Shown: piece after piece, positions 1 through 64,000 of the stretch | How the letters are laid out: each line of letters begins with the position of its first letter | Position numbering within the stretch: position 1 is the first letter of the stretch | Assembly (NCBI GenBank): GCA_054600435.1 | Contig: BAAIJX010000014.1 | Location: 186,001 to 250,000 of the forward strand | Source: Neophaeotheca triangularis | Taxonomy: Eukaryota | Length of the DNA: 64,000 nucleotides | Direction of reading: 5' to 3' | Position numbers and translations under genes: made by a program | The notes under the pieces: model-generated | Told to the model about the DNA's origin: nothing | Database searches by the model: none | The model's input: only the letters and a program-made list of their open reading frames with translations

Positions 1-2923
1 TTTGGTTGAATAATGGTCGAGATACACCCGAATTTCGATTCTTCATGCAATTTTGTACATCTGAAGGCAGTACCTATTTTTCAACGTCCACCCTAAATTC
101 TTAATCGTCCGACAACACTCTCCTAGCAATTCTCTTTCTTTTAGTCCATCCGGCATCGTTACATCTTTATCTTTGCATTTTCTACAGCCGTTCTAAGATC
201 TAGGGTCAAATTGAGTGCGATGTGGGGAAGATTCAGCACACAGTCAAGTCTAGCTGGCCCCTAAACGTGGGGAATATTCCAAGGATGATGCGGATGATAA
301 TTGCCGAGCTTGTTTAGGGGAGATGCTCCCATTGATCATCGAGTATTGATCGAGGGGGTGGTAATAATTCGTATTATTCAAAAATATATTTTTACTGGCG
401 ATAGTGAGGTCGAGGTTGAAGGCAATCGACGGCGTTGGATTGCTGGTTCGGTTGAGAGTTGGGGGTGTTGAACCAATATATTATTACGACTTCATATCGG
501 CACAAAGACAACTCGGTAGTGATTGGTGAAGGATGGAAAACTGTCGAGAAAGTGGAAGAAGTGGAAGTGATAGGGGCAAGTATTGCACGGCTAACTAATG
601 ATTTTATGGAGTACTTCTATGGAGTATGCTTGTCGTCTAGATCTGCCCATCGCTATCAACCTCGTCGTCGGCCCTCTAGCCAGCGGAATATCGAACTAAC
701 CTTCGAGATTGACATGCAACGAGGGCCTGCTACGGGAGCACTTTGACATGACTGACGGGAATGGATCATAAACGGGCCTCGTTCTTCTACCGCATCGACG
801 GAGCGATACATATCGGACAGTGATACGGGTTTGTACAAAGTAATTATATGTAGAAAGTGATTTACAGGGAGGTGAGGTCTGCCAGCACGCTGCGCGACTG
901 CCTCATCAACATCCTACTAACACAGGGCACCTCCCATGTGAAAATCGTCCATCCCTTAGCTTGCGGGAGCTCCCGGCCACCGATGAGTTGTGGACATCGA
1001 CATACTCCAGCACAAGGTACATTGCGGGATCCGGATGCAGGAAATTCGCATTCGACTGAGGCGACCATAGTAGCTGTCTTAGAATGAGGGGAATTAGAAC
1101 AAAAGAAGGTCAAAACATCAATATCTCCCGAGCGCAGACTTCAAACCCAGTCAAAATCCCAAGTTCGAGTACTCGGACATTATTCAGTTGCGACATCGAT
1201 TCTGTTGCAACAGAACCCTCTTTGACGAGGGATACTGCGACGTCGTTGAGGTCCTGAGGTCATTAGTACATGCTGAAACCAGTGGAAGCAAACATTCATT
1301 GGCCTTCGTGCTAGCCTTCGAAGATCCTCGTTTGCGATTTTCGATCCACAAGGGTACTCGACTTTCCAGCCATTGCTTATAGCGTCGAAAGGACAGCTAA
1401 TAGTAAGCTAGAAAGCGCCAGCACTACACCCGCAAGTTCAACTAAGGCTCGGTCGAGAATGTACTAAACCAGGCAATCTGCACGCTAGTTTTCCTTCACA
1501 ATTCGATCAAAAGACTCCTTATTGCAGTCCAGATTCGTTGTAAGAATCAACTCTCGTTCTAAGACAGCTTTTATCGAGCCTTTTATCGAGCTATATGCCC
1601 CAGCCATGCTAAGAGACTCTGTTCAACCCGCTACCCTTGTACTTTCTGCTCATTTATAGTCGAATCGGAAAAGTCTTCTACAAGAACGAGCCTCTTTCAC
1701 TCGCAATCATCATCTTTCTCAACTCATACTTATAAACAAATAGTACACCACTTAATCGAGTCGCTATGGAGCTATGAGGATCAAAGCCTCGCAATCGGAT
1801 CCCCCTCCTCAATCTCAAGCAATTACTCATGACCACCAGCCGAGATATGAAGGCAAACAAAGTCTTACCAGGACCTTTTGGACAGACCCACTTCGACGGC
1901 CATTCTAGATCGTCGTCGCCGGAATGATGGAGCAAAACTGTGTCATCGACTTTTGAGCTTCCTTCTAGCCACTACCTACATTGATGAGCTTGTAACGCTC
2001 GTCAGCAGAGCGAGATATCCTCAATTGCCAACTGCACGATTCCGAGAGAACTCCCGACGGCTGTCGGCTCGAGTTGAGAGCTCCCACCATGTACCCTCCT
2101 CTCAAGCCTGATCCCAAAAAACAGCTTAGACGACACGAGCCATTCGCTGCTCGTCGCAAGACCCACTCGATGTGTCCAAGTATCGCTGCCGGAATACCGT
2201 TCATCACACTCAGTCATAACGCCATTCGAACTCCGAAGTCAGAAGACTTGCATTTCGCAATCGTTTTAGCTACTAAGTACGTTATCGGGCCAACTCCCAG
2301 CACAACAGCCGGTAAAAGGGCGCGCTGTATACCAGTTCAAAGCCATGGTATCGAGATCCAGCCCTTGTGTCAAAAGCCTGCTTCGCGATTATTTTGGGGT
2401 TGGGCGTCGCAGTCTTTGCTTCTGCAAGACTTTCCCGGTCTAGGTGGCGGGTAGATGTTCAAGGGCCAAGGGAAAGGCAACAGCCTTGGAGACTTGAGGT
2501 AGGATTCGCTGCCGCGTGATGGCTGAGCCGGTAGCAGTGGGATGATGAATTCAGTGGAGATCGTGGAAGTGTCAGAATGGGCAGAGCGCTCGAGATTGTT
2601 GACATGTATTCCGACCTCACGTAATGAAGAACACGTTACAAGTCGCCGGACAGGGCCGCGGATTCGCTGCTTCCCGGCGCGCGGGAGTAAGCTGTACTGG
2701 ATCTCAGATGCTGTGGTTCATTGCCGTCGATCATTCAGACCCGTATTTCGTGAGCTCGTTATGTATAATATACCCCAGCGAGGTGCCGGAGTGTCAGACA
2801 CAGCTTCATCAGCCATCGCCGCTCGAAACGAGCCAGCGCGGCAATCTCGCTCCCCAAGCAATGGCACAAACTCTTTGACTCCCTCTCCTTCCTACCCATA
2901 TTACTCCTCAATCCACACGCCCT

Positions 2924-4063
2924 TCACGCCCCACTAGCTTCCCGATAAAAGGCCAACCCTCCACCACCTCCCCCAATCACAAACCCCTCGTTTCTCGCCT
3001 GTGCGCTCCTCCAAAGCCACTTGACGCCCCACAAACACCCTCCGCCCTCCCCTTCCGTCAACGTAGCCACACACCCCCTCCTCTCCACCGACCACACCTT
3101 CGCTTTCCCATCATACCCCCCACTAAGCAACCACTCGCCACTCCAGCTCCAATCTAAACTGACAACCCACGAAGCAAGACCGGTGAGATTCGCGACCTGC
3201 TCGCCGGTCTGAGTGTCGTAGATGGAGATGACGCGGCTATCGCCCGCGGCGGCGAGGTAGCGGGACGTCGGGGAGAATTTGACGACGCGGACGGGTTTGA
3301 GGAGGGAGGGAAGGGAGTGCGTGAGTCGGGAAGTGGTGTTGGAGAAGAGATGAACGGTGCCGTTGGCGTGGCCGGAAGCTGTGAGAGCGCCATCGGGAGA
3401 GAGGTCGATGGATAGCCCGAAAGAGCCCTTGGTGGTGAAAGAGGCGGTTTTGGGGGTTGGGGAGCCGTCGGTGGGCAGGTTTGTCGTGTTGTAGACGTCA
3501 ACGTCGCCCGTTTGCGTCGTCGCTGCGAGGTATTGTCCGTTGGTCGAAAGCGCCACGGCCCAGGTTTCGGGAGCTTTCTTGTCGGCTGCGAACAACATCA
3601 TCAGCATTCTATCTCCTATAACTCTGCCGCTCTTTCAAATAAAGTAGAACTCACCAACCACCCTTCCCGTCCCCTCCCACTCCCCCGCTTCCCCTTGCTC
3701 GTCAATCTCACACCCCCAAACTCTTACCTCCCCGCCAAACCCCACACTCACGGCCCTATTCCCCTCAGCACTGGCGACGAGATGATGCACCCCCAACGCA
3801 TGCGCTTTCTCCAACGTCTGCACTAATGGATAAGGCTCCTCAGCCTGCTCCGAGTCGTTGTGGATAGCGGTTCCCTTGCGTACGCTGTGGATTTTGATGC
3901 TCGAGCCTCCCGAAGCGCTGAGGAGGTGGTGGGGAGTTGTCGCGAGAGCAAAGATGTCGGTTGGGTGGGTTGAGGGGAGGGTGTGGGTTTGGAGGAATTG
4001 TTTGGACTGGGATGTTGTTAGTTCTGGATTGGGGGCTTGAGAAGGTTGGGGTCAATGTACCAT
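2924..4063 (-). CDS. SKI8: WD40 protein Ski8/Rec14 (SKI complex / meiotic recombination), 3 exons
   Basis: Exons are 4063-4061 (ATG only), 4006-3655 and 3585-2924, with GT..AG introns 4060-4007 and 3654-3586. The spliced protein reads MSKQFLQTH...HPTDIFALA...AHALGVHH...KGSFGLSIDLSPDG..TASGH...KPVRVVKFSP...LAAAGDSRVI...SLDWSWSGEWLLSGGYDGKAKVW, typical of fungal Rec14/Ski8. Confidence 0.85.
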
Positions 4064-4773
4064 GTTTGCGGCTGGAGAGGTGTTTTAGTAGGTGGGTTCA
4101 AAGTGGGAGCGCATGCGTTGGTTTGGGGTGAGACGCAAAGACTACAAGTACAATCCGTGGCACTGCCGCAATCGCACGGTTGTGACGGAGGGGAAAGACA
4201 AGGTGTAGGATTGAAGAGTAATGGCAAGACTGGAAGGTGAAGAGGGAAGTTCCTGATCATGGACAAGCTCAAAGTCCATCATCACCAGCGGGGCTTTCGA
4301 CGACAATCTCCCGCGTCACGACCCTCACGCGCAATCACATGCAAAGTGTGCTGTAGCTCCGCTACGTACATGAATATTACCATCTCCACAGTCGTAACCA
4401 GCATATTATTGATTACAGCCTCGAGCAGAAAATACCTATTGTCGAGAAACCCCCTGCGCTTTCCACTCCAACTTGCTCCCGTTGAGAAACCCCACCCCTA
4501 ATCACGCTAATAACAGCACAAAAGGAAAAGCATTTTGGTGGTATCAATGTCTGGTTCTCCCCTGCCACGCCAACTCACAGCACGAGTTGCCTCACAGCAG
4601 GTTCCACCAGAAAAGCTGCACTTTGGAGACACACTTTCAAGCCCAGGGAGGAGCCGTCTTGAGCAGCTCAGCAAAAGATAACCGCACCCTTGGCTTAACG
4701 TCCTCGTCCTCGAACCCACTGAAAGCATTAGCAATCGTTCTCCCTCATAGCCGCGGCATCCCACTCCTCATCT

Positions 4774-5925
4774 CTAATACCCATTCATTGTCATCCGCTG
4801 ACTCTGCCTACTAAGCTCCCTCTCAGCGGACGGCGAAATCGGCCTCGAGCCCTGCGCGGCACTGCTCTCCTTCAGCGCCAACAACTGCTTAGCGCGGAAA
4901 GACTCGTAGTGAATTTGCGAAGTCGTCTCGATCAGATCTTGCAAGTGCGTGCGCGTGAGGAAGTCGCGCAGGTACACGAATTCGCAGTGTTTCTCGTCTT
5001 CGACGTTAATGACGCCCCAGCGGTTTTGGCGACCGCGGACGGAGCGCCCGTTGACGTTGATGGATTGTTCGCTGCCGACGACGGCGAAGGGGATGATGGA
5101 CTGGAGGTACAGTTAGCGAAGGATTAGATGGTTGCCTGTCGTTGGATATTACCTTGATTTGCGAGTTCATGGCTGCCTCTTCGCTGTCGTACTCCTCGTT
5201 CTCGTACGGGTACATGCGGATGTTGTGGAAAGCAAACTCCTCCTTGATGCGATCCTTGAACGCTTGCCTCTCTTCCAAAGTCAAGCTATCGGCTTTGGCA
5301 ATCACTGGCACCACATTGACAGTCTCGCTCAGCTTCTTCAATACGACGATGTCAATGGGCTTGAGAGCGTGACCGGTGGGGCCGATGAAGTAGAGACAGC
5401 AGTGGATACGAGTGTCCTGGATGTAGCGCTCGCGTTGAGCCGTGAGCTCCTTGCGAAGGTAGGCGCTGTGTTGGTCTTTGATGTATTTGACAATCGGGTC
5501 CCAACAGCGGTCATTGTTTACGAGATCGCCGTAGCCGGGAGTGTCGACGATGTTGAGACGGAGGCGCACGCCATTTTCCTCAATAATGTGGGTGACGGGG
5601 TGAATCTCGGTGGTTTGGCGGCTGTTTTCGTTTGGGGAGAGGCGGCCTTTGGAGTCGACGAGGTGGGAAGCGAAGATGGTGTTGATGAGGGTAGACTTGC
5701 CGAGACCGGTCTGGCCTGTAGGAGGGGAAAGGTGTTAGTTCAACCACGGTAGACGAACCAAGCGGCTCATTCTCAGCGCATATAGCTTGACGTACCGACG
5801 CAAATGACGTTGAATTGGAAACCACGTTTCAAGAGCTTCTTCTCAATCTGGTTGGTGATGCTGTCGAAGCCAACGTGGCTCTTGGGGAAGACATTCTGGG
5901 CCTGACCCTGCATGGAAGCTGCCAT
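4774..5925 (-). CDS. CDC10: Septin Cdc10/AspD, 3 exons
   Basis: Reads MAASMQGQAQNVFPKSHVGFDSITNQIEKKLLKRGFQFNVICVGQTGLGKS (P-loop), with DTPGYGD and AKAD motifs and no C-terminal coiled coil. Introns are 5795-5716 and 5152-5101. Confidence 0.93.
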
Positions 5926-6257
5926 TGCGCGTGTATTGGTCGGTGGTATGGGTGTTTGGTCGAGATCACTCGGCGCGCGCGACTGAAGTGGATTGTCGTA
6001 GTGGTATGAAACGAGCGTATGTGTGGGCGAGGATGTATTATGTGGAGAGAGAGGGAGTCGACTCGCAGCCGGTCGTCGGTCTGGAGTAGCAGCAGTTGCA
6101 AGGGTCTCGCCGACGGGAAAGGGGGGGCTACGAATGCAGCTTTGAGTTTAGCGTCCGCTAGATCTTGGCAACATCAAGACGCCGACGGACTTTCGAGATT
6201 GACATCCATATCAAAACAGCGATACAGCACCACCTACAGACATCACCTTCTCCAACC

Positions 6258-6799
6258 ATGGCCGCCCTACGCGCCCCCAGCGCTGGCTTCCTCTCCGCCT
6301 TCCTCCCCATCGCCCGCGCCTCGCTCCAGCCCGAACCGCTCGCAAAACGCCTCCCGCTCCTCTCGCACCTCCGAACAAGCATCCTCCCAGGCGTGCTCCT
6401 CCCTATACCCTCCCTCCTCAATGAACTATGGGAAGGTGTGCTCCGCGCGGTACCGAAAAAGAAGACCTCGCATATGAAGAAGCGACACAGGCAAATGGCC
6501 GGCAAGGGACTGAAAGATGTGACGGCGTTGAATAAGTGCAGTGCTTGTGGACGGCCGAAGAGGGCGCATGTGCTTTGTCCGTATTGTGTGCAGAGTATGT
6601 GTATCAAATTGTTCGTGGAGTGGTGGACATGTCCTAATAACCAATTTGCGCAGGCATCAAACAATGGCTCGGCAATGGTTTCAAGTCCAAGTCGGAAGTG
6701 CAGGCTGAGGAGGATGCATTGTTCGAGAAGTACAACGAGGAGCTGAGGATACGGGGAAGCAAGCCTTTGGAAAAGCCCAGTAAAGAGGATAAGTCGTGA
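6258..6799 (+). CDS. MRPL32: Mitochondrial ribosomal protein bL32m, 2 exons
   Basis: Presequence-like N-terminus, then [15 protein letters not shown] and CSAC...HVLCPYC zinc ligands. Intron 6595-6653 (GTATGT..CTAAT..CAG) restores the frame to TGA at 6797-6799. Confidence 0.92.
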
Positions 6800-7836
6800 A
6801 GATACGCCGTTGGAGGAAATCGCCGGTTGGGTTCACTGCACAGCGAAGGCGTTAATTCGGGTTTCGGACTATCAGATGGGATGATTCGTATGTATTGCTG
6901 GCTCTGTACAACATGCAAAATGTGTGCCGTATTTGTACGGTCGGAAGAGTTGAGTCGACAGGGACGAGCTGCATCAGCAACAGGAAGGCAACCCCACTTT
7001 ACGATGCCTGTGACTATAATGATACAGTAGGAGGCCTCTGGCATTCAAGCCCCTTGAGCAGTAAGGAAGAAGACCTGATAAAAGTGCTCTTCGATCACGA
7101 ACTTCCATAGTAGGTGAACGGAGAATTTCTAAAATTGACAAGACACGATATACACAGACAAACGAAAAGCCGTGAATATCGAGATTTTTAAGCCATTCGC
7201 ATTTAACGAGAAAGCCATGTCTTAGATGAGAACATGCCGCAGTCTTTACCCTGGAAGGGAGAAAAAAAGTTCCTTGGTGAGAGGCTTGGAATACCTAGGT
7301 AAGTTCGTTTCGTAGAGCAGGGCTGCGGTCTAGAAGTCCGTAACTCAATGCCAACGCGGCCGGAGATTGAACAGTATGTTTCTGCCGTTACGACTCCCTT
7401 GCAATCGGTACAATGTACGTGACCCGCGATATCTTCTTAAACGTCAACTAGAGAATTCTGTCTAGATACCAAACCCCATGGATTCCTATCCACTCTGCTT
7501 CAAGACGATATTAACTCTTCTTCCCCTTTCTTCACTAACTAGCAGCAACACATTCAAACAGCTTGTATAAGATGGTAACCAAAAGTGAAGTAAAATGAAG
7601 AAAATCAAAGTCCCCTAACCTACCAACCTCCCTTCCCTCCCCACCCCTTCGAGCCCTCACTCGAGCAACATACCACGAAACAAAATCAACCCCGGCACCC
7701 GAACAATTCTCGTCACAACATCCGACACCTCGGCATCACGCACAGGCAGTGGTCATCTGTCCAGGAGCCCAGAGGGCCCGAGCGTCCAAACCCAAGTCCC
7801 CACAATCTCCAGTGTAGAGAAGGCAGACGGTCGAAC

Positions 7837-7866
7837 AGACAAGACAAGACAAGACAAGACAAGACA
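7837..7866. repeat. (AGACA)6 microsatellite
   Basis: Read directly: agacaagacaagacaagacaagacaagaca. Confidence 0.9.
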
Positions 7867-8726
7867 GGCGGGCTACGACGTGCACAACCAACCGAGCCTG
7901 ATCACGGGACCTTGCGAGCAGAAGCGCATTGGGCAGTTGGGAAGGGCGCTAGGGCGTACCGAGAGAGCCGGGGAGGTACTCCCCTGCCGAGCCTGTGGAA
8001 CGATGGTAGAACGATTCGAGAAGAGGAAGGAGAAGCTTGGCTTGGCTTGCGTGTGTCTAGAATGTAGGTATGCGTGGGAGGATATGGGGTCATCAGGACG
8101 ACGGGGAGGCTTTCCGAGATAGCTGTCCGCTTTGCCTAGGTTTTGGAACGATGGCGGAAGGATGGGAGAAGAAGCTTAAATGGGTCACGAGGAGGGCGGG
8201 AGGCGGGCGGGAGAAGGGTGGTGGAAGAAGATGATAGGTATGGAAGCTTGGGTGCCTAGCTGCCGTGGACATGGGCGTGGGTATGGGTGTTGGGTCACGG
8301 GGCGGACATGTACAGACACGGCATAGATACTACTGTAGGTACATGGGTATGGTAGTGGGGATTGTGTGAGAGGGATATCTGATCTACTACTGCTGGCAGG
8401 TACAAGGCAGCGGTAGCCGGCAAGGTAGGCAATAAATGGTCACCTGAACGGCCACAAAGTCAATGGCTCTCGTGGGACTCGTTCGTCTCGGGCTGAGTTC
8501 CGGGTCGCTGTCGGCCTGTCGTTTTTTAAGGCTGAGGAGCGCGGCGCTCGGTGTGAGTCAGTGAGGTCTCTGGCCCTGCTCACATGCAAGGGACGCGGCG
8601 TGGCTTAGCATTTCTGTCGTTCCTAGGAGATGCATGAAATACGTGAGAGATGTGAGAAATGTGAGGTGGTTGTCGTCCGGATAGCCTCGAGAGCTCCACC
8701 TTTCGAGGTGGAGTGGGGGCCGCATT

Positions 8727-9886
8727 GGGGCTGTGTTGTGTATGAGGTCAGCTGCACAGCCGCAACGTCAACTTTCTATCGGGGCTGATGAGGGTTGTGG
8801 GGATTGATGCTTGCCCTGTTGTACTTTAACTTACCTTACGCCTAGGTAGTAGGTAGGTACCTTGGAAGTATGTAGGTTGACGTTTGCAAGATGCAGGGGA
8901 GTGTGGCTGTCGCCTGGGTTAAGGTTAGGTCTAGAGATGAGAGGAAGAGTGTGGTTCGGGATTATTGTTGATGCCATTGCTACAGTATCTAAGGTATCTT
9001 CCCATCCAATGTCCTGAGGAAATTGCCATGACGGTAGTGCTCCCCGGTCTAAATGGACGGGAGATAGATAGACCACCTCTATCATTCCAAATGCAACAAT
9101 CGAAGCGAGACAACAATGGCAATGGCATGAATACGGTATGTCGAGTAATAAACGACCGTCTCGCTTACAGTAGGTATGAGAAAACCACAGCCCCCAGACG
9201 AGATGTTGATGTGAAAGCCACACGTAGCACGTGCGCTAGTGCAATATACTGTACAGTACTAAGGTGAGGTCGTCTAAGGTACCTTACCTCACTCGACTAA
9301 GGTACTCTCATCCGAATCCTTCCAAAGATTCAAGGTTGTTTTGACAATCCACTCTCCCGTCGATTATCGTGACACGGCTACATCGGCGACTCTCTTGGGT
9401 CATTGACTTCTCACGAGGACAAGTCTCGCCGGAAGCACTGTGCCGGTCATTCTTGGGACTCATTCGACTCATTCAATGATCGTTGGACAGGATAGTACAT
9501 AAGGTAGCTGTAATAAGCCTCAGGTTCCATGTATGCTTCTATAACAATAACAATATATTGCAGTTGGAAGCTATCGTCTATCCCAAGTCACTATCCTCCC
9601 CGCTCTGTCAGACTGAATCAGGAACCAACAACGTCTGTCTGTCTGTTTCAGCCTAAGCGCCCTCTCGAGTCCTCAAAGGTTATTTTATTATAATAATAAC
9701 CAACATCACATCACCGAACACCTTGGATCAAAAGGCCACCTCAAGCTTCTGCCTGGACTGAAACACTGCGACCAATCAAACGACGACTCAGCCTCACCGG
9801 TATCATATTACTAGGTATTTTAGTACCTACCTAAGGTACACCTACAGTACTAGTATACTAGTATTATTGTTGGCAGCTTCAGCCCC
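8727..9886. promoter_or_regulatory. Cluster of CDRE-like GNGGCTG sites upstream of crzA
   Basis: GNGGCTG or its reverse complement occurs at 8727, 8757, 8781, 8903 (GTGGCTG), 9188, 9789 (CAGCCTC) and 9880. Confidence 0.4.
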
Positions 9887-10075
9887 GCCCTGCGCCGTCT
9901 CTGCCTCCCGTCTCTCCAGATATATATCCTGGTCCGTGCGTCGAGATCCTCCCGCGTTGCGCTGTAACAACGAACAACGCGACGGGCATCCTCAAGATAG
10001 CAACACTCCCTCCACCACCACCACCTCCTCCTCCACCCAATTTTGTCGCATACCATTTATCCAGCTATTCAAGGC

Positions 10076-12559
10076 ATGAATGGTCACCCACGGAGCCGTT
10101 CGCGCTCGGCAGGGCAGGCCAGCCATATAACCAGCTCCGCCTCGTCCTCGCCGCACCCGATGCTTGACCTCAACACCTCCAACTACAACCAGTTCGCCGA
10201 TAGCAATAACAACAACAAGCAACAGCACTTCAACAACACCGCCGCCGGCAACTCCTTCGATCCTACCTTCACTACCGACTTCTCCTCACAGGCGTCGTAT
10301 CCCTTGGACCCTTCCTTTGACGCCTTCCAAGGACAGCAGCTCGGCCAGCAGCAACATTTGTCGCAAGGAACCGACATCCCGAACCAGTCCTTCTACCAAC
10401 CGCAAGGCGTGTCGCCGCATTTCAGCAATATCGGCTTCGACTTCAACCACGGCAGCAACAACGTCTCGCCGCATGCGCTGAGCCAAAACACCTCGCCCAC
10501 CGACTCAGCCGCAGTAGAGGGCTTTCCTTCCTTTGACACTACGCAAGGCTTCGATCAGAACGGTTCACTCGACCCTACCCTGCTCGGTCTAGACCCCAAC
10601 TCGCTCGATCTGCAAAACTTCCATTCAAACGCGTCGCTAAACCCAATGGCAACCACTATGCAGCATCAGTCTATCACCCCTCCCCACCTCCTCCCAGATA
10701 TGGCACGTCGCCAGTCAAACAGCCCCAGCCCGAACGTCTCCCCCAACTTTGCGCAGAATGGCTTTCAACCATCCATGAACAACCGACCGCGCAACATCTC
10801 CGATTCTCTTGATCCGTCAAGCGCATGGAACACTCAAGGACAAAATAATGATTGGCTGGGTATGGGTGGATACAGACAGAATAGGACACCTTCAGACCAG
10901 TATTCTGAGGCCTCTCACTCCAACCAGGCGTCGCCATATATGCCGACATACGACAGCTTCGATCACTCCTCTCCCCTCATGAACCCGCAAGAGGATCCCA
11001 TCTTCGCAGATGCGCTTGGAATGGGCAACTTCAGTCTGAACGACCAGCAACAGACGATGCAGCAGCAGCAACAACAACAGCCGCAGCAAACCTTTCACAG
11101 CCCTGGGAACAGCCCGGGACACTCTCCTGGACTCATGCCACAATCCCAGCACATCTTACCACCGTTTACGGCAGAGAACAATTATGGTCTCCAATCTACG
11201 ATGAGTAGTCAATACCAGCAACCCCAGTATTCGCAACCCAACCCGCTTGAGTTGTTCCCTGGCTACGAATCCGAGGCTGTCTTCCCACCCATGAGCCAAG
11301 GAACAAGTCCAGGTGCAGTAGGAGAAGCGAACGCAATGAGCCCGCCCGAAATCAATATCGACTTTGCACCGGAGACGAAAGCCCACGCTGGTAATACGAA
11401 AGCATCCAACGACATTCCCGAAGACACATTGAGCCCACCGGCTAGATCACCCAGCCGCAACAGAATGCGTTCCAAATCAGACACCGCCGCCGCCTCACGA
11501 CCTCGCTCACCCTCCATCGGCCGAGGCCGAGCGCCATCTCTTCAGACCCACAACTCTGCCACTCTCTCTCCGTTCGACGCCAACGCGGCCAGCTCCCGCT
11601 CCTCCTCTCCAGCCAGCGGCGCCCGTGGCCGCAAAGTCTCCCTCTCAAGCCGCAGCGCCCGCAGCACAAGCAACGCCTCGGACCGTGACAAGATCCTTGG
11701 CCTCGCCGATCCGGAACGTACCCCCTCAACCACGGGTGACGGCGGCAGCCGCCATCGCTCCGCCACTCAAAAGCACCCCGCGACTTTCCAATGCACCCTC
11801 TGCCCCAAACGCTTCACCCGCGCCTACAATCTCCGCTCCCACTTGCGCACCCATACAGACGAGCGCCCCTTCGTCTGCACCGTCTGTGGCAAAGCCTTTG
11901 CGCGCCAACACGACCGCAAACGCCATGAAGGCCTGCACTCTGGCGAGAAGAGATTCGTCTGCCGCGGGACCTTAAAATCCGGCCCGCAATGGGGCTGCGG
12001 CCGGCGTTTTGCACGCGCAGACGCTCTAGGGCGGCACTTCCGCTCCGAAGCTGGCCGCGTGTGCATCAAACCCCTACTCGACGAGGAAGCCGCCGAGCGC
12101 CACGGGCAATGGGTCGAAGAGCAGCAGCAACAACAGCATAATTTGCAGCAACCCCAAGCCCAACAACCTCTCGACATGATGTCCTCGGCCTTCCTCCCGG
12201 CAGCCCTACTCCAGCAATACCCCGATCTCGCCGGCATCGACTGGAACAACCTGCCCCCCGCTTCTTCCTCGGCCACCGGCAGTGGCGCCCAGGACGACGA
12301 TTACGACTACCTCTCCGGCGGCAACGGCAACGGGGGGCGCTCGAGTTTCGACGCCGGCACTAGCAGTCCAGGGGAATATTACGATGAGGTTAGTGAAAAT
12401 GAAATGGGTGGAAATGGCGGGTATGGCAGCCAGCAGCCACCCGGGATGGGTATTGGAACGAATCAGATGGGGAATATGGCTGGGATGCCGGGGTTTCCTC
12501 CCGCGAGGGGAAGGCGGCAGCAGGCGGGGGATTTTATGGAAGGGTTTGAGGGGAGATGA
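10076..12559 (+). CDS. crzA: Calcineurin-responsive C2H2 zinc-finger transcription factor CrzA/Crz1
   Basis: [57 protein letters not shown]...[25 protein letters not shown], a PxIxIT-like PEINID, and Ser/Gln-rich regions. The first ATG is at 10076; the ORF track starts at an upstream TTG. Confidence 0.93.
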
Positions 12560-12940
12560 GCCTAGGGAGAGCGAGAGCAAAACGTGGGTTTTCACGACTT
12601 TGACGACTGAGCATGAGCATGAGCAAACACATGGGCTGGACAGTTTTCTCTATTTCTTTTCTGAATGATGAGGTCATTTTTCTTTTCTAACGACATGGAT
12701 ACGGGTGGAATTTTCCTTTTCATGTTTGGGATAAATAGAGGCCATGGCGCTTTGCGGGTTCATTGATGATGATGCACGACGATGATGGCTCAGGAAGGGG
12801 GGTCCGGGGGCGAAGATTTGGCGCGAAGCTCGTTGATTGAGATGATACCACTTTCCGTACTTTTTCTTCTGGAGAATTTTACTTTACTTTTCCGACTCTT
12901 TTTGTTCCACCTCTCGATTGCAAGGGTTCGTTCTTTTGTT

Positions 12941-12971
12941 GCTTGCTTGCTTGCTCGCTCGCTCGCTCGCT
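12941..12971. repeat. Compound (GCTT)n(GCTC)n microsatellite
   Basis: Read directly: gcttgcttgcttgctcgctcgctcgctcgct. Confidence 0.85.
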
Positions 12972-13727
12972 GATGATTTCCAGTGGCCTTTTTTTTTTAT
13001 TCGGCTGGCGCCGGCTCGGGTCATACATCTGCGAACAATGCGTCTGATCGCTGATATTAATTGCAACTTTGTGTTCCGCTCGTCAGACCATATGGGATGC
13101 CATTGCGGCGCCGGGGAATGAGAAAGCACGAGCACGCGCGCTGGGGGGTATTCCCCCCCGCTTTTTCTCCCTCGCCCATCCGTCATCCTCCCGTCTTCTT
13201 CAGTCAGCGGTTCGAAGTGGTCAAAAAGGTGGTCAAAAACGTGAGGCGGCGAAAGGCGCGGGCCCGGTGGGCGAGAAATGCGCAATGACATTCCTGTCCT
13301 ACAGTGCTTGCAGACTTTACGTGCCCGGCAAGCCAGCACGCGCACCCCTTGCTTGGTGTCACGAACCTCGCCTTTTCCGCGGCCTCCATTCTTCGCAACG
13401 CCATCTCGCACGCACTGCAAGGGAAAGCGGGAAAAAACTTCATGGCTGAAGGCGCGCGTGGGTTTCGCGCACGGGCTGGCAGGAGGGATGGGGATGGAAT
13501 TGACCGGGGTGGATTCCCTTTTGCCAAACTTTTCTGCTCCCTGAAGACGCGAGAGACTTGCACACTCGCCCGCCCATCATGGATACTTGCGTTGTTCTTC
13601 TGCGCGTTGGTAGTGGTCTGGCCGGCAGCTTGTAAGACTTTGCCGTGAAAAGGGCAGCGGGCAATCGAACATTGAGTTTTTTTCACACAAGCAGACGGAA
13701 ATCTGCAAAGAAACAAGGCAACCAACC

Positions 13728-16700
13728 ATGGCCACACCAACCACAGCACCATCGCTCTTCCTCGCCCTCGTGCTCCTCATCCTGACCACTACGAGCCAAA
13801 TCCACGCTCTCCAGATCGCCCACCCATTCAACGCCCAAGTCCCCCCCGTCGCCCGCATCAACAACCTCTACATCTACACGCTCTCGGCATCAAACTTCTC
13901 TCCACCCACGGCGGCCACAAACGCCAACCCCAACCAACCCCCCCGAACCTACGCCCTCCAGAATGCACCCGCCTGGCTCTCCCTGGCATCGCCCTCGACC
14001 TCGCCACCCACACTCACGGGCACTCCCGGCACCGCGGACGCCGGGGTTGCGGAATTCGTCCTCAGCGCAACCGAAACGACGACGGGGCAGAGGGCGGAAA
14101 TGTCGTGCACGCTAGTCATCAGCTCGGAACCGGCACCAAACCTAACGGGACGGCCGCAATTGCGTTCCACGACCGACTCGGCCCAAGTCGCGGAAGCGGA
14201 AGTCTTGCTAACACCGGGCGAGGCTTTCCGGTTTGTCTTTGAGCGCGAGTCGTTTATTGATATTGTGGCCGGGAGGGAGTTGGTGTTTTATGCGACGCTG
14301 GAGGATCATACGCCGTTGCCTGGGTGGTTGGGGTTTCAGGCTGGAGCGGGCGGGGAGGGGGAGTTGGTTTTTAGTGGGAGAGCCCCTGGGTTGTTGGGGG
14401 CGGCGGAGGAGTTGGCGTGGAGGGTTTTGGTTATTGCTAGTGAGGTTGTGGGGTTTGCTGGGGCGGAGGTGGGGTTTGGGCTCGTGGTTACCGGGGATGC
14501 GGATGGGGAGGGGGAATTGCGGTTTCAGCCGGGGGTGGTTGTGGGGTTCAGGGAAGGCGAGGCGGTGGAATTTGCGGGTTTGAGCGGGTTTTTGAGGGAG
14601 GGTGGGAAGGGGGTCGCGGTTGAGAGGGTGAGCGAGGTGGAAGCTGAGGGTTTGCCAGGGTGGGCTAGTTTGGATGAAGAGACGTTGATTATTACTGGGA
14701 TGCCTGGGGATAATGCTGGGGAGCAGAATGCGACGATTACCGTTACCGATGATGATGGTGATGAGGCTTCGGTGGTGGTGCGTTTCGTCCGTGAAGATGA
14801 AGAGGATTCGCTGTTCACCGGATTCATTGGCGAGCTCCAGGCGCAGGCGGGCGAGAGCTTTGAGTACCAGGTGCCGACTTCTGTGCTCGAGCAGGAAGGT
14901 CTGGATGTCAATGTTGTTTTGCCGCCGACTGCGACTTGGTTGAGCTTTAATACTGAAAGCCTTACCCTTAGCGGCGAGGTCCCGGACAGGCCCCAAGAAA
15001 CCTCTTTGAGCGCTACGATGATCGCAAGGTCATCAAATAATACCTCGAGCCAGAGTTTCGAGATTGACATTCGGCAAAGAGCAGCCGATACTCCGAGCGC
15101 GACAAACACTTTGATCGGGACAAGGGGGTCTCCTACCAATACTTCGACGGCGAGCGCTACTGCTGGTCTCCTGGCTGCCAGTTCCGGAGGTCAGCTCGCA
15201 GACGGTGCTATCGCAGCTATAGTTCTCGGTAGCATAGCAGTAGCGGCTCTAATCATTGGGCTATTGCTCTTTTGCTGCCGACGAAGGCGTCGAGGAAACT
15301 ACGATCGACAGTCTGATGACTCTTCCGAGACGAAGCGCAAAATCTCACGGCCGATCGCTCCATCTAATGGAGACGGGATCTTCGTGACCACGCAACTACA
15401 GAACGATGTGGAGAAGCTCGCCGGGAGTCCGTTCGAGAAGAATATACAAACGATCCGCGAACAAGAACAGGCGCCGCAGATCGCTCTCAATCTGCCAGAG
15501 CGCTCGCCTCGAAAGTCGAGATGGAGTAATCGCTTCTCCCGGTTCAGTCAAATTTCATCTTTGGGGGATGGTGGCGACGCGGCAATAAGAGGCAACAGCG
15601 ACATTCCGGAATGGGGTCGAGATTCCAACATGCTGAGTACACCGCACCAAAGCTTCTCGGTACCTGCGGAAATTGCAAGACACTCCAGACGCAATTCTGA
15701 GTTATCGCCGAGTAAGCGTGCATTAGCCAAGTTGCGAGAAAAACATCGCTCAACGCAGAGTATCGGCTTAGGCATCGATAGCGGTGACGGGAGTTTGCTG
15801 GTGCCCGCGCATGGCTCTAGACACAGTAAGCATGGTCGGGGAACTAGCAGTCATGGCCTCTCTGCCACACTGGAGGGAAGCAGCAGGTGCCAATCGATGA
15901 GCACTATTGGGAGCAGTTTGCTTTCCACGAGAGCGTCCGACTTCCCAAGACCACCTATTATTGCTGCTCTCGTCGGCTCTAGATCCAAACCTACCTTGAC
16001 AGATGCGGAGAAACGGAAGAGTATCCGACTCGTTGGTCGCAGCGACAGTATCGTCGATCATCGCTCGTTGCAAGACAAGCGCGAGTCCTTTATACGCAAC
16101 CGGAGAAAAAGTAGGCTCGAGAGTCCCTTCCTGGCTCATGGGTCGTCACGCGCATCCTCCGGTAACAAGTTGGCGCAATTGACCTCCGGCACGGATTTTG
16201 CATCCTCGCAAGCAGATATGCGTCGTTCAAGGCGCGGGAGAAGTTGTCTCACCTCGTACTCGGAATCTTCATCACTAGAGCCGTTCAGAGAGTCACGGAG
16301 GCTGAGCCAAAGAGTCCGCTCGACATTCGGTCCCAACTTTCCTCGCACCATCACGCGATCCAGCTTGGGTGCGCAGCGGGAGCAGCAAGTCGAGTCTAAA
16401 CAGGCCGGAGTCGAGAAGAGCGAGTCCAGTCGCAGCTTCTACACCACCTCTTCGTCGATCAGCGACACAGATTTTCGAGATGAAATGGCACTTCCCCGCC
16501 ATCAACGCAACTTCGTCCTACCTGGCGAAGCTTCCCCGACACCACCTCCGGTCGCCGCACCACCGAGCTCCCGTAGACCTTCGTACACCCGCAGGACTTA
16601 CTCCTCCTCAAGCAGCGCCAGTGGTCTCAGCCGCGAAGCCGCCCGTCAGCGCTGGAAAGACCGCCTCAACCGCGACAGTAAAGGCAACATCCGCGATGTG

Positions 16701-17069
16701 CGTCCCTCGTCGCCACTCTCAACGGCCATTGCAGTGCCAGCAGTCTCTCGCAACTCGCTCACGGCAAGTGGTAAAGCAAGCCAGGCGCGTAGAAGCAGGC
16801 TGAGCGATCCCATGAATTTGGTCAGCCAGGACAGTCTGAGTGGAGTCATGGAGAGACCAAAGCTCGTGCACACGAGTAGTGGGAGGCCAGTTAGCGTTGA
16901 TAAGGCGGAAAGATTTAGTAGTTTGAGGGCAGAGAGCGGTGATGCCAGGGCTGGGAGTGAGGAGTGGGAGGATGGGACGGGTTTGATTCCGCCGCCTGTT
17001 GTTGGAGCGAGGGAGGTGGGGACGGGGGGGACTGGCAAGTCTTCGATGAGCGGTATAGCATTTTTATAG
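13728..17069 (+). CDS. AXL2: Axial budding / polarity landmark Axl2-like type I membrane glycoprotein (CADG repeats)
   Basis: Signal peptide; PFNAQVPPVAR and repeated P(G/A)WLS/F..LxxSG.P cadherin-like (CADG) units; a single TM (GAIAAIVLGS...LLLFCCRRRRR); KISRP motif; long Ser/Arg-rich cytoplasmic tail. Confidence 0.85.
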   Translation: MATPTTAPSLFLALVLLILTTTSQIHALQIAHPFNAQVPPVARINNLYIYTLSASNFSPPTAATNANPNQPPRTYALQNAPAWLSLASPSTSPPTLTGTPGTADAGVAEFVLSATETTTGQRAEMSCTLVISSEPAPNLTGRPQLRSTTDSAQVAEAEVLLTPGEAFRFVFERESFIDIVAGRELVFYATLEDHTPLPGWLGFQAGAGGEGELVFSGRAPGLLGAAEELAWRVLVIASEVVGFAGAEVGFGLVVTGDADGEGELRFQPGVVVGFREGEAVEFAGLSGFLREGGKGVAVERVSEVEAEGLPGWASLDEETLIITGMPGDNAGEQNATITVTDDDGDEASVVVRFVREDEEDSLFTGFIGELQAQAGESFEYQVPTSVLEQEGLDVNVVLPPTATWLSFNTESLTLSGEVPDRPQETSLSATMIARSSNNTSSQSFEIDIRQRAADTPSATNTLIGTRGSPTNTSTASATAGLLAASSGGQLADGAIAAIVLGSIAVAALIIGLLLFCCRRRRRGNYDRQSDDSSETKRKISRPIAPSNGDGIFVTTQLQNDVEKLAGSPFEKNIQTIREQEQAPQIALNLPERSPRKSRWSNRFSRFSQISSLGDGGDAAIRGNSDIPEWGRDSNMLSTPHQSFSVPAEIARHSRRNSELSPSKRALAKLREKHRSTQSIGLGIDSGDGSLLVPAHGSRHSKHGRGTSSHGLSATLEGSSRCQSMSTIGSSLLSTRASDFPRPPIIAALVGSRSKPTLTDAEKRKSIRLVGRSDSIVDHRSLQDKRESFIRNRRKSRLESPFLAHGSSRASSGNKLAQLTSGTDFASSQADMRRSRRGRSCLTSYSESSSLEPFRESRRLSQRVRSTFGPNFPRTITRSSLGAQREQQVESKQAGVEKSESSRSFYTTSSSISDTDFRDEMALPRHQRNFVLPGEASPTPPPVAAPPSSRRPSYTRRTYSSSSSASGLSREAARQRWKDRLNRDSKGNIRDVRPSSPLSTAIAVPAVSRNSLTASGKASQARRSRLSDPMNLVSQDSLSGVMERPKLVHTSSGRPVSVDKAERFSSLRAESGDARAGSEEWEDGTGLIPPPVVGAREVGTGGTGKSSMSGIAFL

Positions 17070-17677
17070 ATCGTGTCCGAGACAAGTTGGAAGTCCGATT
17101 AGCCCTGGCTAGGAGGCAGTACTGTAGCTACCATCTAGACCAGATCAAGGCCGAAGTGGTTGGAGCAGCTGAATCGGGCATATCCGGAAGCAACGTTGCG
17201 GATCCGGTGTAATTGACTACCCCAAACAGGTATTGTATAGTAGTAGAGACAAGGGAGGCAGGGTTCGACTCAGGAACTCCGATATATAGCTCGATAGTAG
17301 TAGGGCAAAGGTGGAGTGAAGAATGTCACCCGGCTATTGCGATATGTTTCCTCAGCCTGTACCTCTTATATAAGCCGCCGCCGGTTATATCTCGGTAACG
17401 GTGCCGACAGCAACGTGATCGGAGACGTCGCTGCCATTCGTCGTTGAGCTCGACTTCACTTGACCGTCGTCACTAGTACAAGACGTGGACAATAATAAAT
17501 AACAAAAAGAGTCAAAGACCCCTCCGGATGATGCAGATGATAATGGCCCGACGTTATCGATAGCGAATTCCCCCTGGTTGAAGTGTCTACGGCCATCTAC
17601 CTCACAACTTTGGTGAGGTAGCTCCAACCTGAACCTTGCTCTCCCGTCTCCTCTGCTCTAATCGTCAACAAGATATT

Positions 17678-17702
17678 TACCTACCTACCTACCTACCTAC
17701 CT
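17678..17702. repeat. (TACC)6 microsatellite upstream of nuc-2
   Basis: Read directly: tacctacctacctacctacctacct. Confidence 0.9.
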
Positions 17703-17949
17703 GCTCTCCACGTGGCCAATGGGTACATGACCGCGCGCAACACGAGCCGAAGACGACATAAATCTTGCACGTGTTCCTCAAACTTACCGCCATGCCGGAT
17801 CCCATAGTCGACAACACAACCTCACCTCGCACAGACACTTCCGCATAGCTATTAGCCGACACAGCTCTGCAGACTGCAAGCTCCTCCATATCGCTCGACC
17901 TTTTGAGAGGTAAGCGATCGCAAGGCCACTTCTCGACTGATCGCCCACC

Positions 17950-20900
17950 ATGTACGTTCGCTTCGAAAAGTCCCGCTGGTTGGCAAATGCTAATTATTCT
18001 GATAGGAAGTTCGGAAAGCACATCCAGAAGCGCCAGCTCGATATACCAGAATACGCCGCCAGCTTTGTCGACTACAAGGCGCTCAAGAAGCTCATCAAGA
18101 AGCTCAGCGCCACTCCTCTGCTTGAGGCAAACCTCAAAGCCGGCGAACATGGCGCGCAGGACCCGCAAACCTCTCTTCAAGCCAACAAGGCAACCTTTTT
18201 CTTTCGCCTTGAGCGTGAGCTTGAAAAGGTCAACACCTTCTACCTCCAGAAGGAAGCAGAGGTCAGTCATCTGGGTGGGAAAGGAAAGCTTCGGCGGGCG
18301 CATATACTAACACCCCCGCAGCTGAAACTACGCCTACGTACCCTGCACGACAAGAAAAGTGCTCTCCAATCGCGAAACACTCCTGCCTCGAAGCTTTCCA
18401 GCAGCTATGTCACCCTCGATGAAGGCTTTCGCCTTTTCAGTAATGATCTGGACAAGCTCCAACAATTCGTCGAAGTCAACCAGACGGCGTTCTCAAAAAT
18501 CTTGAAGAAGGTCAGTCCTATTTTTGAGACATTCATTGGTGTTTCTAAGCTGACTTCTTGAACAGTGGGACAAAACCTCAAAGGTGCAACTTCGCCGCTG
18601 CCCCCTGGGTACCCCGAGATTTAATGTGCTAACAACGCTACAGTCGCGAACCAAGGAACTCTATCTTTCACGAGCCGTCGAAGTCCAGCCATGTTTCAAC
18701 CGCGAAGTCATTAGCGAGCTTTCCGACCAGGCCACCACCGGCGTTCTCGAATTGCAGGCCTGGGCGGAGGGCGAGAAGATATCATATACCCCGGCGCCTG
18801 AACTACAGAACCGAGCACAGTCGAGCCAGCAGGACGATGTTGAGCTTGAGATGCAGATTATCCAAGCTGTCAATGCCGGGAATGTTGGCATGGTAAGAGA
18901 GTGGGCATCGCGCATGTCCAGTGTCGAAGCAAAAGAACGGGTCAGCCGAGTGTTCTTGAATACTGTCAAGACGGCGCCAGAGTCTACTGTGCAGATGCTG
19001 CTTGACACTGCTGTGGTCGATCTCAACTTCGCTGATCAAATCAACGAAAGGAGTTGTCTTCATCAAGCTGCAGTGGTGGGGAGACTGGAAGTGCTGGATC
19101 TCGCACTCAAAACAGGAGCGAGCATACGCGCCGCGGACGTGTATGGCCGCATACCCTTGCATTATGCCTGTATGCATGGGAGAGTGGAAGCGATTCGACT
19201 TCTTGCCGCGGCCGCACCAGACACCGTCAACATCAAGGACCTCGATAACTTTTCGCCACTGGTACATGGCATTGTGCATTCACAGGCAGTAACAGTCGAA
19301 GCGATGCTGAAGCTTGGCGCTTTGGTCGATCCTACTGGATCTGGAGATCACATACCGCTCAATTTGGCATGTCAGTACGGCTCGATGCCAATAGTGGAGC
19401 AGATTCTACGCTACAAGCCTCGGATGCTGCCGGATGCAGAAGGCCTATTCCCGCAGCATATCGTAGCGCGTTTTGGCCGCGATCAACAGCTCTTGGAGAT
19501 GCTGAAAGATTATGGCATGAGCATGGACCAGGCGGATAAGTTGTATCAGTGGACACCGATCTTTCACGCCGCAAGCGAAGGCCACCTCCATTGCCTGGAA
19601 GCACTGCTGCGTTTTGGTGTAAATGTCAAAGTCGAAGACGAAAAGGGCTCGTCCGCATTGTACTACGCTACTTGGGAAGGACACCTCGACTGCATGCAAA
19701 TGCTTGCCGAGGCAAGCCAAACGACGACGGACAGAAAGTCTAGGGGTGTTCAAGTCCGTGGGAGTGAACCATCTTCGAGCATCGCGCCTGCTGCACTGCA
19801 CCCAGATCCCGAAAACATACCGGATCTCAGCCTCCCTCCGCCCATCATTCCTCTCCGAAGATACGGCCATAACTTCCTCGACACCACCAAAACCTTCATC
19901 TTACTCTCCTTCCAAGACCTCGGCTGCGATGCCATCGAATTCTATGGCGACAGTAAATACCCGGCGGCTCGGTTGACCATCTCCTCAAAGTCTTCCGACC
20001 TCATACCTCGAAACATCCCTCTGCCGGTCCAAGATGACTTCAAGAATATCTCTTTCCAGATCGAGAACCTTGCTACTTTCAGCATCGACTTCGACATCTA
20101 CCCTACCTTCGGCAGCAAAGTCATCGCAAGAGCGGCAGCTTCAAGTCGCGTCTTCACCGACAAGAAGAGCAGCTCCGGCAAATGGCATCTAGAGCTTTTC
20201 GACCCCCGATTGAGAGCCATTGGCCGTATCTGCTTCCGCTTCCAGGTTGTCACACCATTTCACGGGATCCCACTCGAAATAACGCACTTTGCGACGTATT
20301 GGAAAGCCACAAGCCAGTACGAGGACCACCACAGTGCTCTCATAACAGGCAGTAGCTTGCAGGGAGATTTCATGCGGCTTTTTGTGCAAGTCACGCAAGA
20401 TGGAGTGCCTGTGTTGTACAATGACTGGGCACTTCCGACGAGCCGCAACGACCTGATCAGCCGGACACCTTACGCGACTTTTGTGAAGATGGGCGAGGCG
20501 GCGAAGCGAGGCAAAGATTTTGTGCGCGAGGAAGCCCGAGCTGGAGCGCAACACGAGCATCTCGAAGTCTTCCAACAGCAAGTCGCGAGATCATACTGCT
20601 CGCTGGCGGATGTGCTGGAAGTGCTACCATCGAATCTTAATTTAGAGGTGCACGTCTGCTACCCGACGCGTGATGAGGAGGAGCAACTGCAGCTTGGACC
20701 AACGGAAAACATCAATGGAGTCGTGGATTCCGTGCTCTCCGTCGTCTTCGAGCATGCGAGGAAGTTGAGGGAAGAGAAAGATAGCTCTTTGAGGAGCTTC
20801 GTGTTCAGCAGTTACAATGCAGATGTTTGCATTGCGCTGAACTGGAAGCAACCTAATTGTAAGTACAGGTCGTCATTTACCCAACAAAATTCACTACTAA

Positions 20901-21260
20901 CGCACCCTCTCAGACCCCGTTCTCCTCTGCAACGAACTCGGCGCTTCCAAGGGTCCCCCTTCAGCTCTTCCCAGCAAGTCCGGTGTCGTCGCCAACTGCG
21001 GCCGTAGCTCCCTTTCGGTTAAAGAAGCTGTGCGCATCGCCCAGAACAACAATTTCATGGGCCTGGTCTGTACATCACGCTTGCTCGAGCTCGTTCCCGC
21101 ACTTATAACTTCAATCAAAGAAGCCGGATTGGTGCTAATGGCGGATCATTCTTTCGACACCCAGGCCGGGAAACGCAACGTCGTGGATCTGGAGGAGAGG
21201 GTTGATGGGCTCTTGGTCGGGAACGCGGTGCTGAAGTTTCGGGACACGGTCGAACAATAG
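17950..21260 (+). CDS. nuc-2: SPX-ankyrin-GDPD CDK inhibitor Nuc-2/Pho81, 6 exons
   Basis: Spliced MKFGKHIQKRQLDIPEYAASFVDYKALKKLIK (SPX), KILKKWDKTSKSRTKELY, ankyrin repeats (GRIPLHYA, WTPIFHAA), LPPPIIPLRRYGHNFLD, and a C-terminal GDPD-like region. Introns are 17952-18005, 18262-18321, 18511-18565, 18584-18643 and 20859-20913. Confidence 0.93.
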
Positions 21261-21511
21261 ACGATGACGATTGAACATGATGATGGTGATATCAAGCGAG
21301 GTGTTTTGGCGCTGGTTGGCGGAAAATCGACCGTGCGCGTGGACATGGTGCGTCTGGCAGGGGCATTGGTAGCAATCACAAGGCACTCGCTCACGCGCAC
21401 GCTTGCTTTAGCTACTAGAAACCCTCGTAATAGGTAATAGCCCACCTCCGACAGCAAAGCCCCAAAAATTCAAGCCCACACTACCAAACTCTCCATCATC
21501 TCATTATTCGA

Positions 21512-22099
21512 TCAAGCACCCTTAAGCCCATACCTCCTCCTCTCCAACGCCTCCAGATCCACCGGCCGCAACATTTCCCTAACCAAAACCGTGACGACCC
21601 ACATGCCCAACGGTAAAACCGCTTCCCAAATCCCCGATCCACCTCGCCCCATGCTCCTCCCCACGGCGCCGGCCAACGATACCAAAACAGCCAAGGCCCC
21701 ATTCAAGAGAAGCAAATAGCGCTCCAGCGGCGAACCCTCGTCGCCGCACAAGCCCCCCCACAAGAACCCCGCCAGCCAGCCCTGCCCCTCAGGCCGCGCC
21801 TTAGTCAGGGGGAGGAAGTGGATGGCGCAAGCGTCGGCGACAAAAGTCGACAGCGCTAGCAACGCGACTAAGCGATCGCGGGGTCGCGAGCGGGGAGCCA
21901 GCAGCGCGAGCAAACTGGGCAGCCCCGCCAGCAGGGGGATCGAAAGGTATAGTTTCCGGTGTAGGGCTATCGTTGCGGTGTCGTGGCGTCGGTAGGCGTG
22001 GATCAGCGCTTCTTGGTGTTCTTCGTCCAGGTCCGAGTCGAGTTCAGAGTCTGATGAGAGGTTGGTATCGGTGTAGGGGCGGCGGTGGCGGACTGACAT
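21512..22099 (-). CDS. Hypothetical multi-pass membrane protein
   Basis: 195-aa ORF with an acidic N-terminal LDEEHQE, about 4 hydrophobic segments and a C-terminal LEALERRRYGLKGA. It resembles a conserved fungal family of unknown function. Confidence 0.7.
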   Translation of the reverse strand: MSVRHRRPYTDTNLSSDSELDSDLDEEHQEALIHAYRRHDTATIALHRKLYLSIPLLAGLPSLLALLAPRSRPRDRLVALLALSTFVADACAIHFLPLTKARPEGQGWLAGFLWGGLCGDEGSPLERYLLLLNGALAVLVSLAGAVGRSMGRGGSGIWEAVLPLGMWVVTVLVREMLRPVDLEALERRRYGLKGA

Positions 22100-22284
22100 G
22101 GTTTGCTCTTTTCCCTTTTTGGTTTATAAGGCGGGGGTTTGGATGGAGTTGAGTTCCAGGTTGGGAGTTGATATAGTTGCGGCTAGGTCTTTGTGTGGGA
22201 GTGGGAGGATGACGTTCGTTCCTGGTCTGCTGCTCGCTTGGTGAGATTGCTGTTGTGTATTGAGATGGCCTGAGGTACCTTACA

Positions 22285-22305
22285 TTAACTTAACTTAACT
22301 TAACT
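22285..22305. repeat. (TAACT)4 tandem repeat
   Basis: Read directly: ttaacttaacttaacttaact. Confidence 0.85.
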
Positions 22306-22926
22306 GCCTAGGTACCTGGTAACCTGGAGGTGTTTCTTGCATTATGTCAGCAATCGGCGTCGTTGCCCCGTTGTCTGTCCGGCTTCGTCTTATCGATACC
22401 GCTCTTGGCGCTATATAAGTATTCCTGCTACATGTTGATTACAGTGCTTTCCATCGCGAACAGGAGCAAGCATCTTACTACTACCTACTGGACCTATGTG
22501 GGTGATAGTTACTCACCTGCTTTCTATTTATTCAGTCTGATAATGTAATCCTCGTAAGGAGATGCTAAACCCCGCATCATACCCAAGCAAAACTCGGGGC
22601 CGCATTCACCCGAGAGACCCCGCAAGTTGCAACGGCCTTCCCTTCTTCCACCTCCACTGGACCACTTCACCTCCTCCACTTGCAAGATCTGCGCAGTGCC
22701 GACGCAGACTTTTGGGATACGAACGTACCCCCTATAACATGGAGATGATTGGTGGGCAAATGCTACCGTCTGCAGCCCTGGACGTCTTGACTGAAAACAG
22801 GTAGGAGGGAGGTAAGCTGCTCACCTGCCAACAACATGGCCAGTAATATAATATAAAGGCCAGGCCATGAAGCCTCTCACCACCTCCACCTCATCTTTGT
22901 TTCCGGCCGTTTCGTCTATTGCAAAC

Positions 22927-25900
22927 ATGTTTCGGCTTTTTTTGACATTTTTGGGTCTCCTTCATGCCTGTCGCGGTTTGCTCGAAGACGCTATCGTCTC
23001 GTTCAGCCACAGCTCTGACGCTGTTCCCATTCATGGAGCGACCATTATCTACTCACATGACGAAGCAGCGGGCGTGGGCATCGCTACTGACAGCCTGGCA
23101 GGCGACTGGGAGGCCATCACAGGCAACCGCCCAGACGTTTGGCAGTACGGCTCGGATGAGCCGTCGAGTCCTCAAGGCCACGCCATCATCGTTTCCACTC
23201 TGGACTCGGACTTGATGGTGGAAATCTGCAGGAACGTGGGAGTTGACCTCTCCGTTCTGGAGGGTAAGTGGGAGGCCTTCACGACGTCGCTCGTCTATAA
23301 TGCTCTCCCTGGGCTTGATAGCTCTTTGCTCATACTAGGGAGTGATTCGAGGGGTGCTACTTTTGGTGTGCACACGCTTGCAGAGCAATCAGGCCAATCT
23401 CCGTAAGTTTGATCTATCCAAAGATTGTGTTCAAAGCTAATCCCCTTTTTTTCTTCTTTTTTTTAGTTACCATTACTGGTTGGACGTACCCGCGAAAAAG
23501 CACGACGAAATTTACGCACTTCCCACTGAGACCTACAGCGGAGAGCCTGCCGTCAAATACCGTGGACTGTTCATCAACGATGAGGCGCCAACCTTGACTA
23601 CCTGGTGGTCGAGAAAATTTGGAGAAGATCCGGAGACAGTCCCGTTGAACACGGAATTCTACCGCCACGTCTTTGATTTGCTCCTCCGACTCAAGGCCAA
23701 CTTCATCTGGCCCGCAATGTGGGGATCGTTCGTCCCAGAGCCCGGCAGGAGGTTTTTCACTGACGACCCTGAGAACCAAAGCATGGCGGACGACTTTGGT
23801 ATTGTGGTCTCCACGAGTCATCACGAGCCCATGCAACGTGCCACAAATGAGTGGAATGCTACGGAGATGGGACTTTGGGACTGGACAGTCAACAAGGAGA
23901 ACGTTACTGCATTCATGAGGGAGGGTATCGAGCGAGCGAAGGGTAACGAGTCTTACTACACACTCGGAATGCGAGGACCCAATGACGGCCCCATTGCAGG
24001 CGACGAAGAACAGGAGCCTATAGACATCCTGCGGGAGGTGTTTGACGTTCAACGAGACATTTTAAACGAGGTTCTTGGCAACGACACAAAAATCAACAGT
24101 ACGAGTCGTCTCGCGGAAGCGAACGGGGCGAAGATGAGCTAATAAACAACAGAGGTCTGGACCATTTACAAAGAAGTTTTCCAATACTACGCCGGCGGCC
24201 TTGTCCCGGATGATGATGTGACGCTTATGTTTGCAAATGACAATTTTGGCAATATGTTGCGTTTACCGCTCGCTAACGAGACGGCTAGATCTGGAGGAGT
24301 TGGGGTACGTACTGTCTCAATGCTCTTAGACAGCAGCTGACCTGGATTCCAGATGTACTTCCACCTGCAGTATTACGGGCGACCGCACCATTACAAGTGG
24401 TACAACTCAAACAATCTTGTAAGTAATTAGTAAGAGGCATTAAGGTACATTTTTAGCTAATCAAAAGTAGCCCAAGATCCACAAAGAACTTTACCAGGCG
24501 ATGGAGAGGAACGTCGACCAGATCTGGGTAATGAATGTTGGGGAGATCAAGCCAATGGAATTTCCCTTTGGTTTCATCATGGACTATGCCTGGAACCCTT
24601 CGAGGATCACACCTGAGTCAATTCCCCAATACGTCGAACACTTTACCACTCGCGAGTTTGGACCAGACTATGCGACTGAAATTGCTGAAATACTCTTCGA
24701 ACACAGTCGGTTGGTCGGCAGACGTAACCTTGAGTCGATTGTTGCTTCAACGTACTCCACTCTGAACTACAACGAATCTCAGAGAGTGTTGGGAGAGTGG
24801 GAGGCCCTTGGAATAAGGACACTGGCGTTGGAAGAAACGTTGCCGGAAGAGCACAAATCGCCATTTTTCCATCTGTGTACGTACCCGGTGATGTCGGGTT
24901 TGAACTACCATCAGGTTGTGCTCGGACAGGGTCAGAACTACCAGTATAGCCGAGAGCAACGGAACCAGGCAAATTACCTTGCCTACGACCTCATCGAAAA
25001 TTTCGAGGAATCTTACGACTGGGAACAACGGTACAATGAATTGGAAAATGGCAAATGGGACGGACTCTCATCGCAGAGAAAGTTCGAGCCTAATGCAGTT
25101 TGGATCGATACATCGAGGGACGTCCTGAACAACCTTACTTTCGTCCAACTGCGTCAGAACGGTGACTACCAATGGGGACCTGTCGGAATATACGTAGAGG
25201 GGAGCGATAGTGCAGCAGAGACAGTCTTCCGTGTCCCGTCCCTCGACGAATCAGCTCCCACTGACAGGTGGTGGGCACCTGTCTTACCGACCTTTACGCG
25301 CTATGGAGCTGAATCGCATTTCGTCGAAATGTTCCACCGCGGAGATCACCGTGTGCCTCACAATTGGACCATCTCGAATGACAACGATTGGTTGCACCTC
25401 TCCCTGATGAGTGGCCAGGTTTCTCGCGAAGACCCTCAACAGACGGTGCACTTCTCGGTCGATTGGGACCGCGTACCCACTGACTTCAACGACACTATCA
25501 GAGTCAGAGCAGATTGGGACGCTGTGCCATACTGGGACTACATTTCCATCCCCGTCTTCGGAGCCGCTGTCCCAGAAGATTTCCACGGATTCCCGGAAGC
25601 GAACGGTGTGGTATCCATCGAACCCGCTCACCACCAGCGACAATCTTCTGGCAACATCTCTTTCGCAACGATCCCTTACCTCGGCTCCAGGACCGACTCG
25701 GGCACTCTCGCACTGCGTCCCTACACCCCAGCCCGCGAAGACTCTTTCGAGCCCGATTCCGCCTGGGTCGAATACGACTTCTACCTCTTCGAAGAATCTC
25801 GTGAAGGCGTCAACGCCACCATCTACCTCACATCCGGCCTCGACACCGACCCGACCCTGCCCATGCGGTTCAAATTGACCGTTGACGGCCAAGACGGCGA

Positions 25901-26138
25901 GTACATCCGCATGCTCGAGGACCCGGAGATCTCAGGCGACGTCCCCCCCTCGTGGACGACGGAAATTGAGAACAACATTTGGACGCGGAATGTGACGTTG
26001 GGGAACTTGAGCGAGGGAAGTCATACGCTTAGATGGAATGTCAACTCGCCCGAGGTCTATCTTGAGAAATTGGTGCTGTCGGCTCGTGGCGAGGTGCCCG
26101 ACAGTTATCTTGGACCACCTGAGTCCATGCTGTTGTAG
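22927..26138 (+). CDS. Secreted glycoside hydrolase family 115 (alpha-glucuronidase-like), 5 exons
   Basis: Signal peptide MFRLFLTFLGLL; GSDSRGATFG, PAVKYRGLFINDEAP, FDLLLRLKANFIWPAMW, STSHHEPMQR, TLGMRG, WVMNVGEIKPME, SYLGPPES. Introns are approximately 23403-23466, 24099-24152, 24305-24352 and 24418-24470. Confidence 0.9.
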
Positions 26139-27109
26139 TCGCGGAGGTGCGCTAACTGAGGCCTTGGAGCCTGTGGACTGGCCGCCGTATGGATGATAGA
26201 TCGTGTAGCTCACAAAACTCTTCATCGGCTGCGGCTTTCCCACGAGCCTCTTACTAGGTGCTGCAAGTTTACATTATTACATACAAAGCACACCCCCTGT
26301 CTAGCCAGTACGCCCAGACGTAAGTGGGATGACAGCTCACAAACACCCCCCCCATCTTTCCAAAGGGCCACTCGAAGATTCAAAGCCCGAGGAGTCCGAA
26401 GAAATCGCTGCTTCAACTCGCAAGCGTCCAGACTCACCATCATATGCCGCAGGAGACGCTTCCCCAGGAGACGCTTCCCGCGCTTCAACAGCACAAGAAA
26501 GGCCCAAGCAAACGAGCACGAAGCAGGAAGGGTCGTGCATCGGCGTGGAGGAAAAGCGCTGTTCCCTCTGCGACGAGCCGCTCATGTTGGTGTTTGGTGC
26601 CTTGCAGCGGCTAAGGAGCCGAACGGCGTAGGTGACATTTTCTCGATATGACGGGGTTCTTACCACGGTCGTGCGGCATTCGTTTGGGGAGCTCACGACT
26701 TCGCCGGATTGGGTAGTGTGCAGGATATCTGGCTTGGCAATGGCGATGTCGGGAGTATACAGGTAGTCTGGGGTGTCAAGGTGGTGTCTGGATTTTACGA
26801 TGGTCCTCTGCGGGTGCTGTGATGGATGCAATGTAGAGTCTTCACTTCGGCCAGGGATCTGTTTCTGTTACCTTTTCCTTTGGTCCTTGCGATTGGGAAG
26901 TGAGTGATGGGATAGGGTCATGCTTGTTTGGTAGCCATTTGGCCCAGAAGGATCGTCACGCGTGTGCAGACAAACAGGCCCTCAAGGTACATTGTGCAGA
27001 GACAACTATGCCACGCCTTATGCCCAGCCGGAGCATCGCTAGAACGCCTGACCGCCGGCCAACCACTGGAAAGCTCGTTGTAGTCCATCGAAACCTCCGA
27101 AATCACAGT

Positions 27110-30100
27110 CTACAAGTACAGCGACTGCGCGGCAACAATATCGCGCCGCACCTTCTCAAGCGAAGCATCAAACTTGCCCTGCAAATCCGTCGAACCCATG
27201 ACGACAGAGGCCTGCGCCATCTGGCGGAGCAATTCCTCCAAACGCCTGAAAAGACGAATCAAAGAGCCCTCGTAGACGTCGGTCATTTTGCTAGACGGAG
27301 ATGTTGGCACAATATCCAGAGATGAGAGAACTGATAAACGGGCAGAAGGACTTACCAGATAGTAGCGAAACTCGCGCCATGCGTCCAAGCGTACACGACT
27401 TCCATCAACTCCATCTTGAAACCCTGCACGTACTCCTCCTCGTTTACCAGGACCTTGCTCTCGGCACTGACCTTTGCGATCCGCCTCGCTTCGGCCTGGA
27501 TGCCGCGGTAAGGTTTGGAGAGTTCGTCCTTCAGCGCGGGAGCCTCGGAACTCTTCTCCTCGAAGATGAAACAGCTCAGGACCGCCGCACACTGCTCGGG
27601 AGTCAAGTCATTGAAGAAGCCGTTGAACAGCAATTCCGACAGCACCAGCTCGTCTCCCGTGCTGATCTCGCAAGCAACACGAGCTTTGAGCTGCACCACG
27701 TCGGCCTCGTTGACGAAACCCAACCGGCGCAACACGCGCTTGCGGTTCTTGAGCTCGTCCAGCTGGAGCACCGAAAGCGCCTCTTGGATTTTCTTGCGGA
27801 TTGCTTTGATCTCTGTTCCCATTTCGACTTTCGCAGCGTACTGCTCGTAGAGCTCGGGCATGCGCTCGGAGCGATGCAGCGGGTTCTCCATGAGCTTGTG
27901 CTCCATGAGTTCGATGCGACGCAGCAGTTTCTTGAAAGCGTCATCCGTGATGCCCATGTTCTCAATAGGGTCAAGGATGGCGATGCCATCGGGGAAACGC
28001 TTGCTGACTTCTTCAAGCGACTTGCGCACGCCATTGCGCTGTTCTTGCATGCGCAAGTCTTGCGGCAGGAAAATGCGCAAGTGCCCGATCATGTCAATGG
28101 TCCCGTTCATGACCGGGACGACTTCCATTTTGCCCTTTTCGCCGGGTGGCGCGGGGCGCATGTTGTCCGGGAGGTCTTCCGTGATCTTGGAGCCTGCGGC
28201 CGGTGGGGTGACTTCGCTGGCGACATTCATGATTACGTCGACGATGACGGACTTCTCTGGGAGAATGTCTTCTTCTTTTTGGTTCTTTGTTGGACGGACA
28301 CGTTGGAAGTTGACGACGGCGCCCCAGCCAAAGTCGTGTCCCTTATGCTTGACACGCACGAGGCGGCCAGATTGCAGGAACCGGAGGAGGTACTGTGGGT
28401 GGTTGACTACTTTCTTCATGTCGTTGGCGTATGTGTCGAGTTTCTGTCGTAGATCGTAGTACTCGGCGATGTCCCTTTCTTGATCGATGATGGTGTTGAC
28501 TTTCTTCTGTTCGAGTTCGACGAGTTGCTTCTCAAGGCCAGACACCGAAGCGGCGTTCTGGAACTGGAAGAAGCAGCGCTCGAGCATGTACTCGGGACTG
28601 ATACCTTCTACTCTCATGAGGTTCAAAATCATGTTGTAGCCAAGGTAAAACGCGGAGTTAAGCTTGTCTTGTTCACCTCTGACGATGCCTTTTGCGACAG
28701 CAGGCTCCATCTTCTCATCAATCATCATGATAACAATCCCACGCTCGTCCAGACCACGACGACCTGCGCGACCAGACATCTGGATGAACTCACTTGGTGT
28801 GACCCAACGTTGCCCTTGACCGTCAAACTTGCGTACAGAGGTGAAAACGACCGTCTTGGCAGGCATGTTGAGACCGATTGAGAATGTTTCTGTTGCGAAG
28901 AGGACCTTGATCAACCCCTCTTGGAAGAGAATCTCGATGGTTTCCTTCAGAATCGGAAGAAGTCCAGAGTGATGGATTCCGATGCCGCGGCGCAGCAGAG
29001 GGAGAATGTGTTGGATTTGAGGGAGCTCCTTGTCGTCGTCTGACAGCATCTCAATGGCGGAGCTGAAGACCTTGCTCACCATCGCCTTTTCGGACTCGTC
29101 GTTGAAAGCCAGCTGGCTCATCTGCAGCGCGTAGTTCTCACAATCGCGCTTGGAGAACGAAAAGACAATGACGGGGTTGTAGTTCTTCATCATGATCATC
29201 TTGATGATCTTGTAGATGTCGGTGGGTCCGTCCTTCTTCCCGCCCTTATTGACCTTCTTGTCTTTGCCTTTACCCTTTCGCTTCGCCATCGGATCTTGAC
29301 CATCATCACCTGCCTTGTCCGCGATCGAGGCCATTGCTTTGTTGAAGTTCTCTTCTCGAAAGACACCCTTCTCGTCGACCACCAAGTGGATACCATCTGC
29401 ACCGGCAGGGAAGAAGTAGTGTTGGAGAGGTGTAGGTCGGAAGTCGGTGTAAACAACGTGACAAGGCTGGTTGTGCGTCTTGGTGATCCATTCCGCGAAC
29501 TGCATGGCGTTGGGTATCGTGGCCGAAAGAAAAACGTAGCGGACCTTGTCGGGTAGCAGAATGATCGTCTCTTCCCACACCACACCCCTAGATTTGTCGC
29601 GCATATAGTGTACCTCGTCGAAGACCACCCATGCTACTTCTCGCATGATCTCCGAACCTCTGTACAGCATGGACCGCAAAATCTCCGTAGTCATGACCAG
29701 ACATGTCGCAGTCGGGTTGATCGTGACATCGCCAGTCATCAATCCAACGTCTCCAAACTCTGCTGTGAACTCTCGGTATTTTTGGTTGCTCAGTGCCTTG
29801 ATGGGACTAGTGTAGATGACTCTCTGATTGTTCTTCAAACACTGCGCAATGGCATACTCTGCGACTACCGTTTTACCCGCACTTGTATGCGCAGAGACCA
29901 ACACACTCTCGTTCCTCTGGATCGAGCATATCGAGACGTCCTGGAAGGGATCGAGGGTGAAAGGCCACTCCTTCGCAGGCTGTTCAGGGCGCTTGTGCTT
30001 CGATATGGGTACGTAGTCGTAGTCCGGTGGCAGGGAAACTTGATGGCGAACTTGGTGCGACAGTACTACTGCATTCGGGTCCTTTTGTGCCTGTAGACCG

Positions 30101-30420
30101 GCGGAGGCTGCAATCTCACGCGATTGCTCCGTTTCAAAGTCATCGGTTACAAGAGGTTGCGGCTCGTCGTCTCTTCGCTGACGTTTGTAGCTTTGGCCAT
30201 CCACGTCGTCTTGCGACACGTCGTTTGCTGCCTCCTTGCTGTCCTCTGCGCTTCCCTCCTCGCCGTCGCCAGCCTCAGACATGTGGGTGTCGCCATCCTG
30301 CTGCTTCGCTTTGGGTTCACCGTTTGCCTGGCGCTTCTTACTCTTCTTGTCCTTTTTGTTGCTGTCGTTGCTCTTCTTGGGCTTTGCGTCCTCGAAGACG
30401 TCGAAGAGTGCGTCGGCCAT
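27110..30420 (-). CDS. MTR4: Ski2-like DExH RNA helicase Mtr4/Dob1 (FRH), 2 exons
   Basis: [46 protein letters not shown], arch/KOW insert, and C-terminal [11 protein letters not shown]. Intron 27355-27291 gives [16 protein letters not shown]. The likely start is MADALFDVF at 30420. Confidence 0.95.
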
Positions 30421-31115
30421 GGTGGTTGCGGTTGCGCAGTGTGCTGCGCGACTGTCTTGAAATTGTAAAGCCAAAAAGTTCGAGATGTCGGGTCTTGGGT
30501 AGAGAGAGAAGCTTTGACAATCGGGGAAACATGGAAATCCGAGTCCGAATCCGATCGCAACCATGGGCACCTCACGTGTAACCTTCACTTGGGGGATATC
30601 AACATATCACATCTCTCGCTTTTCAACCTCAGTATTGCAAGACCCTCTTGCGCGGCTCTGGGGAGATTGCGGAAAGAACTTACATAGCAACGAAGCCCGA
30701 TTAAAGCACTCAGTATGTTCAAAGATTGAACCTTGCGAGCATGGGGCTGGTTTTGCCTTCCTGCATCTTCGACGGCACTATGTACCTAGGTAGGCTGTAG
30801 GACATGGTATCTTCAAACCCAACCCCAACCCAGATCAAATCTTCCCATGCTGGTCTCACTATGGTGACGGACGTGGGGACCAGGCTAGCTTTGTCCTGTC
30901 ATGGAAGATGCAACGTTGAGATAGTGCTCTACCTACAACTACAGCCGTCTCGGCAAGTGGAATGAAGAGCAAACATAGACCCGACGGCTCTCTACAGGTC
31001 TTTTTTCGTCTCTTCGCTCATAACGGAGGGAGACTCACCTTCACGAATGAACGGGCTCTTCCAGTACTCCCACTTTCAAAACTACTTTCTATACAAACAG
31101 CCGCGATCGAACAAC

Positions 31116-31298
31116 ATGCACTGGGGAACCCTGCTTAGCCTCGTCCTCGCCGTCACCCTCGTTTGCGTTCTTCTAGCTCTCTTGATCGCCTTGCTGTGGA
31201 AGCGTCTGCGCTCGCCCCAAGAAGAGGGGTATCACAGGTATCTTTTCACTTTGCTCGCGTCCGAGGAGAAGCAGAGTTCGGTTGAAGAGCGAATCTAA
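31116..31298 (+). CDS. Possible small single-pass membrane protein
   Basis: MHWGTLLSLVLAVTLVCVLLALLIALLWKRLR is a clean TM helix followed by basic residues. No recognised family, and the gene structure is uncertain. Confidence 0.3.
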   Translation: MHWGTLLSLVLAVTLVCVLLALLIALLWKRLRSPQEEGYHRYLFTLLASEEKQSSVEERI

Positions 31299-31590
31299 AG
31301 GAAACGACGTTGGAGGCGAAGATAAGATCAACAACTTGGAAACGGAAGCTTGCATTCGGAGACAAACTCTATCGAGGGGACTTCTTCCGGTAATTTCCAG
31401 ACACTAAGACGCCTACACAACGTCAACAGGAACCAACCGAACGGCATTGCATGCTTTGAAATCTCTCCGCATCCTTCACAAGTGGTTAAGTCCTCTCACT
31501 GGGAGTATGGCCAAAAAAGACCACATCAATTCACTCGCTGTCTTTAGCCCTTCCTCGCCGGTGCTTCCGCCAACGATGCCCAGTCGACCC

Positions 31591-32601
31591 CTACCAGCGC
31601 GTACTCCACATGCTGCTATGGGACTGATACTGGAGCACCTCCGACTTCGACCCAGCAGACGGGTCACTCATCTCATCAAAGCGACTCGCCGATCCCATCT
31701 GTCCTACCAAAAGCGCAGTACTGCCATTCGCAATCCCACCAGACCGATCTCCATCGTCTCTCGCCGCCCAAATACCCCCAACAACATCCACCAAGCCTCT
31801 GATACTCTCCTTTAGCGAATGCAACAGTGTATCGAAAACCTCCTCATCCACCCACTCTTCGTCCTGATCCTTGAGCCTAAGACGAGACATTCCCGCCGCA
31901 CGCTTGATAGCCTCCGACCTGGCCGGCGACGCCTGTTTCATCACCAAGCCCTCCTCATCATCGTCAAAATCACTCCCCACCACCGGCTGCCTGACGCGAA
32001 ACCAAGCGACACCTTTGGCATCCACTCTTTCGACTTCAGCAGCCTGGTAATCCGCCCATTTCTGCATCACTTCAGCAGCCTTGATACAGGTCCCGCAATT
32101 GCACTCGCTCACACTTTCGCAATCGCCTTCACTCTCCTCACTCTCCTCTCTGACCTCCCCTTCATTCTCCCCCTCTTCACATCGATTTCCTTTCCAATCC
32201 CCAAAATCCAAAGCCCCACACCAAGCCTCCGCAGCCATCACAACATCATCACCGCCCCATCCAGCCCACTCTTCAGACGAAGCTGACGACGAATCCAACG
32301 ACGAAGGAGAAGCCGGAAACTCGGCCGTGGCCTCCTTCTCAACCTCATTCACCCTCTCAACTTCATCCCCCTCGACAAAAACCGGAGCCTCTCGCCAACG
32401 AGTGTGCTTCACAGCTCTGTAAAACATTCTCTGAAACCCTTTGGCTGTCGTGACACGTCTCTCGGCGGTGGAAGAACGGGGTTTGAAGGTGGGAACGGGG
32501 GCGGTGATTGGGGCTGATCGAGTGTCGAAGGCGTTGTTGAAAGCTGGGAGGTGCAGGGAGGAGGTTGAGGCGATCGCTGAGAGCAAGGTAGGGGTGGCCA
32601 T
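31591..32601 (-). CDS. Hypothetical acidic / low-complexity protein
   Basis: Long (433-codon) stop-free frame; the likely start is MATPTLL at 32601. Contains CESVSECNCGTC and acidic tracts, and shows the same codon skew as real genes in the window. Confidence 0.55.
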   Translation of the reverse strand: MATPTLLSAIASTSSLHLPAFNNAFDTRSAPITAPVPTFKPRSSTAERRVTTAKGFQRMFYRAVKHTRWREAPVFVEGDEVERVNEVEKEATAEFPASPSSLDSSSASSEEWAGWGGDDVVMAAEAWCGALDFGDWKGNRCEEGENEGEVREESEESEGDCESVSECNCGTCIKAAEVMQKWADYQAAEVERVDAKGVAWFRVRQPVVGSDFDDDEEGLVMKQASPARSEAIKRAAGMSRLRLKDQDEEWVDEEVFDTLLHSLKESIRGLVDVVGGIWAARDDGDRSGGIANGSTALLVGQMGSASRFDEMSDPSAGSKSEVLQYQSHSSMWSTRW

Positions 32602-33462
32602 TTTTTTGGATTCGGTGGGTTCGCGGTGAGGGAGTGATATCGTGGTGGCTTTAGCGGGATGGGGGATGGGGTGGTGAGGTGGGCTTGGTTGGGTCGTGAT
32701 TTTGGTGGTGGGCGGGCTTGAACGCGGTTGGTTCGCCGGGAAGAAAAGAATGGGCTGTTTTAAAATGTGTCTTGAGCTGTCGCTGGCGATATGCTGAGTC
32801 TTCGAAGGCGATCTCTTTAATCTGGCTGCACTGACTTTGCAAAATACTATGAGCGCAGTGGCGAGGGCGAGACGGTTAAACGTGGTATGCATCGCTTCTA
32901 CGCCAGGGCTTGCTTGTACTTTAGTACCTTGATCAAATGTGAGGACATTTCGAGGGCGTTTGCGCTAGACTGGTCTTAGAATTGAGGTCATTTGAATAGC
33001 TATTAGACTCTGGTCCAGGTGTTTCTATGTAGTTTTGCGCAGCTGATAAGCAAGATTCGCTCTTCGGCGGAATTCTCAACACTCGATCGCAGCAACACTG
33101 TTGTTGAGGCTGCGGATCCAAGAAGGTTGCTGTTTTCAATTGCTCCCATTGCGGATCATTGAGTAGGCTCTTCTCGCCCGGGAGTACTACTCAACTTTCT
33201 GTTTACATGCGTTAGCTTAGCAGCGCAGCAAAAAATAAGGTGAGGACATTGGGCTTACAGCTTTCTGCAGCATCGGCGCTTGGAGCCTCCCCACGCTTCC
33301 GTACCCTCGCTCTGCTACTTTTCGATCATTCGATGCAACTCGAGTAGCGCACAGCAAATATGGTCTCTCGACGATATCCACCGAGAAGCTTTGCGCATTA
33401 TCCAACCGGGCCGCAGACGTTCACTAGCACAACTTAGATTTCTGCACACATCAGCAGCACAA

Positions 33463-34290
33463 TCACCCCTCCTCGTCCGAGCTATGCCCACTTCTCTTCC
33501 TCTTCGCCTGCCCCTGCCCCTTGACCTTGCCATCTCCACCCCCGCCCCCCAACGCAACCTCCCCCTTAACGCCAAAAACAAAACTCCGCGCCTCCCTCTC
33601 CTCCCCTCTCCACGCACCCCCAGCACCCTCCACATTCCCCAAAGTCCTCGCATGCCTATAAGCCGGATAAGCGTCCCTCGACCACCTAAAACTCCTCCTC
33701 ACCTCTAAGCCACAATGGCGAGCCAAATCCCTCACATTCCAGAGAGTGTACGGCTCACCTTCAAAAAGCGTAACCACGATAGCGCCATCGGGTACTTTCA
33801 GCAGAGCCTTCGCGGCCGAGAAGAAGCCCACCAGTAATTCCTGGTTGAAGCGCACTTGCCGATTGACGTCTTTGCTCTTGCCGCCGACGTGGGGGAAATT
33901 GAAGAGGATGCGGTCGAAGAGCTCGCCACGCTTGGTGAGGGGCTTGCTCTTGTCGAGTTTGGTCGCGTCGATGCCGTGGAGGAGGGTGGCGCCTTCGGAG
34001 GAGAGGTAGGAGAGGTTTTCGTCAGCTTGGGGGGAGTACTTTGTTAGGAGGGTGGGGTGATCGTCGTAGGTGGTCGCGGTGAGATCGGCGCAGCCGTGGT
34101 CGGTGATTAGGGAGCGTGCGAAGGAGAGGTCACCTTCGCCTACTAGGAGGATGCGGTCGTTGGGGTCAAAGGGGATGATGGGCTCGGGAGGCTTTTTGGC
34201 GGTGGTGGTCGATGGGGTGGGTTTGGCTGGTTTGGGTTGCGCTTTGGGTTGGGCTGAGGGCGGAAGCTTGCGCCTTTTGTTCTTGGTCAT
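33463..34290 (-). CDS. BMT5: 25S rRNA (uridine-N3) methyltransferase Bmt5 (DUF2431)
   Basis: RILLVGEGDLSFA, GIDATKL, FDRILFNFPHVGGKSKDVNRQVRFNQELL, TLFEGEPYTLWNVRDLAR, YPAYRHARTLG. Confidence 0.9.
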   Translation of the reverse strand: MTKNKRRKLPPSAQPKAQPKPAKPTPSTTTAKKPPEPIIPFDPNDRILLVGEGDLSFARSLITDHGCADLTATTYDDHPTLLTKYSPQADENLSYLSSEGATLLHGIDATKLDKSKPLTKRGELFDRILFNFPHVGGKSKDVNRQVRFNQELLVGFFSAAKALLKVPDGAIVVTLFEGEPYTLWNVRDLARHCGLEVRRSFRWSRDAYPAYRHARTLGNVEGAGGAWRGEEREARSFVFGVKGEVALGGGGGDGKVKGQGQAKRKRSGHSSDEEG

Positions 34291-34767
34291 GTTGAATAAG
34301 CGGCTTTATCTTCGCGCTGTCAGCGAAGCAGCGTCGAATGCGCTCTTCTCAAGGCAGGCCACCTAGGTAGCTTTTCTTTCGCAAAGGGCTGGACTGACGT
34401 GCAAAGGTGCACTTAATTGTGGCTGAGATTCCCGCTCTGGGGTGCATGGCGCCAGCAACGCAACGGCCCGTGGAGGCCCGCACACGTGGGCATCAAATCC
34501 AGATCTACCTCCAGGTACCTAGATCTCATCCGCGATTCACTTCACCCCACCCACCTCACACATGGCACTGGGTGAAGACAGAGAATTCAGTGCAACGATG
34601 AAGGAGAAATCCCTTGAATACCCTGCTATCCACGTGTACTCGCATTGGAGCAATCTGCAAACTGATGTCGGCTCCGTCGTCATTGCAACGTCTCTCTCGT
34701 CGCCATTTCCCCTTGACTAGAATACCCTATCTTGCAACCTGATCGCCTCTTTCACAACTCAGGCTTC

Positions 34768-35596
34768 TCATAGTGCCTGTAACTCGGTACTAATCGAGGC
34801 GGTCCCACTTATCGGGGCTTCTAAAAAAACACTTCTCCGCAAGTCGTACAAAGGAAGGCCAAGCTCGACCAAGAAATCCTCGAGAGACGGTGCGTCTTTC
34901 CCGTCCAAATCCGTGGCGTCGAGAGCGTTCTGAACGATCCTCCTGAGGGCGACCGCAGTGGGCATCTCGCGAAGCCCATTGGGGCCAACTTCAGCCGCCT
35001 TTCCCTCAGGGCCGTTCATGTAAACAACTTCCACGGTCTTTTTGACAAAGTTGATGGAGACTTCATGTTCGCGGCGATGGTAGACTGGCGAAACGGTGTT
35101 GAAGGTGAAAGTGACGTCGCCGAGATGTTTGAGTATTTTTCTGTTGAGGGAGATGCCTTCCAAAAGCTCCCCGAGTTGATAAGAACATATCCATGGCCTT
35201 TCATACCCAGATCCGTCTCTGGTAGGCATGACCACGAACTCGCCCATGTAGATCTTGGTGTTGTAGTAGTAGATGCCCGACATCTCTTTCCTGATCTGAG
35301 TGCAGGTCTGCATGAGGGGCGGAATATTGATCTCGGGGCCCACTTCCGAATCCGAGTACGGGGCGTCCAGGGGACGTGCGTGGTTGCGATAGTACACCGG
35401 GGCATGGGAGGAAATGACGAATTCGTAGATGCGATTGCGTAGTTCCGGGATCAGGTCGAGGAATGGAAAGGTGAGTGCGTTGGGGTTGTCGACTGGACCA
35501 ATGGTTAGTGAGGCTCTCTCGCAACATCTGGTTCGCCAACTTGCTCGCTACTATTAGAGAGCTCGTAGGCACCTCCGCAGTCGCCGAGCAAGGCAT
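34768..35596 (-). CDS. Lineage-specific protein with F-box-like N-terminal motif (FLDLIPELRNRIY)
   Basis: The frame upstream of the 209-aa ORF reads FPFLDLIPELRNRIYEFVI, later PPLMQTCTQIRKE...YY. It joins MPCSATAE.. via a probable GC-AG intron at 35544-35493. The start is uncertain. Confidence 0.6.
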
Positions 35597-36963
35597 GTCG
35601 TTGTCGTTGACTAAGCTTGAGATTAGCGAGGCGCGGAAAGTGGTATCTTGAGCTTCGACTTGCTCATTGTGGTTTGAGGGGCCGGATGCTGGGTGCCGGC
35701 GTTGTTGGTGGACATAGCATGGGTTGACGGTGAAGGAAATTGTAAGGTGTAAATTGTTTGACGTTCCAAGTGCAGGTGAGCCGCTGGCTTAATGATATCA
35801 ACGAAGGCGCAAGACAAGCTTCTACGTGATGCTCACTTGCTAGGTAATGAAGGGAGGTCCAAACACAAGCCTCGGTGCGTAGAGTGTGGTAGTGAAGGAT
35901 ACAGAGGCGCAGACTTGGTGAACGGCGACCCCGTCAATAAAGGCCGACGCCGTAGCCCAACCAAAGAAGTTCGGTATCTCACTTGTCCGTTCAATGGGTG
36001 GGTAGAAAAGTGCTCACTCGAATGTGAGAAGTGAAGTGAAAGACGCTCAGTTAGCTAATAGGCGACTTTCAAGAAAAGAAGGGAGGCACGAAAGCGCGAA
36101 AATGTAAGCAAGCTCGTAGCGACCTCCTAGGCAATCCTTGGCACAATATGCAGCAAAGACCTCACCAAATACACATCAAATAAATGATGATACCTCGTGA
36201 AATCCAGCAAAAGAAACTCTCCGCATGCGGAGACAAAGAAACCACTTAGACAACCGCACCTCGTAGAGGCTGGTTTGCTTTTTAATTTTTTCGCGGTCCT
36301 AGAATTAGCGCCCTTGGGCGGTCAGCAGGAGGGGGAATCGAACTAGTAGAGGGGGGAGGAATCTGAGTTGAAGAACAAACCGTTACGCCTAATGCCCGTG
36401 GGCAAGGAGCTTGGGCTGCGAATTGTATTTGTAGTTTTGAGGCATAGTGTATGCGCTGGATGGGGGTGAGAGGGCTGATTTTGCGACTGGAGGGTGTGGT
36501 ATGGATGCGATTGATGCGCGGCCAAGGGGGATCGTCTGCATTCGGTTTGTTGATATACTTGGATCTTCGATGCGCACACGCGAGTCGGGGCCGCTATTCT
36601 TGATTCTCGTGACACTGGTATGGTCTGCGAAATTCCTTTCTTCTGGACTTTATCTGTACCCTCCAAGCTCCGGCGTTTTTCAACAGAGTAAGCGTGTGTA
36701 AACAAACGAACCTCGGTGGCTGCTAGTGGACGTTCTTCAATGGGATCTCTGCAAGCGCATCGCTTCAGAGCCGGCGGCCTAGTCATTAAAGCGTCAGCGT
36801 ATATTCGAACCCTTCGTTGCAAGAAGTACTGACTGTTGCTTTGATTTTATGCCTTTTATGCCATATAGGCGCACTCGCATCACGTACCAAGGCGATGGCC
36901 AGCTCGCATTCATCGAACCGCACGCTGCAAGAGCGACACTTCGTCTATGAACTAACAATTGAA

Positions 36964-38109
36964 CTAAAGATCCGCCAGAACCGCTTTCGCGGCCTGCGAC
37001 GGCGCAGGAGCAACATGCATATTCCCCAAGACAGCATCCACATACTGCTCAGCATCCCTACTTACCCTACCCACATCGACCCTCCTAAGCGCCTGCCTCT
37101 GCGCTTCAACAACCTCCCCCTCCTCCATAACATCTTTCATGACCTCTCCCTCTTTGACCCAATACGCCTCCGTCTTACTCCTTAACCCCCTATCCCTCCT
37201 GCAAGCATTACTCACCACCCCCAACCCCCTCGCCTTCCCCGCAACCCCCTCAAGCATCTTGACATGATCTAGCAAAACCTCGGCAGGCTGCGGCGGGCTG
37301 AGGAAGGCCCTGCCCGTAGCTTGCAACCAAATAACCCACCCCAACAAGCCATCGACACCCGCAATTAGCAGTCCGCGATAAACCTGCAATTTCCAGTAAA
37401 TCCAATCCACCTCACTCAACCTCGTCGAACGCGCATTATGCGTGTGATCATACTGGCCCACGACAAAAAGCTCAGCAGCCGCCAACACCAGGCCGGCAAT
37501 AATCGCAGCCGTCCGCCAGCGCGCTCCCTCCTTGCCAGCCAGAACTCCCGATGTCGCTACGCCCAGCGCAAACAGGTGCAGAAGGTGCGGCGCCAGCAGC
37601 GAAGGCACAGCGTAGAAGAGGTAAGTCGTCGCGGCGTCCATGTCGCCCGGGTTCGCAAACGGGCAATCCGCGAGAATGTCGGGACCGTACTGCGCGTACA
37701 GCAACCGCGCGTCTAGACCGCCGGCTTCCAGCACCGTGCGCAGGCGATCGTCATGGTCTGTCGGGGTTCTGATACTTTTTAGCCGGGTGATAAGAACGCT
37801 CGTCTGGGTTTGAATTCGGCTTTGGGTATCTTTGAAGATGTTGGTAGGGGCGAAGAGGGGGAGGGTGGAGAGGAAGGCAAGGCTGCCCGAGATGAAGAGG
37901 ATGCCGAGGGCGTAGGAGGTGTGAGTGGGAAGGGTTTGAGGTTTGGCCGAGGGCCCTGCGCGTAGGGAGCGGTAGGTGCTGAGGAGACGAGGGAGGAGGA
38001 CGGGGCCGAAGAAGATGAGGATTGATTGGATGCTGAGGTCAGAATGTTAGTGTTGGCTGGTTGTGGCAGTCTCGTAGTGGGGCACGCCGTACGTTTGCCA
38101 GGATATCAT
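36964..38109 (-). CDS. Conserved fungal membrane protein of unknown function, 2 exons
   Basis: Spliced MISWQTIQSILIFFGPVLLPRLL...; RLLYAQYGPDILADCPF, DGLLGWVIWLQATGR, YWVKEGEVM. Intron 38092-38033 (GTACGG..CTAAC..CAG). Confidence 0.8.
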
Positions 38110-38658
38110 CTTCGAGGAAATACAAAGTGGTTATGTGCACACGATGTCTGGGGTGGAAAGGCGGAAGCTTGGAGCCATGTAATCGAAGGAACAATGGGTA
38201 TGGAAGCTATGTACCTAGGGAGGGACATGCCAGGTGTCGTGCAGCAGCGTCGATGGGTGAGTGAACCCCCACTTTGTTCCCCATGGAATTGAAGCTGGCA
38301 GGTGACTTCACCGACACATCTTCTCGGATATACGTAGTCATCCAATTGTCAACAAGAATGGCACTGATGTGCTGACCGAAGACTTCACAATCAATTCTCG
38401 CAATATTAAGGCATCAGATCGAGCGAGCATCGCCTCAAAACACCACGAGTCTACTCCTACTACACTTTTCTCGTTTTGCATACCGCGCTCACTTCATAGT
38501 GCTCGGTATTCTGGCGCTACAACCACCCCCATGATCACTCGGAAGGCAGCTTGCCCTTCCCTCTAGGTGAGTAGATTGGTGGACTTCCCGCAGCGTTCTC
38601 GCTTCAATAATTCCCCATCCAGCCGCAAGATAGTCGAAGCCCTCAGTCTTCGCTACCT

Positions 38659-39462
38659 TCATTCGACATCGAATTCGACGCTCCCGAACCCCTCGAAGAT
38701 ACCACTCCAGTGCCCCTGCTCCTCCATGGGTATAGCCTCAAGGCAGCTACCTGGAAGAATGAGCTGGCCGGCTTCAAACTCCAAGCCATAGGCCGCGAGA
38801 CGGTTGGCCAGCCATGCAATGCCATTGACTGGGTTGCCAAGGATGGCATTGGTGTTACCAGACATTCTTTCAACGCCATTGAACTTCAGGCTGCCTCTGC
38901 AATCATTGAGTGCGAGCTCGGTGAGCTTTCTAGGGACGGCGCCGAGGATGACGGAACCGCAAGAGCCGTTGTCCGCCAGGGTGTCGGAGTGGTTGATCTC
39001 CCAGTTGGTCACGCGGGAGTCGATGATTTCGATGGCAGGCAAGATGTAGTCGATGGCGTTGATAACATCGATGACGGTCACCCCAGGTCCGCGTAAAGGG
39101 GCTTTTAACACCACCGCTGGCTCCAGTTCCACATAAGGCCGGATGTATTTGCTCCTCTTGAGCGGCGTACCTTCGTAAATGAGGCTGCTGCTGACAAGGA
39201 AGCCGTAGTCGGGCTCGTCGACGCCAAAGGCGGCTTGCATGGCTTTGGCGATGTTGCCCAGTTTGTACCTCACAAGGCGATCGCCATTCTTCACTGCGTT
39301 ACGAGTAGTGATGCGCTGCACTTCGAAGGCACTGTCGGTGTCCAAGGGTGGCCATGTTCGAGATGGCGGTGCCATCGGCTTATTGTCGTTCTTGGCTGTG
39401 TGCAGCGCAGCTGCGATGTCCCGTAACTCGAAAGGGTCCATTTTGCCCCTGAAGTCATTCAT
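38659..39462 (-). CDS. 2-oxo-acid hydratase/decarboxylase of the MhpD/HpcG(HpaH)/DmpH family (FAH superfamily), intronless
   Basis: YKLG...AMQAAFGVDEPDYGFL, VELEPAVVLKAPLRGPGVT, PAIEIIDSR, DTLADNGS, ILGNPVNGIAWLANRL, GQLILPGS. The start is MNDF at 39462 or MDPF at 39441. Confidence 0.88.
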   Translation of the reverse strand: MNDFRGKMDPFELRDIAAALHTAKNDNKPMAPPSRTWPPLDTDSAFEVQRITTRNAVKNGDRLVRYKLGNIAKAMQAAFGVDEPDYGFLVSSSLIYEGTPLKRSKYIRPYVELEPAVVLKAPLRGPGVTVIDVINAIDYILPAIEIIDSRVTNWEINHSDTLADNGSCGSVILGAVPRKLTELALNDCRGSLKFNGVERMSGNTNAILGNPVNGIAWLANRLAAYGLEFEAGQLILPGSCLEAIPMEEQGHWSGIFEGFGSVEFDVE

Positions 39463-40175
39463 GTTACTGTCTAAGTAGGAGGGTCCTGATCGCAGACGCT
39501 GTAAATCGGAACGTAAGACGTATCGTTCCTTGTGTAGGAGCGAACCCTTAGAAGAACCGAAGGTTTTGTGGGAGGGGCATCGTTCGAGGGCGCTACGGGA
39601 GAACCACAATGGGAACAGGAGTGTCAGCTATGGGGGATCTAAGAAGTTTCGACACCGCATCTTGTAGATGAATGCTAGTCTGAGCCTCATGAAACGTGCC
39701 AACTACATCGGGCCATTTACAAAGGACAGCACGATTGGGACGCGGGCACGTGTCGAAAACGTTGGACAAAACATCTGAGCATCCCCCCGTCTTGCTGGAA
39801 TAGTCCAAGAACTGTAGTTGCAGCCTAAAATGGCATGAACGAAACCGACTGCGTGCGTTCAGTATCGACGGTGCAGCATTGAACAACCGATCGATGTATT
39901 ACCGGATTCGGTAATTTGCAGCGAGTGCAGTACAATGCTCACCCCTCACAGCACCCTCCTGGACAATCAACGTATTCTCGATGCGGGATATATTCAAAGC
40001 TAGCGTTGGGTGACAACACGCGTGTTCTCGGGCTCCGATATGTCAAATAAAACTGGCCGACGCCATCGCTCGTCAAGTCGTAAACCTCATCCGCAACTAC
40101 TTTTCCCTTCGAGCTCCCTCATTCTGTTTGCGATTCCCCACCGCTGGACAAAGCTCTACGACTATATCAAACAGA

Positions 40176-41724
40176 ATGCCTTCTGAATTCGCTTCGACTC
40201 TGAAAGATCCAAATCTTTTCCAAGATAAATGCTACATTAACGGGCAATGGGTTTCCTCCTTCTCTAGCAAGAGCTTCGAAGTTCACAATCCAGCAACCGA
40301 TGACTTAATCGGCTCATGTCCCGAGGCGACGGTCGATGACATGGAACACGCGATCAAATCGGCCTCGATGGCGTTTCCAGCTTGGAAAGCTGTCTCCGGT
40401 CGCGCGCGAGGCCGCATCCTACGCAGAGTCTTCGACCTTCTTTGCGAAAACAAAGAGGACATTGGCAAAATCATTACCTCGGAGAATGGCAAGTCGATGG
40501 GTGATGGTCAAGGCGAAGTTCTGTTCGCCGCGGGATTTTTCGAATGGTTTGGTGAGGAGGCCGCTCGGGTATATGGCGACATCGCTCCACACAGTAATGC
40601 TTCAAGCCGGACGCGCATCCAAAAGGAACCCGTCGGTGTTTGTGGCCTAATCACCCCTTGGAACTTTCCTATCGCCATGGGTGCGCGCAAGATCGCCGCA
40701 GCGCTCGCAGCGGGCTGCACTGTAGTCCTCAAGTCCGATGGCTTGACCCCCTACGCTTCCAACGCACTCGTGGTGCTGTGCGAGCGCGCTGGCGTACCCA
40801 AAGGCGTTCTCAACGTCGTCACAGCTCTCGACAACACGCCCCAACTTGGCCTGACCATGTGCCAATCTGACACCGTCAGAAAGATCTCCTTCACCGGCTC
40901 GACGCGTGTGGGTAAGCTGCTCATGCAACAGTCGAGCTCCTCACTCAAGAAGCTGAGCTTGGAACTTGGCGGCAACGCACCTTTCATCGTCTTTGACGAC
41001 GCAGACGTCGAAGTCGCCGTCACAGCCGCTCTTGGCAGCAAGTTCAAAGTCACCGGCCAGACGTGTGTCTGCGCCAATCGCATCTTCGTCCAGGAAGGCA
41101 TTTACGATTCTTTCAGCCGACGACTCGTCGAGGAAGTGAAGAAGTTCAAAGTCGGCAACGGCTCTGATACTTCCGTCACCCATGGACCTCTGACCAACGG
41201 CGCCGCAAAGGTCGAGCAACACATCAAAGACGCGAAGAGCAAGAACGCCAGAGTTTTGCTGGGCGGGCAGAAGCTCCCTGCGCTGGGTAGGAACTACCAC
41301 GAACTCACCATCCTCGGCGACGTCGATGATTCAATGATGGTGAACAGCGAGGAGACCTTTGGACCTATTGCAGCTCTCAGCAAGTTCAAAACGGAAGACG
41401 AGGTCGTCAAGCGAGCCAACAGCGCCGAAGTTGGTCTCGCGTCGTATCTGATGACAACCGACTTGGGTAGGTCCCATCGTGTCTCTGAAGCCTTGGAGGC
41501 CGGGATGGTTGCTATCAACACGGGTGTCATTTCTGATCCCGCCGCACCGTAAGTGTACTGCCGGAAAGTGTTTAGCTACACATGAGATTGCTGACTTTGT
41601 ATCTGCTTCCAGGTTCGGAGGTGTGAAGCACTCGGGCTTCGGTCGTGAGGGCAGCAAATACGGTTTAGACGATTACATGGTGTTGAAAACTGTCATCACA
41701 GGCGAGATTAGCTCGCGGCTGTAG
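40176..41724 (+). CDS. Succinate-semialdehyde dehydrogenase-like ALDH (GabD/Uga2 family) with PTS1 (-SRL), 2 exons
   Basis: [35 protein letters not shown] (catalytic Cys), [20 protein letters not shown]. Intron 41549-41612. Ends EISSRL. Confidence 0.92.
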
Positions 41725-42271
41725 TTGAGTTAGGGAACAGTTGTACATGTCAGACTTTTGAAAAATTGTCTCGTTACATCCCGTCTGTTACAGAGGAATA
41801 CATGCATGCCTGAGGCAGGCATTGATCTTGGCGCATCGACACCTTCCTTTCACCTCCACTGCCTATTAAGGTTGCTACTAACCTTCAGCTCCTACATTGA
41901 TGCTTAACAGTAACGCCATTCAACAAAGGCCAAGGCCTTGTAAGATCTTTTTGTGACATGATCTCTCCAACCGAAACTGGTCTGCAAGTCGTGATTGGCC
42001 GACGATAATGGAACTGTTTGACTGTTGCCAATAATGATAATGTCACGCTCTTGCAGCAAACCGCGCACTGTCTTTCCCGATATGGAAATATTCTTGGAGT
42101 CGACATGTCGGCCAATTATTATACTACCGATAAGTACCCAAGAAGCCGACCTAGATATAAGCTAGTAAGGTATCGACGAAGGGGTGCTCGAGTTCTTTTG
42201 CCCCCTCCCCCTCCTTTGCAATTCAAAAGCTGAAGCCTTACGACACGCTGATACCATTTCCAGCAACAATA

Positions 42272-43767
42272 ATGTTCGATGTCATAATAGTTGGTGCTGG
42301 GCTGAGTGGCCTTCAAGCCGCCTGGTCAGCCAAACAAGCTGGTCTTTCCACCATTGTCGTTGAGGCCAGAAACAGAGTCGGAGGCAAAGTCTGGAGTGAA
42401 CCTACGCTGGGAGGCCTTGGAAAGGCGGACTTGGGAGCTGCTTGGGTTAACACAAATCACCAGCCTAGGATTGCCGCTTACTTGAGGCAATTTGGGCTTG
42501 AGACGGTCGAGCAGCGGCTCACAGGGACCGCCGTCGTGCAAGTCAAGAAGGGCGAGAGGGAGGAGTTCCCGTTTGGCATTACGCCGAATGTGAGTTAGAA
42601 GAAGGGGCTTTGTAAGAGAAGATGTTGTCCGCTAATGATATAACCTCAAGTTCACGCCTGACGAGAAGCGGAATCTCGAATTCATCCGCGACCACATCGA
42701 GGCCGAGTCTCAATCACCAGGCCCGCCGAAGCAAGAGGATGACCAGGTGACTCTCGATCAATATGTACGCAAGCTCGGTGCAACTGCGCAGACGGCTCAG
42801 ATGGTGAATATCTGGTCGCGTGTTATGCATGGCGTCGAGTCCACGGAGCAGTCTGCGGCGTGGTTCATCGACTATTGCAGGCGCAACAAAGGCTTGTTGG
42901 CGATCCGAAAAGATGATCCTGACGGGGGAAACTACCAGAGACTCTTCGCTGGTAAGATGACGCGCACAAAAAATTGGTCGGGCGGCTTTAGTAATCTTCT
43001 GTGCAGGCACCCAATCCATTGCTGAAGGTGTTGCCGATCTACTCGGCCGCGAAAACATACGACTCGGTTCTCCAGTAGCATCGATTGCAAACGACAAGAA
43101 CCATGTCACGGTGACGACAAACAACGGCGATGTCTTTTCCGCCAGGAAGTGCATCATCTCCATGCCAAGTACTATGTTGAAAGATCTGAACTTCTCTCCA
43201 CCGCTACCACAACGCCTACGAGAAGTCACGAATTCTACGATTCTCGGTCACTACAACAAATCAATACTAATCTATCGCAAACCCTGGTGGAGAGAAGCTG
43301 GCTACAATGGCTTCGTCATGAGCTTCGACAGCCCCGTGTGCTTGGGCCGGGACACCAGCATTGACGACAAGGGCCTATACATGCTCACTTGTTTCGTCAA
43401 CGGTGCGAACGGAGAAGCCTGGTCAAAGTTGTACCCCCATCAGCGCCGCAAGTCAGTCATCGACCAGGTGGCCTTTCTCTACGGTCAAGGACCAGACTCG
43501 GAAGTCTACCGCCCAGTCGAGGTCTTTGACCAGATTTGGAAGCATGAGAAGTACAGTCAAGGTGCTTTGGCGCCTATCCATGCGCTGGGTCACTATACCG
43601 GGTACGCAGATGTCTATGGTAAGCCCACAGGGAATGTGCACTTTGTGGGGACTGAGTACTCCCCTGAGTGGAAGGGCTACATGGAAGGTGCATTGTGTTC
43701 TGGGGAGATTGGGGCCGGAGAAGTCGCTGAAAGCCTTCGAAACAACTCCGCAAGGGCCAAATTGTGA
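42272..43767 (+). CDS. Flavin-containing amine oxidase (MAO/putrescine oxidase family) with PTS1 (-AKL), 3 exons
   Basis: DVIIVGAGLSGL, EARNRVGGK, DLGAAWVN, HFVGTE...WKGYMEGAL. Introns are 42590-42650 and 42952-43006. Ends SARAKL. Confidence 0.92.
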
Positions 43768-44468
43768 GTCGGCTCTATACAAAACATAAAAATGTTCCTT
43801 TTTCTCTTGATCTCTCGTTCTTTCGATATTCCCTATTCCAGCGATTTCCGGTACATAAATAGCAGTGGGGCGAAAGGAAGAGCAATACCCATTCCCAGAT
43901 GCTATCCTACATCTGTGCTCGATACGGGAGCTTACTAGACGACATGGAATCGTAGATTGCAGTTCCGTCGTTTTCTCAGTCGCAAGGCTAAACCTTTGAG
44001 GCCCTGGAGATGCAATTCTGCCCGATTTCCCGATCCGGCAACATTGTGCGAATGTACCTCCTAGCGACTCTCAGGGGCCAAACGAAGGCCCTTCCTTCAC
44101 AATTGCACTCGCCAAGTAAAACAAATTGGAATCGACAATTGTGGGCATTCCAAACACTACTGATGCATTGCCTTTCATGGAAATCTGCTCGAGCGACCAG
44201 ACGTGAGCTGTTTCGAGCCATTTGAGATTCCATGTCTCTTTCAGTCCAAAATAAGCTCGACAGGAGCCCGGGTCTACAATGTGTGCTGGGCCTACCAGAA
44301 TTCGAGGATCAATTAGTGCATTGCAGCATCTCGAGCGATCCTTAAGTCTAAGCAAATTGACAACTGAATCACATTTCCGTTACGTCTTTTGCTAGGTTAC
44401 TCGTTGACATCCGGTACAGAATGCCTTCTGCGGAACCCGGGTCGAAACGCAACCTTGATCATAACATC

Positions 44469-45424
44469 ATGGGTAGCTCTACTATTGAAATGCCAGAATC
44501 AGATTACGAGAAGCGTCGCCTCGATGCCCGGAGTCTTTCGCATCCTGCCTATTACCAAGCCCATCCGGTACAGAAACGTCTTCAACGAAAACGAGGAGGA
44601 GGACGCACGCTGACTTGTCATATCCAGGCACCGATGGCTATGGGCGGCTTCGCGACAACGCTCCTAACCGTCTCACTCGCCATGATGGAGTTTCGAGGCG
44701 TTCACGTCCAGACCGTCTTCGTCGGAAACCTCTGCTTTGTAGCGGGAATCGGCCTATTGATTTCTGCGCAGTGGGAAATGGCCAGGGGCAACACCTTCTC
44801 CTATACGGTTCTCCAGTCTTTTGGTACCAAGTCACCGGTTCCATTTAATTACAAGGAAGATTGTGGCTGATGTGCTACAAAGGTCTGTTCTACAGCGGCT
44901 ACGGCGCGATTATGATTCCTGTCCTGGGAATCGCTGATGCATACGGTGGAGATGATACACCCGAATACTACAATGCCATGGGTTTCTTCGTTCTGAGCAA
45001 GTCGCAATACCATGCCAAGGTCGTTGCGCGGCCATACTTTACTAACAACACCGATAGTCTGGGCCGTCCTGAACATCTTCTTCCTGATCGCTTCCATGCC
45101 ATTGTAAGCTTCCGACCAGATCGAACCCCAGTCCAGCGCAATACAGCTAACTAGTCAACTACTAGTAACATCGTCTACATCCTCATCTTCACAACGGTCG
45201 AGCTCTGCTTCGCCCTTGATGCCAGCTCATACTTCGCCCGCGCTGACGGCAAAATCGCGACTTCAGATGCCCTAATGAAGTCGGCCGGGGTTTTTGGCTT
45301 CATCTCGGGACTCTTGGGCTACTATACGACTCTGCACTACTTGTGCTCGCATGCATTGCCTTTCAGGGTTCCGATGGGAGATACTTCCAAGTACTTTGCA
45401 AGAATGAAGCATGGCAGGTTGTGA
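44469..45424 (+). CDS. GPR1/FUN34/YaaH (AceTr/Ato) family transporter, 5 exons
   Basis: Spliced HPAPMAMGGFATTLL...QWEMARGNTFSYTV..FGLFY..YG...YNAMGFFVLIWAVLN. Introns are 44568-44627, 44824-44882, 44997-45057 (GC-AG) and approximately 45104-45165. The stop TGA is at 45422-45424. Confidence 0.88.
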
Positions 45425-46047
45425 GTCAGGCAAGAGGAATCGTCGTTGGTTGTACCTAGGGAGCGGGTAAGGCGCGACCCTGGTGCAGAGGGATCGGAGA
45501 CGATGGAGATTTACATAGAGATACTGTACAGCTAAGGGCTAAAGCTATGCTCTTCTCCCGGCGGTTAAGATCGAGAGGAACAGCGCGCTGGATTAAGGAT
45601 CAGGTCTCCGCAACCGTTAAAACCTCTTCTACATTTGGGATGCACTAGTGGCGGTCGTATTGAATCACTGCGAGCTGATGAAGAGCTGCGTGGAAGGCCG
45701 AAGCTTTTGTCCATATTTCTTTCCAAGAAGCCGGTTGATAAATGAGACGATTGAGCATAGGTCAAGTTTTGCAGGGTAGGAGTTCTGATCGTTAGTCATG
45801 AAGCGGTAGACGAAATCACGATCCGCTCGCCTCAAGGAGTCAAGGTCGACTCGCTACGGGGACTGCGGAAGACCTCTCTTCTAGGGAGCTGTGATGTCCA
45901 GACGAAAGTAGCTGACTTGAAATTAGTTTCAAGGTTGGAGGCGATCAACAAAGTGCGAAGCTAGTCTCAGAAAGAGTTGATCATACTATTTATCTACGAA
46001 TTGACCTCAAAAATCGCATCATTCGCATGTCTCAGACTCTTACAGTC

Positions 46048-46356
46048 TCACGACGAATGCGAATTGTCGGCGCAAGACCAAGCAGAGCTGCCATTCTCGC
46101 CGCTGTACTCATTCACAATCCCGACAATCGCTCCATAAGATCCAGCAACCATGCAGAAAGTCCCTATGAAGATGACGAACACACTCCAGCCCACCATGCG
46201 AGTCACGTCACCTCGCAAGGCCGTGATATCCCTAGCAGCCCCAGTAGGCACGCGGTCGATATGCTCGATCTTGGTATCATGCTTATTCGTTTCGGGATCG
46301 TTTGAAAGCGAGTCGCGAATGGAGGACCGAGAATGGAGTTGGGAAGAAGACGCCAT
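46048..46356 (-). pseudogene. Internally deleted relic of an Mtr-type (Aa_trans) amino-acid permease
   Basis: A 102-aa ORF with a hydrophilic N-terminal tail joined directly to WSVFVIFIGTFCMVAGSYGAIVGIVNEY...SAWSCADNS, the last TM and SCADNS terminus typical of fungal Mtr-like permeases (normally about 11 TM). Confidence 0.7.
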
Positions 46357-47083
46357 AGCGATGTAGGGAAAAGGAGCGGCACGTTCGGCAAAAGAGTGTG
46401 CTGAGGGCTCGCGCGACGGCGTTGGAGGTTATCCCAAGCTGTTGAAAGGCTGCCCGGGCATTCAGCTACACCGAACAGCTCTTCAACACAGCCAGAGAAG
46501 ACATGTCTTGTTCGAATGAGGCAACCAAGCCATTTGCGTCTATCTGGGGACATTGCTGTCCTCAAGCCAAGTCAATATGTTCCTGATCTCGAAAGCGTGG
46601 GCCTCAGGATATTGCCAATTTGATCGACCACGCGCTCGCAGAAGTTGACCCGAATAAGTAATTTTGGACTCCAGCTGTTCTCCGCGCTGTGCAGCTCACC
46701 ACGCAGTGAAAGACCTATTAACCCAGAATATTCAGTCAATTCGACCTGTGTCCAAACCAAGTAGGTGCTGGATGAGGTAAATCATCATTTCCGAATCTGG
46801 CAAATAACTCATCGCTTCACCCAACTGAATTGAGCAACATCTTGACCAGCTCACATGTCTGCAATATTAACGCTTCGTATGCGGCTGCAACTTCCTAAAC
46901 AATACCTCATGTGCGCAAAGATCTCTGGAATGGTATAAGAAAGCTCCGCCAAAGTAGTGTGTCGTCTAGTCCTTAGGCCCATCAGAAACACTTATCAATT
47001 CTTTCAAGACCACTGCAGCCGCCCAACATCACTAGTACCTTGTTACCAAGTTCAACACACCTTACGACAGTCTACCTACCAAC

Positions 47084-48194
47084 ATGGGCGCTCTTACTCA
47101 GGTGCTGAGCGCGCAGGACGTGTCCAAGAACGTAATGAGACCCAATCACAAATTCACCAACCTTCCAGAGTCCCTTGTCAAAGAAGCAGGCATGGTCGAA
47201 ACCAGAGACTTCAATGCCGTCGAGCACATCAAGTACGAGGCACCATCGAAGATTTTCACTACTCACGAGCTCGGCTTGGGAGAGATCGGAATCTCCAATA
47301 CCGCAGTCTCAGAACCGTTCTCGCTGTTCTCCGAGGACGCCATCAAGCAGATGAGGCGCGAGGTCTTCAATCCAGAGGTGCTGGATCGTTTTCACTGCCA
47401 AACGGGGCCCTCATCCGGACAAGTGCGCGGTCACTGCCCCGAGTAAGTCAACTTGAACGCCAGTTTCACTCCGCAATCCACCATTTTTGACACTGCATCG
47501 CTCTAGATACGCGCCTTTCATATACAACGCCTGGAACAGCCCCGAACTCTTGAAGATCGTCTCGGATATCGCGGGGGTCGATCTCGTGCCCGCAATGCCC
47601 TACGACATGGGCCACACAAACATATCCATCAACTCCACGGGCGGCGAAGAGAAAGACTCAATCGCGCCGGGCGAGCAAACCGCAACCAACTCGTCCGGGT
47701 ACTGCGAATCCGCCTTCGGTTGGCACACGGACAGCTACCCCTTCGTGGTGGTCACTATGCTCTCCGACTGCGAGGGCATGGTAGGAGGCGAGACGGCTAT
47801 CCGCACAGGCAACGGTACGCCGATGAAAGCCCGCGGGCCCAGGTTGGGCACTGCCGTCGTGATGCAAGGCCAATACGTGCAGCATGCAGCGACGCCAGCA
47901 GTGAGCGGCCGCGAGCGCATTTCCATGGTCACCAGCTTCAGGCCCAAAAGCGCAACCATCAAGGACGGCACCATTCTGCGCGGTGTGCGCAACATCAGCA
48001 ATCTCGAGACGCTCTACAGGCAGTTCAGCGAGTATCGTTTGGAGAACCTGGAGGATCGTGTGCGAGACGAGCTGCGCCTCTTGCACAAGAATCATACGGC
48101 GAAGCGCAAGTTTGATACTGCACAGCTTCGGGAATGGCTTTTCGAGCAGAGGGAGTACATCGATCACATGCTGAGGGAAGTGCGAGCGGACTAG
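47084..48194 (+). CDS. Uncharacterised Fe(II)/2-oxoglutarate-dependent oxygenase, 2 exons
   Basis: GWHTDSYPF (HxD), GGET, QGQYVQHAA (distal His), RISMVTS (2OG-binding Arg). Intron 47443-47506. Confidence 0.75.
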
Positions 48195-48874
48195 ACCTTT
48201 CCGTTTTCGTATGATATTATCGCTCCGCATTGGATGCCTTTAGGCTTTTCGGATTGGCTGTTGGTCTTTTATTAACTAAGTCAAATCAACGAGATTCTTT
48301 GTTCGGTCTTAGCGTCTTCCCAGCGCCTTCCCAATCTAGTAATTAATAATGATGGAGTTTGGATACATACTTTGTCGAATGTTGCAACCTGTCTCTCGAA
48401 CAAGACGTATATTTTTCCCATTATTTCATATGCTTTCGTTTCACTCGCTCACTCCGAAGCTGCTGTGTGGGTAAAGACATGGTTGATGAGAACTTGAGAA
48501 CTTGAGTCTGAGAAGCCCACGAGTCCTTCAAGCATTTCCAAGACTTCTGCGACCAGCGTGGCGATACTCCGCGGGAGCTGATAGACAGTCCAGGAAAAGC
48601 ACCGAATCGCGTTTGTCCTTGCATACCCAAACGCTAGCAGTAGAGCCGCCGTCCGGCCGTAGAAATGCAGTGCGATCTTACCCTCGAGTGTTGAGATTAC
48701 ATGTGTGCTCTGGAGGGTACGGAGGCGGCAACTTCGCTTCTTCTAAGATCTTCAGTCAAGATAGCTGATGTGTTCTTCCTCTCAGTAGTGGAAAGCCTGG
48801 ACCGAGCTCTGGTCTTTACACTCACTGATACGTTTCTTCTAAGGGATGGCATCTCGCAATAAGTGCTGTTCTCG

Positions 48875-50971
48875 TCACCCTAGCATGGTCTGCAGCCGCT
48901 TATCGTGAACTACATGCATCCAATGGGCGTAATCCTTCAGCTCATCCAAGCGCTCCCATACTTCGTTGATGACATCGAGCAGCTGCATGATTTGCTTCTG
49001 CGGGTATTTACGGGAGAGAGCAAGCATGCGCTCCTTCACAAAGTCCCTGGAATCGCTGATTTCCTTGCTCCTGGCGTCATCGGAATCTTGAGAAGTCTTT
49101 GGAAGTCGTAGTTGGCTCGCGCATGAGATGAGGGTTAGGAGCTGCATTCGACACGCTCCGGAGGTGACGGGAATGCACTTGATGATGTTCAGAGTGAATT
49201 CGGCAAGGGCGCAGGCGCATGATTCTACATAGTTTGAATTGGCTTGATGGTCCGCGTCTGCTGGCGGGTGGAAACGTTGATCGTAGCACTTTGGGAAGAG
49301 AGAGCCGGCCGCGAGTTTGTTTTCGAGTATCGTGGGAAAGCATGTGTATATTTCCAGGAGAGCAATATGCCGATTGGCGTCTGCAGACCGAATTAAATCG
49401 ACTTTTGGCGTGGCGCCGTGGCCGTAGTCAAGAATTGCATCCTCTTGTGGTATGACGATGGCGTACACGAACTCTTCTAACGACAGAGCCCAATGCACAT
49501 CAATCTCTGGAAGATCTGCCTCGGGCTGGCGGCGTGCTGGTTGTACGTCGGTACACCGCCGCCTTCGGAGCACTCTCCCGACCTCCCCTAAAGCAAAATG
49601 AAGCTCTGTACTGATGCCGGTCCAAGGGTGCGGTAGTTCTGGCTCGCGTTCACTCTCGCCTGGAACATGAGGGTTCGGGGAGCCATATCCTGGAAACGGG
49701 GCCATTGGCACAGGATCGATAAAGCTTGCGAGCATTTCCCAATGCATAAGAGAGTCCGTGAAGAACTTCTCCTCTCTAAGGTCGCTCGAGCCATGCGCAG
49801 TACCGCAGAGATAACTTTGCATCAGGCTTCGAGCGACGGAAAGATATTGAAGGCCCAGGTTTGAGGGTTGCTGCCATGCGGAGGAAAGACCAAGGAGGAG
49901 GAGACTGACCATGATGTTTTCCATGGGGAGCTTTCCCGCGCGGTTGAGTTGTAGGTCGAGTTGCAATGACCTCCACGCTTGCAAGTGCTTGAGTTGTCCA
50001 AGCGGACCCATGTAGAGATAATGGTTGGCGAGATGGGCAATGGCCATACTTTGTATAGCAATGTGAATTGTCTTTGACGATTTCATCTCTTCCACCATTG
50101 TCCGAAAGGGGTTGAGTGTAGAGTCAAAACACGAGAACAGAGGGCATACTGCAGTGAAATAGTGTTGCACCAAATGTTCTTCCGAGAAATGGGCGACCGA
50201 CGAAGGAGTTGACAGGCGGTAGAATGTGCCCAGAAGGCTTCTTGCACCCGGTCTCAGCCCCGAAGAAGGTGCCATTGCGCGCTCGGCAGAGGTTCGGGTG
50301 TCTCTAGGATTGGTCCCTTGCGGTCCCAGACGTTGAAGCGGTTGCCTCTGCGTCAGCGGGTCTGTCCATGGGAACAGTTGGGCCTGCGCCTGGTAGTCTA
50401 AACTTGGTGGCATGCTGATAGAGCCAAGGTTGAACATGGAGATATCGTTGGCCGTCATATCATTGGCAAATGGCATACCAAATTGCCAGAGGTCGTCAAA
50501 ATCCGTGCCTAGTGCAGCCTGGTCACGGTAGGGGAAGGTTACATCCACGGGTCCGGCTGGCTGCACAGGAGCATCTTCTACGACGGCCTGTGAATCACCG
50601 CCAATCGGTGACTCTGGCAGGGTCGAGTGGTCGACATGGGCAGAGATTTGCTGAGTCTGGTTGACCTGGCTGGTACCATGGATTGTCTGCAGAGCGTTTG
50701 TCTCTTCGGTTGGCGGAACGCAAGTGGTGGCGGCCGGCTCGGTGCAGGCGACGTTTGCTTCATCAGCGGCATGGTTCCTGAAATCTGCACTCGCTCCGTT
50801 TAATCTTTCGTGCTTTCGCGACCATTTGTACTGGAAATCGTAGCCGGGGCATTCAACCGAAGCTCGTTGGCAAGCTTGACAGGCAGGCCTTGCCTGATCG
50901 CACTTTATTTTCTTCGTCTTGCATCGAGCACAGCCCTCACGGGACTTGGAAGGTTTGGCCACCCGTTTCAT
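48875..50971 (-). CDS. Zn(II)2Cys6 transcription factor with Fungal_trans_2-type C-terminal domain
   Basis: SREGCARCKTKKIKCDQARPACQACQRASVECPGY; LVQHYF...FDSTLNPFR, HWEMLASF, PHPWTG, HWMHVV. Confidence 0.9.
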   Translation of the reverse strand: MKRVAKPSKSREGCARCKTKKIKCDQARPACQACQRASVECPGYDFQYKWSRKHERLNGASADFRNHAADEANVACTEPAATTCVPPTEETNALQTIHGTSQVNQTQQISAHVDHSTLPESPIGGDSQAVVEDAPVQPAGPVDVTFPYRDQAALGTDFDDLWQFGMPFANDMTANDISMFNLGSISMPPSLDYQAQAQLFPWTDPLTQRQPLQRLGPQGTNPRDTRTSAERAMAPSSGLRPGARSLLGTFYRLSTPSSVAHFSEEHLVQHYFTAVCPLFSCFDSTLNPFRTMVEEMKSSKTIHIAIQSMAIAHLANHYLYMGPLGQLKHLQAWRSLQLDLQLNRAGKLPMENIMVSLLLLGLSSAWQQPSNLGLQYLSVARSLMQSYLCGTAHGSSDLREEKFFTDSLMHWEMLASFIDPVPMAPFPGYGSPNPHVPGESEREPELPHPWTGISTELHFALGEVGRVLRRRRCTDVQPARRQPEADLPEIDVHWALSLEEFVYAIVIPQEDAILDYGHGATPKVDLIRSADANRHIALLEIYTCFPTILENKLAAGSLFPKCYDQRFHPPADADHQANSNYVESCACALAEFTLNIIKCIPVTSGACRMQLLTLISCASQLRLPKTSQDSDDARSKEISDSRDFVKERMLALSRKYPQKQIMQLLDVINEVWERLDELKDYAHWMHVVHDKRLQTMLG

Positions 50972-51459
50972 TTAGCTGTTGTGTCAGATATTGAAGACGA
51001 GGCATGATATTGGGGGAGGGTGTAGTACGAGTGAGAGGAGATGGCTCCATGATATGGACTGAGGTACTTAAGCTTAGTATGCCGTGTTCCGATGGCGAAG
51101 TAAGGTACCTACCTCCTAACAATGCTAACCTCGTGCGAAGCTGATGTGGAGTGGTCTTGCGAGAGGCCTCAGGCCGCCACTTTCAACTTCCTTCCACTTC
51201 CCCGCCTATATAAGGTAAGATAGGAGGTAAGGTATCTAGGTAGGTAAGTACTATACTTTCCTACTATATAGGTAGGAGGTACCTAGGGAGGATCACTAGT
51301 ACCTTATGTACTAAATGTACGGCTCTTCCATTCTGTTCATTATTGCTCCATAAGTACATAAGTAGGTGAGGTACAAGTGCTTACCGACCACCCCTAGCGA
51401 CCCGGCCACTACATAGTTTTACTTTCAACACACCGCAGACACCTCCCTCCCACGTCAAC

Positions 51460-52599
51460 TTGTCGCCATCGCCATCTTCGAGAGCCCATCAGCCACCTCC
51501 GATCCAACAAGACGGTGCACCAAACGCCTTCTCCATGCTCGCGGCATCAGGGGGGGCTTTCAAACGCCGCGAGTCGGATCGCCCTAGCATAGGCACAGTC
51601 AACAGCTACGCGCGAGACCTCCCCACGAGCAACGGCAACAATCCCCCTCCACCGCTGGGGAATGCCCCGAACAACCCAACAGCCATCTACAACCACATCA
51701 CAGAGCTCTCGGTCAAGCGCATAGCAACCATAACCTACCTCCAGCACCTGCACGCCCAACCCCAGCAACCCGGGCATTCCCAAACCTACCACTTTAACAC
51801 CCTAGCCTACACACCGCAGCAACTCTCGACCTTCCCCTCCCTCCAACCCGCCCGCCTAGGCCGCCGCGCAGCCTCTTATCTCCTCCTGGGCTACTCCCTC
51901 CCAGCCCTTCTCGACCTCAATTCCGCCAACCCCCTCGAATACCTGCGCGCCCTCACAGCCCTCCTCTCCGAATTCGAAACTTACCAAACCCTGACCGACA
52001 CCCACCATGCCGCCGCCGCCAGCGGCAGTAGCAGCCTCAGCCGCGCCAAAATGGGCGCAATGTTCAAAAACAGCATGGGACTGGGCAGCCGTGTAGGAAG
52101 CGGAGCGCGTGGGCGCAGAACAAGCGCCACCCCGGACAGCATAGCTTCTTTACAACAAGAGCCCCCCGAACCGCAAACCTCGAACCCCCCGCCCCCTCCC
52201 GCTGCCAGCCCCAAAGACCCTCACCCCATCAATCTCGAAAACCAGCACTTCACCCACCTCCTCACACCTCATCTACCCTTCGACCCCGATTTCACAACAA
52301 CTTTCAGCACCCTGTGTGACGCCCTGATAGAAACATACACAACCCTCATCCACCTCGTGAGCAACGGACACACCCACAACAACAACAGTACCACCACCAC
52401 CACGACCGCTGAAGAACCCAGCCACCAGCTCCCCGGCCCCTGCACTCCCGCCGTAGCCGAAGCTTTCAACAAAGCCGACAAACTCGTGCGCAAACTACTA
52501 ATCGCAGGCATCCTAAAAGAGTTTGAAGAACACACGCGCGCGGGCATCAAGAGCGAGGTCAGTGGTGTCGGGAAACTGGTGCTCGGGGGGCTGATGTAG
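51460..52599 (+). CDS. Conserved fungal hypothetical protein (5' end uncertain)
   Basis: 379-codon frame with structured blocks KRIATITYL, YLLLGYSLPALLD, EYLRALTALLSEFE, HLLTPHLPFDPDF, FNKADK. The first in-frame ATG is at 51535; there is a possible upstream exon (acceptor-like CCGCAG at 51433-51438). Confidence 0.75.
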   Translation: MSPSPSSRAHQPPPIQQDGAPNAFSMLAASGGAFKRRESDRPSIGTVNSYARDLPTSNGNNPPPPLGNAPNNPTAIYNHITELSVKRIATITYLQHLHAQPQQPGHSQTYHFNTLAYTPQQLSTFPSLQPARLGRRAASYLLLGYSLPALLDLNSANPLEYLRALTALLSEFETYQTLTDTHHAAAASGSSSLSRAKMGAMFKNSMGLGSRVGSGARGRRTSATPDSIASLQQEPPEPQTSNPPPPPAASPKDPHPINLENQHFTHLLTPHLPFDPDFTTTFSTLCDALIETYTTLIHLVSNGHTHNNNSTTTTTTAEEPSHQLPGPCTPAVAEAFNKADKLVRKLLIAGILKEFEEHTRAGIKSEVSGVGKLVLGGLM

Positions 52600-53993
52600 G
52601 ACGTCTATTCCCCGGACACGGAAGCTCTCGCGAACAGTACCAAAGGCAAGAGTACGGGGAGGCTGGATAAAGCAACGATGTCACGGATCCCCGTGCGTGT
52701 TGCTGCAATAGCCAGTGTCGACGGTGGGAGAGCTGCGCTAGAGCTTGAAGTTCGGCCGGTTTCGCGCAAGGCTGTCAGGGCGCTTGAGCGCGCTAAGAGT
52801 CGGGTTGAGATTAGGAAGTGAACAGAAGAGCAGGAGACGTGTTGGGGGGCGAGGGGTTGGCTGATGTGGGTTTCGGGATGCTTTCACGGGGTGTTCAGGG
52901 TTAGATTGGCGTGGGATATTTTGGCTTTTTGGGCTTGATGAGATACCCCTTCCCTTTTCATTATTTGACGCCGGATGCTATAGGGATCTGTGGCATGGTC
53001 TTGCGTGTGTACAAACATAGATGAGTATTTGGATACTTGGCATCGATAAGCAGCCTGGCATTGTTGCTACTCTAGCGAACAAAGTACCAAGCCCCTTTCT
53101 CTCATGCTCTCCCCTCATCTCCCTGCTCCAAGCCATGGAAGCGGCATGTGTATGTACCTACTAGGTAGCCAGCCAGCCAGCCAATGCGTCAGCCGCGCAA
53201 AAGCAACCGCGCAGCGCCTTAAGCGGTGAGCGACGCCCTCGTCACTGTCGACGCCTTGATTGAAAGTCCCGAGGTTTCCAGCCCAACCCGACAGAAGACC
53301 GCGCCGAAAGTCAAGCGCCCTTGTTCTCTCAGCTGCCACCACAACAGCACAAACTCGAAAGCACAAGACCCAAGCAATCAACTTGTTCTCTTTCGCAGCC
53401 CAATGTTTTCTCCTCACGAGCCCACCAGTGTTGGTATCCAAAGGCCTCCCTCCCGACGGTGTCGTTGCGCTTCGTCCCATCAATCGATATGAGGTACCGG
53501 CGCTCGGGATCCTCTGAAGCCGAGGGATTCGCCAGGGCATTCGCTCAGACCCCAACACTGCCCTCTGCGGCTTTTTTTTCCCTCAAGCTTCCCACCGTCC
53601 ATGCCGATGAGTGTCGTTGGCAAGTTCTCGTTGGCTCACAGGGATCGCCGGTCTCGCTCGGGGGGTGGGGGGGGGGATTGTAAGTGCCCTCGTCGTGCTC
53701 GTGTGCTGGAGGAGCGCTGCCCGCCGCGGTTTGCCATGCGCAGTCTGGGCTAGGGGAGAGCGGAGGGTATGGACGTGGTGTGGCCGCGGTGTCGAGCGCT
53801 TCCACTCGGCTGCCTCCCTCGAGAGGGTGTTTCCACGGACAGGCAGCCATGTCCTCGATAACCAGCCCAGCCCACGAATCTACCACCAGCAGCATCCCGC
53901 TCTCAGTTGGCCCCGACTCCGCAGCCGACTCACTTAGCATAGCTCCTCTCCCGTACCGCAAGCCAACGCAAAATGTATACAATCAGATCGGCT

Positions 53994-54578
53994 TCAAACC
54001 CACTGCTCAATAAATCTCCTCAGCCTTCCCAAATCTCTCGCAGCCCAATCCGCCCTCCCCAACCCACAAGACCACGAGCCCCACTCCCCACCTCCATCTT
54101 GCCCACCCACAGTAATCTCGCTCGCAGCCCTCTGCTGAAAACCCTCCAACCGCTGGCCATTCTTAAAAAAGAGCACCGTGGGAGTGCTCATGACCCCGAG
54201 GGCGCGCGCGATGCCGTTGAAGGCTTCGACGTCGAGGCGGTAGAAGCAGGCTTGGCGGTACTGGCTGTGGGCGATGGGGTTGATGGAGAGGTCGTGGAGC
54301 CCGATTGTTGCGGTGCTGGTGGTGGTGTCGGTGTGAGAGGTGTCTTGCAAGTAACATTCGAGGATCATGAGGGTGTCTTTTTGCGCGCAAGCGTCTTCGA
54401 AGTGGGCTTCGCTGTTAAGTGTGGTGATTAGTTTTTGGGCGGCGAGCGGGGGCAGGTTTGTGTTTTCTCTTGCAAAAAGGTTTTGTGTTGTGTTGAACTT
54501 GGTGTTTTGGATCTGGGTATGGTGTTTGACTTACGATAAGATGTCTTGGTACAGCGGAGATGGTGGTTTTTGACACAT
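53994..54578 (-). CDS. Thioredoxin-fold protein lacking the WCGPC active site, 2 exons
   Basis: Intron 54534-54412 (GTAAGT..CTAAT..CAG) gives MCQKPPSPLYQDILSEAHFEDACAQKDTLMILECY...FYRLDVEAFNGIARALGVMSTPTVLFFKNGQRL. Confidence 0.65.
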
Positions 54579-56201
54579 TTGATCTCGGGTAGAGCTTGGC
54601 TAAGGTTGGTTATCTGGTGTCGTCTCTGTAGAGTGGTATTGCAGGCGGACTCGAGGGGCTTTAGGAATAAAGAAGTCGAAGGTGACGGTGATAGTTTGAT
54701 GGAAGTGCGGAAGGAAAAGTAGGACAGGCGCAGACGTCAAGTTGACGAGAGCTTGATAATGACATTTACTTCTTACCGTGTATGCGTGTTTACTGGTAAG
54801 GATGGGCGTTAGGTTAAGTCATGGGGAGACGGCGAATGGACATGACGGTTCCCACGTTAGTCCATTGTATAAATCGCTGATCTTGCGCTCGACCCTGAGT
54901 TCACGGGGAGGCGGGTGTCGGAAAGCGTTGGAAAGCAGACGACGACGCATGCTCACCGCGGAGACGGGAGGAAGTCAACGTTTGAGCGTGGTGAGTGGTG
55001 ATGGGGCGCTTCGTCGTTCATTTTGCGTGAGTCGGGCAGTCATGCTGCAAAAGAAACAAGATATTGTTGTTTGTAGTGTTGTGCACATTCTTCTACAAAG
55101 TGATCAGTCAACAATTCCGAGAATGCGGTATTAACAGGCGTTTGACGCCGTAAGGTTCCGGTAAATATCAACATTCGTACATTCGGCAGCAGGCTATAAC
55201 CGCTGAGCCGCCGGGCCTGTTGAGAAGGACCTCGGGAGATCCAAGTACAGCACCCTTGGACCACGCCAAAATGACGATAGTAGTGTTCCAAGATTGCTGT
55301 CCACGTTGCAGTCGCAGAATGAGCATGACGGCCTTGTGACGACGACATGCACGGCATCTTGCGACGGAGGAGAGAAGCGTAATAGTAATAAGTAGTAGAC
55401 GTTTTCCACGGTCCACCGCTCTTTCGCGTAGCACTGGAAAAAGGCCAGAAGGACCTGTAGTTGGATTTATAATAAGCCGTTGTTGTGATCCATACTAGTA
55501 TGCTTCAGCGGCTTCGAGGTACGAGGTAGGTCATCGTCAGTGCCTCAATAGAAAGTTTACTGTATGGATGGTAGCTTGTTCTGCGTGCTCTGCATTGAGA
55601 AGGCTCAAAAGCGTGACAGTAGTAGAGTGTGCTTGCTGGCGCGGGGTCATGAGAGTCGTGGTCGTGCTCATGCTCGTCGGTCGCTCTAAAGATGTTTAGT
55701 CCTGCCATCGTCACGTGACGTTGGACGAAGCTACCTTAGGTAGGAAGCAAGTGAGGAGTTGCTTATTATTAGGTTGGTTGGTACCGTACTCGTACCTCTC
55801 AAAGTACTGTACGCCTGAAAGGCTGTGGGAGAAGTTCGGGCTCGGCCCAAGTCCCGACGTCGTTCGTTTTTGCCTCTTCCGGCTGTGCCATGTCACGTGT
55901 ACTGGTCTTCCGTTATCGGCGCTCGACACAAGCAACGGCCGTAGGTATCCGCGCGGCTTAAGTTAACTATGATACCGAAGGCTAGGTAATTTTCAAGGTA
56001 TTCGGCACGCATTGGCTGTACCTTGCATGACTGGACGAATCTTTGCAACCTCCAACGACTCACGACATTTTCTGTAATAGATTTGGTACGAATTGCCGTG
56101 ACGGGATAAGGCACATCTGGTATCTTGGAAGCCCTCACCAAGACTCGCTCGATATCAGTCATACCTTAACTCCAGAACCCTCATCAACGTTGGAGAGAAA
56201 C

Positions 56202-56227
56202 ATACATATATATACATATATATATAT
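56202..56227. repeat. Imperfect (TA)n microsatellite
   Basis: Read directly: atacatatatatacatatatatatat. Confidence 0.8.
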
Positions 56228-56336
56228 CTCCCTTGTGCCATTGACTTCGACCTCGACCTCGATACCTATCACCTAATCATACCAGCCTCGCTTGTCAAAG
56301 ACTTCAAACACTTTTGCAACCAACAGTCACGACAAG

Positions 56337-57716
56337 ATGCCTTCGCGATCCGGTCTCGACACTCCAGATACCTCTGGCACCTCTACCCCCACAGGCTCAA
56401 GCGCCACATCCCTTACCAAAGCCGGCATCAAACACGAGCAACCGTCCACCAATGGCTCTGGAAGCTCCCCCTTGGCTCCCCTGGACGCCTCCAAAATCAA
56501 CAAGACCTACACCACTTCCCCACGCCCCGTCCCTGAGCCCGATAGCGCTGAAACGCGCGCCCAAAAAACCTGTACTGACCATATGATCACCGCCCGCTGG
56601 ACGGCAGCCTCAGGCTGGGAAACCCCCGAACTGAAACCCTACGGTCCCCTGGCCATCATGCCCTCAGCCTCCGTCCTGCACTACGCAACCGAATGCTTCG
56701 AAGGGCTGAAACTCTATCGCGGCCAAGACAACCAGCTTCGCCTCTTCCGCGTCGCCAAAAACTGCGAGCGCATGCGCAAATCCACTGCGCGCATCGCCCT
56801 CCCCGATTTCGAACCCTCCGAGCTCGAGAAGATGATCACGACCCTCTGCGCCACCGACGGCCCCAAATGGCTGCCTCCCTCCCGCGCCGGCAGTTTCCTT
56901 TACATCCGTCCAACCATGATCGCCACAGACGAAGCACTAGGTGTGCAGCGTCCGCAGGAAGCCCTCCTCTACGTCATCATCGCCTGTTTCCCAGACATGA
57001 CGCGCTCGCTCGCGAACCCCGCGCCACCCGCCTTCACCGGCGGGGCTCCCGCTAGCAAAAAACCCGCCCTCGCACCCACCCCTTCGGGCCTCAAACTCAT
57101 CGCTTCCAGCGAGGATACGATCCGCGCCTGGCCAGGCGGTTTCGGCTACGCCAAACTCGGCGCCAACTACGGGCCCTCGCTCGTGGCCCAGGGCGAAGCG
57201 CGCGCGCGCGGCTACGACCAAGTCCTCTGGCTCTTCGGCAAGGAAAGCTACGTCACCGAAGCGGGCGCGTCGAACTTCTTCGTTGTGATCCGCTCGCGCG
57301 AGACGCAGAAGCTAGAACTGGTCACAGCGCCGCTTGGTGAGCGCATCATTCTTGAAGGCGTGACGCGAGCTTCGGTGCTGCAGCTCGCGCAGGAGCGGCT
57401 TACAGCCTCTTCCACTTTCCAGCGTGGTGATCTCGAGGCTCTGGAGGTTGTTGAGAAGCGCTTCACTATGGCTGATGTTATTGAGGCTCTTGAGGAAGGA
57501 CGGTTCGTGGAGGCCTTTGCTGCAGGCACGGCTTTCTTCATTGCCCCTGTTGCGAGAATACACTTCCAGGGGCGGGAGTTGGAGATTCCCATGGGACAGT
57601 CTGGGGAGTCGGGCGTTTATGCTGCGTTGTTCAAGCAGTGGTTGGTCGATATTATGTATGGCAATGCGGCGCATGAGTGGGGAGTCGTGGTGCCAGAGAC
57701 TGGGGTCAGGTCTTAA
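56337..57716 (+). CDS. BAT1: Branched-chain amino-acid aminotransferase (class IV PLP)
   Basis: TDHMI, SVLHYATECFEGLK, LRLFR, LYIRPT, RAWPGGFGYAKLGANYGP (PLP Lys), EAGASNFF, ILEGVTR, AGTA. Paralog identity is uncertain. Confidence 0.9.
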   Translation: MPSRSGLDTPDTSGTSTPTGSSATSLTKAGIKHEQPSTNGSGSSPLAPLDASKINKTYTTSPRPVPEPDSAETRAQKTCTDHMITARWTAASGWETPELKPYGPLAIMPSASVLHYATECFEGLKLYRGQDNQLRLFRVAKNCERMRKSTARIALPDFEPSELEKMITTLCATDGPKWLPPSRAGSFLYIRPTMIATDEALGVQRPQEALLYVIIACFPDMTRSLANPAPPAFTGGAPASKKPALAPTPSGLKLIASSEDTIRAWPGGFGYAKLGANYGPSLVAQGEARARGYDQVLWLFGKESYVTEAGASNFFVVIRSRETQKLELVTAPLGERIILEGVTRASVLQLAQERLTASSTFQRGDLEALEVVEKRFTMADVIEALEEGRFVEAFAAGTAFFIAPVARIHFQGRELEIPMGQSGESGVYAALFKQWLVDIMYGNAAHEWGVVVPETGVRS

Positions 57717-58304
57717 GAGTTGGTTGATCAAGGGACCTATATCGGTGATTAGGGAGTGGATTGGGGTCGGATGAATAGACTTCTTGGACCTGGGCTCGCT
57801 ATAGAGCATTTAGAAAAGATCACCATTACCATGCAATCATTTAAACCCGCTCAAGAGACACACAGGGTCCTCCAAAAGCCCCCCCTTCGTGATTGCAATG
57901 CGCGAGGCGGGCTGAACGTGCGATACGGGCTGATGTACCTCTTTCGAGGATGAAGTAACTGTATGGAACCGAGATTGTACATCGTTGCCGACCCAACCTC
58001 AAGAGAGGATCTTTAGGTTGTCTCCGCTAAGGGTCAAGAATTCGTAACGAGACAGCATTGGAACCCGCAAGTGGCAGCCCGAAGAACAACCATTCAAATT
58101 CAACCAGCACCCACGAGCTGCCAGGGGCATCCCTACTCAAGCCGAGGCAGCAGTATCAAGCTCAGCCAGTAGCACGCCATGGCCTCCATACCTCTACCAC
58201 AGTAGCCGCTTTCCCAAACCTCCCCCTGCGAGAAACCCTCGTGTACGCCACAAACGCCATCGCTAATCGTCAAACCGCCATTACCGGCTGCAGCGCGCCC
58301 TCCC

Positions 58305-58803
58305 CTAGCCACCCACAAGCAAGCTCACCTGTTACACATCAGCAACCGCCACTGGGTCCGAATCCGCATAGCTTTGCAAGAAAAGGGGAAGCTCAACTCA
58401 CCGCCATAGCAGCGCAACATAAGCTAACATACGGGCTCAAGCGCTCGCCAATCCGTGCCGCGCGCCAGAAAGTACCCAGAGGTCTGCGACACACCAACAA
58501 CATCAGCACACGATATCCTGGAGAGCTTGCTTTTTTTCTTGTCCAAGCATCCCTAGAGGTACCATCCCGCTCTTTGGAGCTCCGGTTCTTGGGGGTTACA
58601 GCGGTATTTGGGGGTTCTGCTTACCCCGATTTGTTACGGTCTAGCCAGGCGGGAAAGACGCCGTGGAGGTAGGTACAGGAGCAGATGAAGAGGAGGACGA
58701 CTAGCAGGAAGGTTTGGAATTTGAGGATGCCGAGCTGGGGGGTTGGGTTGGTTAGTTCTGCGGTTTGGCGGTATGTCTGGAGGGTGTTGGGGCTGTTTAC
58801 CAT
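58305..58803 (-). CDS. KSH1: Kish/TMEM167 Golgi secretion protein, 4 exons (not recovered by the ORF track)
   Basis: Exons 58803-58801, 58734-58625, 58483-58402 and 58328-58305 splice to MLGILKFQTFLLVVLLFICSCTYLHGVFPAWLDRNKSGPLGTFWRAARIGERLSPYVSLCCAAMAVSLLVGG, containing the Kish signature ARIGERLSPYV. Confidence 0.9.
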
Positions 58804-59535
58804 ATTGGGTGATGGAGCGTGTGTGTGAGATTGCTTTGGATGTAGTTTCTCTAAGCTGCAAGGTTTTTTCTCGAGGAGAGGGGTTGAGGACGACGTATGT
58901 TCAGGCAATATCCATATCACGTCGTTACAGCTGGCTTGAGGGGTGATGTTCCGAATGCCACTACTTTTGGCTGCGAGGCTTGAACGGCGACTTTTGGCAC
59001 CCACCTAATCGAGGTTTGGAGGCTGTTTACTTTGAAGCTTGCGCGAAACCTCGTCGCCTTCTGCTTCTTCCTCCCTTCTTCAGCTGCAACGACAACAACC
59101 TTCAGCACACTACCTATCTACCATTCACACACACTTCTTTCCACGTTCACTCAGCCTTCAACTTCCCTCATTCCGACGACACACGTTCTGCGGCCGCGAC
59201 TCATGGGTAGAGCCGCAATCTAACATTCCCGTGCCCGTACGTCCAAGACATTCAATACTTACCTCACATTACCCCTAGCTCCTCGACGCGCTCACGGCAG
59301 CCACACTAGGCGCTACAAACTCAGGAGAGACAGTGAAGTCTCGCCAACAGAGCGACTCTACAACCAGATCTGGCCTAAGGCATCTCCACACGACTACGCC
59401 GAATTCAACAAAACCAACTACCAGACCGACTACTCCACCGACAACTCCGCAGACCAGGCCACCGACGAAGACAGCCCTGCCTGCCCCGACTTTTCCTCCA
59501 ACGACACCAATAACAATACCGATACCACTCCCACA

Positions 59536-60072
59536 ATGGCCGAACCCCGCGCCCGTCCCCGCCAAACCAACACCCGCACCTTCTCCGACGAATCCCTCAT
59601 CGGGCTCCTCGTCGCCAACGGAGCCAACGAGCCCCACCTCCCCGAGACCCTGCGGGTTTTCGACGAGATCCTCACCGACTTCATCATCGAAGTCTGCCAC
59701 CAGGCAGCCCTATGCGCCTCGTACTCGCGTCGCCAAAAAATCAAAGCCGACGATTTCAAATTCGCCGTACGCAAGGATCCAGAACTCTTGGGGCGCGTGC
59801 TGGAGCAGCTGGCGCGTGACAAGGGTTTGAAGGAGGAGCGCAAGATGATGGATGTGGATAATCTTGCTGGTGGCGGGGCTGGAGGGGTTGAGGGGTTGGG
59901 TCAGTTTGTTGGTGAGGATGGGAAGGCTGGGAAGGGCAAGGGGGTGGGGAAGAAGAGGAAGGGGGTGCCGGTGGAGGATGAGGAGTGGGAGGATTACGAG
60001 GGAGAGGACGGCGATGGCGGCGCCGAGCAGGGCACGCCTAAGAAGAAGGTCAAGGGCCCAGCGCCTGCTTAG
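59536..60072 (+). CDS. TAF13: TFIID subunit Taf13 (histone-fold, TFIID-18kDa family)
   Basis: MAEPRAR...PETLRVFDEILTDFIIEVCH.A...RRQKIKADDFKFAVRKDPELLGRV. Confidence 0.88.
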   Translation: MAEPRARPRQTNTRTFSDESLIGLLVANGANEPHLPETLRVFDEILTDFIIEVCHQAALCASYSRRQKIKADDFKFAVRKDPELLGRVLEQLARDKGLKEERKMMDVDNLAGGGAGGVEGLGQFVGEDGKAGKGKGVGKKRKGVPVEDEEWEDYEGEDGDGGAEQGTPKKKVKGPAPA

Positions 60073-60579
60073 GTGCTTTGGCGCTGAGATGCTTTTCTGC
60101 TGCGGCTGCTCTTCTATGTCGCTCGATCACTCGGCGCTTTGTGGGACGATTTGCGTTACGCAGACGAGGCTGGATTTGCAATTACTTGAAGCGATGGTGT
60201 CACGGATGGGTCTGCGGATAGGCGATGGCAGCACAATACCCTTTCCGCACGGGCTGCCAATGGCGTTTTAGGGGAAATTATGCGGGTGCACAATGGGAAA
60301 GAACAAAGCACCTCTGCTAGGTGCCATTACTCTAGTGTCTAGCTACCTAAAGTAGCAGCCAAATGCAAGTGCTAGTACCATGCTCACACCACTTGCGCCT
60401 GTGCTGTGTGAACTTTTTTGTCGACGGTGTGTGCACTCTATAAGCGTGCAGCTACCTTACCCCGTCTCGAAAAGTTGTCGCTGCTCAACCCCTTTTGATG
60501 TTAAACTCGTCGAAACGCGCTATCTCTCGCTGCTCAGGATCGAGAATCTGGACCCTCGAGCAGCTAGATTTCCCCTCCC

Positions 60580-61717
60580 TTACTGCTCCTCCCGCCGCCC
60601 CTCGCGGTCGGCGTTTGATCGGTCCCCGCGGCCACCACGGCCTCCGCCCCGTCCGCCACGCTGTCCTCCGCCCTCGCGCTTGTTGCCGCCCTCCTTGCCT
60701 CCGCCCTCCTTGTTCTCCGAGCCCTCGCCCATGGTCAGCGCGGCCGTCGAGAGTCTGTGGGAAAGATCCATCTGCGTCCTAATGGTGTTGGCGAGGTAGC
60801 TGACGAGCAGGACATCCTGGATGTGGTTGTTGCTAGAGCAGCAAATGTTAGCCTAATCCCCTTCTTTTTCGTGTGTACAACCTGGGTAAAACGTACAAGT
60901 CCTTCTCAATCTCCTCGGCGTCCACCTTTGGCGCCAGACTCAATGTGTTCATCAAGAACTGCCCCAACGCACTGCTCGGCTCGGCCTCCTCGTCTAGCAC
61001 ATTGCTGACGTAGTTGCTCACGCGCTCCAACATCTCCAGGACCTGCTCAATCGCCCTCTCCAGAGTCTCGATATCCGTCTGCATCAACTGACTCCTGTCG
61101 TCCCGATCCCTCGCACCCGCAATCAGCTCCAACCCACTCTTCTCCGCCTCTCCGTATTTGATCTCATGCGGCACAGGAATGAACAAGCACGAGTCCGCCG
61201 CCCGGTCAGCGGTAACCCCTATCGGCGCGGAGACATAGGTATGCGCCGCGACATCCTGGCCCGCAACGGTGGAGATGGTAAGGTGGACGGCGGGGTGGGG
61301 GAAAGTGCCCTCGCCCTGCTGCGAGTAGAAGTTCTGGATGAGAGCGGAGAAGGTGTTGAGCTGATCGCTGGTCGCGTACCAGCCCACGAGCACCTCTTTG
61401 CGCTCCGCCCGCGAGTGCAGCGCGTACATGGCTTTCTGGTAGTCCATGTCGACTTCGACCTGCTCGGCGGTTTCCGTGTGGGGGACGGCGTAGCAGTTGC
61501 GGATCTCGACTTCGGTGCCGTCGTCGCTGCGGGTGCCGAGAAGGGTGCCGATGACACGCTCTTGGTCCGCCGGGCGGCGCGAGGCGTGGTCCAGGATGCT
61601 GAAGAGGGCTTGCGGTTGGATTGTTACGGAGACTGGGGCGGTGGTGTTGGAGGAGGGGTTGGCGACGGCGGCGGGGGCGAGCGGCCGCGCGAGGTGGAGG
61701 AAGTTTTGCGGCGCCAT
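60580..61717 (-). CDS. eIF3f: Translation initiation factor eIF3 subunit F (MPN domain), 2 exons
   Basis: [34 protein letters not shown]. Intron 60896-60833 gives [29 protein letters not shown], followed by an RGG-rich tail. Confidence 0.92.
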
Positions 61718-61964
61718 GTTGGGTGGTTAGGATCTCCCGGTTTGAGGTTTGGCGGCGCGGTGAGGGGGTGGGGGTGGTTGCCGGTGAAGTTGAAGGTAGG
61801 TTGTTTTTGTGAGAGGTCGGTTTGGGATGCCAAGATTGAATGTCCAGCGAGATTCGAAATTCTTAGGTGGGGCTGAGAAGGAGTGAAGGTTTGCCGAGCG
61901 GGCCTTATGCATGTGAAAAGAGCCTCTATTCAACTTTATTTGGTCATCTTGTCTTCATATCAAA

Positions 61965-64000
61965 ATGGCATTTCGAGGTAGAGGCAACTCTCGAGGAAGA
62001 GGTAGAGGTCGGGGAGCTGCGAGAAGTGGTATCAGGACAAGAGGTGGCTTCAGAAAGACTTTTGACAGTCAGCGCATCAAGGATGTCGAGTCGGACAGTG
62101 AAGATGCGGGTGCCGAGCAACCAGAACAGGAACTGTCTGAAGAAAGCGAAGAATTGAGTAGCGAAGAGGAAGAAGCGGATGAGGGTACATCGGGCGCACG
62201 TTCCTACAATGCGCTCCTGCAGTCTTTTCAGCAGTCAAACACACAGGACCGACGCCAACGCAAAAGGCGCAAACTGGATGTTCCAGATCGCGCAGCTTCT
62301 CCAGAATCACAAAGCGAGGCGGAGGGCGAACTTGGTGCCGTGGAAGGCGAAGACGAGAGCATCCCACATGATGTTGAGGATGAGGAAGAAGTAGAAGAGC
62401 TTCCACACGATGTTGCCATAGGCCAGGAGGATGAGGAGGGTGCCTCTGATCCCTACGAAATCCATTTTGCGCCCAAGGACGACAATGAGCTTGCCCGACG
62501 TCTAAAAGCAGCCACAAACAACCACTGGCGACAAGAGAAGCAGATTGCAGGCGAAAGTACAGTTGCAGTTGCAGTGCCCGAGCCAGCTTCTGGCGCCATA
62601 ACTAGAAAGTTAATGTACCGCAAGGCCAACGACTTTTCTTTGAAACAGAAATTGATCGATCCAGCAAAGAAGCACGTCGGCTCATTCAACAATATCCAGC
62701 AAGCTCTCGCACCTTATGCGGCTAACTACGCGGACGTTCTGGTTGCCAACCGCACGCCTCAGAATGCGGGCTCATTGCGCAGCTTAGCCTGTTTGCATGC
62801 ACTGAACCATATCCTAAAAGGCCGCGACAAGGTTTTGAAGAACACCGCTCGCCTAGCGCGAGCTCCCGATGACGAGGACCTCGAGCTCCGAGACCAGGGC
62901 TTCACTCGTCCTAAAGTGCTCCTCTTGACCGAGACTAGGCAGATGGCGTCGAAGTACGCGGAAGAAATCGTTGCTCTCTTCAGTCCAGAGCAACAAGAGA
63001 ACAAGCAGCGTTTCAAAGATTCGTTCAGCGCACCCACTGACGACAGGGACACGATGCCGGAGGATTACCTAGAATTGTTCGACGGCAACAACGATAACTC
63101 ATTCATGACAGGGTTGAAGTTCACAAGAAAGACTTTGAAATACTTCTCAGCCTTCTACACCTCGGACATCATCGTAGCATCGCCACTTGGCTTGCGCCGG
63201 ATTCTCGAACATGAAGACGTCAGAAAGCGAGACCATGATTTCTTATCATCCATCGAGCTATGCATTGTCGACCAAGCAGACGCAATGCAAATGCAAAACT
63301 GGGAAAACGTCGAAGTTGTTTTCAAACACCTCAACCTCCAACCGAAAGACGCTCATGGCGCAGATTTCAGCCGCATCCGCCATTTCTACTTAAACGACCA
63401 AGCCCGCCATTTCCGCCAAACCCTCATTTTCAGCGCCTACACAACGCCAGAAATCACACACCTCTTCAACAACCTCCAAAACCACTCGGGCCGCGCCCGC
63501 ATCACCCCTTCCAGCACCCCAGGCGCCCTAACAAGCACCTCCCAACTCTCACTCAACCTCAAGCAAACCCTAACCCGCTTCCCCTCACCCTCCCCCTCCA
63601 CCGACCCGGACAGCAGATTCAAATACTTCACCACAGCCATCCTACCGACCCTGCTCCGCCTCCCCAAACCCGCCGACAACGCCCCGGGGATCCTCCTCTT
63701 CATCCCCTCCTACTTCGACTTCCTGCGCCTGCGGAACTTCTTCGCAACTTCCCCAACAACCTCGCACGTCTCCTTCGGAACCATCCACGACTACACTTCC
63801 GTCCCCGACCAGCGCCGCGCCCGCAGCCACTTCCTCAGCGGCCGCCATAGCTTCCTGCTGTACACGCAGCGCGCGCATCACTTCTTCCGTCTGAAGCTTA
63901 GGGGCGTCAAGAGGGTTGTGTGTTATGCGTTACCGGATAATCCTGTTTTTTATGAGGAGCTGGTTGGTGGGTTTTTGGGGACTAGTCTTAGTGAGGGCAG
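61965..64000 (+). CDS. UTP25: U3 snoRNA-associated protein Utp25 (Def/DUF1253), runs off the window end
   Basis: ATG at 61965 gives MAFRGRGNSRGRGRG; the frame stays open through HALNHI.K.RDKVLKN, ELRDQGFTRPKVL, FYTSDIIVASPLGLR, DFLSSIE..VDQAD..MQNWE, LFIPSYFDF. Confidence 0.9.
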   Translation, partial: MAFRGRGNSRGRGRGRGAARSGIRTRGGFRKTFDSQRIKDVESDSEDAGAEQPEQELSEESEELSSEEEEADEGTSGARSYNALLQSFQQSNTQDRRQRKRRKLDVPDRAASPESQSEAEGELGAVEGEDESIPHDVEDEEEVEELPHDVAIGQEDEEGASDPYEIHFAPKDDNELARRLKAATNNHWRQEKQIAGESTVAVAVPEPASGAITRKLMYRKANDFSLKQKLIDPAKKHVGSFNNIQQALAPYAANYADVLVANRTPQNAGSLRSLACLHALNHILKGRDKVLKNTARLARAPDDEDLELRDQGFTRPKVLLLTETRQMASKYAEEIVALFSPEQQENKQRFKDSFSAPTDDRDTMPEDYLELFDGNNDNSFMTGLKFTRKTLKYFSAFYTSDIIVASPLGLRRILEHEDVRKRDHDFLSSIELCIVDQADAMQMQNWENVEVVFKHLNLQPKDAHGADFSRIRHFYLNDQARHFRQTLIFSAYTTPEITHLFNNLQNHSGRARITPSSTPGALTSTSQLSLNLKQTLTRFPSPSPSTDPDSRFKYFTTAILPTLLRLPKPADNAPGILLFIPSYFDFLRLRNFFATSPTTSHVSFGTIHDYTSVPDQRRARSHFLSGRHSFLLYTQRAHHFFRLKLRGVKRVVCYALPDNPVFYEELVGGFLGTSLSEG

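Follow-up and report, generated by a model that had tools for sequence, protein, structure and literature searches.

Gene content of the island

The window, a stretch of 64,000 nucleotides from Neophaeotheca triangularis (contig BAAIJX010000014.1), contains between positions 38659 and 50971 six genes with intact reading frames and one broken transporter gene, together covering 12.3 kb (Table 1). Open reading frames, Pfam matches and gene models placed all seven loci where a sequence-only reading of the same DNA had put them and upheld its seven family assignments. The gene models also agreed with it that HYD is divergent from ALDH and the permease remnant from OXY. No other gene was found between the loci by these three approaches, and the intergenic gaps of ~550–730 bp are too small to hold an additional one. 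Likewise, the island is free of housekeeping genes as had been claimed; housekeeping-type or broadly conserved genes only flank it, and these encode an Mtr4 helicase, a BMT5 methyltransferase, a TFIID subunit, a JAB/MPN protein and Utp25. For the left neighbour (36967–38046), the similar sequences are hypothetical proteins from Ascomycota as well as Basidiomycota.

Table 1. Loci of the island and their positions in the window.
Feature	Position	Strand	Remarks
HYD, HpcG/MhpD-type (FAH-fold) hydratase or decarboxylase	38659–39441	-	single exon, 260 aa; PF01557
HYD/ALDH divergent intergenic region	39442–40175	.	gene models
ALDH, SSADH/GabD-type aldehyde dehydrogenase	40176–41724	+	494 aa; Pfam Aldedh; intron 41549–41612; C-terminus SRL
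AO, MAO-family flavin amine oxidase	42272–43767	+	459 aa; introns 42590–42650, 42952–43006; C-terminus AKL
ATO, GPR1/FUN34/YaaH (AceTr/Ato) channel	44421–45424	+	253 aa, four introns; PF01184 on three exons
Aa_trans (Mtr-type) amino-acid permease remnant	46051–46356	-	102-aa ORF; phmmer, tblastn
OXY, Fe(II)/2-oxoglutarate oxygenase of an uncharacterised fungal family	47084–48194	+	348 aa; intron 47443–47506
TF, Zn2Cys6 transcription factor	48875–50971	-	698 aa, single exon, convergent with OXY; Zn_clus and Fungal_trans_2

Characteristics of the encoded proteins

The FAA_hydrolase match of HYD scored 32.2 bits (cut-off 23.9), and its closest solved structures were HpcG (2eb4, 4e-46) and MhpD (1sv6, 7e-39). 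Glu105, Glu107 and Glu138 of HYD align with Glu106, Glu108 and Glu139 of HpcG, and an upstream Met at 39462 yields a 267-aa form equal to database protein P0044. HYD fell under the NCBIfam equivalog cut-offs for HpaH, DmpE, MhpD and DmpH alike, the best being HpaH with 188.7 bits against 351.5, so hydratase and decarboxylase are indistinguishable by these models.

ALDH matched Pfam Aldedh at 4e-140, with NADP-SSADH (4v6h, 9e-141) as the closest solved relative; exon 1 alone was scored against TIGR01780 and gave 557.5 against a cut-off of 646.35. The 494-aa model equals the length of database protein P0164 and is 100% identical to it across exon 1. In AO, exons 1 and 3 carry Amino_oxidase matches, and among solved structures AO matched MAO, cyclohexylamine oxidase and putrescine oxidase (1e-28 to 1e-19). 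Aligned to MAO-B, it conserves the Lys as well as the second cage Tyr and has Ala-Leu in place of Cys-Tyr. Both enzymes end in peroxisomal-type tripeptides, which suggests that AO and ALDH may share a compartment. Among full-length ALDH homologues, an x-[KRHN]-L end was found in 45 of 52 and the canonical [SA]-[KRH]-L in 14 of 52. One of the four ATO introns (44997–45057) has a GC-AG border, and the TF matches to Zn_clus and Fungal_trans_2 were 6e-9 and 8e-23, respectively.

The Pfam matches of OXY were all below cut-off (HalD, 15.9 against 26). A search restricted to proteins of at least 400 aa, longer than OXY itself, returned 43 homologues, which are fungal. The HxD motif, the distal His and one Arg are almost invariant in this family. 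The predicted model of one homologue, P0001 (pLDDT 78.7), had HalD, HalB and BesD, which are Fe/2OG halogenases and hydroxylases acting on free lysine or ornithine, as its best Foldseek matches at ~1e-6 (7e-7, target TM 0.53), and VIA-align superposed it on HalB with Z 15.4 and rmsd 3.3 over 205 residues. OXY retains HxD like the hydroxylases of that group, but identity is just 11–13%, the Z score barely exceeds those of unrelated 2OG oxygenases (14.5 and 14.4), and OXY carries extra sequence at the N-terminus and a long pair of helices at the C-terminus. Thus, the homologue is predicted to fold as a 2OG oxygenase whose nearest structural relatives are free-amino-acid hydroxylases and halogenases.

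The permease remnant had been read as an Mtr permease relic, and the searches agreed. Its ORF is an N-terminal tail fused to the final ~48 permease residues; residues 54–101 align with the very C-terminal end of Aa_trans permeases, and the Aa_trans domain was present in all nine longer matches scanned (phmmer against 1.84 billion representatives). By tblastn, residues 427–474 of the 475 in P0289 map to 46197–46054. Isolate X2, which covers 30 of 30 bins, carries 1461 extra letters at the junction 46198–46203, which is the homology boundary of the remnant. Because these extra bases lie exactly at the break, the present isolate has suffered an internal deletion, and the permease is probably whole in the sister isolate.

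Co-location of the island genes in other fungi

The presence of HYD and ALDH together was searched in other Pezizomycotina, where same-contig calls (also those for OXY) were made from equal size of the longest contig in two match lists. Of the 119 listed non-self HYD matches, 14 share a contig with an ALDH match, and seven of these contigs are of 5.2–67 kb. In Cosmosporella (Fc.00g093580 and Fc.00g093620) and Parahypoxylon (AAE478_007486 and AAE478_007489), the locus tags are 3–4 genes apart. Ten named species appeared in both lists; HYD and ALDH were on the same contig in seven, and HYD and the best ALDH match were on different contigs in three. In addition, a metagenomic fungal contig (L081) has an ALDH orthologue (74%) adjoining an ATO orthologue (48–76% over three exons) and an AA_permease gene; AO, OXY and TF are absent from its 8.3 kb. 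None of the 43 OXY homologues, all from the search of proteins of at least 400 aa, shares a contig with a HYD or ALDH match, and among the fungal loci examined AO, OXY or TF was seen beside HYD/ALDH in the window only. Co-occurrence in other fungi, which the proposal of a cluster had implied, was thus borne out for the HYD–ALDH and ALDH–ATO pairs and not for the longer OXY homologues, and grouping beyond chance is shown for part of the island alone. Judged from these comparisons, the conserved core would be HYD and ALDH with ATO, AO having joined it in N. triangularis.

The five promoter regions were compared for common elements. No exact 8-base word was common to four of the five, and neither a 9–10-base word nor a spaced CGG pair was common to three. 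This lack of a common word, the confinement of AO, OXY and TF to the window among the loci examined and the decay already under way in the permease would all suit a reading in which only the HYD–ALDH(–ATO) association is functional, while AO, OXY, TF and the permease remnant have nothing to do with it and simply lie nearby in an accessory region dense in genes. We consider this unlikely, as the peroxisomal-type ends are common to AO and ALDH, the two catalyse successive kinds of step (amine to aldehyde to acid), an amine oxidase is tied to most bacterial relatives of HYD (below), and the 12.3 kb between conserved genes holds seven metabolic, transport or regulator loci.

The same data bear on whether the island is one unit or two. 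The conservation evidence is confined to the left part, promoter words common to both halves were not found, and in 2 of the 43 longer OXY homologues the gene model is a fusion with a Fungal_trans_2 factor. Furthermore, two pieces of the island, the 3' end of the permease remnant (46047–46096) and the initial 130 bases of TF (50842–50971), have matches on a 22-kb contig of this genome. They keep their relative order there and are 5287 letters apart as compared to 4745 in the island, which hints that a permease-to-TF unit has been duplicated. Two abutting units, a catabolic one of HYD, ALDH, AO and ATO and another of permease, OXY and TF that imports and hydroxylates some other compound under its own regulator, are a possibility of some substance, albeit a doubtful one. 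TF is not an orthologue of either fused factor (BLASTP E 0.77 and 0.013), and the paralogous match is short, has 9 and 25 mismatches and is known from its two end pieces alone. The bacterial operons described below pair an oxygenase with an amine oxidase, an ALDH and a hydratase, so an oxygenase suits the chemistry of the left unit.

Actinobacterial relatives of HYD and their gene context

HYD is 58–65% identical to actinobacterial proteins. In a quick tree (a careful tree search was left incomplete), 16 fungal and 13 close actinobacterial HYD rows formed one clade with SH-aLRT 99 and other Actinobacteria fell outside; HYD therefore appears to be of actinobacterial ancestry. Among 44 actinobacterial loci with HYD relatives in this identity range, the neighbours were a luciferase-like monooxygenase (42 loci), a NicA2/Pnao-like amine oxidase (38), a flavin reductase (37), an ALDH (35–36), an MFS transporter (34) and an HpcH aldolase (12). 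The same context was found in 11 of 12 remoter loci, in which HYD is 47–53% identical to that of the window (L041–L048 and L051–L054), and in none of the 24 outgroup loci, the contexts of which are of the meta-cleavage type. The clade that occurs with a second copy of the hydratase/decarboxylase and an ALDH of the muconic-semialdehyde type is distinct from the HYD clade. The operon was present in Arthrobacter, Rhodococcus, Streptomyces, Saccharopolyspora and Amycolatopsis, sometimes also with SnoaL; our literature search found no account of it, and it is apparently a conserved, undescribed operon.

Operon and island have oxygenase, amine oxidase, ALDH, hydratase and transporter roles in common, and the operon hydratase belongs to the sister clade of HYD, whereas the other partners are non-orthologous. 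The oxygenase is flavin dependent in the operon and Fe/2OG dependent in the island, the oxidases (NicA2/Pnao-like versus MAO-like) are 22–28% identical, and the ALDHs are distant. Relatives of the fungal AO and ALDH encoded elsewhere in five of the actinobacterial genomes showed at most 36% identity. The parallel is thus confined to roles, as the bacterial AO and ALDH are not orthologous, and the fungal island seems to have been put together independently as an equivalent of the operon, the hydratase being the sole homologous part. The operon context lends independent support to the logic "oxygenate, deaminate, oxidise"; of this earlier proposal the roles recur around the sister clade of HYD, and the partners other than HYD do not carry over as orthologues.

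The gene context also bears on the aromatic route whose ends had been put forward as one option. In the form considered here, tyramine would be converted through 4-hydroxyphenylacetate to homoprotocatechuate meta-cleavage, with AO acting first, HYD (as HpcG) and ALDH (as SSADH) last, and the middle enzymes encoded elsewhere. HpcG, HpcH and SSADH catalyse the final steps of bacterial homoprotocatechuate catabolism, with the hydratase and SSADH bracketing the aldolase step. This textbook order would agree with an HpcG-type HYD with its three Glu retained, a GabD/SSADH-type ALDH, HpcG as the best solved relative and HpaH as the best NCBIfam model of HYD, and the HpcH-type aldolase in 12 of the 44 bacterial loci. 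On the other side, HYD scores well under the HpaH cut-off and lies in a separate clade whose bacterial context is amine oxidase and flavin monooxygenase rather than meta-cleavage; the island has no ring-cleavage dioxygenase, isomerase, decarboxylase or aldolase; and the literature search returned no report of homoprotocatechuate meta-cleavage in fungi. This option is weakened accordingly, and we regard it as highly improbable.

A proposed catabolic pathway

These results together lead us to favour, tentatively, a real accessory metabolic island, most likely for the catabolism of an amine or omega-amino acid. Of the substrates suggested by the sequence-only reading, a hydroxylated diamine or lysine/ornithine derivative and an unsaturated amino acid are still candidates. 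In the proposed pathway, the substrate would be imported by the Aa_trans permease, which is internally deleted in this isolate, and hydroxylated by OXY, which retains its iron- and 2OG-binding residues. AO would then oxidise a C–N bond, giving an aldehyde, ammonia or an alkylamine, and H2O2, and ALDH would convert the omega-aldehyde to a succinate- or glutarate-type dicarboxylate. HYD may hydrate or decarboxylate a 2-oxo-enoate intermediate in a branch that would require an aldolase encoded elsewhere for its completion, ATO could move the carboxylate product, acetate or ammonium, and TF would switch the genes on. Since the island contains neither an aldolase nor a ring-cleavage enzyme, as had been stated, what HYD does cannot be connected on paper with the AO and ALDH steps and the pathway is not closed. 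The sequence-only interpretation is thus supported in part, by the families present, the recurrence of part of the grouping, the ends of AO and ALDH and the bacterial operons; its idea of a complete module is not supported, given the missing aldolase and the deleted importer.

The literature search found no publication describing this combination of genes, in line with the sequence-only reading, which knew of no characterised fungal pathway with it. The island is a plausible catabolic cluster that is as yet uncharacterised. In the nicotine catabolism encoded by pAO1 of Arthrobacter nicotinovorans, an amine oxidase and SsaDH act last, converting gamma-N-methylaminobutyrate to succinate semialdehyde and then to succinate. 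A flavin amine oxidase feeding SSADH is what this system and the island would have in common; 4-methylaminobutanoate oxidase (7rt0) was among the AO matches at 5e-9, far weaker than MAO A/B (1e-28), and the nicotine system is without a hydratase, a 2OG oxygenase and an AceTr channel. In Aspergillus nidulans, the alc cluster, which includes the AceTr-family gene alcS, and the nicotinate hxn cluster have a pathway-specific Zn2Cys6 factor and a permease. Their enzyme set is different, but the island resembles them in the close packing of enzymes, transporter and Zn2Cys6 factor and in having an AceTr member within a putative catabolic cluster.

Organization of the island

The seven loci that a sequence-only reading had placed at 38659–50971 were all recovered from stop-to-stop ORFs, Pfam searches and hand-built gene models, and are listed in the table of island loci. 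The genes are separated by intergenic gaps of ~550–730 bp, and the flanks carry genes for Mtr4 helicase, BMT5 rRNA methyltransferase, a TFIID subunit, a JAB/MPN protein and Utp25. The left neighbour was similar to hypothetical proteins from both Ascomycota and Basidiomycota in the ESM Atlas, these being family-level matches only. Because metabolic, transport and regulator genes are here bordered by conserved genes, the region was taken as a compact island. No description of this gene combination in fungi was found in the literature. Passages on mhpD in a preprint on pyrophilous fungi, where the gene is simply counted, and on the gallate cluster of PMC10832562, which employs a different FAH-like gene, have no bearing on the island. 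A class IV aminotransferase gene (56277–57713) lies 5.3 kb to the right of the regulator, with at least three ORFs, one of them thioredoxin-like, in between; it was not counted as a member.

Loci of the island, with positions in the window
Locus	Position	Strand	Gene model	Matches
HYD (HpcG/MhpD-type hydratase)	38659–39441	minus	260 aa, single exon	FAA_hydrolase; solved relatives HpcG (4e-46) and MhpD (7e-39)
ALDH (GabD/SSADH-type aldehyde dehydrogenase)	40176–41724	plus	494 aa, one intron	best solved match 9e-141
AO (flavin amine oxidase)	42272–43767	plus	459 aa, two introns	MAO-like
ATO (channel)	44421–45424	plus	253 aa, four introns (one GC-AG)	three exons match GPR1/FUN34/YaaH
Permease relic	46051–46356	minus	102-aa ORF	Aa_trans C-terminal end
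OXY (Fe/2OG oxygenase)	47084–48194	plus	348 aa, one intron	
TF (regulator)	48875–50971	minus	698 aa, single exon	Zn_clus and Fungal_trans_2

Enzymes of the island and their relatives

HYD contains an FAH-fold domain (PF01557, 32.2 bits; cut-off 23.9) and aligns with HpcG over residues 9–246 and with MhpD over residues 5–256. Domain and full-length similarity together place it within the MhpD/HpcG/XylI branch of the FAH superfamily, which comprises 2-oxo-enoate hydratases and decarboxylases. Its Glu105, Glu107 and Glu138 align with Glu106, Glu108 and Glu139 of HpcG, which we take to be the acidic metal ligands, and were invariant in all 10 sequences of the alignment (A1). Assignment to an NCBIfam equivalog was rejected for HpaH (188.7 against a cut-off of 351.5), DmpE (183.2 against 408.8), MhpD (164.1 against 350) and DmpH (158.2 against 350.55). 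Among the matches listed, HYD was 62–73% identical to fungal proteins and 62–64% identical to proteins of Rhodococcus, Streptomyces, Arthrobacter, Sinomonas and Amycolatopsis. A quick maximum-likelihood tree united 16 fungal with 13 close actinobacterial sequences in one clade (SH-aLRT 99), in which a single branch (SH-aLRT 99) parts the fungal from the close actinobacterial members, and left other Actinobacteria outside it. Judged from sequence, the hydratase is of bacterial ancestry.

ALDH, AO and OXY were compared with solved structures exon by exon. Of the ten best solved matches of ALDH (9e-141 to 2e-93), nine were SSADHs and the other a generic ‘aldehyde dehydrogenase’ entry, and its top model was TIGR01780, with 557.5 bits from exon 1 alone (457 of the 494 aa) against a cut-off of 646.35. 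The gene model has the same length as the database protein P0164, listed under Neophaeotheca triangularis, and is 100% identical to it over exon 1. In AO, PF01593 matched exon 1 (4e-16, profile 1–85) and exon 3 (2e-29, profile 197–442), and the solved relatives, with values from 1e-28 to 1e-19, were MAO A/B and a bacterial MAO (both ~1e-28), cyclohexylamine oxidase and putrescine oxidase. The FAD dinucleotide fold and the Amino_oxidase domain identify it as a MAO-type flavin amine oxidase. When aligned with MAO-B, it keeps the positions of Lys296, presumably the active-site lysine, and Tyr435, and has Ala-Leu in place of Cys397-Tyr398. Taking Tyr398/Tyr435 as the aromatic cage and Cys397 as the covalent-FAD residue, this substitution suggests a variant active site without the cysteinyl-FAD link. 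The C-terminal tripeptides are AKL in AO and SRL in ALDH, both of which we regard as peroxisomal-type (PTS1) ends. Of 52 full-length homologues of ALDH, 45 have x-[KRHN]-L at the C-terminus; the canonical [SA]-[KRH]-L is present in 14. The H2O2-forming AO and the ALDH consuming its aldehyde product would, as predicted from these ends, share a compartment.

HYD and ALDH as a conserved core

Co-location in other fungi was inferred from match lists, in which the best 120 matches of HYD and the best 120 of ALDH were compared for longest contigs of equal size. Besides the window's own contig (482838), 14 such sizes were common to both lists, seven of them of 5232–66684 bases. The two genes were on one contig in 7 of the 10 named species common to both lists and on different contigs in Aspergillus nomiae, A. 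homomorphus and Penicillium angulare, and the locus tags were 4 genes apart in Cosmosporella sp. VM-42 (Fc.00g093580/Fc.00g093620) and 3 genes apart in Parahypoxylon ruwenzoriense (AAE478_007486/AAE478_007489). A metagenome scan with the ALDH alignment kept 80 loci, and a close fungal orthologue was present at one of them, L081, in the order ALDH (74% identical), convergent ATO orthologue and AA_permease gene; HYD, AO, OXY and TF were absent from this locus, which is 8.3 kb long and includes only 745 bases upstream of ALDH. At the other 79 loci the ALDH was 33–60% identical, and ATO, AO, OXY or TF accompanied it at none. A distant HYD-family gene (27% identical) adjoined the ALDH at L156 and L157. 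The match lists and L081 together suggested that HYD and ALDH form a conserved core, probably with ATO as a further member. The expectation that the families would be found together in other fungi was thus borne out for HYD with ALDH and, at one locus, for ALDH with ATO; co-location was not seen for OXY, none of whose 43 matches shared a contig size with HYD or ALDH in a search that covered only proteins of at least 400 aa, the window's OXY having 348 aa. Many species of Aspergillus, Penicillium and Colletotrichum, and relatives of these, possess the core, which pairs a hydratase with a peroxisomal-type SSADH-like enzyme; AO, OXY and TF are candidate members beyond it.

We tentatively read the region as a single island, with this core as its base, for the catabolism of an amine or omega-amino acid, at a likelihood somewhat short of even. 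If it is one pathway, it would be an added fungal route by which an amine or unusual amino acid serves as a nitrogen or carbon source. The absence of AO, OXY and TF from L081 and the OXY result count against a single pathway, as does the lack of a promoter word in common: no spaced CGG pair recurred in three of the five island promoters, no exact 9–10-mer was common to three of the five and no 8-mer to four, although this search was crude, used exact words only and is compatible with a degenerate site. The reading in which nothing beyond the HYD–ALDH(–ATO) core is functional appears to us distinctly improbable.

An actinobacterial operon with the same roles

The neighbours of the bacterial hydratases were counted at 44 actinobacterial loci in which HYD was 58–65% identical to that of the window.

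Genes beside HYD at the 44 actinobacterial loci
Neighbour	Loci
Luciferase-like monooxygenase	42/44
NicA2/pseudooxynicotine-oxidase (Pnao)-like amine oxidase	38/44
Flavin reductase	37/44
ALDH	35–36/44
MFS transporter	34/44
SnoaL-like protein	20/44
HpcH-type aldolase	12/44

The operon thus consists of the luciferase-like monooxygenase, the NicA2/Pnao-like oxidase, the flavin reductase, the SnoaL-like protein, ALDH and the hydratase, together with the MFS transporter and sometimes the HpcH aldolase. It was seen in loci L001–L056 (e.g. L030, 1370–10777) of Arthrobacter, Rhodococcus, Streptomyces, Saccharopolyspora, Amycolatopsis and others, and no description of it was found in the literature. The oxidase was also present in 11 of 12 more distant actinobacterial loci (HYD 47–53% identical to the window's) and in none of 24 outgroup loci, where another hydratase/decarboxylase copy and an ALDH of the muconic-semialdehyde type make up the classical context of meta-cleavage.

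These neighbourhoods bear on the proposal that the island represents the ends of a tyramine/homoprotocatechuate-like route. As named at present (“TodF product hydratase”, “2-keto-4-pentenoate hydratase”), the HYD-clade proteins would act in aromatic meta-cleavage, to which their genomic surroundings give no support. By analogy with the operon, the amine-oxidase-linked context argues against an aromatic meta-cleavage role for the clade, the meta-cleavage context being that of the outgroup loci, and we consider an aromatic amine route very improbable for the island.

The bacterial oxidase was 22–28% identical to the fungal AO, and on comparison of the proteins the bacterial oxidase and ALDH are non-orthologous to the fungal AO and ALDH. 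An arrival of AO together with the hydratase was rejected, the best AO identity in five actinobacterial genomes being 36%. The operon and the island nevertheless hold the same roles (oxygenase, amine oxidase, ALDH, hydratase and transporter), and since the partners beyond the hydratase are non-orthologous, the parallel is one of roles only. As an analogy, it is the strongest independent argument that the “hydroxylate, deaminate, oxidise” logic of the sequence-only reading is real. The island has no aldolase, and the HYD branch therefore cannot be closed on paper, which again weighs against a single pathway. A fuller scenario, to which we give a low likelihood, is that the hydratase passed between Actinobacteria and a Pezizomycotina ancestor and that around it both lineages built an undescribed, oxidase-driven oxygenate/deaminate/oxidise/hydrate pathway from otherwise unrelated enzymes; the fungal version would be partly peroxisomal and would convert an omega-amino or N-alkyl amino acid or a hydroxylated diamine to TCA-cycle acids without a transaminase. 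As this widespread actinobacterial operon shares its hydratase with the fungal island, solving one system would inform the other.

The oxygenase and the regulator

No member of the fungal family to which OXY belongs is solved or named, and the Pfam match of OXY itself was below the cut-off (19.9 versus 27). The fold was predicted on P0001, a homologue 50% identical to OXY that stood in for the window protein. The model (pLDDT 78.7) is a double-stranded beta-helix with residues 1–83 disordered, and its best Foldseek matches (~1e-6, target TM 0.53, 11–13% identity) were HalD, HalB, BesD and a hydroxylase homologous to these, all enzymes of lysine or ornithine in free form. With VIA-align, Z ranged from 15.4 (HalB) down to 10.2 over the 50 entries listed, nearly all of them Fe/2OG oxygenases or of the same fold, and the HalB value barely exceeded those of unrelated 2OG oxygenases (14.5 and 14.4). 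His247, Asp249, His300 and Arg311 (P0001 numbering) were at least 90% conserved in 35 sequences, and the window's OXY carries the motifs WHTD, QHAA and RISMVTSFRP. The fold of the P0001 model, the HxD/E...H triad and the basic residue place OXY among the Fe(II)/2-oxoglutarate oxygenases. With this modelled fold and nearly invariant HxD, distal His and Arg, OXY is predicted to be a competent hydroxylase-type enzyme, and the structural matches give a lead to a free amino acid or amine as its possible substrate.

TF is a Zn2Cys6 factor with Zn_clus at residues 13–49 (6e-9) and Fungal_trans_2 at residues 267–695 (8e-23). OXY homologues are annotated as fused to a Fungal_trans_2 factor in Aspergillus pseudonomiae (P0017) and Fusarium solani-melongenae (P0043) and to a HET domain in P0039; these models are probably merged neighbouring genes. 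The fused factors were ruled out as TF orthologues by protein comparison with the window's TF. A 22066-base contig of the same genome (X1, record 7) matched 46047–46096, the permease 3′ end, and 50842–50971, the first 130 bases of TF. The two pieces keep their relative order and are separated by 5287 letters (4745 in the window), with 9 and 25 mismatches, respectively, which points to a putative paralogous permease...TF locus elsewhere in the genome. Such a locus hints that the permease...TF part was duplicated separately, which weighs against a single pathway and fits a region made of two adjacent units, a reading that we hold to be rather unlikely next to that of one catabolic island.

The ATO channel and a natural permease knock-out

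Three exons of ATO matched PF01184 (profile 21–86, 82–122 and 138–192 of 207), each above the cut-off of 25, and this coverage of the six-helix core assigns it to the GPR1/FUN34/YaaH (AceTr/Ato) family. The third intron (44997–45057) has an apparent GC-AG border with the donor GCAAGT and a branch-like TACTAAC. This splice was the only one that restored the frame and the ...GFFVL-x-W... stretch, which is presumably conserved in the family.

The 102-aa relic ORF gave no Pfam match even at E = 10 and 53 phmmer matches among 1.84 billion representatives. Its residues 54–101 align with the extreme C-termini of 405–491-aa proteins, and Aa_trans was present in all nine longer matches scanned. By tblastn, residues 427–474 of the 475 in the Aa_trans permease P0289 were located on 46197–46054 with 60% identity, and no other piece of such a permease was detected in the window. 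As only the last ~48 residues are left of a permease whose full domain has 10–11 helices, the locus is a remnant and not a working member. An APC-type identity was rejected, since the L081 permease leaves no trace in the window; the remnant belongs to the Aa_trans type instead.

Contigs from a second isolate (X2), compared with 33001–53000 of the window, covered all 30 bins, most pieces being 95–99% alike; a further run (X3) gave next to no cover, with a single 42-base piece. One X2 contig has 1461 letters between 46198 and 46203, precisely at the homology boundary, which indicates an internal deletion of ~1.46 kb in the window's isolate with a short open frame remaining. The C-terminal Aa_trans homology and these extra letters at the break confirmed the locus as the “Mtr permease relic” described earlier. 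We infer that the permease is whole in X2, and its loss is recent. An importer dead in the window's isolate is a further point against a single pathway. The two isolates, ~2% apart in DNA, one with a deleted permease and the other with 1461 more bases, amount to a natural knock-out pair through which the substrate could be sought. The island would be a fungal catabolic cluster of a familiar kind, made noteworthy by a transferred hydratase, a convergent counterpart in bacteria and the natural permease knock-out.

Other observations in the window

X2 also differs in intergenic DNA: upstream of TF, 69 bases at 51045–51115 are replaced by 11 other letters and 2 bases are deleted at 51207, and upstream of AO a single base is deleted at 42043. 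The stretch 36236–36282 is a short multi-copy element with a summed contig depth of ~1350 versus ~127 around it; each of two isolates has it on five or more contigs, with small indels. Elsewhere the window carries genes for an SPX-ankyrin-GDE1-type glycerophosphodiesterase (17941–21004) and a GH115 alpha-glucuronidase (23441–26135); farther left are genes for a septin, a WD40 protein and a C2H2 factor.

Follow-up and report, generated by a model that had tools for sequence, protein, structure and literature searches.

We describe a hydratase gene from the fungus Neophaeotheca triangularis that very probably belongs to an ancient, widespread transfer of a mis-annotated enzyme subfamily from bacteria to fungi. 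The transfer has probably been tabulated already, and the value of the finding lies in two parallel gene clusters around the enzyme. We define a new subfamily together with matching clusters in tractable bacteria (Arthrobacter, Rhodococcus opacus) and in fungi; taken together, these clusters suggest a route of amine catabolism and, in fungi, a set of genes built up around one transferred member.

The gene was found in a 64-kb stretch of genomic DNA (the window) from an organism that we take to be a Dothideomycete. A sequence-only reading had described an intact, intronless gene carrying the glutamate motifs VELEP and AIEIIDSR, spliced neighbors and no partner aldolase in the window. All four observations are borne out. 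The gene is one exon with a frame uninterrupted from ATG to stop codon (38659-39462, minus strand, 267 aa), both motifs are present, the neighboring aldehyde dehydrogenase and amine oxidase genes contain one and two introns (GT..AG), respectively, and the window holds no MhpE-, HpaI/HpcH- or DHDPS-type match at E<0.01. Because homologues usually measure 260 aa, like the product of an alternative in-frame ATG at 39441, the true start may be Met8. We found no match to an extradiol dioxygenase, luciferase-like monooxygenase or flavin reductase within the 64 kb (aldolase and dioxygenase threshold E<0.01), and no linkage of the hydratase to a tautomerase, MhpE/MhpF or an extradiol dioxygenase. The relevant features are as follows.

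38659..39462, minus strand: hydratase-like gene, KLGNIA subfamily, MhpD/HpcG fold; single exon, 267 aa
40176..41724, plus strand: SSADH-like aldehyde dehydrogenase, 494 aa; one intron (41549-41612), divergent from the hydratase gene
42272..43767, plus strand: flavin amine oxidase of the MAO-A/B and putrescine-oxidase type, 459 aa; two introns
44420..45424, plus strand: GPR1/FUN34/YaaH-family transporter, a candidate cluster member; spliced, start approximate
46054..46191, minus strand: remnant of an Aa_trans amino-acid transporter; last ~45 codons only
47085..48194, plus strand: Fe(II)/2-oxoglutarate oxygenase-like gene, a candidate cluster member; HxD motif, one intron
48875..50971, minus strand: Zn2Cys6 transcription factor, a possible regulator

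The hydratase gene is single-copy in the 25.4-Mb source genome (G000) and is surrounded by conserved eukaryotic genes (septin, MTR4, BMT5, BCAT, TAF13 and a JAB/MPN gene). Its copy number and its spliced and conserved eukaryotic flanks rule out contamination. Its GC3 is 0.69, compared with 0.57-0.77 in eight neighboring frames and 0.82-0.91 in four homologues from the actinobacterial donor group. The lack of introns is weak evidence for a bacterial origin, because native neighbors are also long single frames (MTR4 1084, the Zn2Cys6 factor 698 and BCAT 479 codons). The window also contains an ordinary spliced GH115 glucuronidase-family gene (22852-26135, plus strand).

An alignment-based predicted structure of the hydratase (pLDDT 94.7) has its best structural match in HpcG-Mg (PDB ID 2EB6; TM 0.92, 35% identity). 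The model superimposes on HpcG, NahK and MhpD with TM 0.91-0.93, and on FAHD1 with ∼0.58. PF01557 is matched with 32.9 bits (cut-off 23.9), and the modeled protein is assigned to the FAH superfamily, in the MhpD/HpcG structural branch with an N-terminal helical extension. Lys-67, Asp-85, Glu-112, Glu-114 and Glu-145 align with Lys-61, Asp-79, Glu-106, Glu-108 and Glu-139 of Escherichia coli HpcG, and are invariant or nearly so in an alignment of 120 sequences, with Lys-67 and the three glutamates invariant. We take the HpcG-equivalent glutamates to bind Mg2+ and the Lys/Asp pair to be catalytic. Asp-85 is of the hydratase type, and position 75 is a methionine rather than the decarboxylase-type lysine.

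Among the equivalog models, the protein reaches 188.7 bits with TIGR02312 (HpcG/HpaH; cut-off 351.5), 183.1 with TIGR03220 (DmpE; 408.8), 164 with NF008461 (MhpD; 350) and 158.4 with TIGR03218 (DmpH/NahK; 350.55), the lowest of the four, whereas true DmpE and DmpH controls pass their cut-offs with 491 and 478 bits. Of the best 120 of 2985 homologues, 118 have the lid motif KLGN[IV]A, and the classic K[IVA]GLTS is found in none. In a 50%-identity library the best four matches share 49-59% identity and most others 34-44%, and the ESM Atlas clusters nearest to the hydratase are bacterial and say nothing about its range. Two library entries of ∼500 aa (P0545 and P0549) contain two tandem MhpD-type domains. 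The earlier assignment to the MhpD/HpcG/DmpH family therefore stands for fold and metal ligands but not for membership, with scores of about half of each cut-off and a topology test (below) against it. By sequence comparison the hydratase is placed in a separate, uncharacterized "KLGNIA" subfamily that is not MhpD, HpcG, DmpE or DmpH. From the model it is predicted to be HpcG-like in action while lying outside every named family, and hydration or dehydration is its likely chemistry.

Among the best 120 of 2985 homologues, the named fungal proteins come from Eurotiomycetes, Sordariomycetes and Dothideomycetes (60-66% identity), the named bacterial ones from Rhodococcus, Streptomyces, Arthrobacter and Sinomonas (62-64%), and all named eukaryotic matches are Pezizomycotina. 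A scan of bacterial genomes returned 42 loci, 40 from Actinomycetota and two from Burkholderiaceae, which split into subgroup A (n = 10, 58-63% identity) and subgroup B (n = 32, 45-54%). We calculated three trees, one of 100 rows (quick, mixture model), one of 56 of those 100 rows (careful, LG+G4) and one of 30 rows (careful, mixture model). In all three, the fungi form a single clade (support 95/95 in the 56-row and 99/93 in the 30-row tree) inside actinobacterial subgroup A (99/98 and 100/98). All three trees agree in setting the whole subfamily (100/100) apart from MhpD, XylJ, DmpE, DmpH and HpcG. Joining the fungi to the classic MhpD/HpcG-type enzymes is rejected (p-AU 0.00026). AU tests do not reject a sister position of the fungi to the entire subfamily (p 0.059 and 0.133) or to subgroup A (p 0.37 and 0.36), and transfer into fungi is the simplest reading because the identified relatives are bacterial under either topology.

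We consider a bacterial origin of the fungal hydratase highly probable from these sequences, and we are somewhat inclined to see the donors in soil Actinomycetota and the recipient in an early filamentous ascomycete lineage. The sequence-only reading had proposed a horizontal transfer from a bacterial meta-cleavage family: the bacterial origin holds, with the fungi nested in the best trees, and the meta-cleavage donor does not, with such genes at 0/42 loci. It had named broad fungal distribution without nesting in bacteria as evidence against transfer; in the comparison now made the distribution is indeed broad, and the best trees nest the fungi. Nor is the transfer peculiar to N. triangularis: it is ancient and common to Eurotiomycetes, Sordariomycetes and Dothideomycetes, and GC3 is at host level. 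A recent or lineage-specific transfer is rejected by this breadth of distribution and by the codon composition.

Transfer in the opposite direction, from fungi to Actinomycetota, would fit the rarity of subgroup A in bacteria and its frequency in Pezizomycotina. At E<=1e-60 the center genome was the sole match among 401 genomes of its phylum, and in one genus 9/151 genomes matched at E<=1e-85. Subgroup A, however, keeps the operon of the deeper, bacteria-only subgroup B, an operon that the fungi lack; the identified outgroups are bacterial, and subgroup A sequences cluster roughly by actinobacterial family in the 100-row tree. We regard this direction as very improbable. As for the spread within fungi, descent with loss and fungus-to-fungus transfer are indistinguishable in our trees, because the fungal backbone is poorly supported and a single origin of the Dothideomycete sequences is not rejected (p 0.20). 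Several cluster transfers between fungi after one bacterial entry would agree with the failure to recover the classes in the fungal subtree, with two paralogues in several aspergilli, and with the finding that the window protein is no more distant from Eurotiales (65-66%) than from other Dothideomycetes (61%) among the best 120 of 2985 homologues. These identities reflect a long branch, the codon composition of the gene matches its host, and together with the monophyly test this makes the scenario rather unlikely next to a single entry followed by descent and loss.

The transfer has a probable precedent. Event438 in supplementary file 3 of Liu et al., mBio (PMC11708051), comprises at least 11 fungal genes among the 14,928 rows available, from Sordariomycetes, Leotiomycetes and, among the matches listed, one Dothideomycete. 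Their best match is a Rhodococcus "2-hydroxypenta-2,4-dienoate hydratase" (57-76%). For Thelonectria and Cercospora, Event438 gives identities of 74.9 and 66.4%, which match the values of 73.1 and 65.3% that we obtain with the R. opacus protein. We equate the two by names and identities rather than by sequences, so that the hydratase transfer is probably already cataloged as this event, which probably adds Leotiomycetes to its range (PMC11708051). Event438 is a table entry only, and the main text of that paper, as available to us, never uses the word "hydratase". Because the same survey counts 20,093 prokaryote-derived fungal genes, 36% of them from Actinobacteria, the transfer alone would be unremarkable. 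The accessible portions of three other papers touch the subject: fungal mhpD is counted as a meta-cleavage gene in PMC12773724, where transfer is argued for catA only; PMC7842363 names no hydratase gene; and PMC9204233 reports a gene of the yeast Blastobotrys annotated as 2-oxopent-4-enoate hydratase. The terms "pentenoate" and "TodF" are absent from the HGT-Finder supplement (PMC4626719), and the portion of PMC13744829 available holds nothing relevant. No title or abstract opening on the bacterial or the fungal cluster was found in the literature covered, which extends to neither subscription journals nor bioRxiv supplements. The new part seems to be the gene context, two parallel clusters that are seemingly unstudied.

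In the bacteria, an NtaA/DmoA-type monooxygenase and a flavin reductase each occur at 40/42 loci (two loci are truncated), a Vibrio harveyi-type aldehyde (semialdehyde) dehydrogenase at 37 and an IclR regulator at 34. The dehydrogenase is presumably kin to 2-oxoglutarate semialdehyde dehydrogenases. A flavin amine oxidase accompanies the hydratase at 25/42 loci, including 10/10 in subgroup A; an HpcH-type aldolase is found at 14/42 loci and in 0/10 of subgroup A, and a ProV-type ABC subunit at 11/42. None of the 42 loci contains MhpB, MhpC, MhpE, MhpF, catechol 2,3-dioxygenase, HpaD or 4-oxalocrotonate tautomerase, and no amidase family was seen in the operons. Further subgroup-A loci combine monooxygenase, amine oxidase and dehydrogenase in 8/9 cases, the remaining one being an orphan, and often include a SnoaL protein and a second FAH protein.

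Individual bacterial loci show additional features. On one Arthrobacter contig (G003:C58:27516-45626; L013 and L078) an A and a B operon lie 17 kb apart, each with its own monooxygenase, and their presence in one genome suggests two specificities. Two monooxygenase genes adjoin at L080 and L083. At a metagenome locus (L050:8725-11168) no flavin amine oxidase was seen; the operon is followed there by genes for a RidA protein and for an Fe-S flavoprotein of the old-yellow-enzyme type. Five loci (L008, L020, L022, L029 and L035) have an enolase-family gene near the operon, whose best match is cis-3-hydroxy-L-proline dehydratase (268 bits, cut-off 500), a hint of proline-like substrates.

The fungal cluster offers similar functions. 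The window dehydrogenase scores 610 bits with TIGR01780 (cut-off 646) and is an extra SSADH paralogue, because a second SSADH-like gene lies on contig C2. The amine oxidase presumably resembles fumonisin amine oxidases. The Aa_trans remnant shares 58% identity with the Penicillium cluster transporter, and intact paralogues exist elsewhere in the genome. The Fe(II)/2-oxoglutarate oxygenase has no Pfam match; HalD/BesD-like clusters are among its Atlas neighbors, and to judge by the HxD motif it may hydroxylate a free amino acid. In nine assemblies, from Penicillium, Hypoxylon, Parahypoxylon, Colletotrichum and Cosmosporella, the hydratase is by gene number only one to four positions away from an amine oxidase, an Aa_trans transporter or an SSADH-like gene (for example, Hypoxylon KAI1408024/025; P. 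angulare N7478_001707/001710; P. brevicompactum N7452_004558/004561; C. fioriniae COL5a_003994/003997; Parahypoxylon AAE478_007486/007489; Cosmosporella 093580/093620). At least 15 of the best 120 of 2985 hydratases have the same longest-contig size as one of the aldehyde dehydrogenases listed, and in four cases the contigs are <10 kb; this indirect pairing, picked by eye, gives a lower bound. The amine oxidases looked up in Aspergillus niger, A. oryzae, A. nomiae, A. homomorphus and the C. gloeosporioides group do not, judging by accession, neighbor the hydratase; these may be other paralogues.

The fungal partners are not those of the bacterial operon. Transfer of the whole operon is rejected by identities of 25-27% between the amine oxidases and 25% between the dehydrogenases. 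On these values the hydratase appears as the sole transferred gene, surrounded by three like functions in both kingdoms. The closest NtaA/DmoA-type monooxygenase in G000 (C7:559176-560581, 47% identical to the actinobacterial one) was set aside as a missing partner: it is unlinked, on another contig, near an SfnG-like luciferase-family gene. In this region (also L068:2741-5639) ∼4 kb separate the monooxygenase gene from a second gene of the luciferase family, which is fused to or abuts a zinc-ADH-like frame, and the two are possibly a sulfur-scavenging pair of bacterial origin. A flavin reductase was not found in G000 with one query.

These neighborhoods make an amine-catabolic role of the hydratase likely. 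From the fold, conserved catalytic positions, subfamily, tree position and neighborhoods established above we infer a route in which each reaction, the step order and the class of substrate are proposed. We lean, by a little, towards a small catabolic module for an amine or non-protein amino acid, an ancient actinobacterial acquisition whose hydratase would perform Mg2+-dependent (de)hydration of a 2-oxo acid. The permease would import the amine or amino acid, and the flavin amine oxidase would remove the amine by oxidative deamination. The resulting 2-oxo acid would be bound by the hydratase through Mg2+ on the three glutamates, and water would be added or removed at C4, as in HpcG chemistry. 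The SSADH paralogue would then convert a C4-C5 semialdehyde (succinic, glutaric or 2-oxoglutaric) to a TCA-cycle acid. Two established schemes would accommodate such a route. In the HpcG-HpcH route, hydration and aldol cleavage yield pyruvate and succinic semialdehyde. The Weimberg and hydroxyproline routes need no aldolase: there, a 4-hydroxy-2-oxo acid is dehydrated to 2-oxoglutarate semialdehyde. The latter logic, which we favor slightly, would explain why an aldolase is missing in the fungal cluster and at the ten subgroup-A loci. Against the module stand this missing aldolase, the decayed transporter in G000 and the absence from the window of the monooxygenase and reductase that are near-universal in the bacterial operon; fungal and bacterial substrates may therefore differ.

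The proposal that a bacterial gene had been recruited to a new function holds for the recruitment by fungi; the function itself may be the old one, because in bacterial and fungal clusters alike the hydratase is accompanied by a flavin amine oxidase and by a dehydrogenase of the semialdehyde type. Tentatively, and with less conviction than for the module, we suggest that the subfamily may mark a hitherto undescribed pathway that breaks down a natural amine or N-heterocycle. In Actinomycetota this pathway would use a DmoA-type monooxygenase, a NicA2/MAO-N-type oxidase and a KGSADH-type dehydrogenase. Fungi, having borrowed the hydratase alone, would have converged on it using their own MAO-B-type oxidase, an SSADH duplicate, an amino-acid permease and possibly the Fe/2-oxoglutarate oxygenase in place of the monooxygenase.

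The same origin and pathway could involve another chemistry, in which the compound made by the oxidase or monooxygenase would be the substrate of a decarboxylase, a tautomerase or an enamine/imine hydrolase. The fold of the 4-oxalocrotonate decarboxylase NahK is the same (TM 0.92), the lid differs from all references (Asn-70-Ile-71 for Leu-Thr; Glu-242 where HpcG has Arg), the operons lack an amidase family and one has a RidA protein. Asp-85 is nevertheless as in hydratases (Val in the DmpH control), Met-75 replaces the DmpH lysine and the DmpH model gives the lowest score, so that we judge another chemistry to be a minority prospect and retain (de)hydration.

If the protein were instead a functional MhpD/HpcG-type enzyme of a lower aromatic pathway, acting for instance after cleavage of 3-hydroxyanthranilate and with incidental neighbors, it would have the fold and catalytic positions observed, and an HpcH-family aldolase is encoded elsewhere in G000. 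The extradiol 3-hydroxyanthranilate route of A. terreus has a product that "may undergo ... decarboxylation and hydration" (PMC7842363, in the portion available), and the mhpD counts of PMC12773724, likewise as available, speak for such a role. This reading has to contend with the half-cut-off scores where DmpE and DmpH controls pass, the rejected grouping with the classic enzymes, the lack of meta-cleavage genes at all donor-group loci, the failure to find MhpE in G000 with one query, and the recurrent linkage to amine oxidase and dehydrogenase in three fungal classes. We think it quite improbable compared with amine catabolism. Fungal proteins of the subfamily carry database names such as "TodF product hydratase" and "2-keto-4-pentenoate hydratase", and because many Aspergillus, Penicillium and Colletotrichum genes are labeled "TodF product hydratase" or MhpD, they can be taken as a sign of aromatic meta-cleavage in fungi. 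Our results suggest that this label is wrong.

Among known systems, the trigonelline (Tgn) and pyridine (Pyr) pathways, which we take to be two-component flavin ring-opening pathways, and the homarine genes homABCDER (PMC13236597, available in part) resemble the bacterial donor operon in their flavin-supplying and oxygenase pair, aldehyde dehydrogenase and betaine-type transporters. The hom system, in contrast, has a peptidase-like HomC, and the homarine pathway is rejected, since the available text of that paper names neither a hydratase nor an amine oxidase. The monooxygenase of the donor operon is closest to DmoA and LadA. The 4-oxalocrotonate decarboxylases DmpH/XylI/NahK (5D2F-K, TIGR03218) share the fold (TM 0.92) and metal ligands with our protein, which has Met for the DmpH lysine and Asp for its Val. 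The 2-oxopent-4-enoate hydratases MhpD/DmpE/XylJ/TodG (1SV6, 2WQT, 8IH6) likewise share fold (TM 0.91) and metal ligands, but only 30-32% identity; they form a separate clade, and the hydratase lacks MhpE/MhpF partners. The best match in sequence and structure is the 2-oxo-hept-3-ene-1,7-dioate hydratase HpcG/HpaH (2EB4-6, TIGR02312; E 4e-46, TM 0.92). The fungal protein differs from it in having the lid KLGNIA instead of KIGLTS, Glu-242 instead of Arg and no hpa genes nearby, and at 35% identity it keeps the equivalents of Lys-61, Asp-79, Glu-106, Glu-108 and Glu-139.

Follow-up and report, generated by a model that had tools for sequence, protein, structure and literature searches.

Predicted peroxisomal targeting of an aldehyde dehydrogenase and an amine oxidase from an uncharacterised gene cluster of filamentous ascomycetes

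Two adjacent genes of Neophaeotheca triangularis encode an aldehyde dehydrogenase (ALDH) of the SSADH subfamily and a flavin amine oxidase, and both proteins end in a tripeptide resembling the peroxisomal signal PTS1. A preliminary description of this locus proposed that H2O2-producing deamination and capture of the resulting aldehyde take place together in peroxisomes, and that the paired signals independently support a functional linkage of the surrounding cluster. We asked whether the tails are real and conserved, and what they say about the pathway. All positions refer to the window, i.e. the whole 64-kb stretch of DNA that was analysed (64,000 nucleotides). Our preferred reading is that the ALDH and the oxidase belong to a conserved catabolic cluster of filamentous ascomycetes, so far uncharacterised, and are its peroxisomal members. 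This reading covers co-targeting and a shared pathway, leaves the substrate aside, and has a probability of about 0.6 in our judgement.

Gene models and C-terminal tripeptides

The spliced ALDH model consists of two exons (40176–41548 and 41613–41724) separated by a 64-base intron (41549–41612; GTAAGT...GCTGAC...CAG) in which the donor, branch point and acceptor are all standard. The spliced protein ends in ITGEISSRL (tail also given as [10 protein letters not shown]). Splicing recovers the conserved [12 protein letters not shown] motif, whereas the unspliced frame stops at PAAP. The oxidase is assembled from three exons (42272–42589, 42651–42951 and 43007–43767) and ends in NNSARAKL. Both proteins are 100% identical to, and of the same length as, deposited models (P0121 and P0001; N. 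triangularis g1545 and g1546), which are gene predictions rather than cDNA. The -SRL and -AKL ends reported in the preliminary description are therefore those of the spliced and the deposited proteins alike, and each forms a canonical PTS1 tripeptide at the very end of the chain. The ALDH tail is not a product of wrong splicing or annotation, as alternative acceptors destroy the conserved PFGG motif and the last exon is common to 50 orthologues. An in-frame ATG was not found upstream in the first frame of either gene. Both tails are coil or unstructured in the predicted structures, of which the ALDH model is monomeric and of low confidence at residues 442–474.

Table 1. Features of the locus, with positions in the 64-kb window
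Feature	Position	Strand	Remarks
MhpD/HpcG-type 2-oxo-enoate hydratase-like gene (FAH superfamily)	38659..39462	-	PF01557; intronless; ends -DVE
SSADH-subfamily aldehyde dehydrogenase (ALDH), non-core paralogue	40176..41724	+	494 aa; one intron
PTS1 codons of ALDH, SRL	41713..41721	+	from sequence; stop TAG 41722-41724
Soluble flavin monoamine-oxidase-family enzyme (oxidase)	42272..43767	+	459 aa; introns 42590-42650 and 42952-43006
PTS1 codons of oxidase, AKL	43756..43764	+	from sequence; Arg at -4; stop TGA 43765-43767
Gpr1/Fun34/YaaH-family transporter gene	44421..45424	+	PF01184 in two exons; exon structure partial
Amino-acid permease remnant (Aa_trans family)	46048..46347	-	short frame; last 50 codons match final helix of intact paralogues
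Fe(II)/2-oxoglutarate oxygenase-like gene	47084..48194	+	HxD motif (WHTD); probable intron 47443-47506; ends -RAD
Zn2Cys6 transcription factor, Fungal_trans_2 domain	48875..50971	-	candidate cluster regulator

Canonical tripeptides precede 12 of 1832 stops when six-frame stretches of at least 20 aa are counted over the whole window, the ALDH and the oxidase included. The SRL/AKL pair is far more than the sequence alone would give by chance, but the tails common in these enzyme families make it much less remarkable. Genes for Pex14 and catalase are present in the genome. From established biology, Pex5 is likely to import both enzymes, so that the H2O2 of flavin-dependent deamination would be made beside catalase.

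PTS1 conservation and controls

Oxidase relatives were taken from the best 120 of 254 matches and ALDH relatives from the best 120 of 8000 scored matches, leaving 119 of each once the query was removed. Sixty-nine of the 119 ALDH matches were predictions lacking the last exon and were excluded, so that 50 full-length sequences remained. Canonical PTS1 was defined as [SAC][KRH][LM], and the relaxed formula was used as quoted in PMC12316961 (excerpt). The oxidase tails were canonical in 70 of 119 cases, relaxed in 103 and ended in Leu in 111, and 61 of them had Arg at -4. The corresponding values for the ALDH were lower (canonical 13/50, relaxed 36/50), with a terminal Leu in 46 of 50. When the tails of these best-120 sets were right-aligned, K, R, H or N occupied position -2 in 45 of 50 ALDHs and 101 of 119 oxidases, while positions -10 to -4 and the tail length were variable. 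The most frequent ALDH ends were TRL (10), YKL (8), ANL (7) and SHL (6). Nine of the 50 end in YKL or YRL, outside both formulas quoted in PMC12316961 (excerpt), and four have no PTS1-like end (GNI, SYT, YSF and NLY). Three signal-less ALDHs share a contig with a hydratase, with no oxidase there among the matches listed in the best-120 sets, a pattern that might arise if the ALDH loses its PTS1 where the oxidase neighbour is lost. The signal is thus conserved in orthologues of both enzymes, more weakly for the ALDH; the conservation that the preliminary description had made a check of its proposal was largely found, and both tails look selected for peroxisomal import.

The non-canonical ends of 37 of the 50 full-length ALDHs, and the four ends without a signal, could mean that the ALDH is mainly cytosolic or dual-localised, its tail being a weak, loosely selected signal and the oxidase alone firmly peroxisomal. 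The residues ahead of SRL (GEIS) include no basic residue, and weak import by non-canonical signals is described in PMC12316961 (excerpt). However, the terminal Leu persists in 46 of 50 sequences although the ALDH tail lengths differ by up to 9 residues, SRL sends HxnX to peroxisomes in A. nidulans (PMC9304392, excerpt), and ANI is enough for AatA (PMC12316961, excerpt). We therefore regard a largely cytosolic or dual-localised ALDH as quite improbable.

As a control for the oxidase we used 63 metagenome loci, which gave 44 readable oxidase ends; 40 of these had no cluster neighbour and reduced to 29 distinct tails. Seventeen of the 29 were canonical, compared with 70 of 119 for the relatives above. 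Because unclustered paralogues carry PTS1 as often, the oxidase tag is a family default, and the informative tag of the pair is that of the ALDH. The proposal that the paired signals independently support linkage consequently fails on the oxidase side. Clustered oxidase loci in the metagenomes yielded two distinct tails, AQL and DGL, the latter from locus L034. Among the other ALDHs of the N. triangularis genome, three of 13 readable ends were canonical and a fourth was TKL; three more were unreadable.

The two enzymes

The best PDB matches of the ALDH are SSADHs of the E. coli GabD and human ALDH5A1 type (E 1e-156 to 1e-138). Its catalytic residues C297 and E263 align with C288 and E254 of GabD, giving the catalytic Cys/Glu and the SSADH-like sequence of the subfamily. 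The residues of GabD that bind succinic semialdehyde (SSA) are R164, R282 and S445 (PMC2823781, excerpt). R164 and S445 are kept as R171 and S453, whereas the equivalent of R282 is K291, and the complete triad is thus absent. Lys occupies this position in 120 of 120 clade members (best 120 of 8000 matches); the core SSADH keeps Arg. The ALDH scores 610.5 bits against TIGR01780, a model built for prokaryotes, which is below the cut-off of 646.35. Given the Arg-to-Lys change and this score, SSA itself may not be the substrate. By the general cofactor rules for ALDHs, a cofactor loop without Glu would admit NADP+. The loop of this enzyme is KSDG, without Glu, and the ALDH may use NADP+.

The core SSADH of the same genome (contig C2) begins with a leader of mitochondrial type, rich in Arg and Ser and free of acidic residues, and ends in -PLQGS, without PTS1. 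The clustered ALDH carries PTS1 and no N-terminal leader, so the contrast with core SSADHs drawn in the preliminary description holds in this genome. The ALDH belongs to a distinct SSADH clade without the core enzyme's leader, and this clade appears to have been re-targeted from the mitochondrion to the peroxisome.

The predicted structure of the oxidase (pLDDT 91.6) superimposes on MAO-A/B and 8p84 with TM scores of 0.89–0.92 and on putrescine oxidase with about 0.9, at sequence identities of 24–30% to these proteins. FAD-binding motifs, the MAO fold, the Lys above flavin N5 (K291, MAO Lys296) and a cage Tyr (Y431, MAO Tyr435) are all present, as expected for PF01593. The covalent-FAD Cys and the two-Tyr cage of MAO-A/B proper are missing: Ala (A393) stands at the Cys397 site and Leu (L394) at the Tyr398 site in 36 of 36 aligned oxidases, which implies non-covalent FAD and half an aromatic cage. 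The acidic pocket residue with which putrescine oxidase binds the second amine lies, we take it, at the site of MAO-B Tyr326; on that assumed numbering, all 36 aligned oxidases have L, V or I at the corresponding position 319, unlike putrescine oxidase. The oxidase is the sole close member of its family in the genome. R192 and R321, which lie at the sites of the MAO-B active-site residues Ile199 and Leu328 (PMC9737692, excerpt), were considered as a sign of an anionic substrate and dropped, as they are common to most unclustered paralogues.

Gene neighbourhood, pathway and comparison with known systems

The hydratase gene is divergent from that of the ALDH. Its product scores 158–189 bits against four curated MhpD/HpcG models, among them TIGR02312 with 188.7 bits (cut-off 351.5), and none of their cut-offs (350–409) is reached; the best PDB match is 2eb4. 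The protein belongs to the MhpD/HpcG family, and its exact function is not assignable by curated models. It is 58–63% identical to its nearest actinobacterial relatives, and in a midpoint-rooted tree of 51 rows all 20 fungal rows group together (95/94) within Actinobacteria, making an actinobacterial origin likely. Bacterial loci with a hydratase of this type (n = 42) contain a DmoA/LadA-like monooxygenase in 40 cases, an ALDH of another type in 37, an IclR regulator in 31, an amine oxidase of another clade in 24 and an HpcH aldolase in 13. These neighbourhoods, with the fungal ones below, tie the hydratase to amine oxidation in both bacteria and fungi, with unrelated partners. Deduction of the substrate from the bacterial cluster was rejected, since the oxidase there is about 25% identical and Pnao-like and the monooxygenase is DmoA/LadA-like.

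For the oxygenase, the Atlas score is 0.96 against Fe2OG clusters and 0.94 against one in which 49% of members carry HalD, and its Pfam matches are all sub-threshold. The permease remnant matches the terminal part of a contig C90 paralogue at 78% identity, and the paralogues belong to PF01490. A 29%-identical relative of the Zn2Cys6 factor adjoins the oxidase in metagenome locus L066, and the Gpr1/Fun34/YaaH transporter was beside the oxidase in none of the 63 metagenome loci.

Conserved neighbourhood is better support for linkage than PTS1: the oxidase, ALDH and hydratase are found near one another repeatedly among filamentous ascomycetes. In Monosporascus, Phialemonium and Fusarium nematophilum the oxidase and ALDH have locus tags that differ by two, and the nearest relatives (ALDH 86% identical, ending -PKL; oxidase 81%, ending -ARL) lie on contigs of equal size, 10,502 bp. 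Equal contig size, with values chosen by eye (23 for the oxidase, 33 for the ALDH and 16 for the hydratase), served as a proxy for a shared contig, a weak one for megabase contigs, and gave 17 oxidase–ALDH, 15 ALDH–hydratase and three oxidase–hydratase matches. In the 13 oxidase–ALDH pairs with a full ALDH, the ALDH always ends in x[KRHN]L (13/13), and both partners are canonical in two. A cluster gene stands beside the oxidase in eight of the 63 metagenome loci: hydratase, oxidase and ALDH are consecutive in L034, and the neighbour is the hydratase in L048, the ALDH in L038, the oxygenase in L035–L037 (near-identical copies), the regulator in L066 and an ALDH of another type in L072. The 21 metagenome loci of at least 10 kb, all of which hold distant paralogues, include none with a cluster gene beside the oxidase.

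Both enzymes could be peroxisomal and yet uncoupled, the oxidase being an optional feeder with PTS1 as a family trait and the ALDH serving a semialdehyde of the hydratase branch. In bacterial homoprotocatechuate catabolism, HpcG is followed by an aldolase and then SSADH. The canonical tails of unclustered oxidases (17/29) fit such an arrangement, as do the 15 ALDH–hydratase proxy matches and the greater frequency of an ALDH than of an amine oxidase at the actinobacterial hydratase loci (37 against 24 of 42). The A. niger ALDH likewise lies five to six accession numbers from the hydratase, and the oxidase relative found there lies elsewhere. The adjacency or near-adjacency of oxidase and ALDH in several genomes argues otherwise. 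Furthermore, no aldolase was found within the cluster (two HpcH-family genes sit on other contigs), and a peroxisomal ALDH working with a hydratase that lacks PTS1 would require aldehyde import. On balance we consider an uncoupled pair unlikely.

The preliminary description also expected the pathway to be split between compartments, as the hydratase and oxygenase lack PTS1. This lack was confirmed, with no PTS1 by read-through after either stop and no PTS2-like motif in the first 60 residues of either protein. Canonical ends occur in none of 119 hydratase relatives, bacterial proteins included, and in two of 38 oxygenase relatives (hand-picked from 150 matches for reaching the C-terminal region). 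A split between compartments does not follow from this. Piggyback import or weak signals could bring in the hydratase and perhaps the oxygenase, so that most steps share the organelle. Four of the 119 hydratase relatives, from Hypoxylaceae, Cercospora and one further record, have gained C-terminal extensions ending in SKI, VKL or PKL (two), and piggyback import has been proposed for HxnW, which in the hxn cluster is transcribed divergently from its partner (PMC13705651, excerpt), an orientation that the hydratase shares with respect to the ALDH. That import is a proposal rather than a demonstration in the same excerpt, the other 115 hydratase relatives have no such tails, and a PTS2 was not found in either protein. 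An unsplit pathway therefore seems rather unlikely to us.

Returning to the ALDH and oxidase as the peroxisomal part of one pathway, the co-compartmentation put forward in the preliminary description is likely, with both tails conserved; aldehyde capture stays an inference. In the shared organelle the ALDH would probably act on one of the pathway's aldehydes, in the simplest case that released by the oxidase. Among the observations that run against the preferred reading are that just 13 of 50 ALDHs are canonical, that nine end in YKL or YRL and four lack a signal, that both partners are canonical in no more than two of the 13 pairs, that the oxidase tag is a family default, that SSA itself may not be the ALDH substrate, that the oxidase of L034 ends in -DGL, and that the A. 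niger oxidase relative lies apart from the ALDH. The last two also bear on capture of the oxidase's own aldehyde.

As to chemistry, the amine would be amino-acid-like, for example an omega-amino acid (GABA/5-aminovalerate type) or a lysine or ornithine derivative; the oxidase product would be a succinic- or glutaric-type semialdehyde, converted to the dicarboxylate, possibly with NADP+. We offer this route only tentatively. It was suggested by the permease remnant (46048–46347), by metagenome locus L036, where a permease and the 2-oxoadipate dioxygenase HglS adjoin the oxygenase and oxidase, by the HalD-like lead for the oxygenase and by the kept R171 and S453. The Arg-to-Lys change in the ALDH counts against it, as does the search of this genome with one HglS query, which found no HglS. 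In a broader and decidedly speculative scenario, filamentous ascomycetes would have kept a 2-oxo-enoate hydratase acquired by horizontal transfer and rebuilt an actinobacterial amine-catabolic module around it, using an oxidase of another clade, an SSADH paralogue with a changed target organelle and an Fe/2OG enzyme that hydroxylates amino acids. Such a module would turn an omega-amino or lysine-type amino acid into a dicarboxylate inside the peroxisome with no transaminase step, and the hydratase would be gaining a PTS1 of its own in several lineages.

Amine oxidases in peroxisomes, and fungal clusters with some of their enzymes there, have been described before, and to that extent the finding is not surprising. 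What it contributes is an SSADH-subfamily clade with an altered substrate residue, apparently re-targeted from mitochondrion to peroxisome. The clade is a marker of an orphan cluster that is widespread, occurring in Aspergillus, Penicillium, Fusarium, Colletotrichum and Xylariales, and whose hydratase probably came from Actinobacteria; no published account of the cluster, or of such an SSADH paralogue in fungal peroxisomes, was found in a literature search that covered few subscription papers. Relatives in tractable hosts such as A. niger make the substrate and the compartment layout directly testable. A direct peroxisomal oxidase route to succinic or glutaric semialdehyde would, if true, give fungal GABA or lysine metabolism a further branch.

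Among the SSADHs with which the ALDH is best compared (E. coli GabD, human ALDH5A1 and the fungal core SSADH), GabD has the equivalents of C297/E263, R171 and S453. The ALDH differs from this group in having KFKVT instead of KFRN or KFRS, the KSDG loop, no leader, a PTS1 tail and a score below the TIGR01780 cut-off. The oxidase is closest in kind to MAO-A/B, bacterial putrescine and cyclohexylamine oxidases, and the fungal enzymes AnFAO (described in PMC9415688, excerpt) and MAO-N. It has the MAO fold; compared with MAO-A/B it has Ala at Cys397, Leu at Tyr398 and no membrane tail. MAO-N, which carries the PTS1 -ARL, is distant (E 2e-15). In the Arthrobacter pAO1 system a 4-methylaminobutanoate oxidase is encoded with SsaDH, and this flavin amine oxidase yields succinic semialdehyde directly. 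That pair performs the chemistry proposed here, in a bacterium and with no organelle; 7rt0 is a weak match to our oxidase (E 4e-20).

In plants, a peroxisomal ALDH has been proposed to act after peroxisomal amine oxidases (PMC3751259, PMC6513885 and PMC7576179, excerpts). AtCuAO2/3 and AtPAO2-4 with ALDH10A9 resemble the present pair in combining, in one organelle, an H2O2-producing PTS1 amine oxidase and an ALDH proposed for its aldehyde. They differ in that the oxidases are copper or polyamine oxidases rather than a MAO-B-like flavoenzyme, the dehydrogenase acts on aminoaldehydes and is not of the SSADH subfamily, and no plant gene cluster is described in these excerpts. The hxn nicotinate cluster of A. 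nidulans also has PTS1 on only some of its enzymes, and likewise encodes transporters, a 2OG dioxygenase and a regulator (PMC9304392 and PMC13705651, excerpts). Its HxnX (-SRL) is peroxisomal, with a signal conserved in Pezizomycotina (PMC9304392, excerpt). The enzymes and the substrate are different, and that cluster has one PTS1 enzyme in the excerpts, whereas two lie adjacent here.

Origin and bacterial context of the hydratase

The nearest actinobacterial relatives of the window hydratase are 58–63% identical to it. In a midpoint-rooted tree of 51 sequences (20 fungal), the fungal copies formed a single group nested within Actinobacteria, a placement from which we conclude that the fungal hydratase was probably acquired by one ancient horizontal transfer. 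Four hydratase relatives carry extra C-terminal tails, which end in PKL in both P0340 and P0355, in VKL in P0331 and in SKI in P0250. PTS1 was possibly gained repeatedly among these proteins.

A recurrent gene cluster surrounds the bacterial hydratase (around 8001–8800) in 42 actinobacterial loci (L097–L138). A DmoA/LadA-like monooxygenase is present in 40 of these loci, ALDH in 37, IclR in 31 and a Pnao-like amine oxidase in 24; in addition, 41 loci contain members of one protein group whose representative is SnoaL-like. An MFS transporter also belongs to this cluster, with HpcH aldolase or ribBA as occasional members. The cluster is apparently uncharacterised.

Predicted targeting signals of ALDH and its paralogues

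Fifty-four open codons precede the ALDH ATG in frame (window 40014–40175, + strand). This frame is Arg/Ser-rich near the start and lacks an ATG of its own. The ATG at 40041 is out of frame and overlaps the ALDH start. At the other end of the gene, the last exon was missing from 69 of the 119 database relatives (P0122–P0240, among the best 120 of 8000 scored), so the PTS1 of those relatives is invisible in the predictions. The core SSADH carries a mitochondrial-type leader with a second Met directly ahead of the enzyme domain, making dual localisation possible.

Window genes and other ALDH genes of the same genome (G000)
Feature	Position	Strand	Locus	Remark
Hydratase	window 38659–39462	-
Gpr1/Fun34/YaaH transporter	window 44421–45424	+		adjoins oxidase
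Aa_trans amino-acid permease remnant	window 46048–46347	-		short frame
Fe/2OG oxygenase	window 47084–48194	+		fungal family without name
Core SSADH	G000:C2:444079–445680		L002, L011
Other ALDH	C85		L007	end AKL
Other ALDH	C84		L008	end SKL
Other ALDH	C3		L015	end SKL
Other ALDH	C2		L006	end TKL

Transport genes and oxygenase

The final frame of the transporter has an apparent -GRL end. Going by family roles, this neighbour of the oxidase could serve in ammonia export or in acid movement. When the permease remnant was compared with intact paralogues, the match was limited to the last helix.

In a fungal metagenome locus (L036, 3–7700), genes for HglS (2-oxoadipate dioxygenase), an amino-acid permease, the oxygenase and the oxidase are consecutive, an arrangement that hints at lysine-type catabolism there. 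Among 567 oxygenase relatives (E up to 0.001), most of those whose motif could be read contain HxD, which suggests a hydroxylase. By its Atlas features, the window oxygenase is like HalD/BesD.
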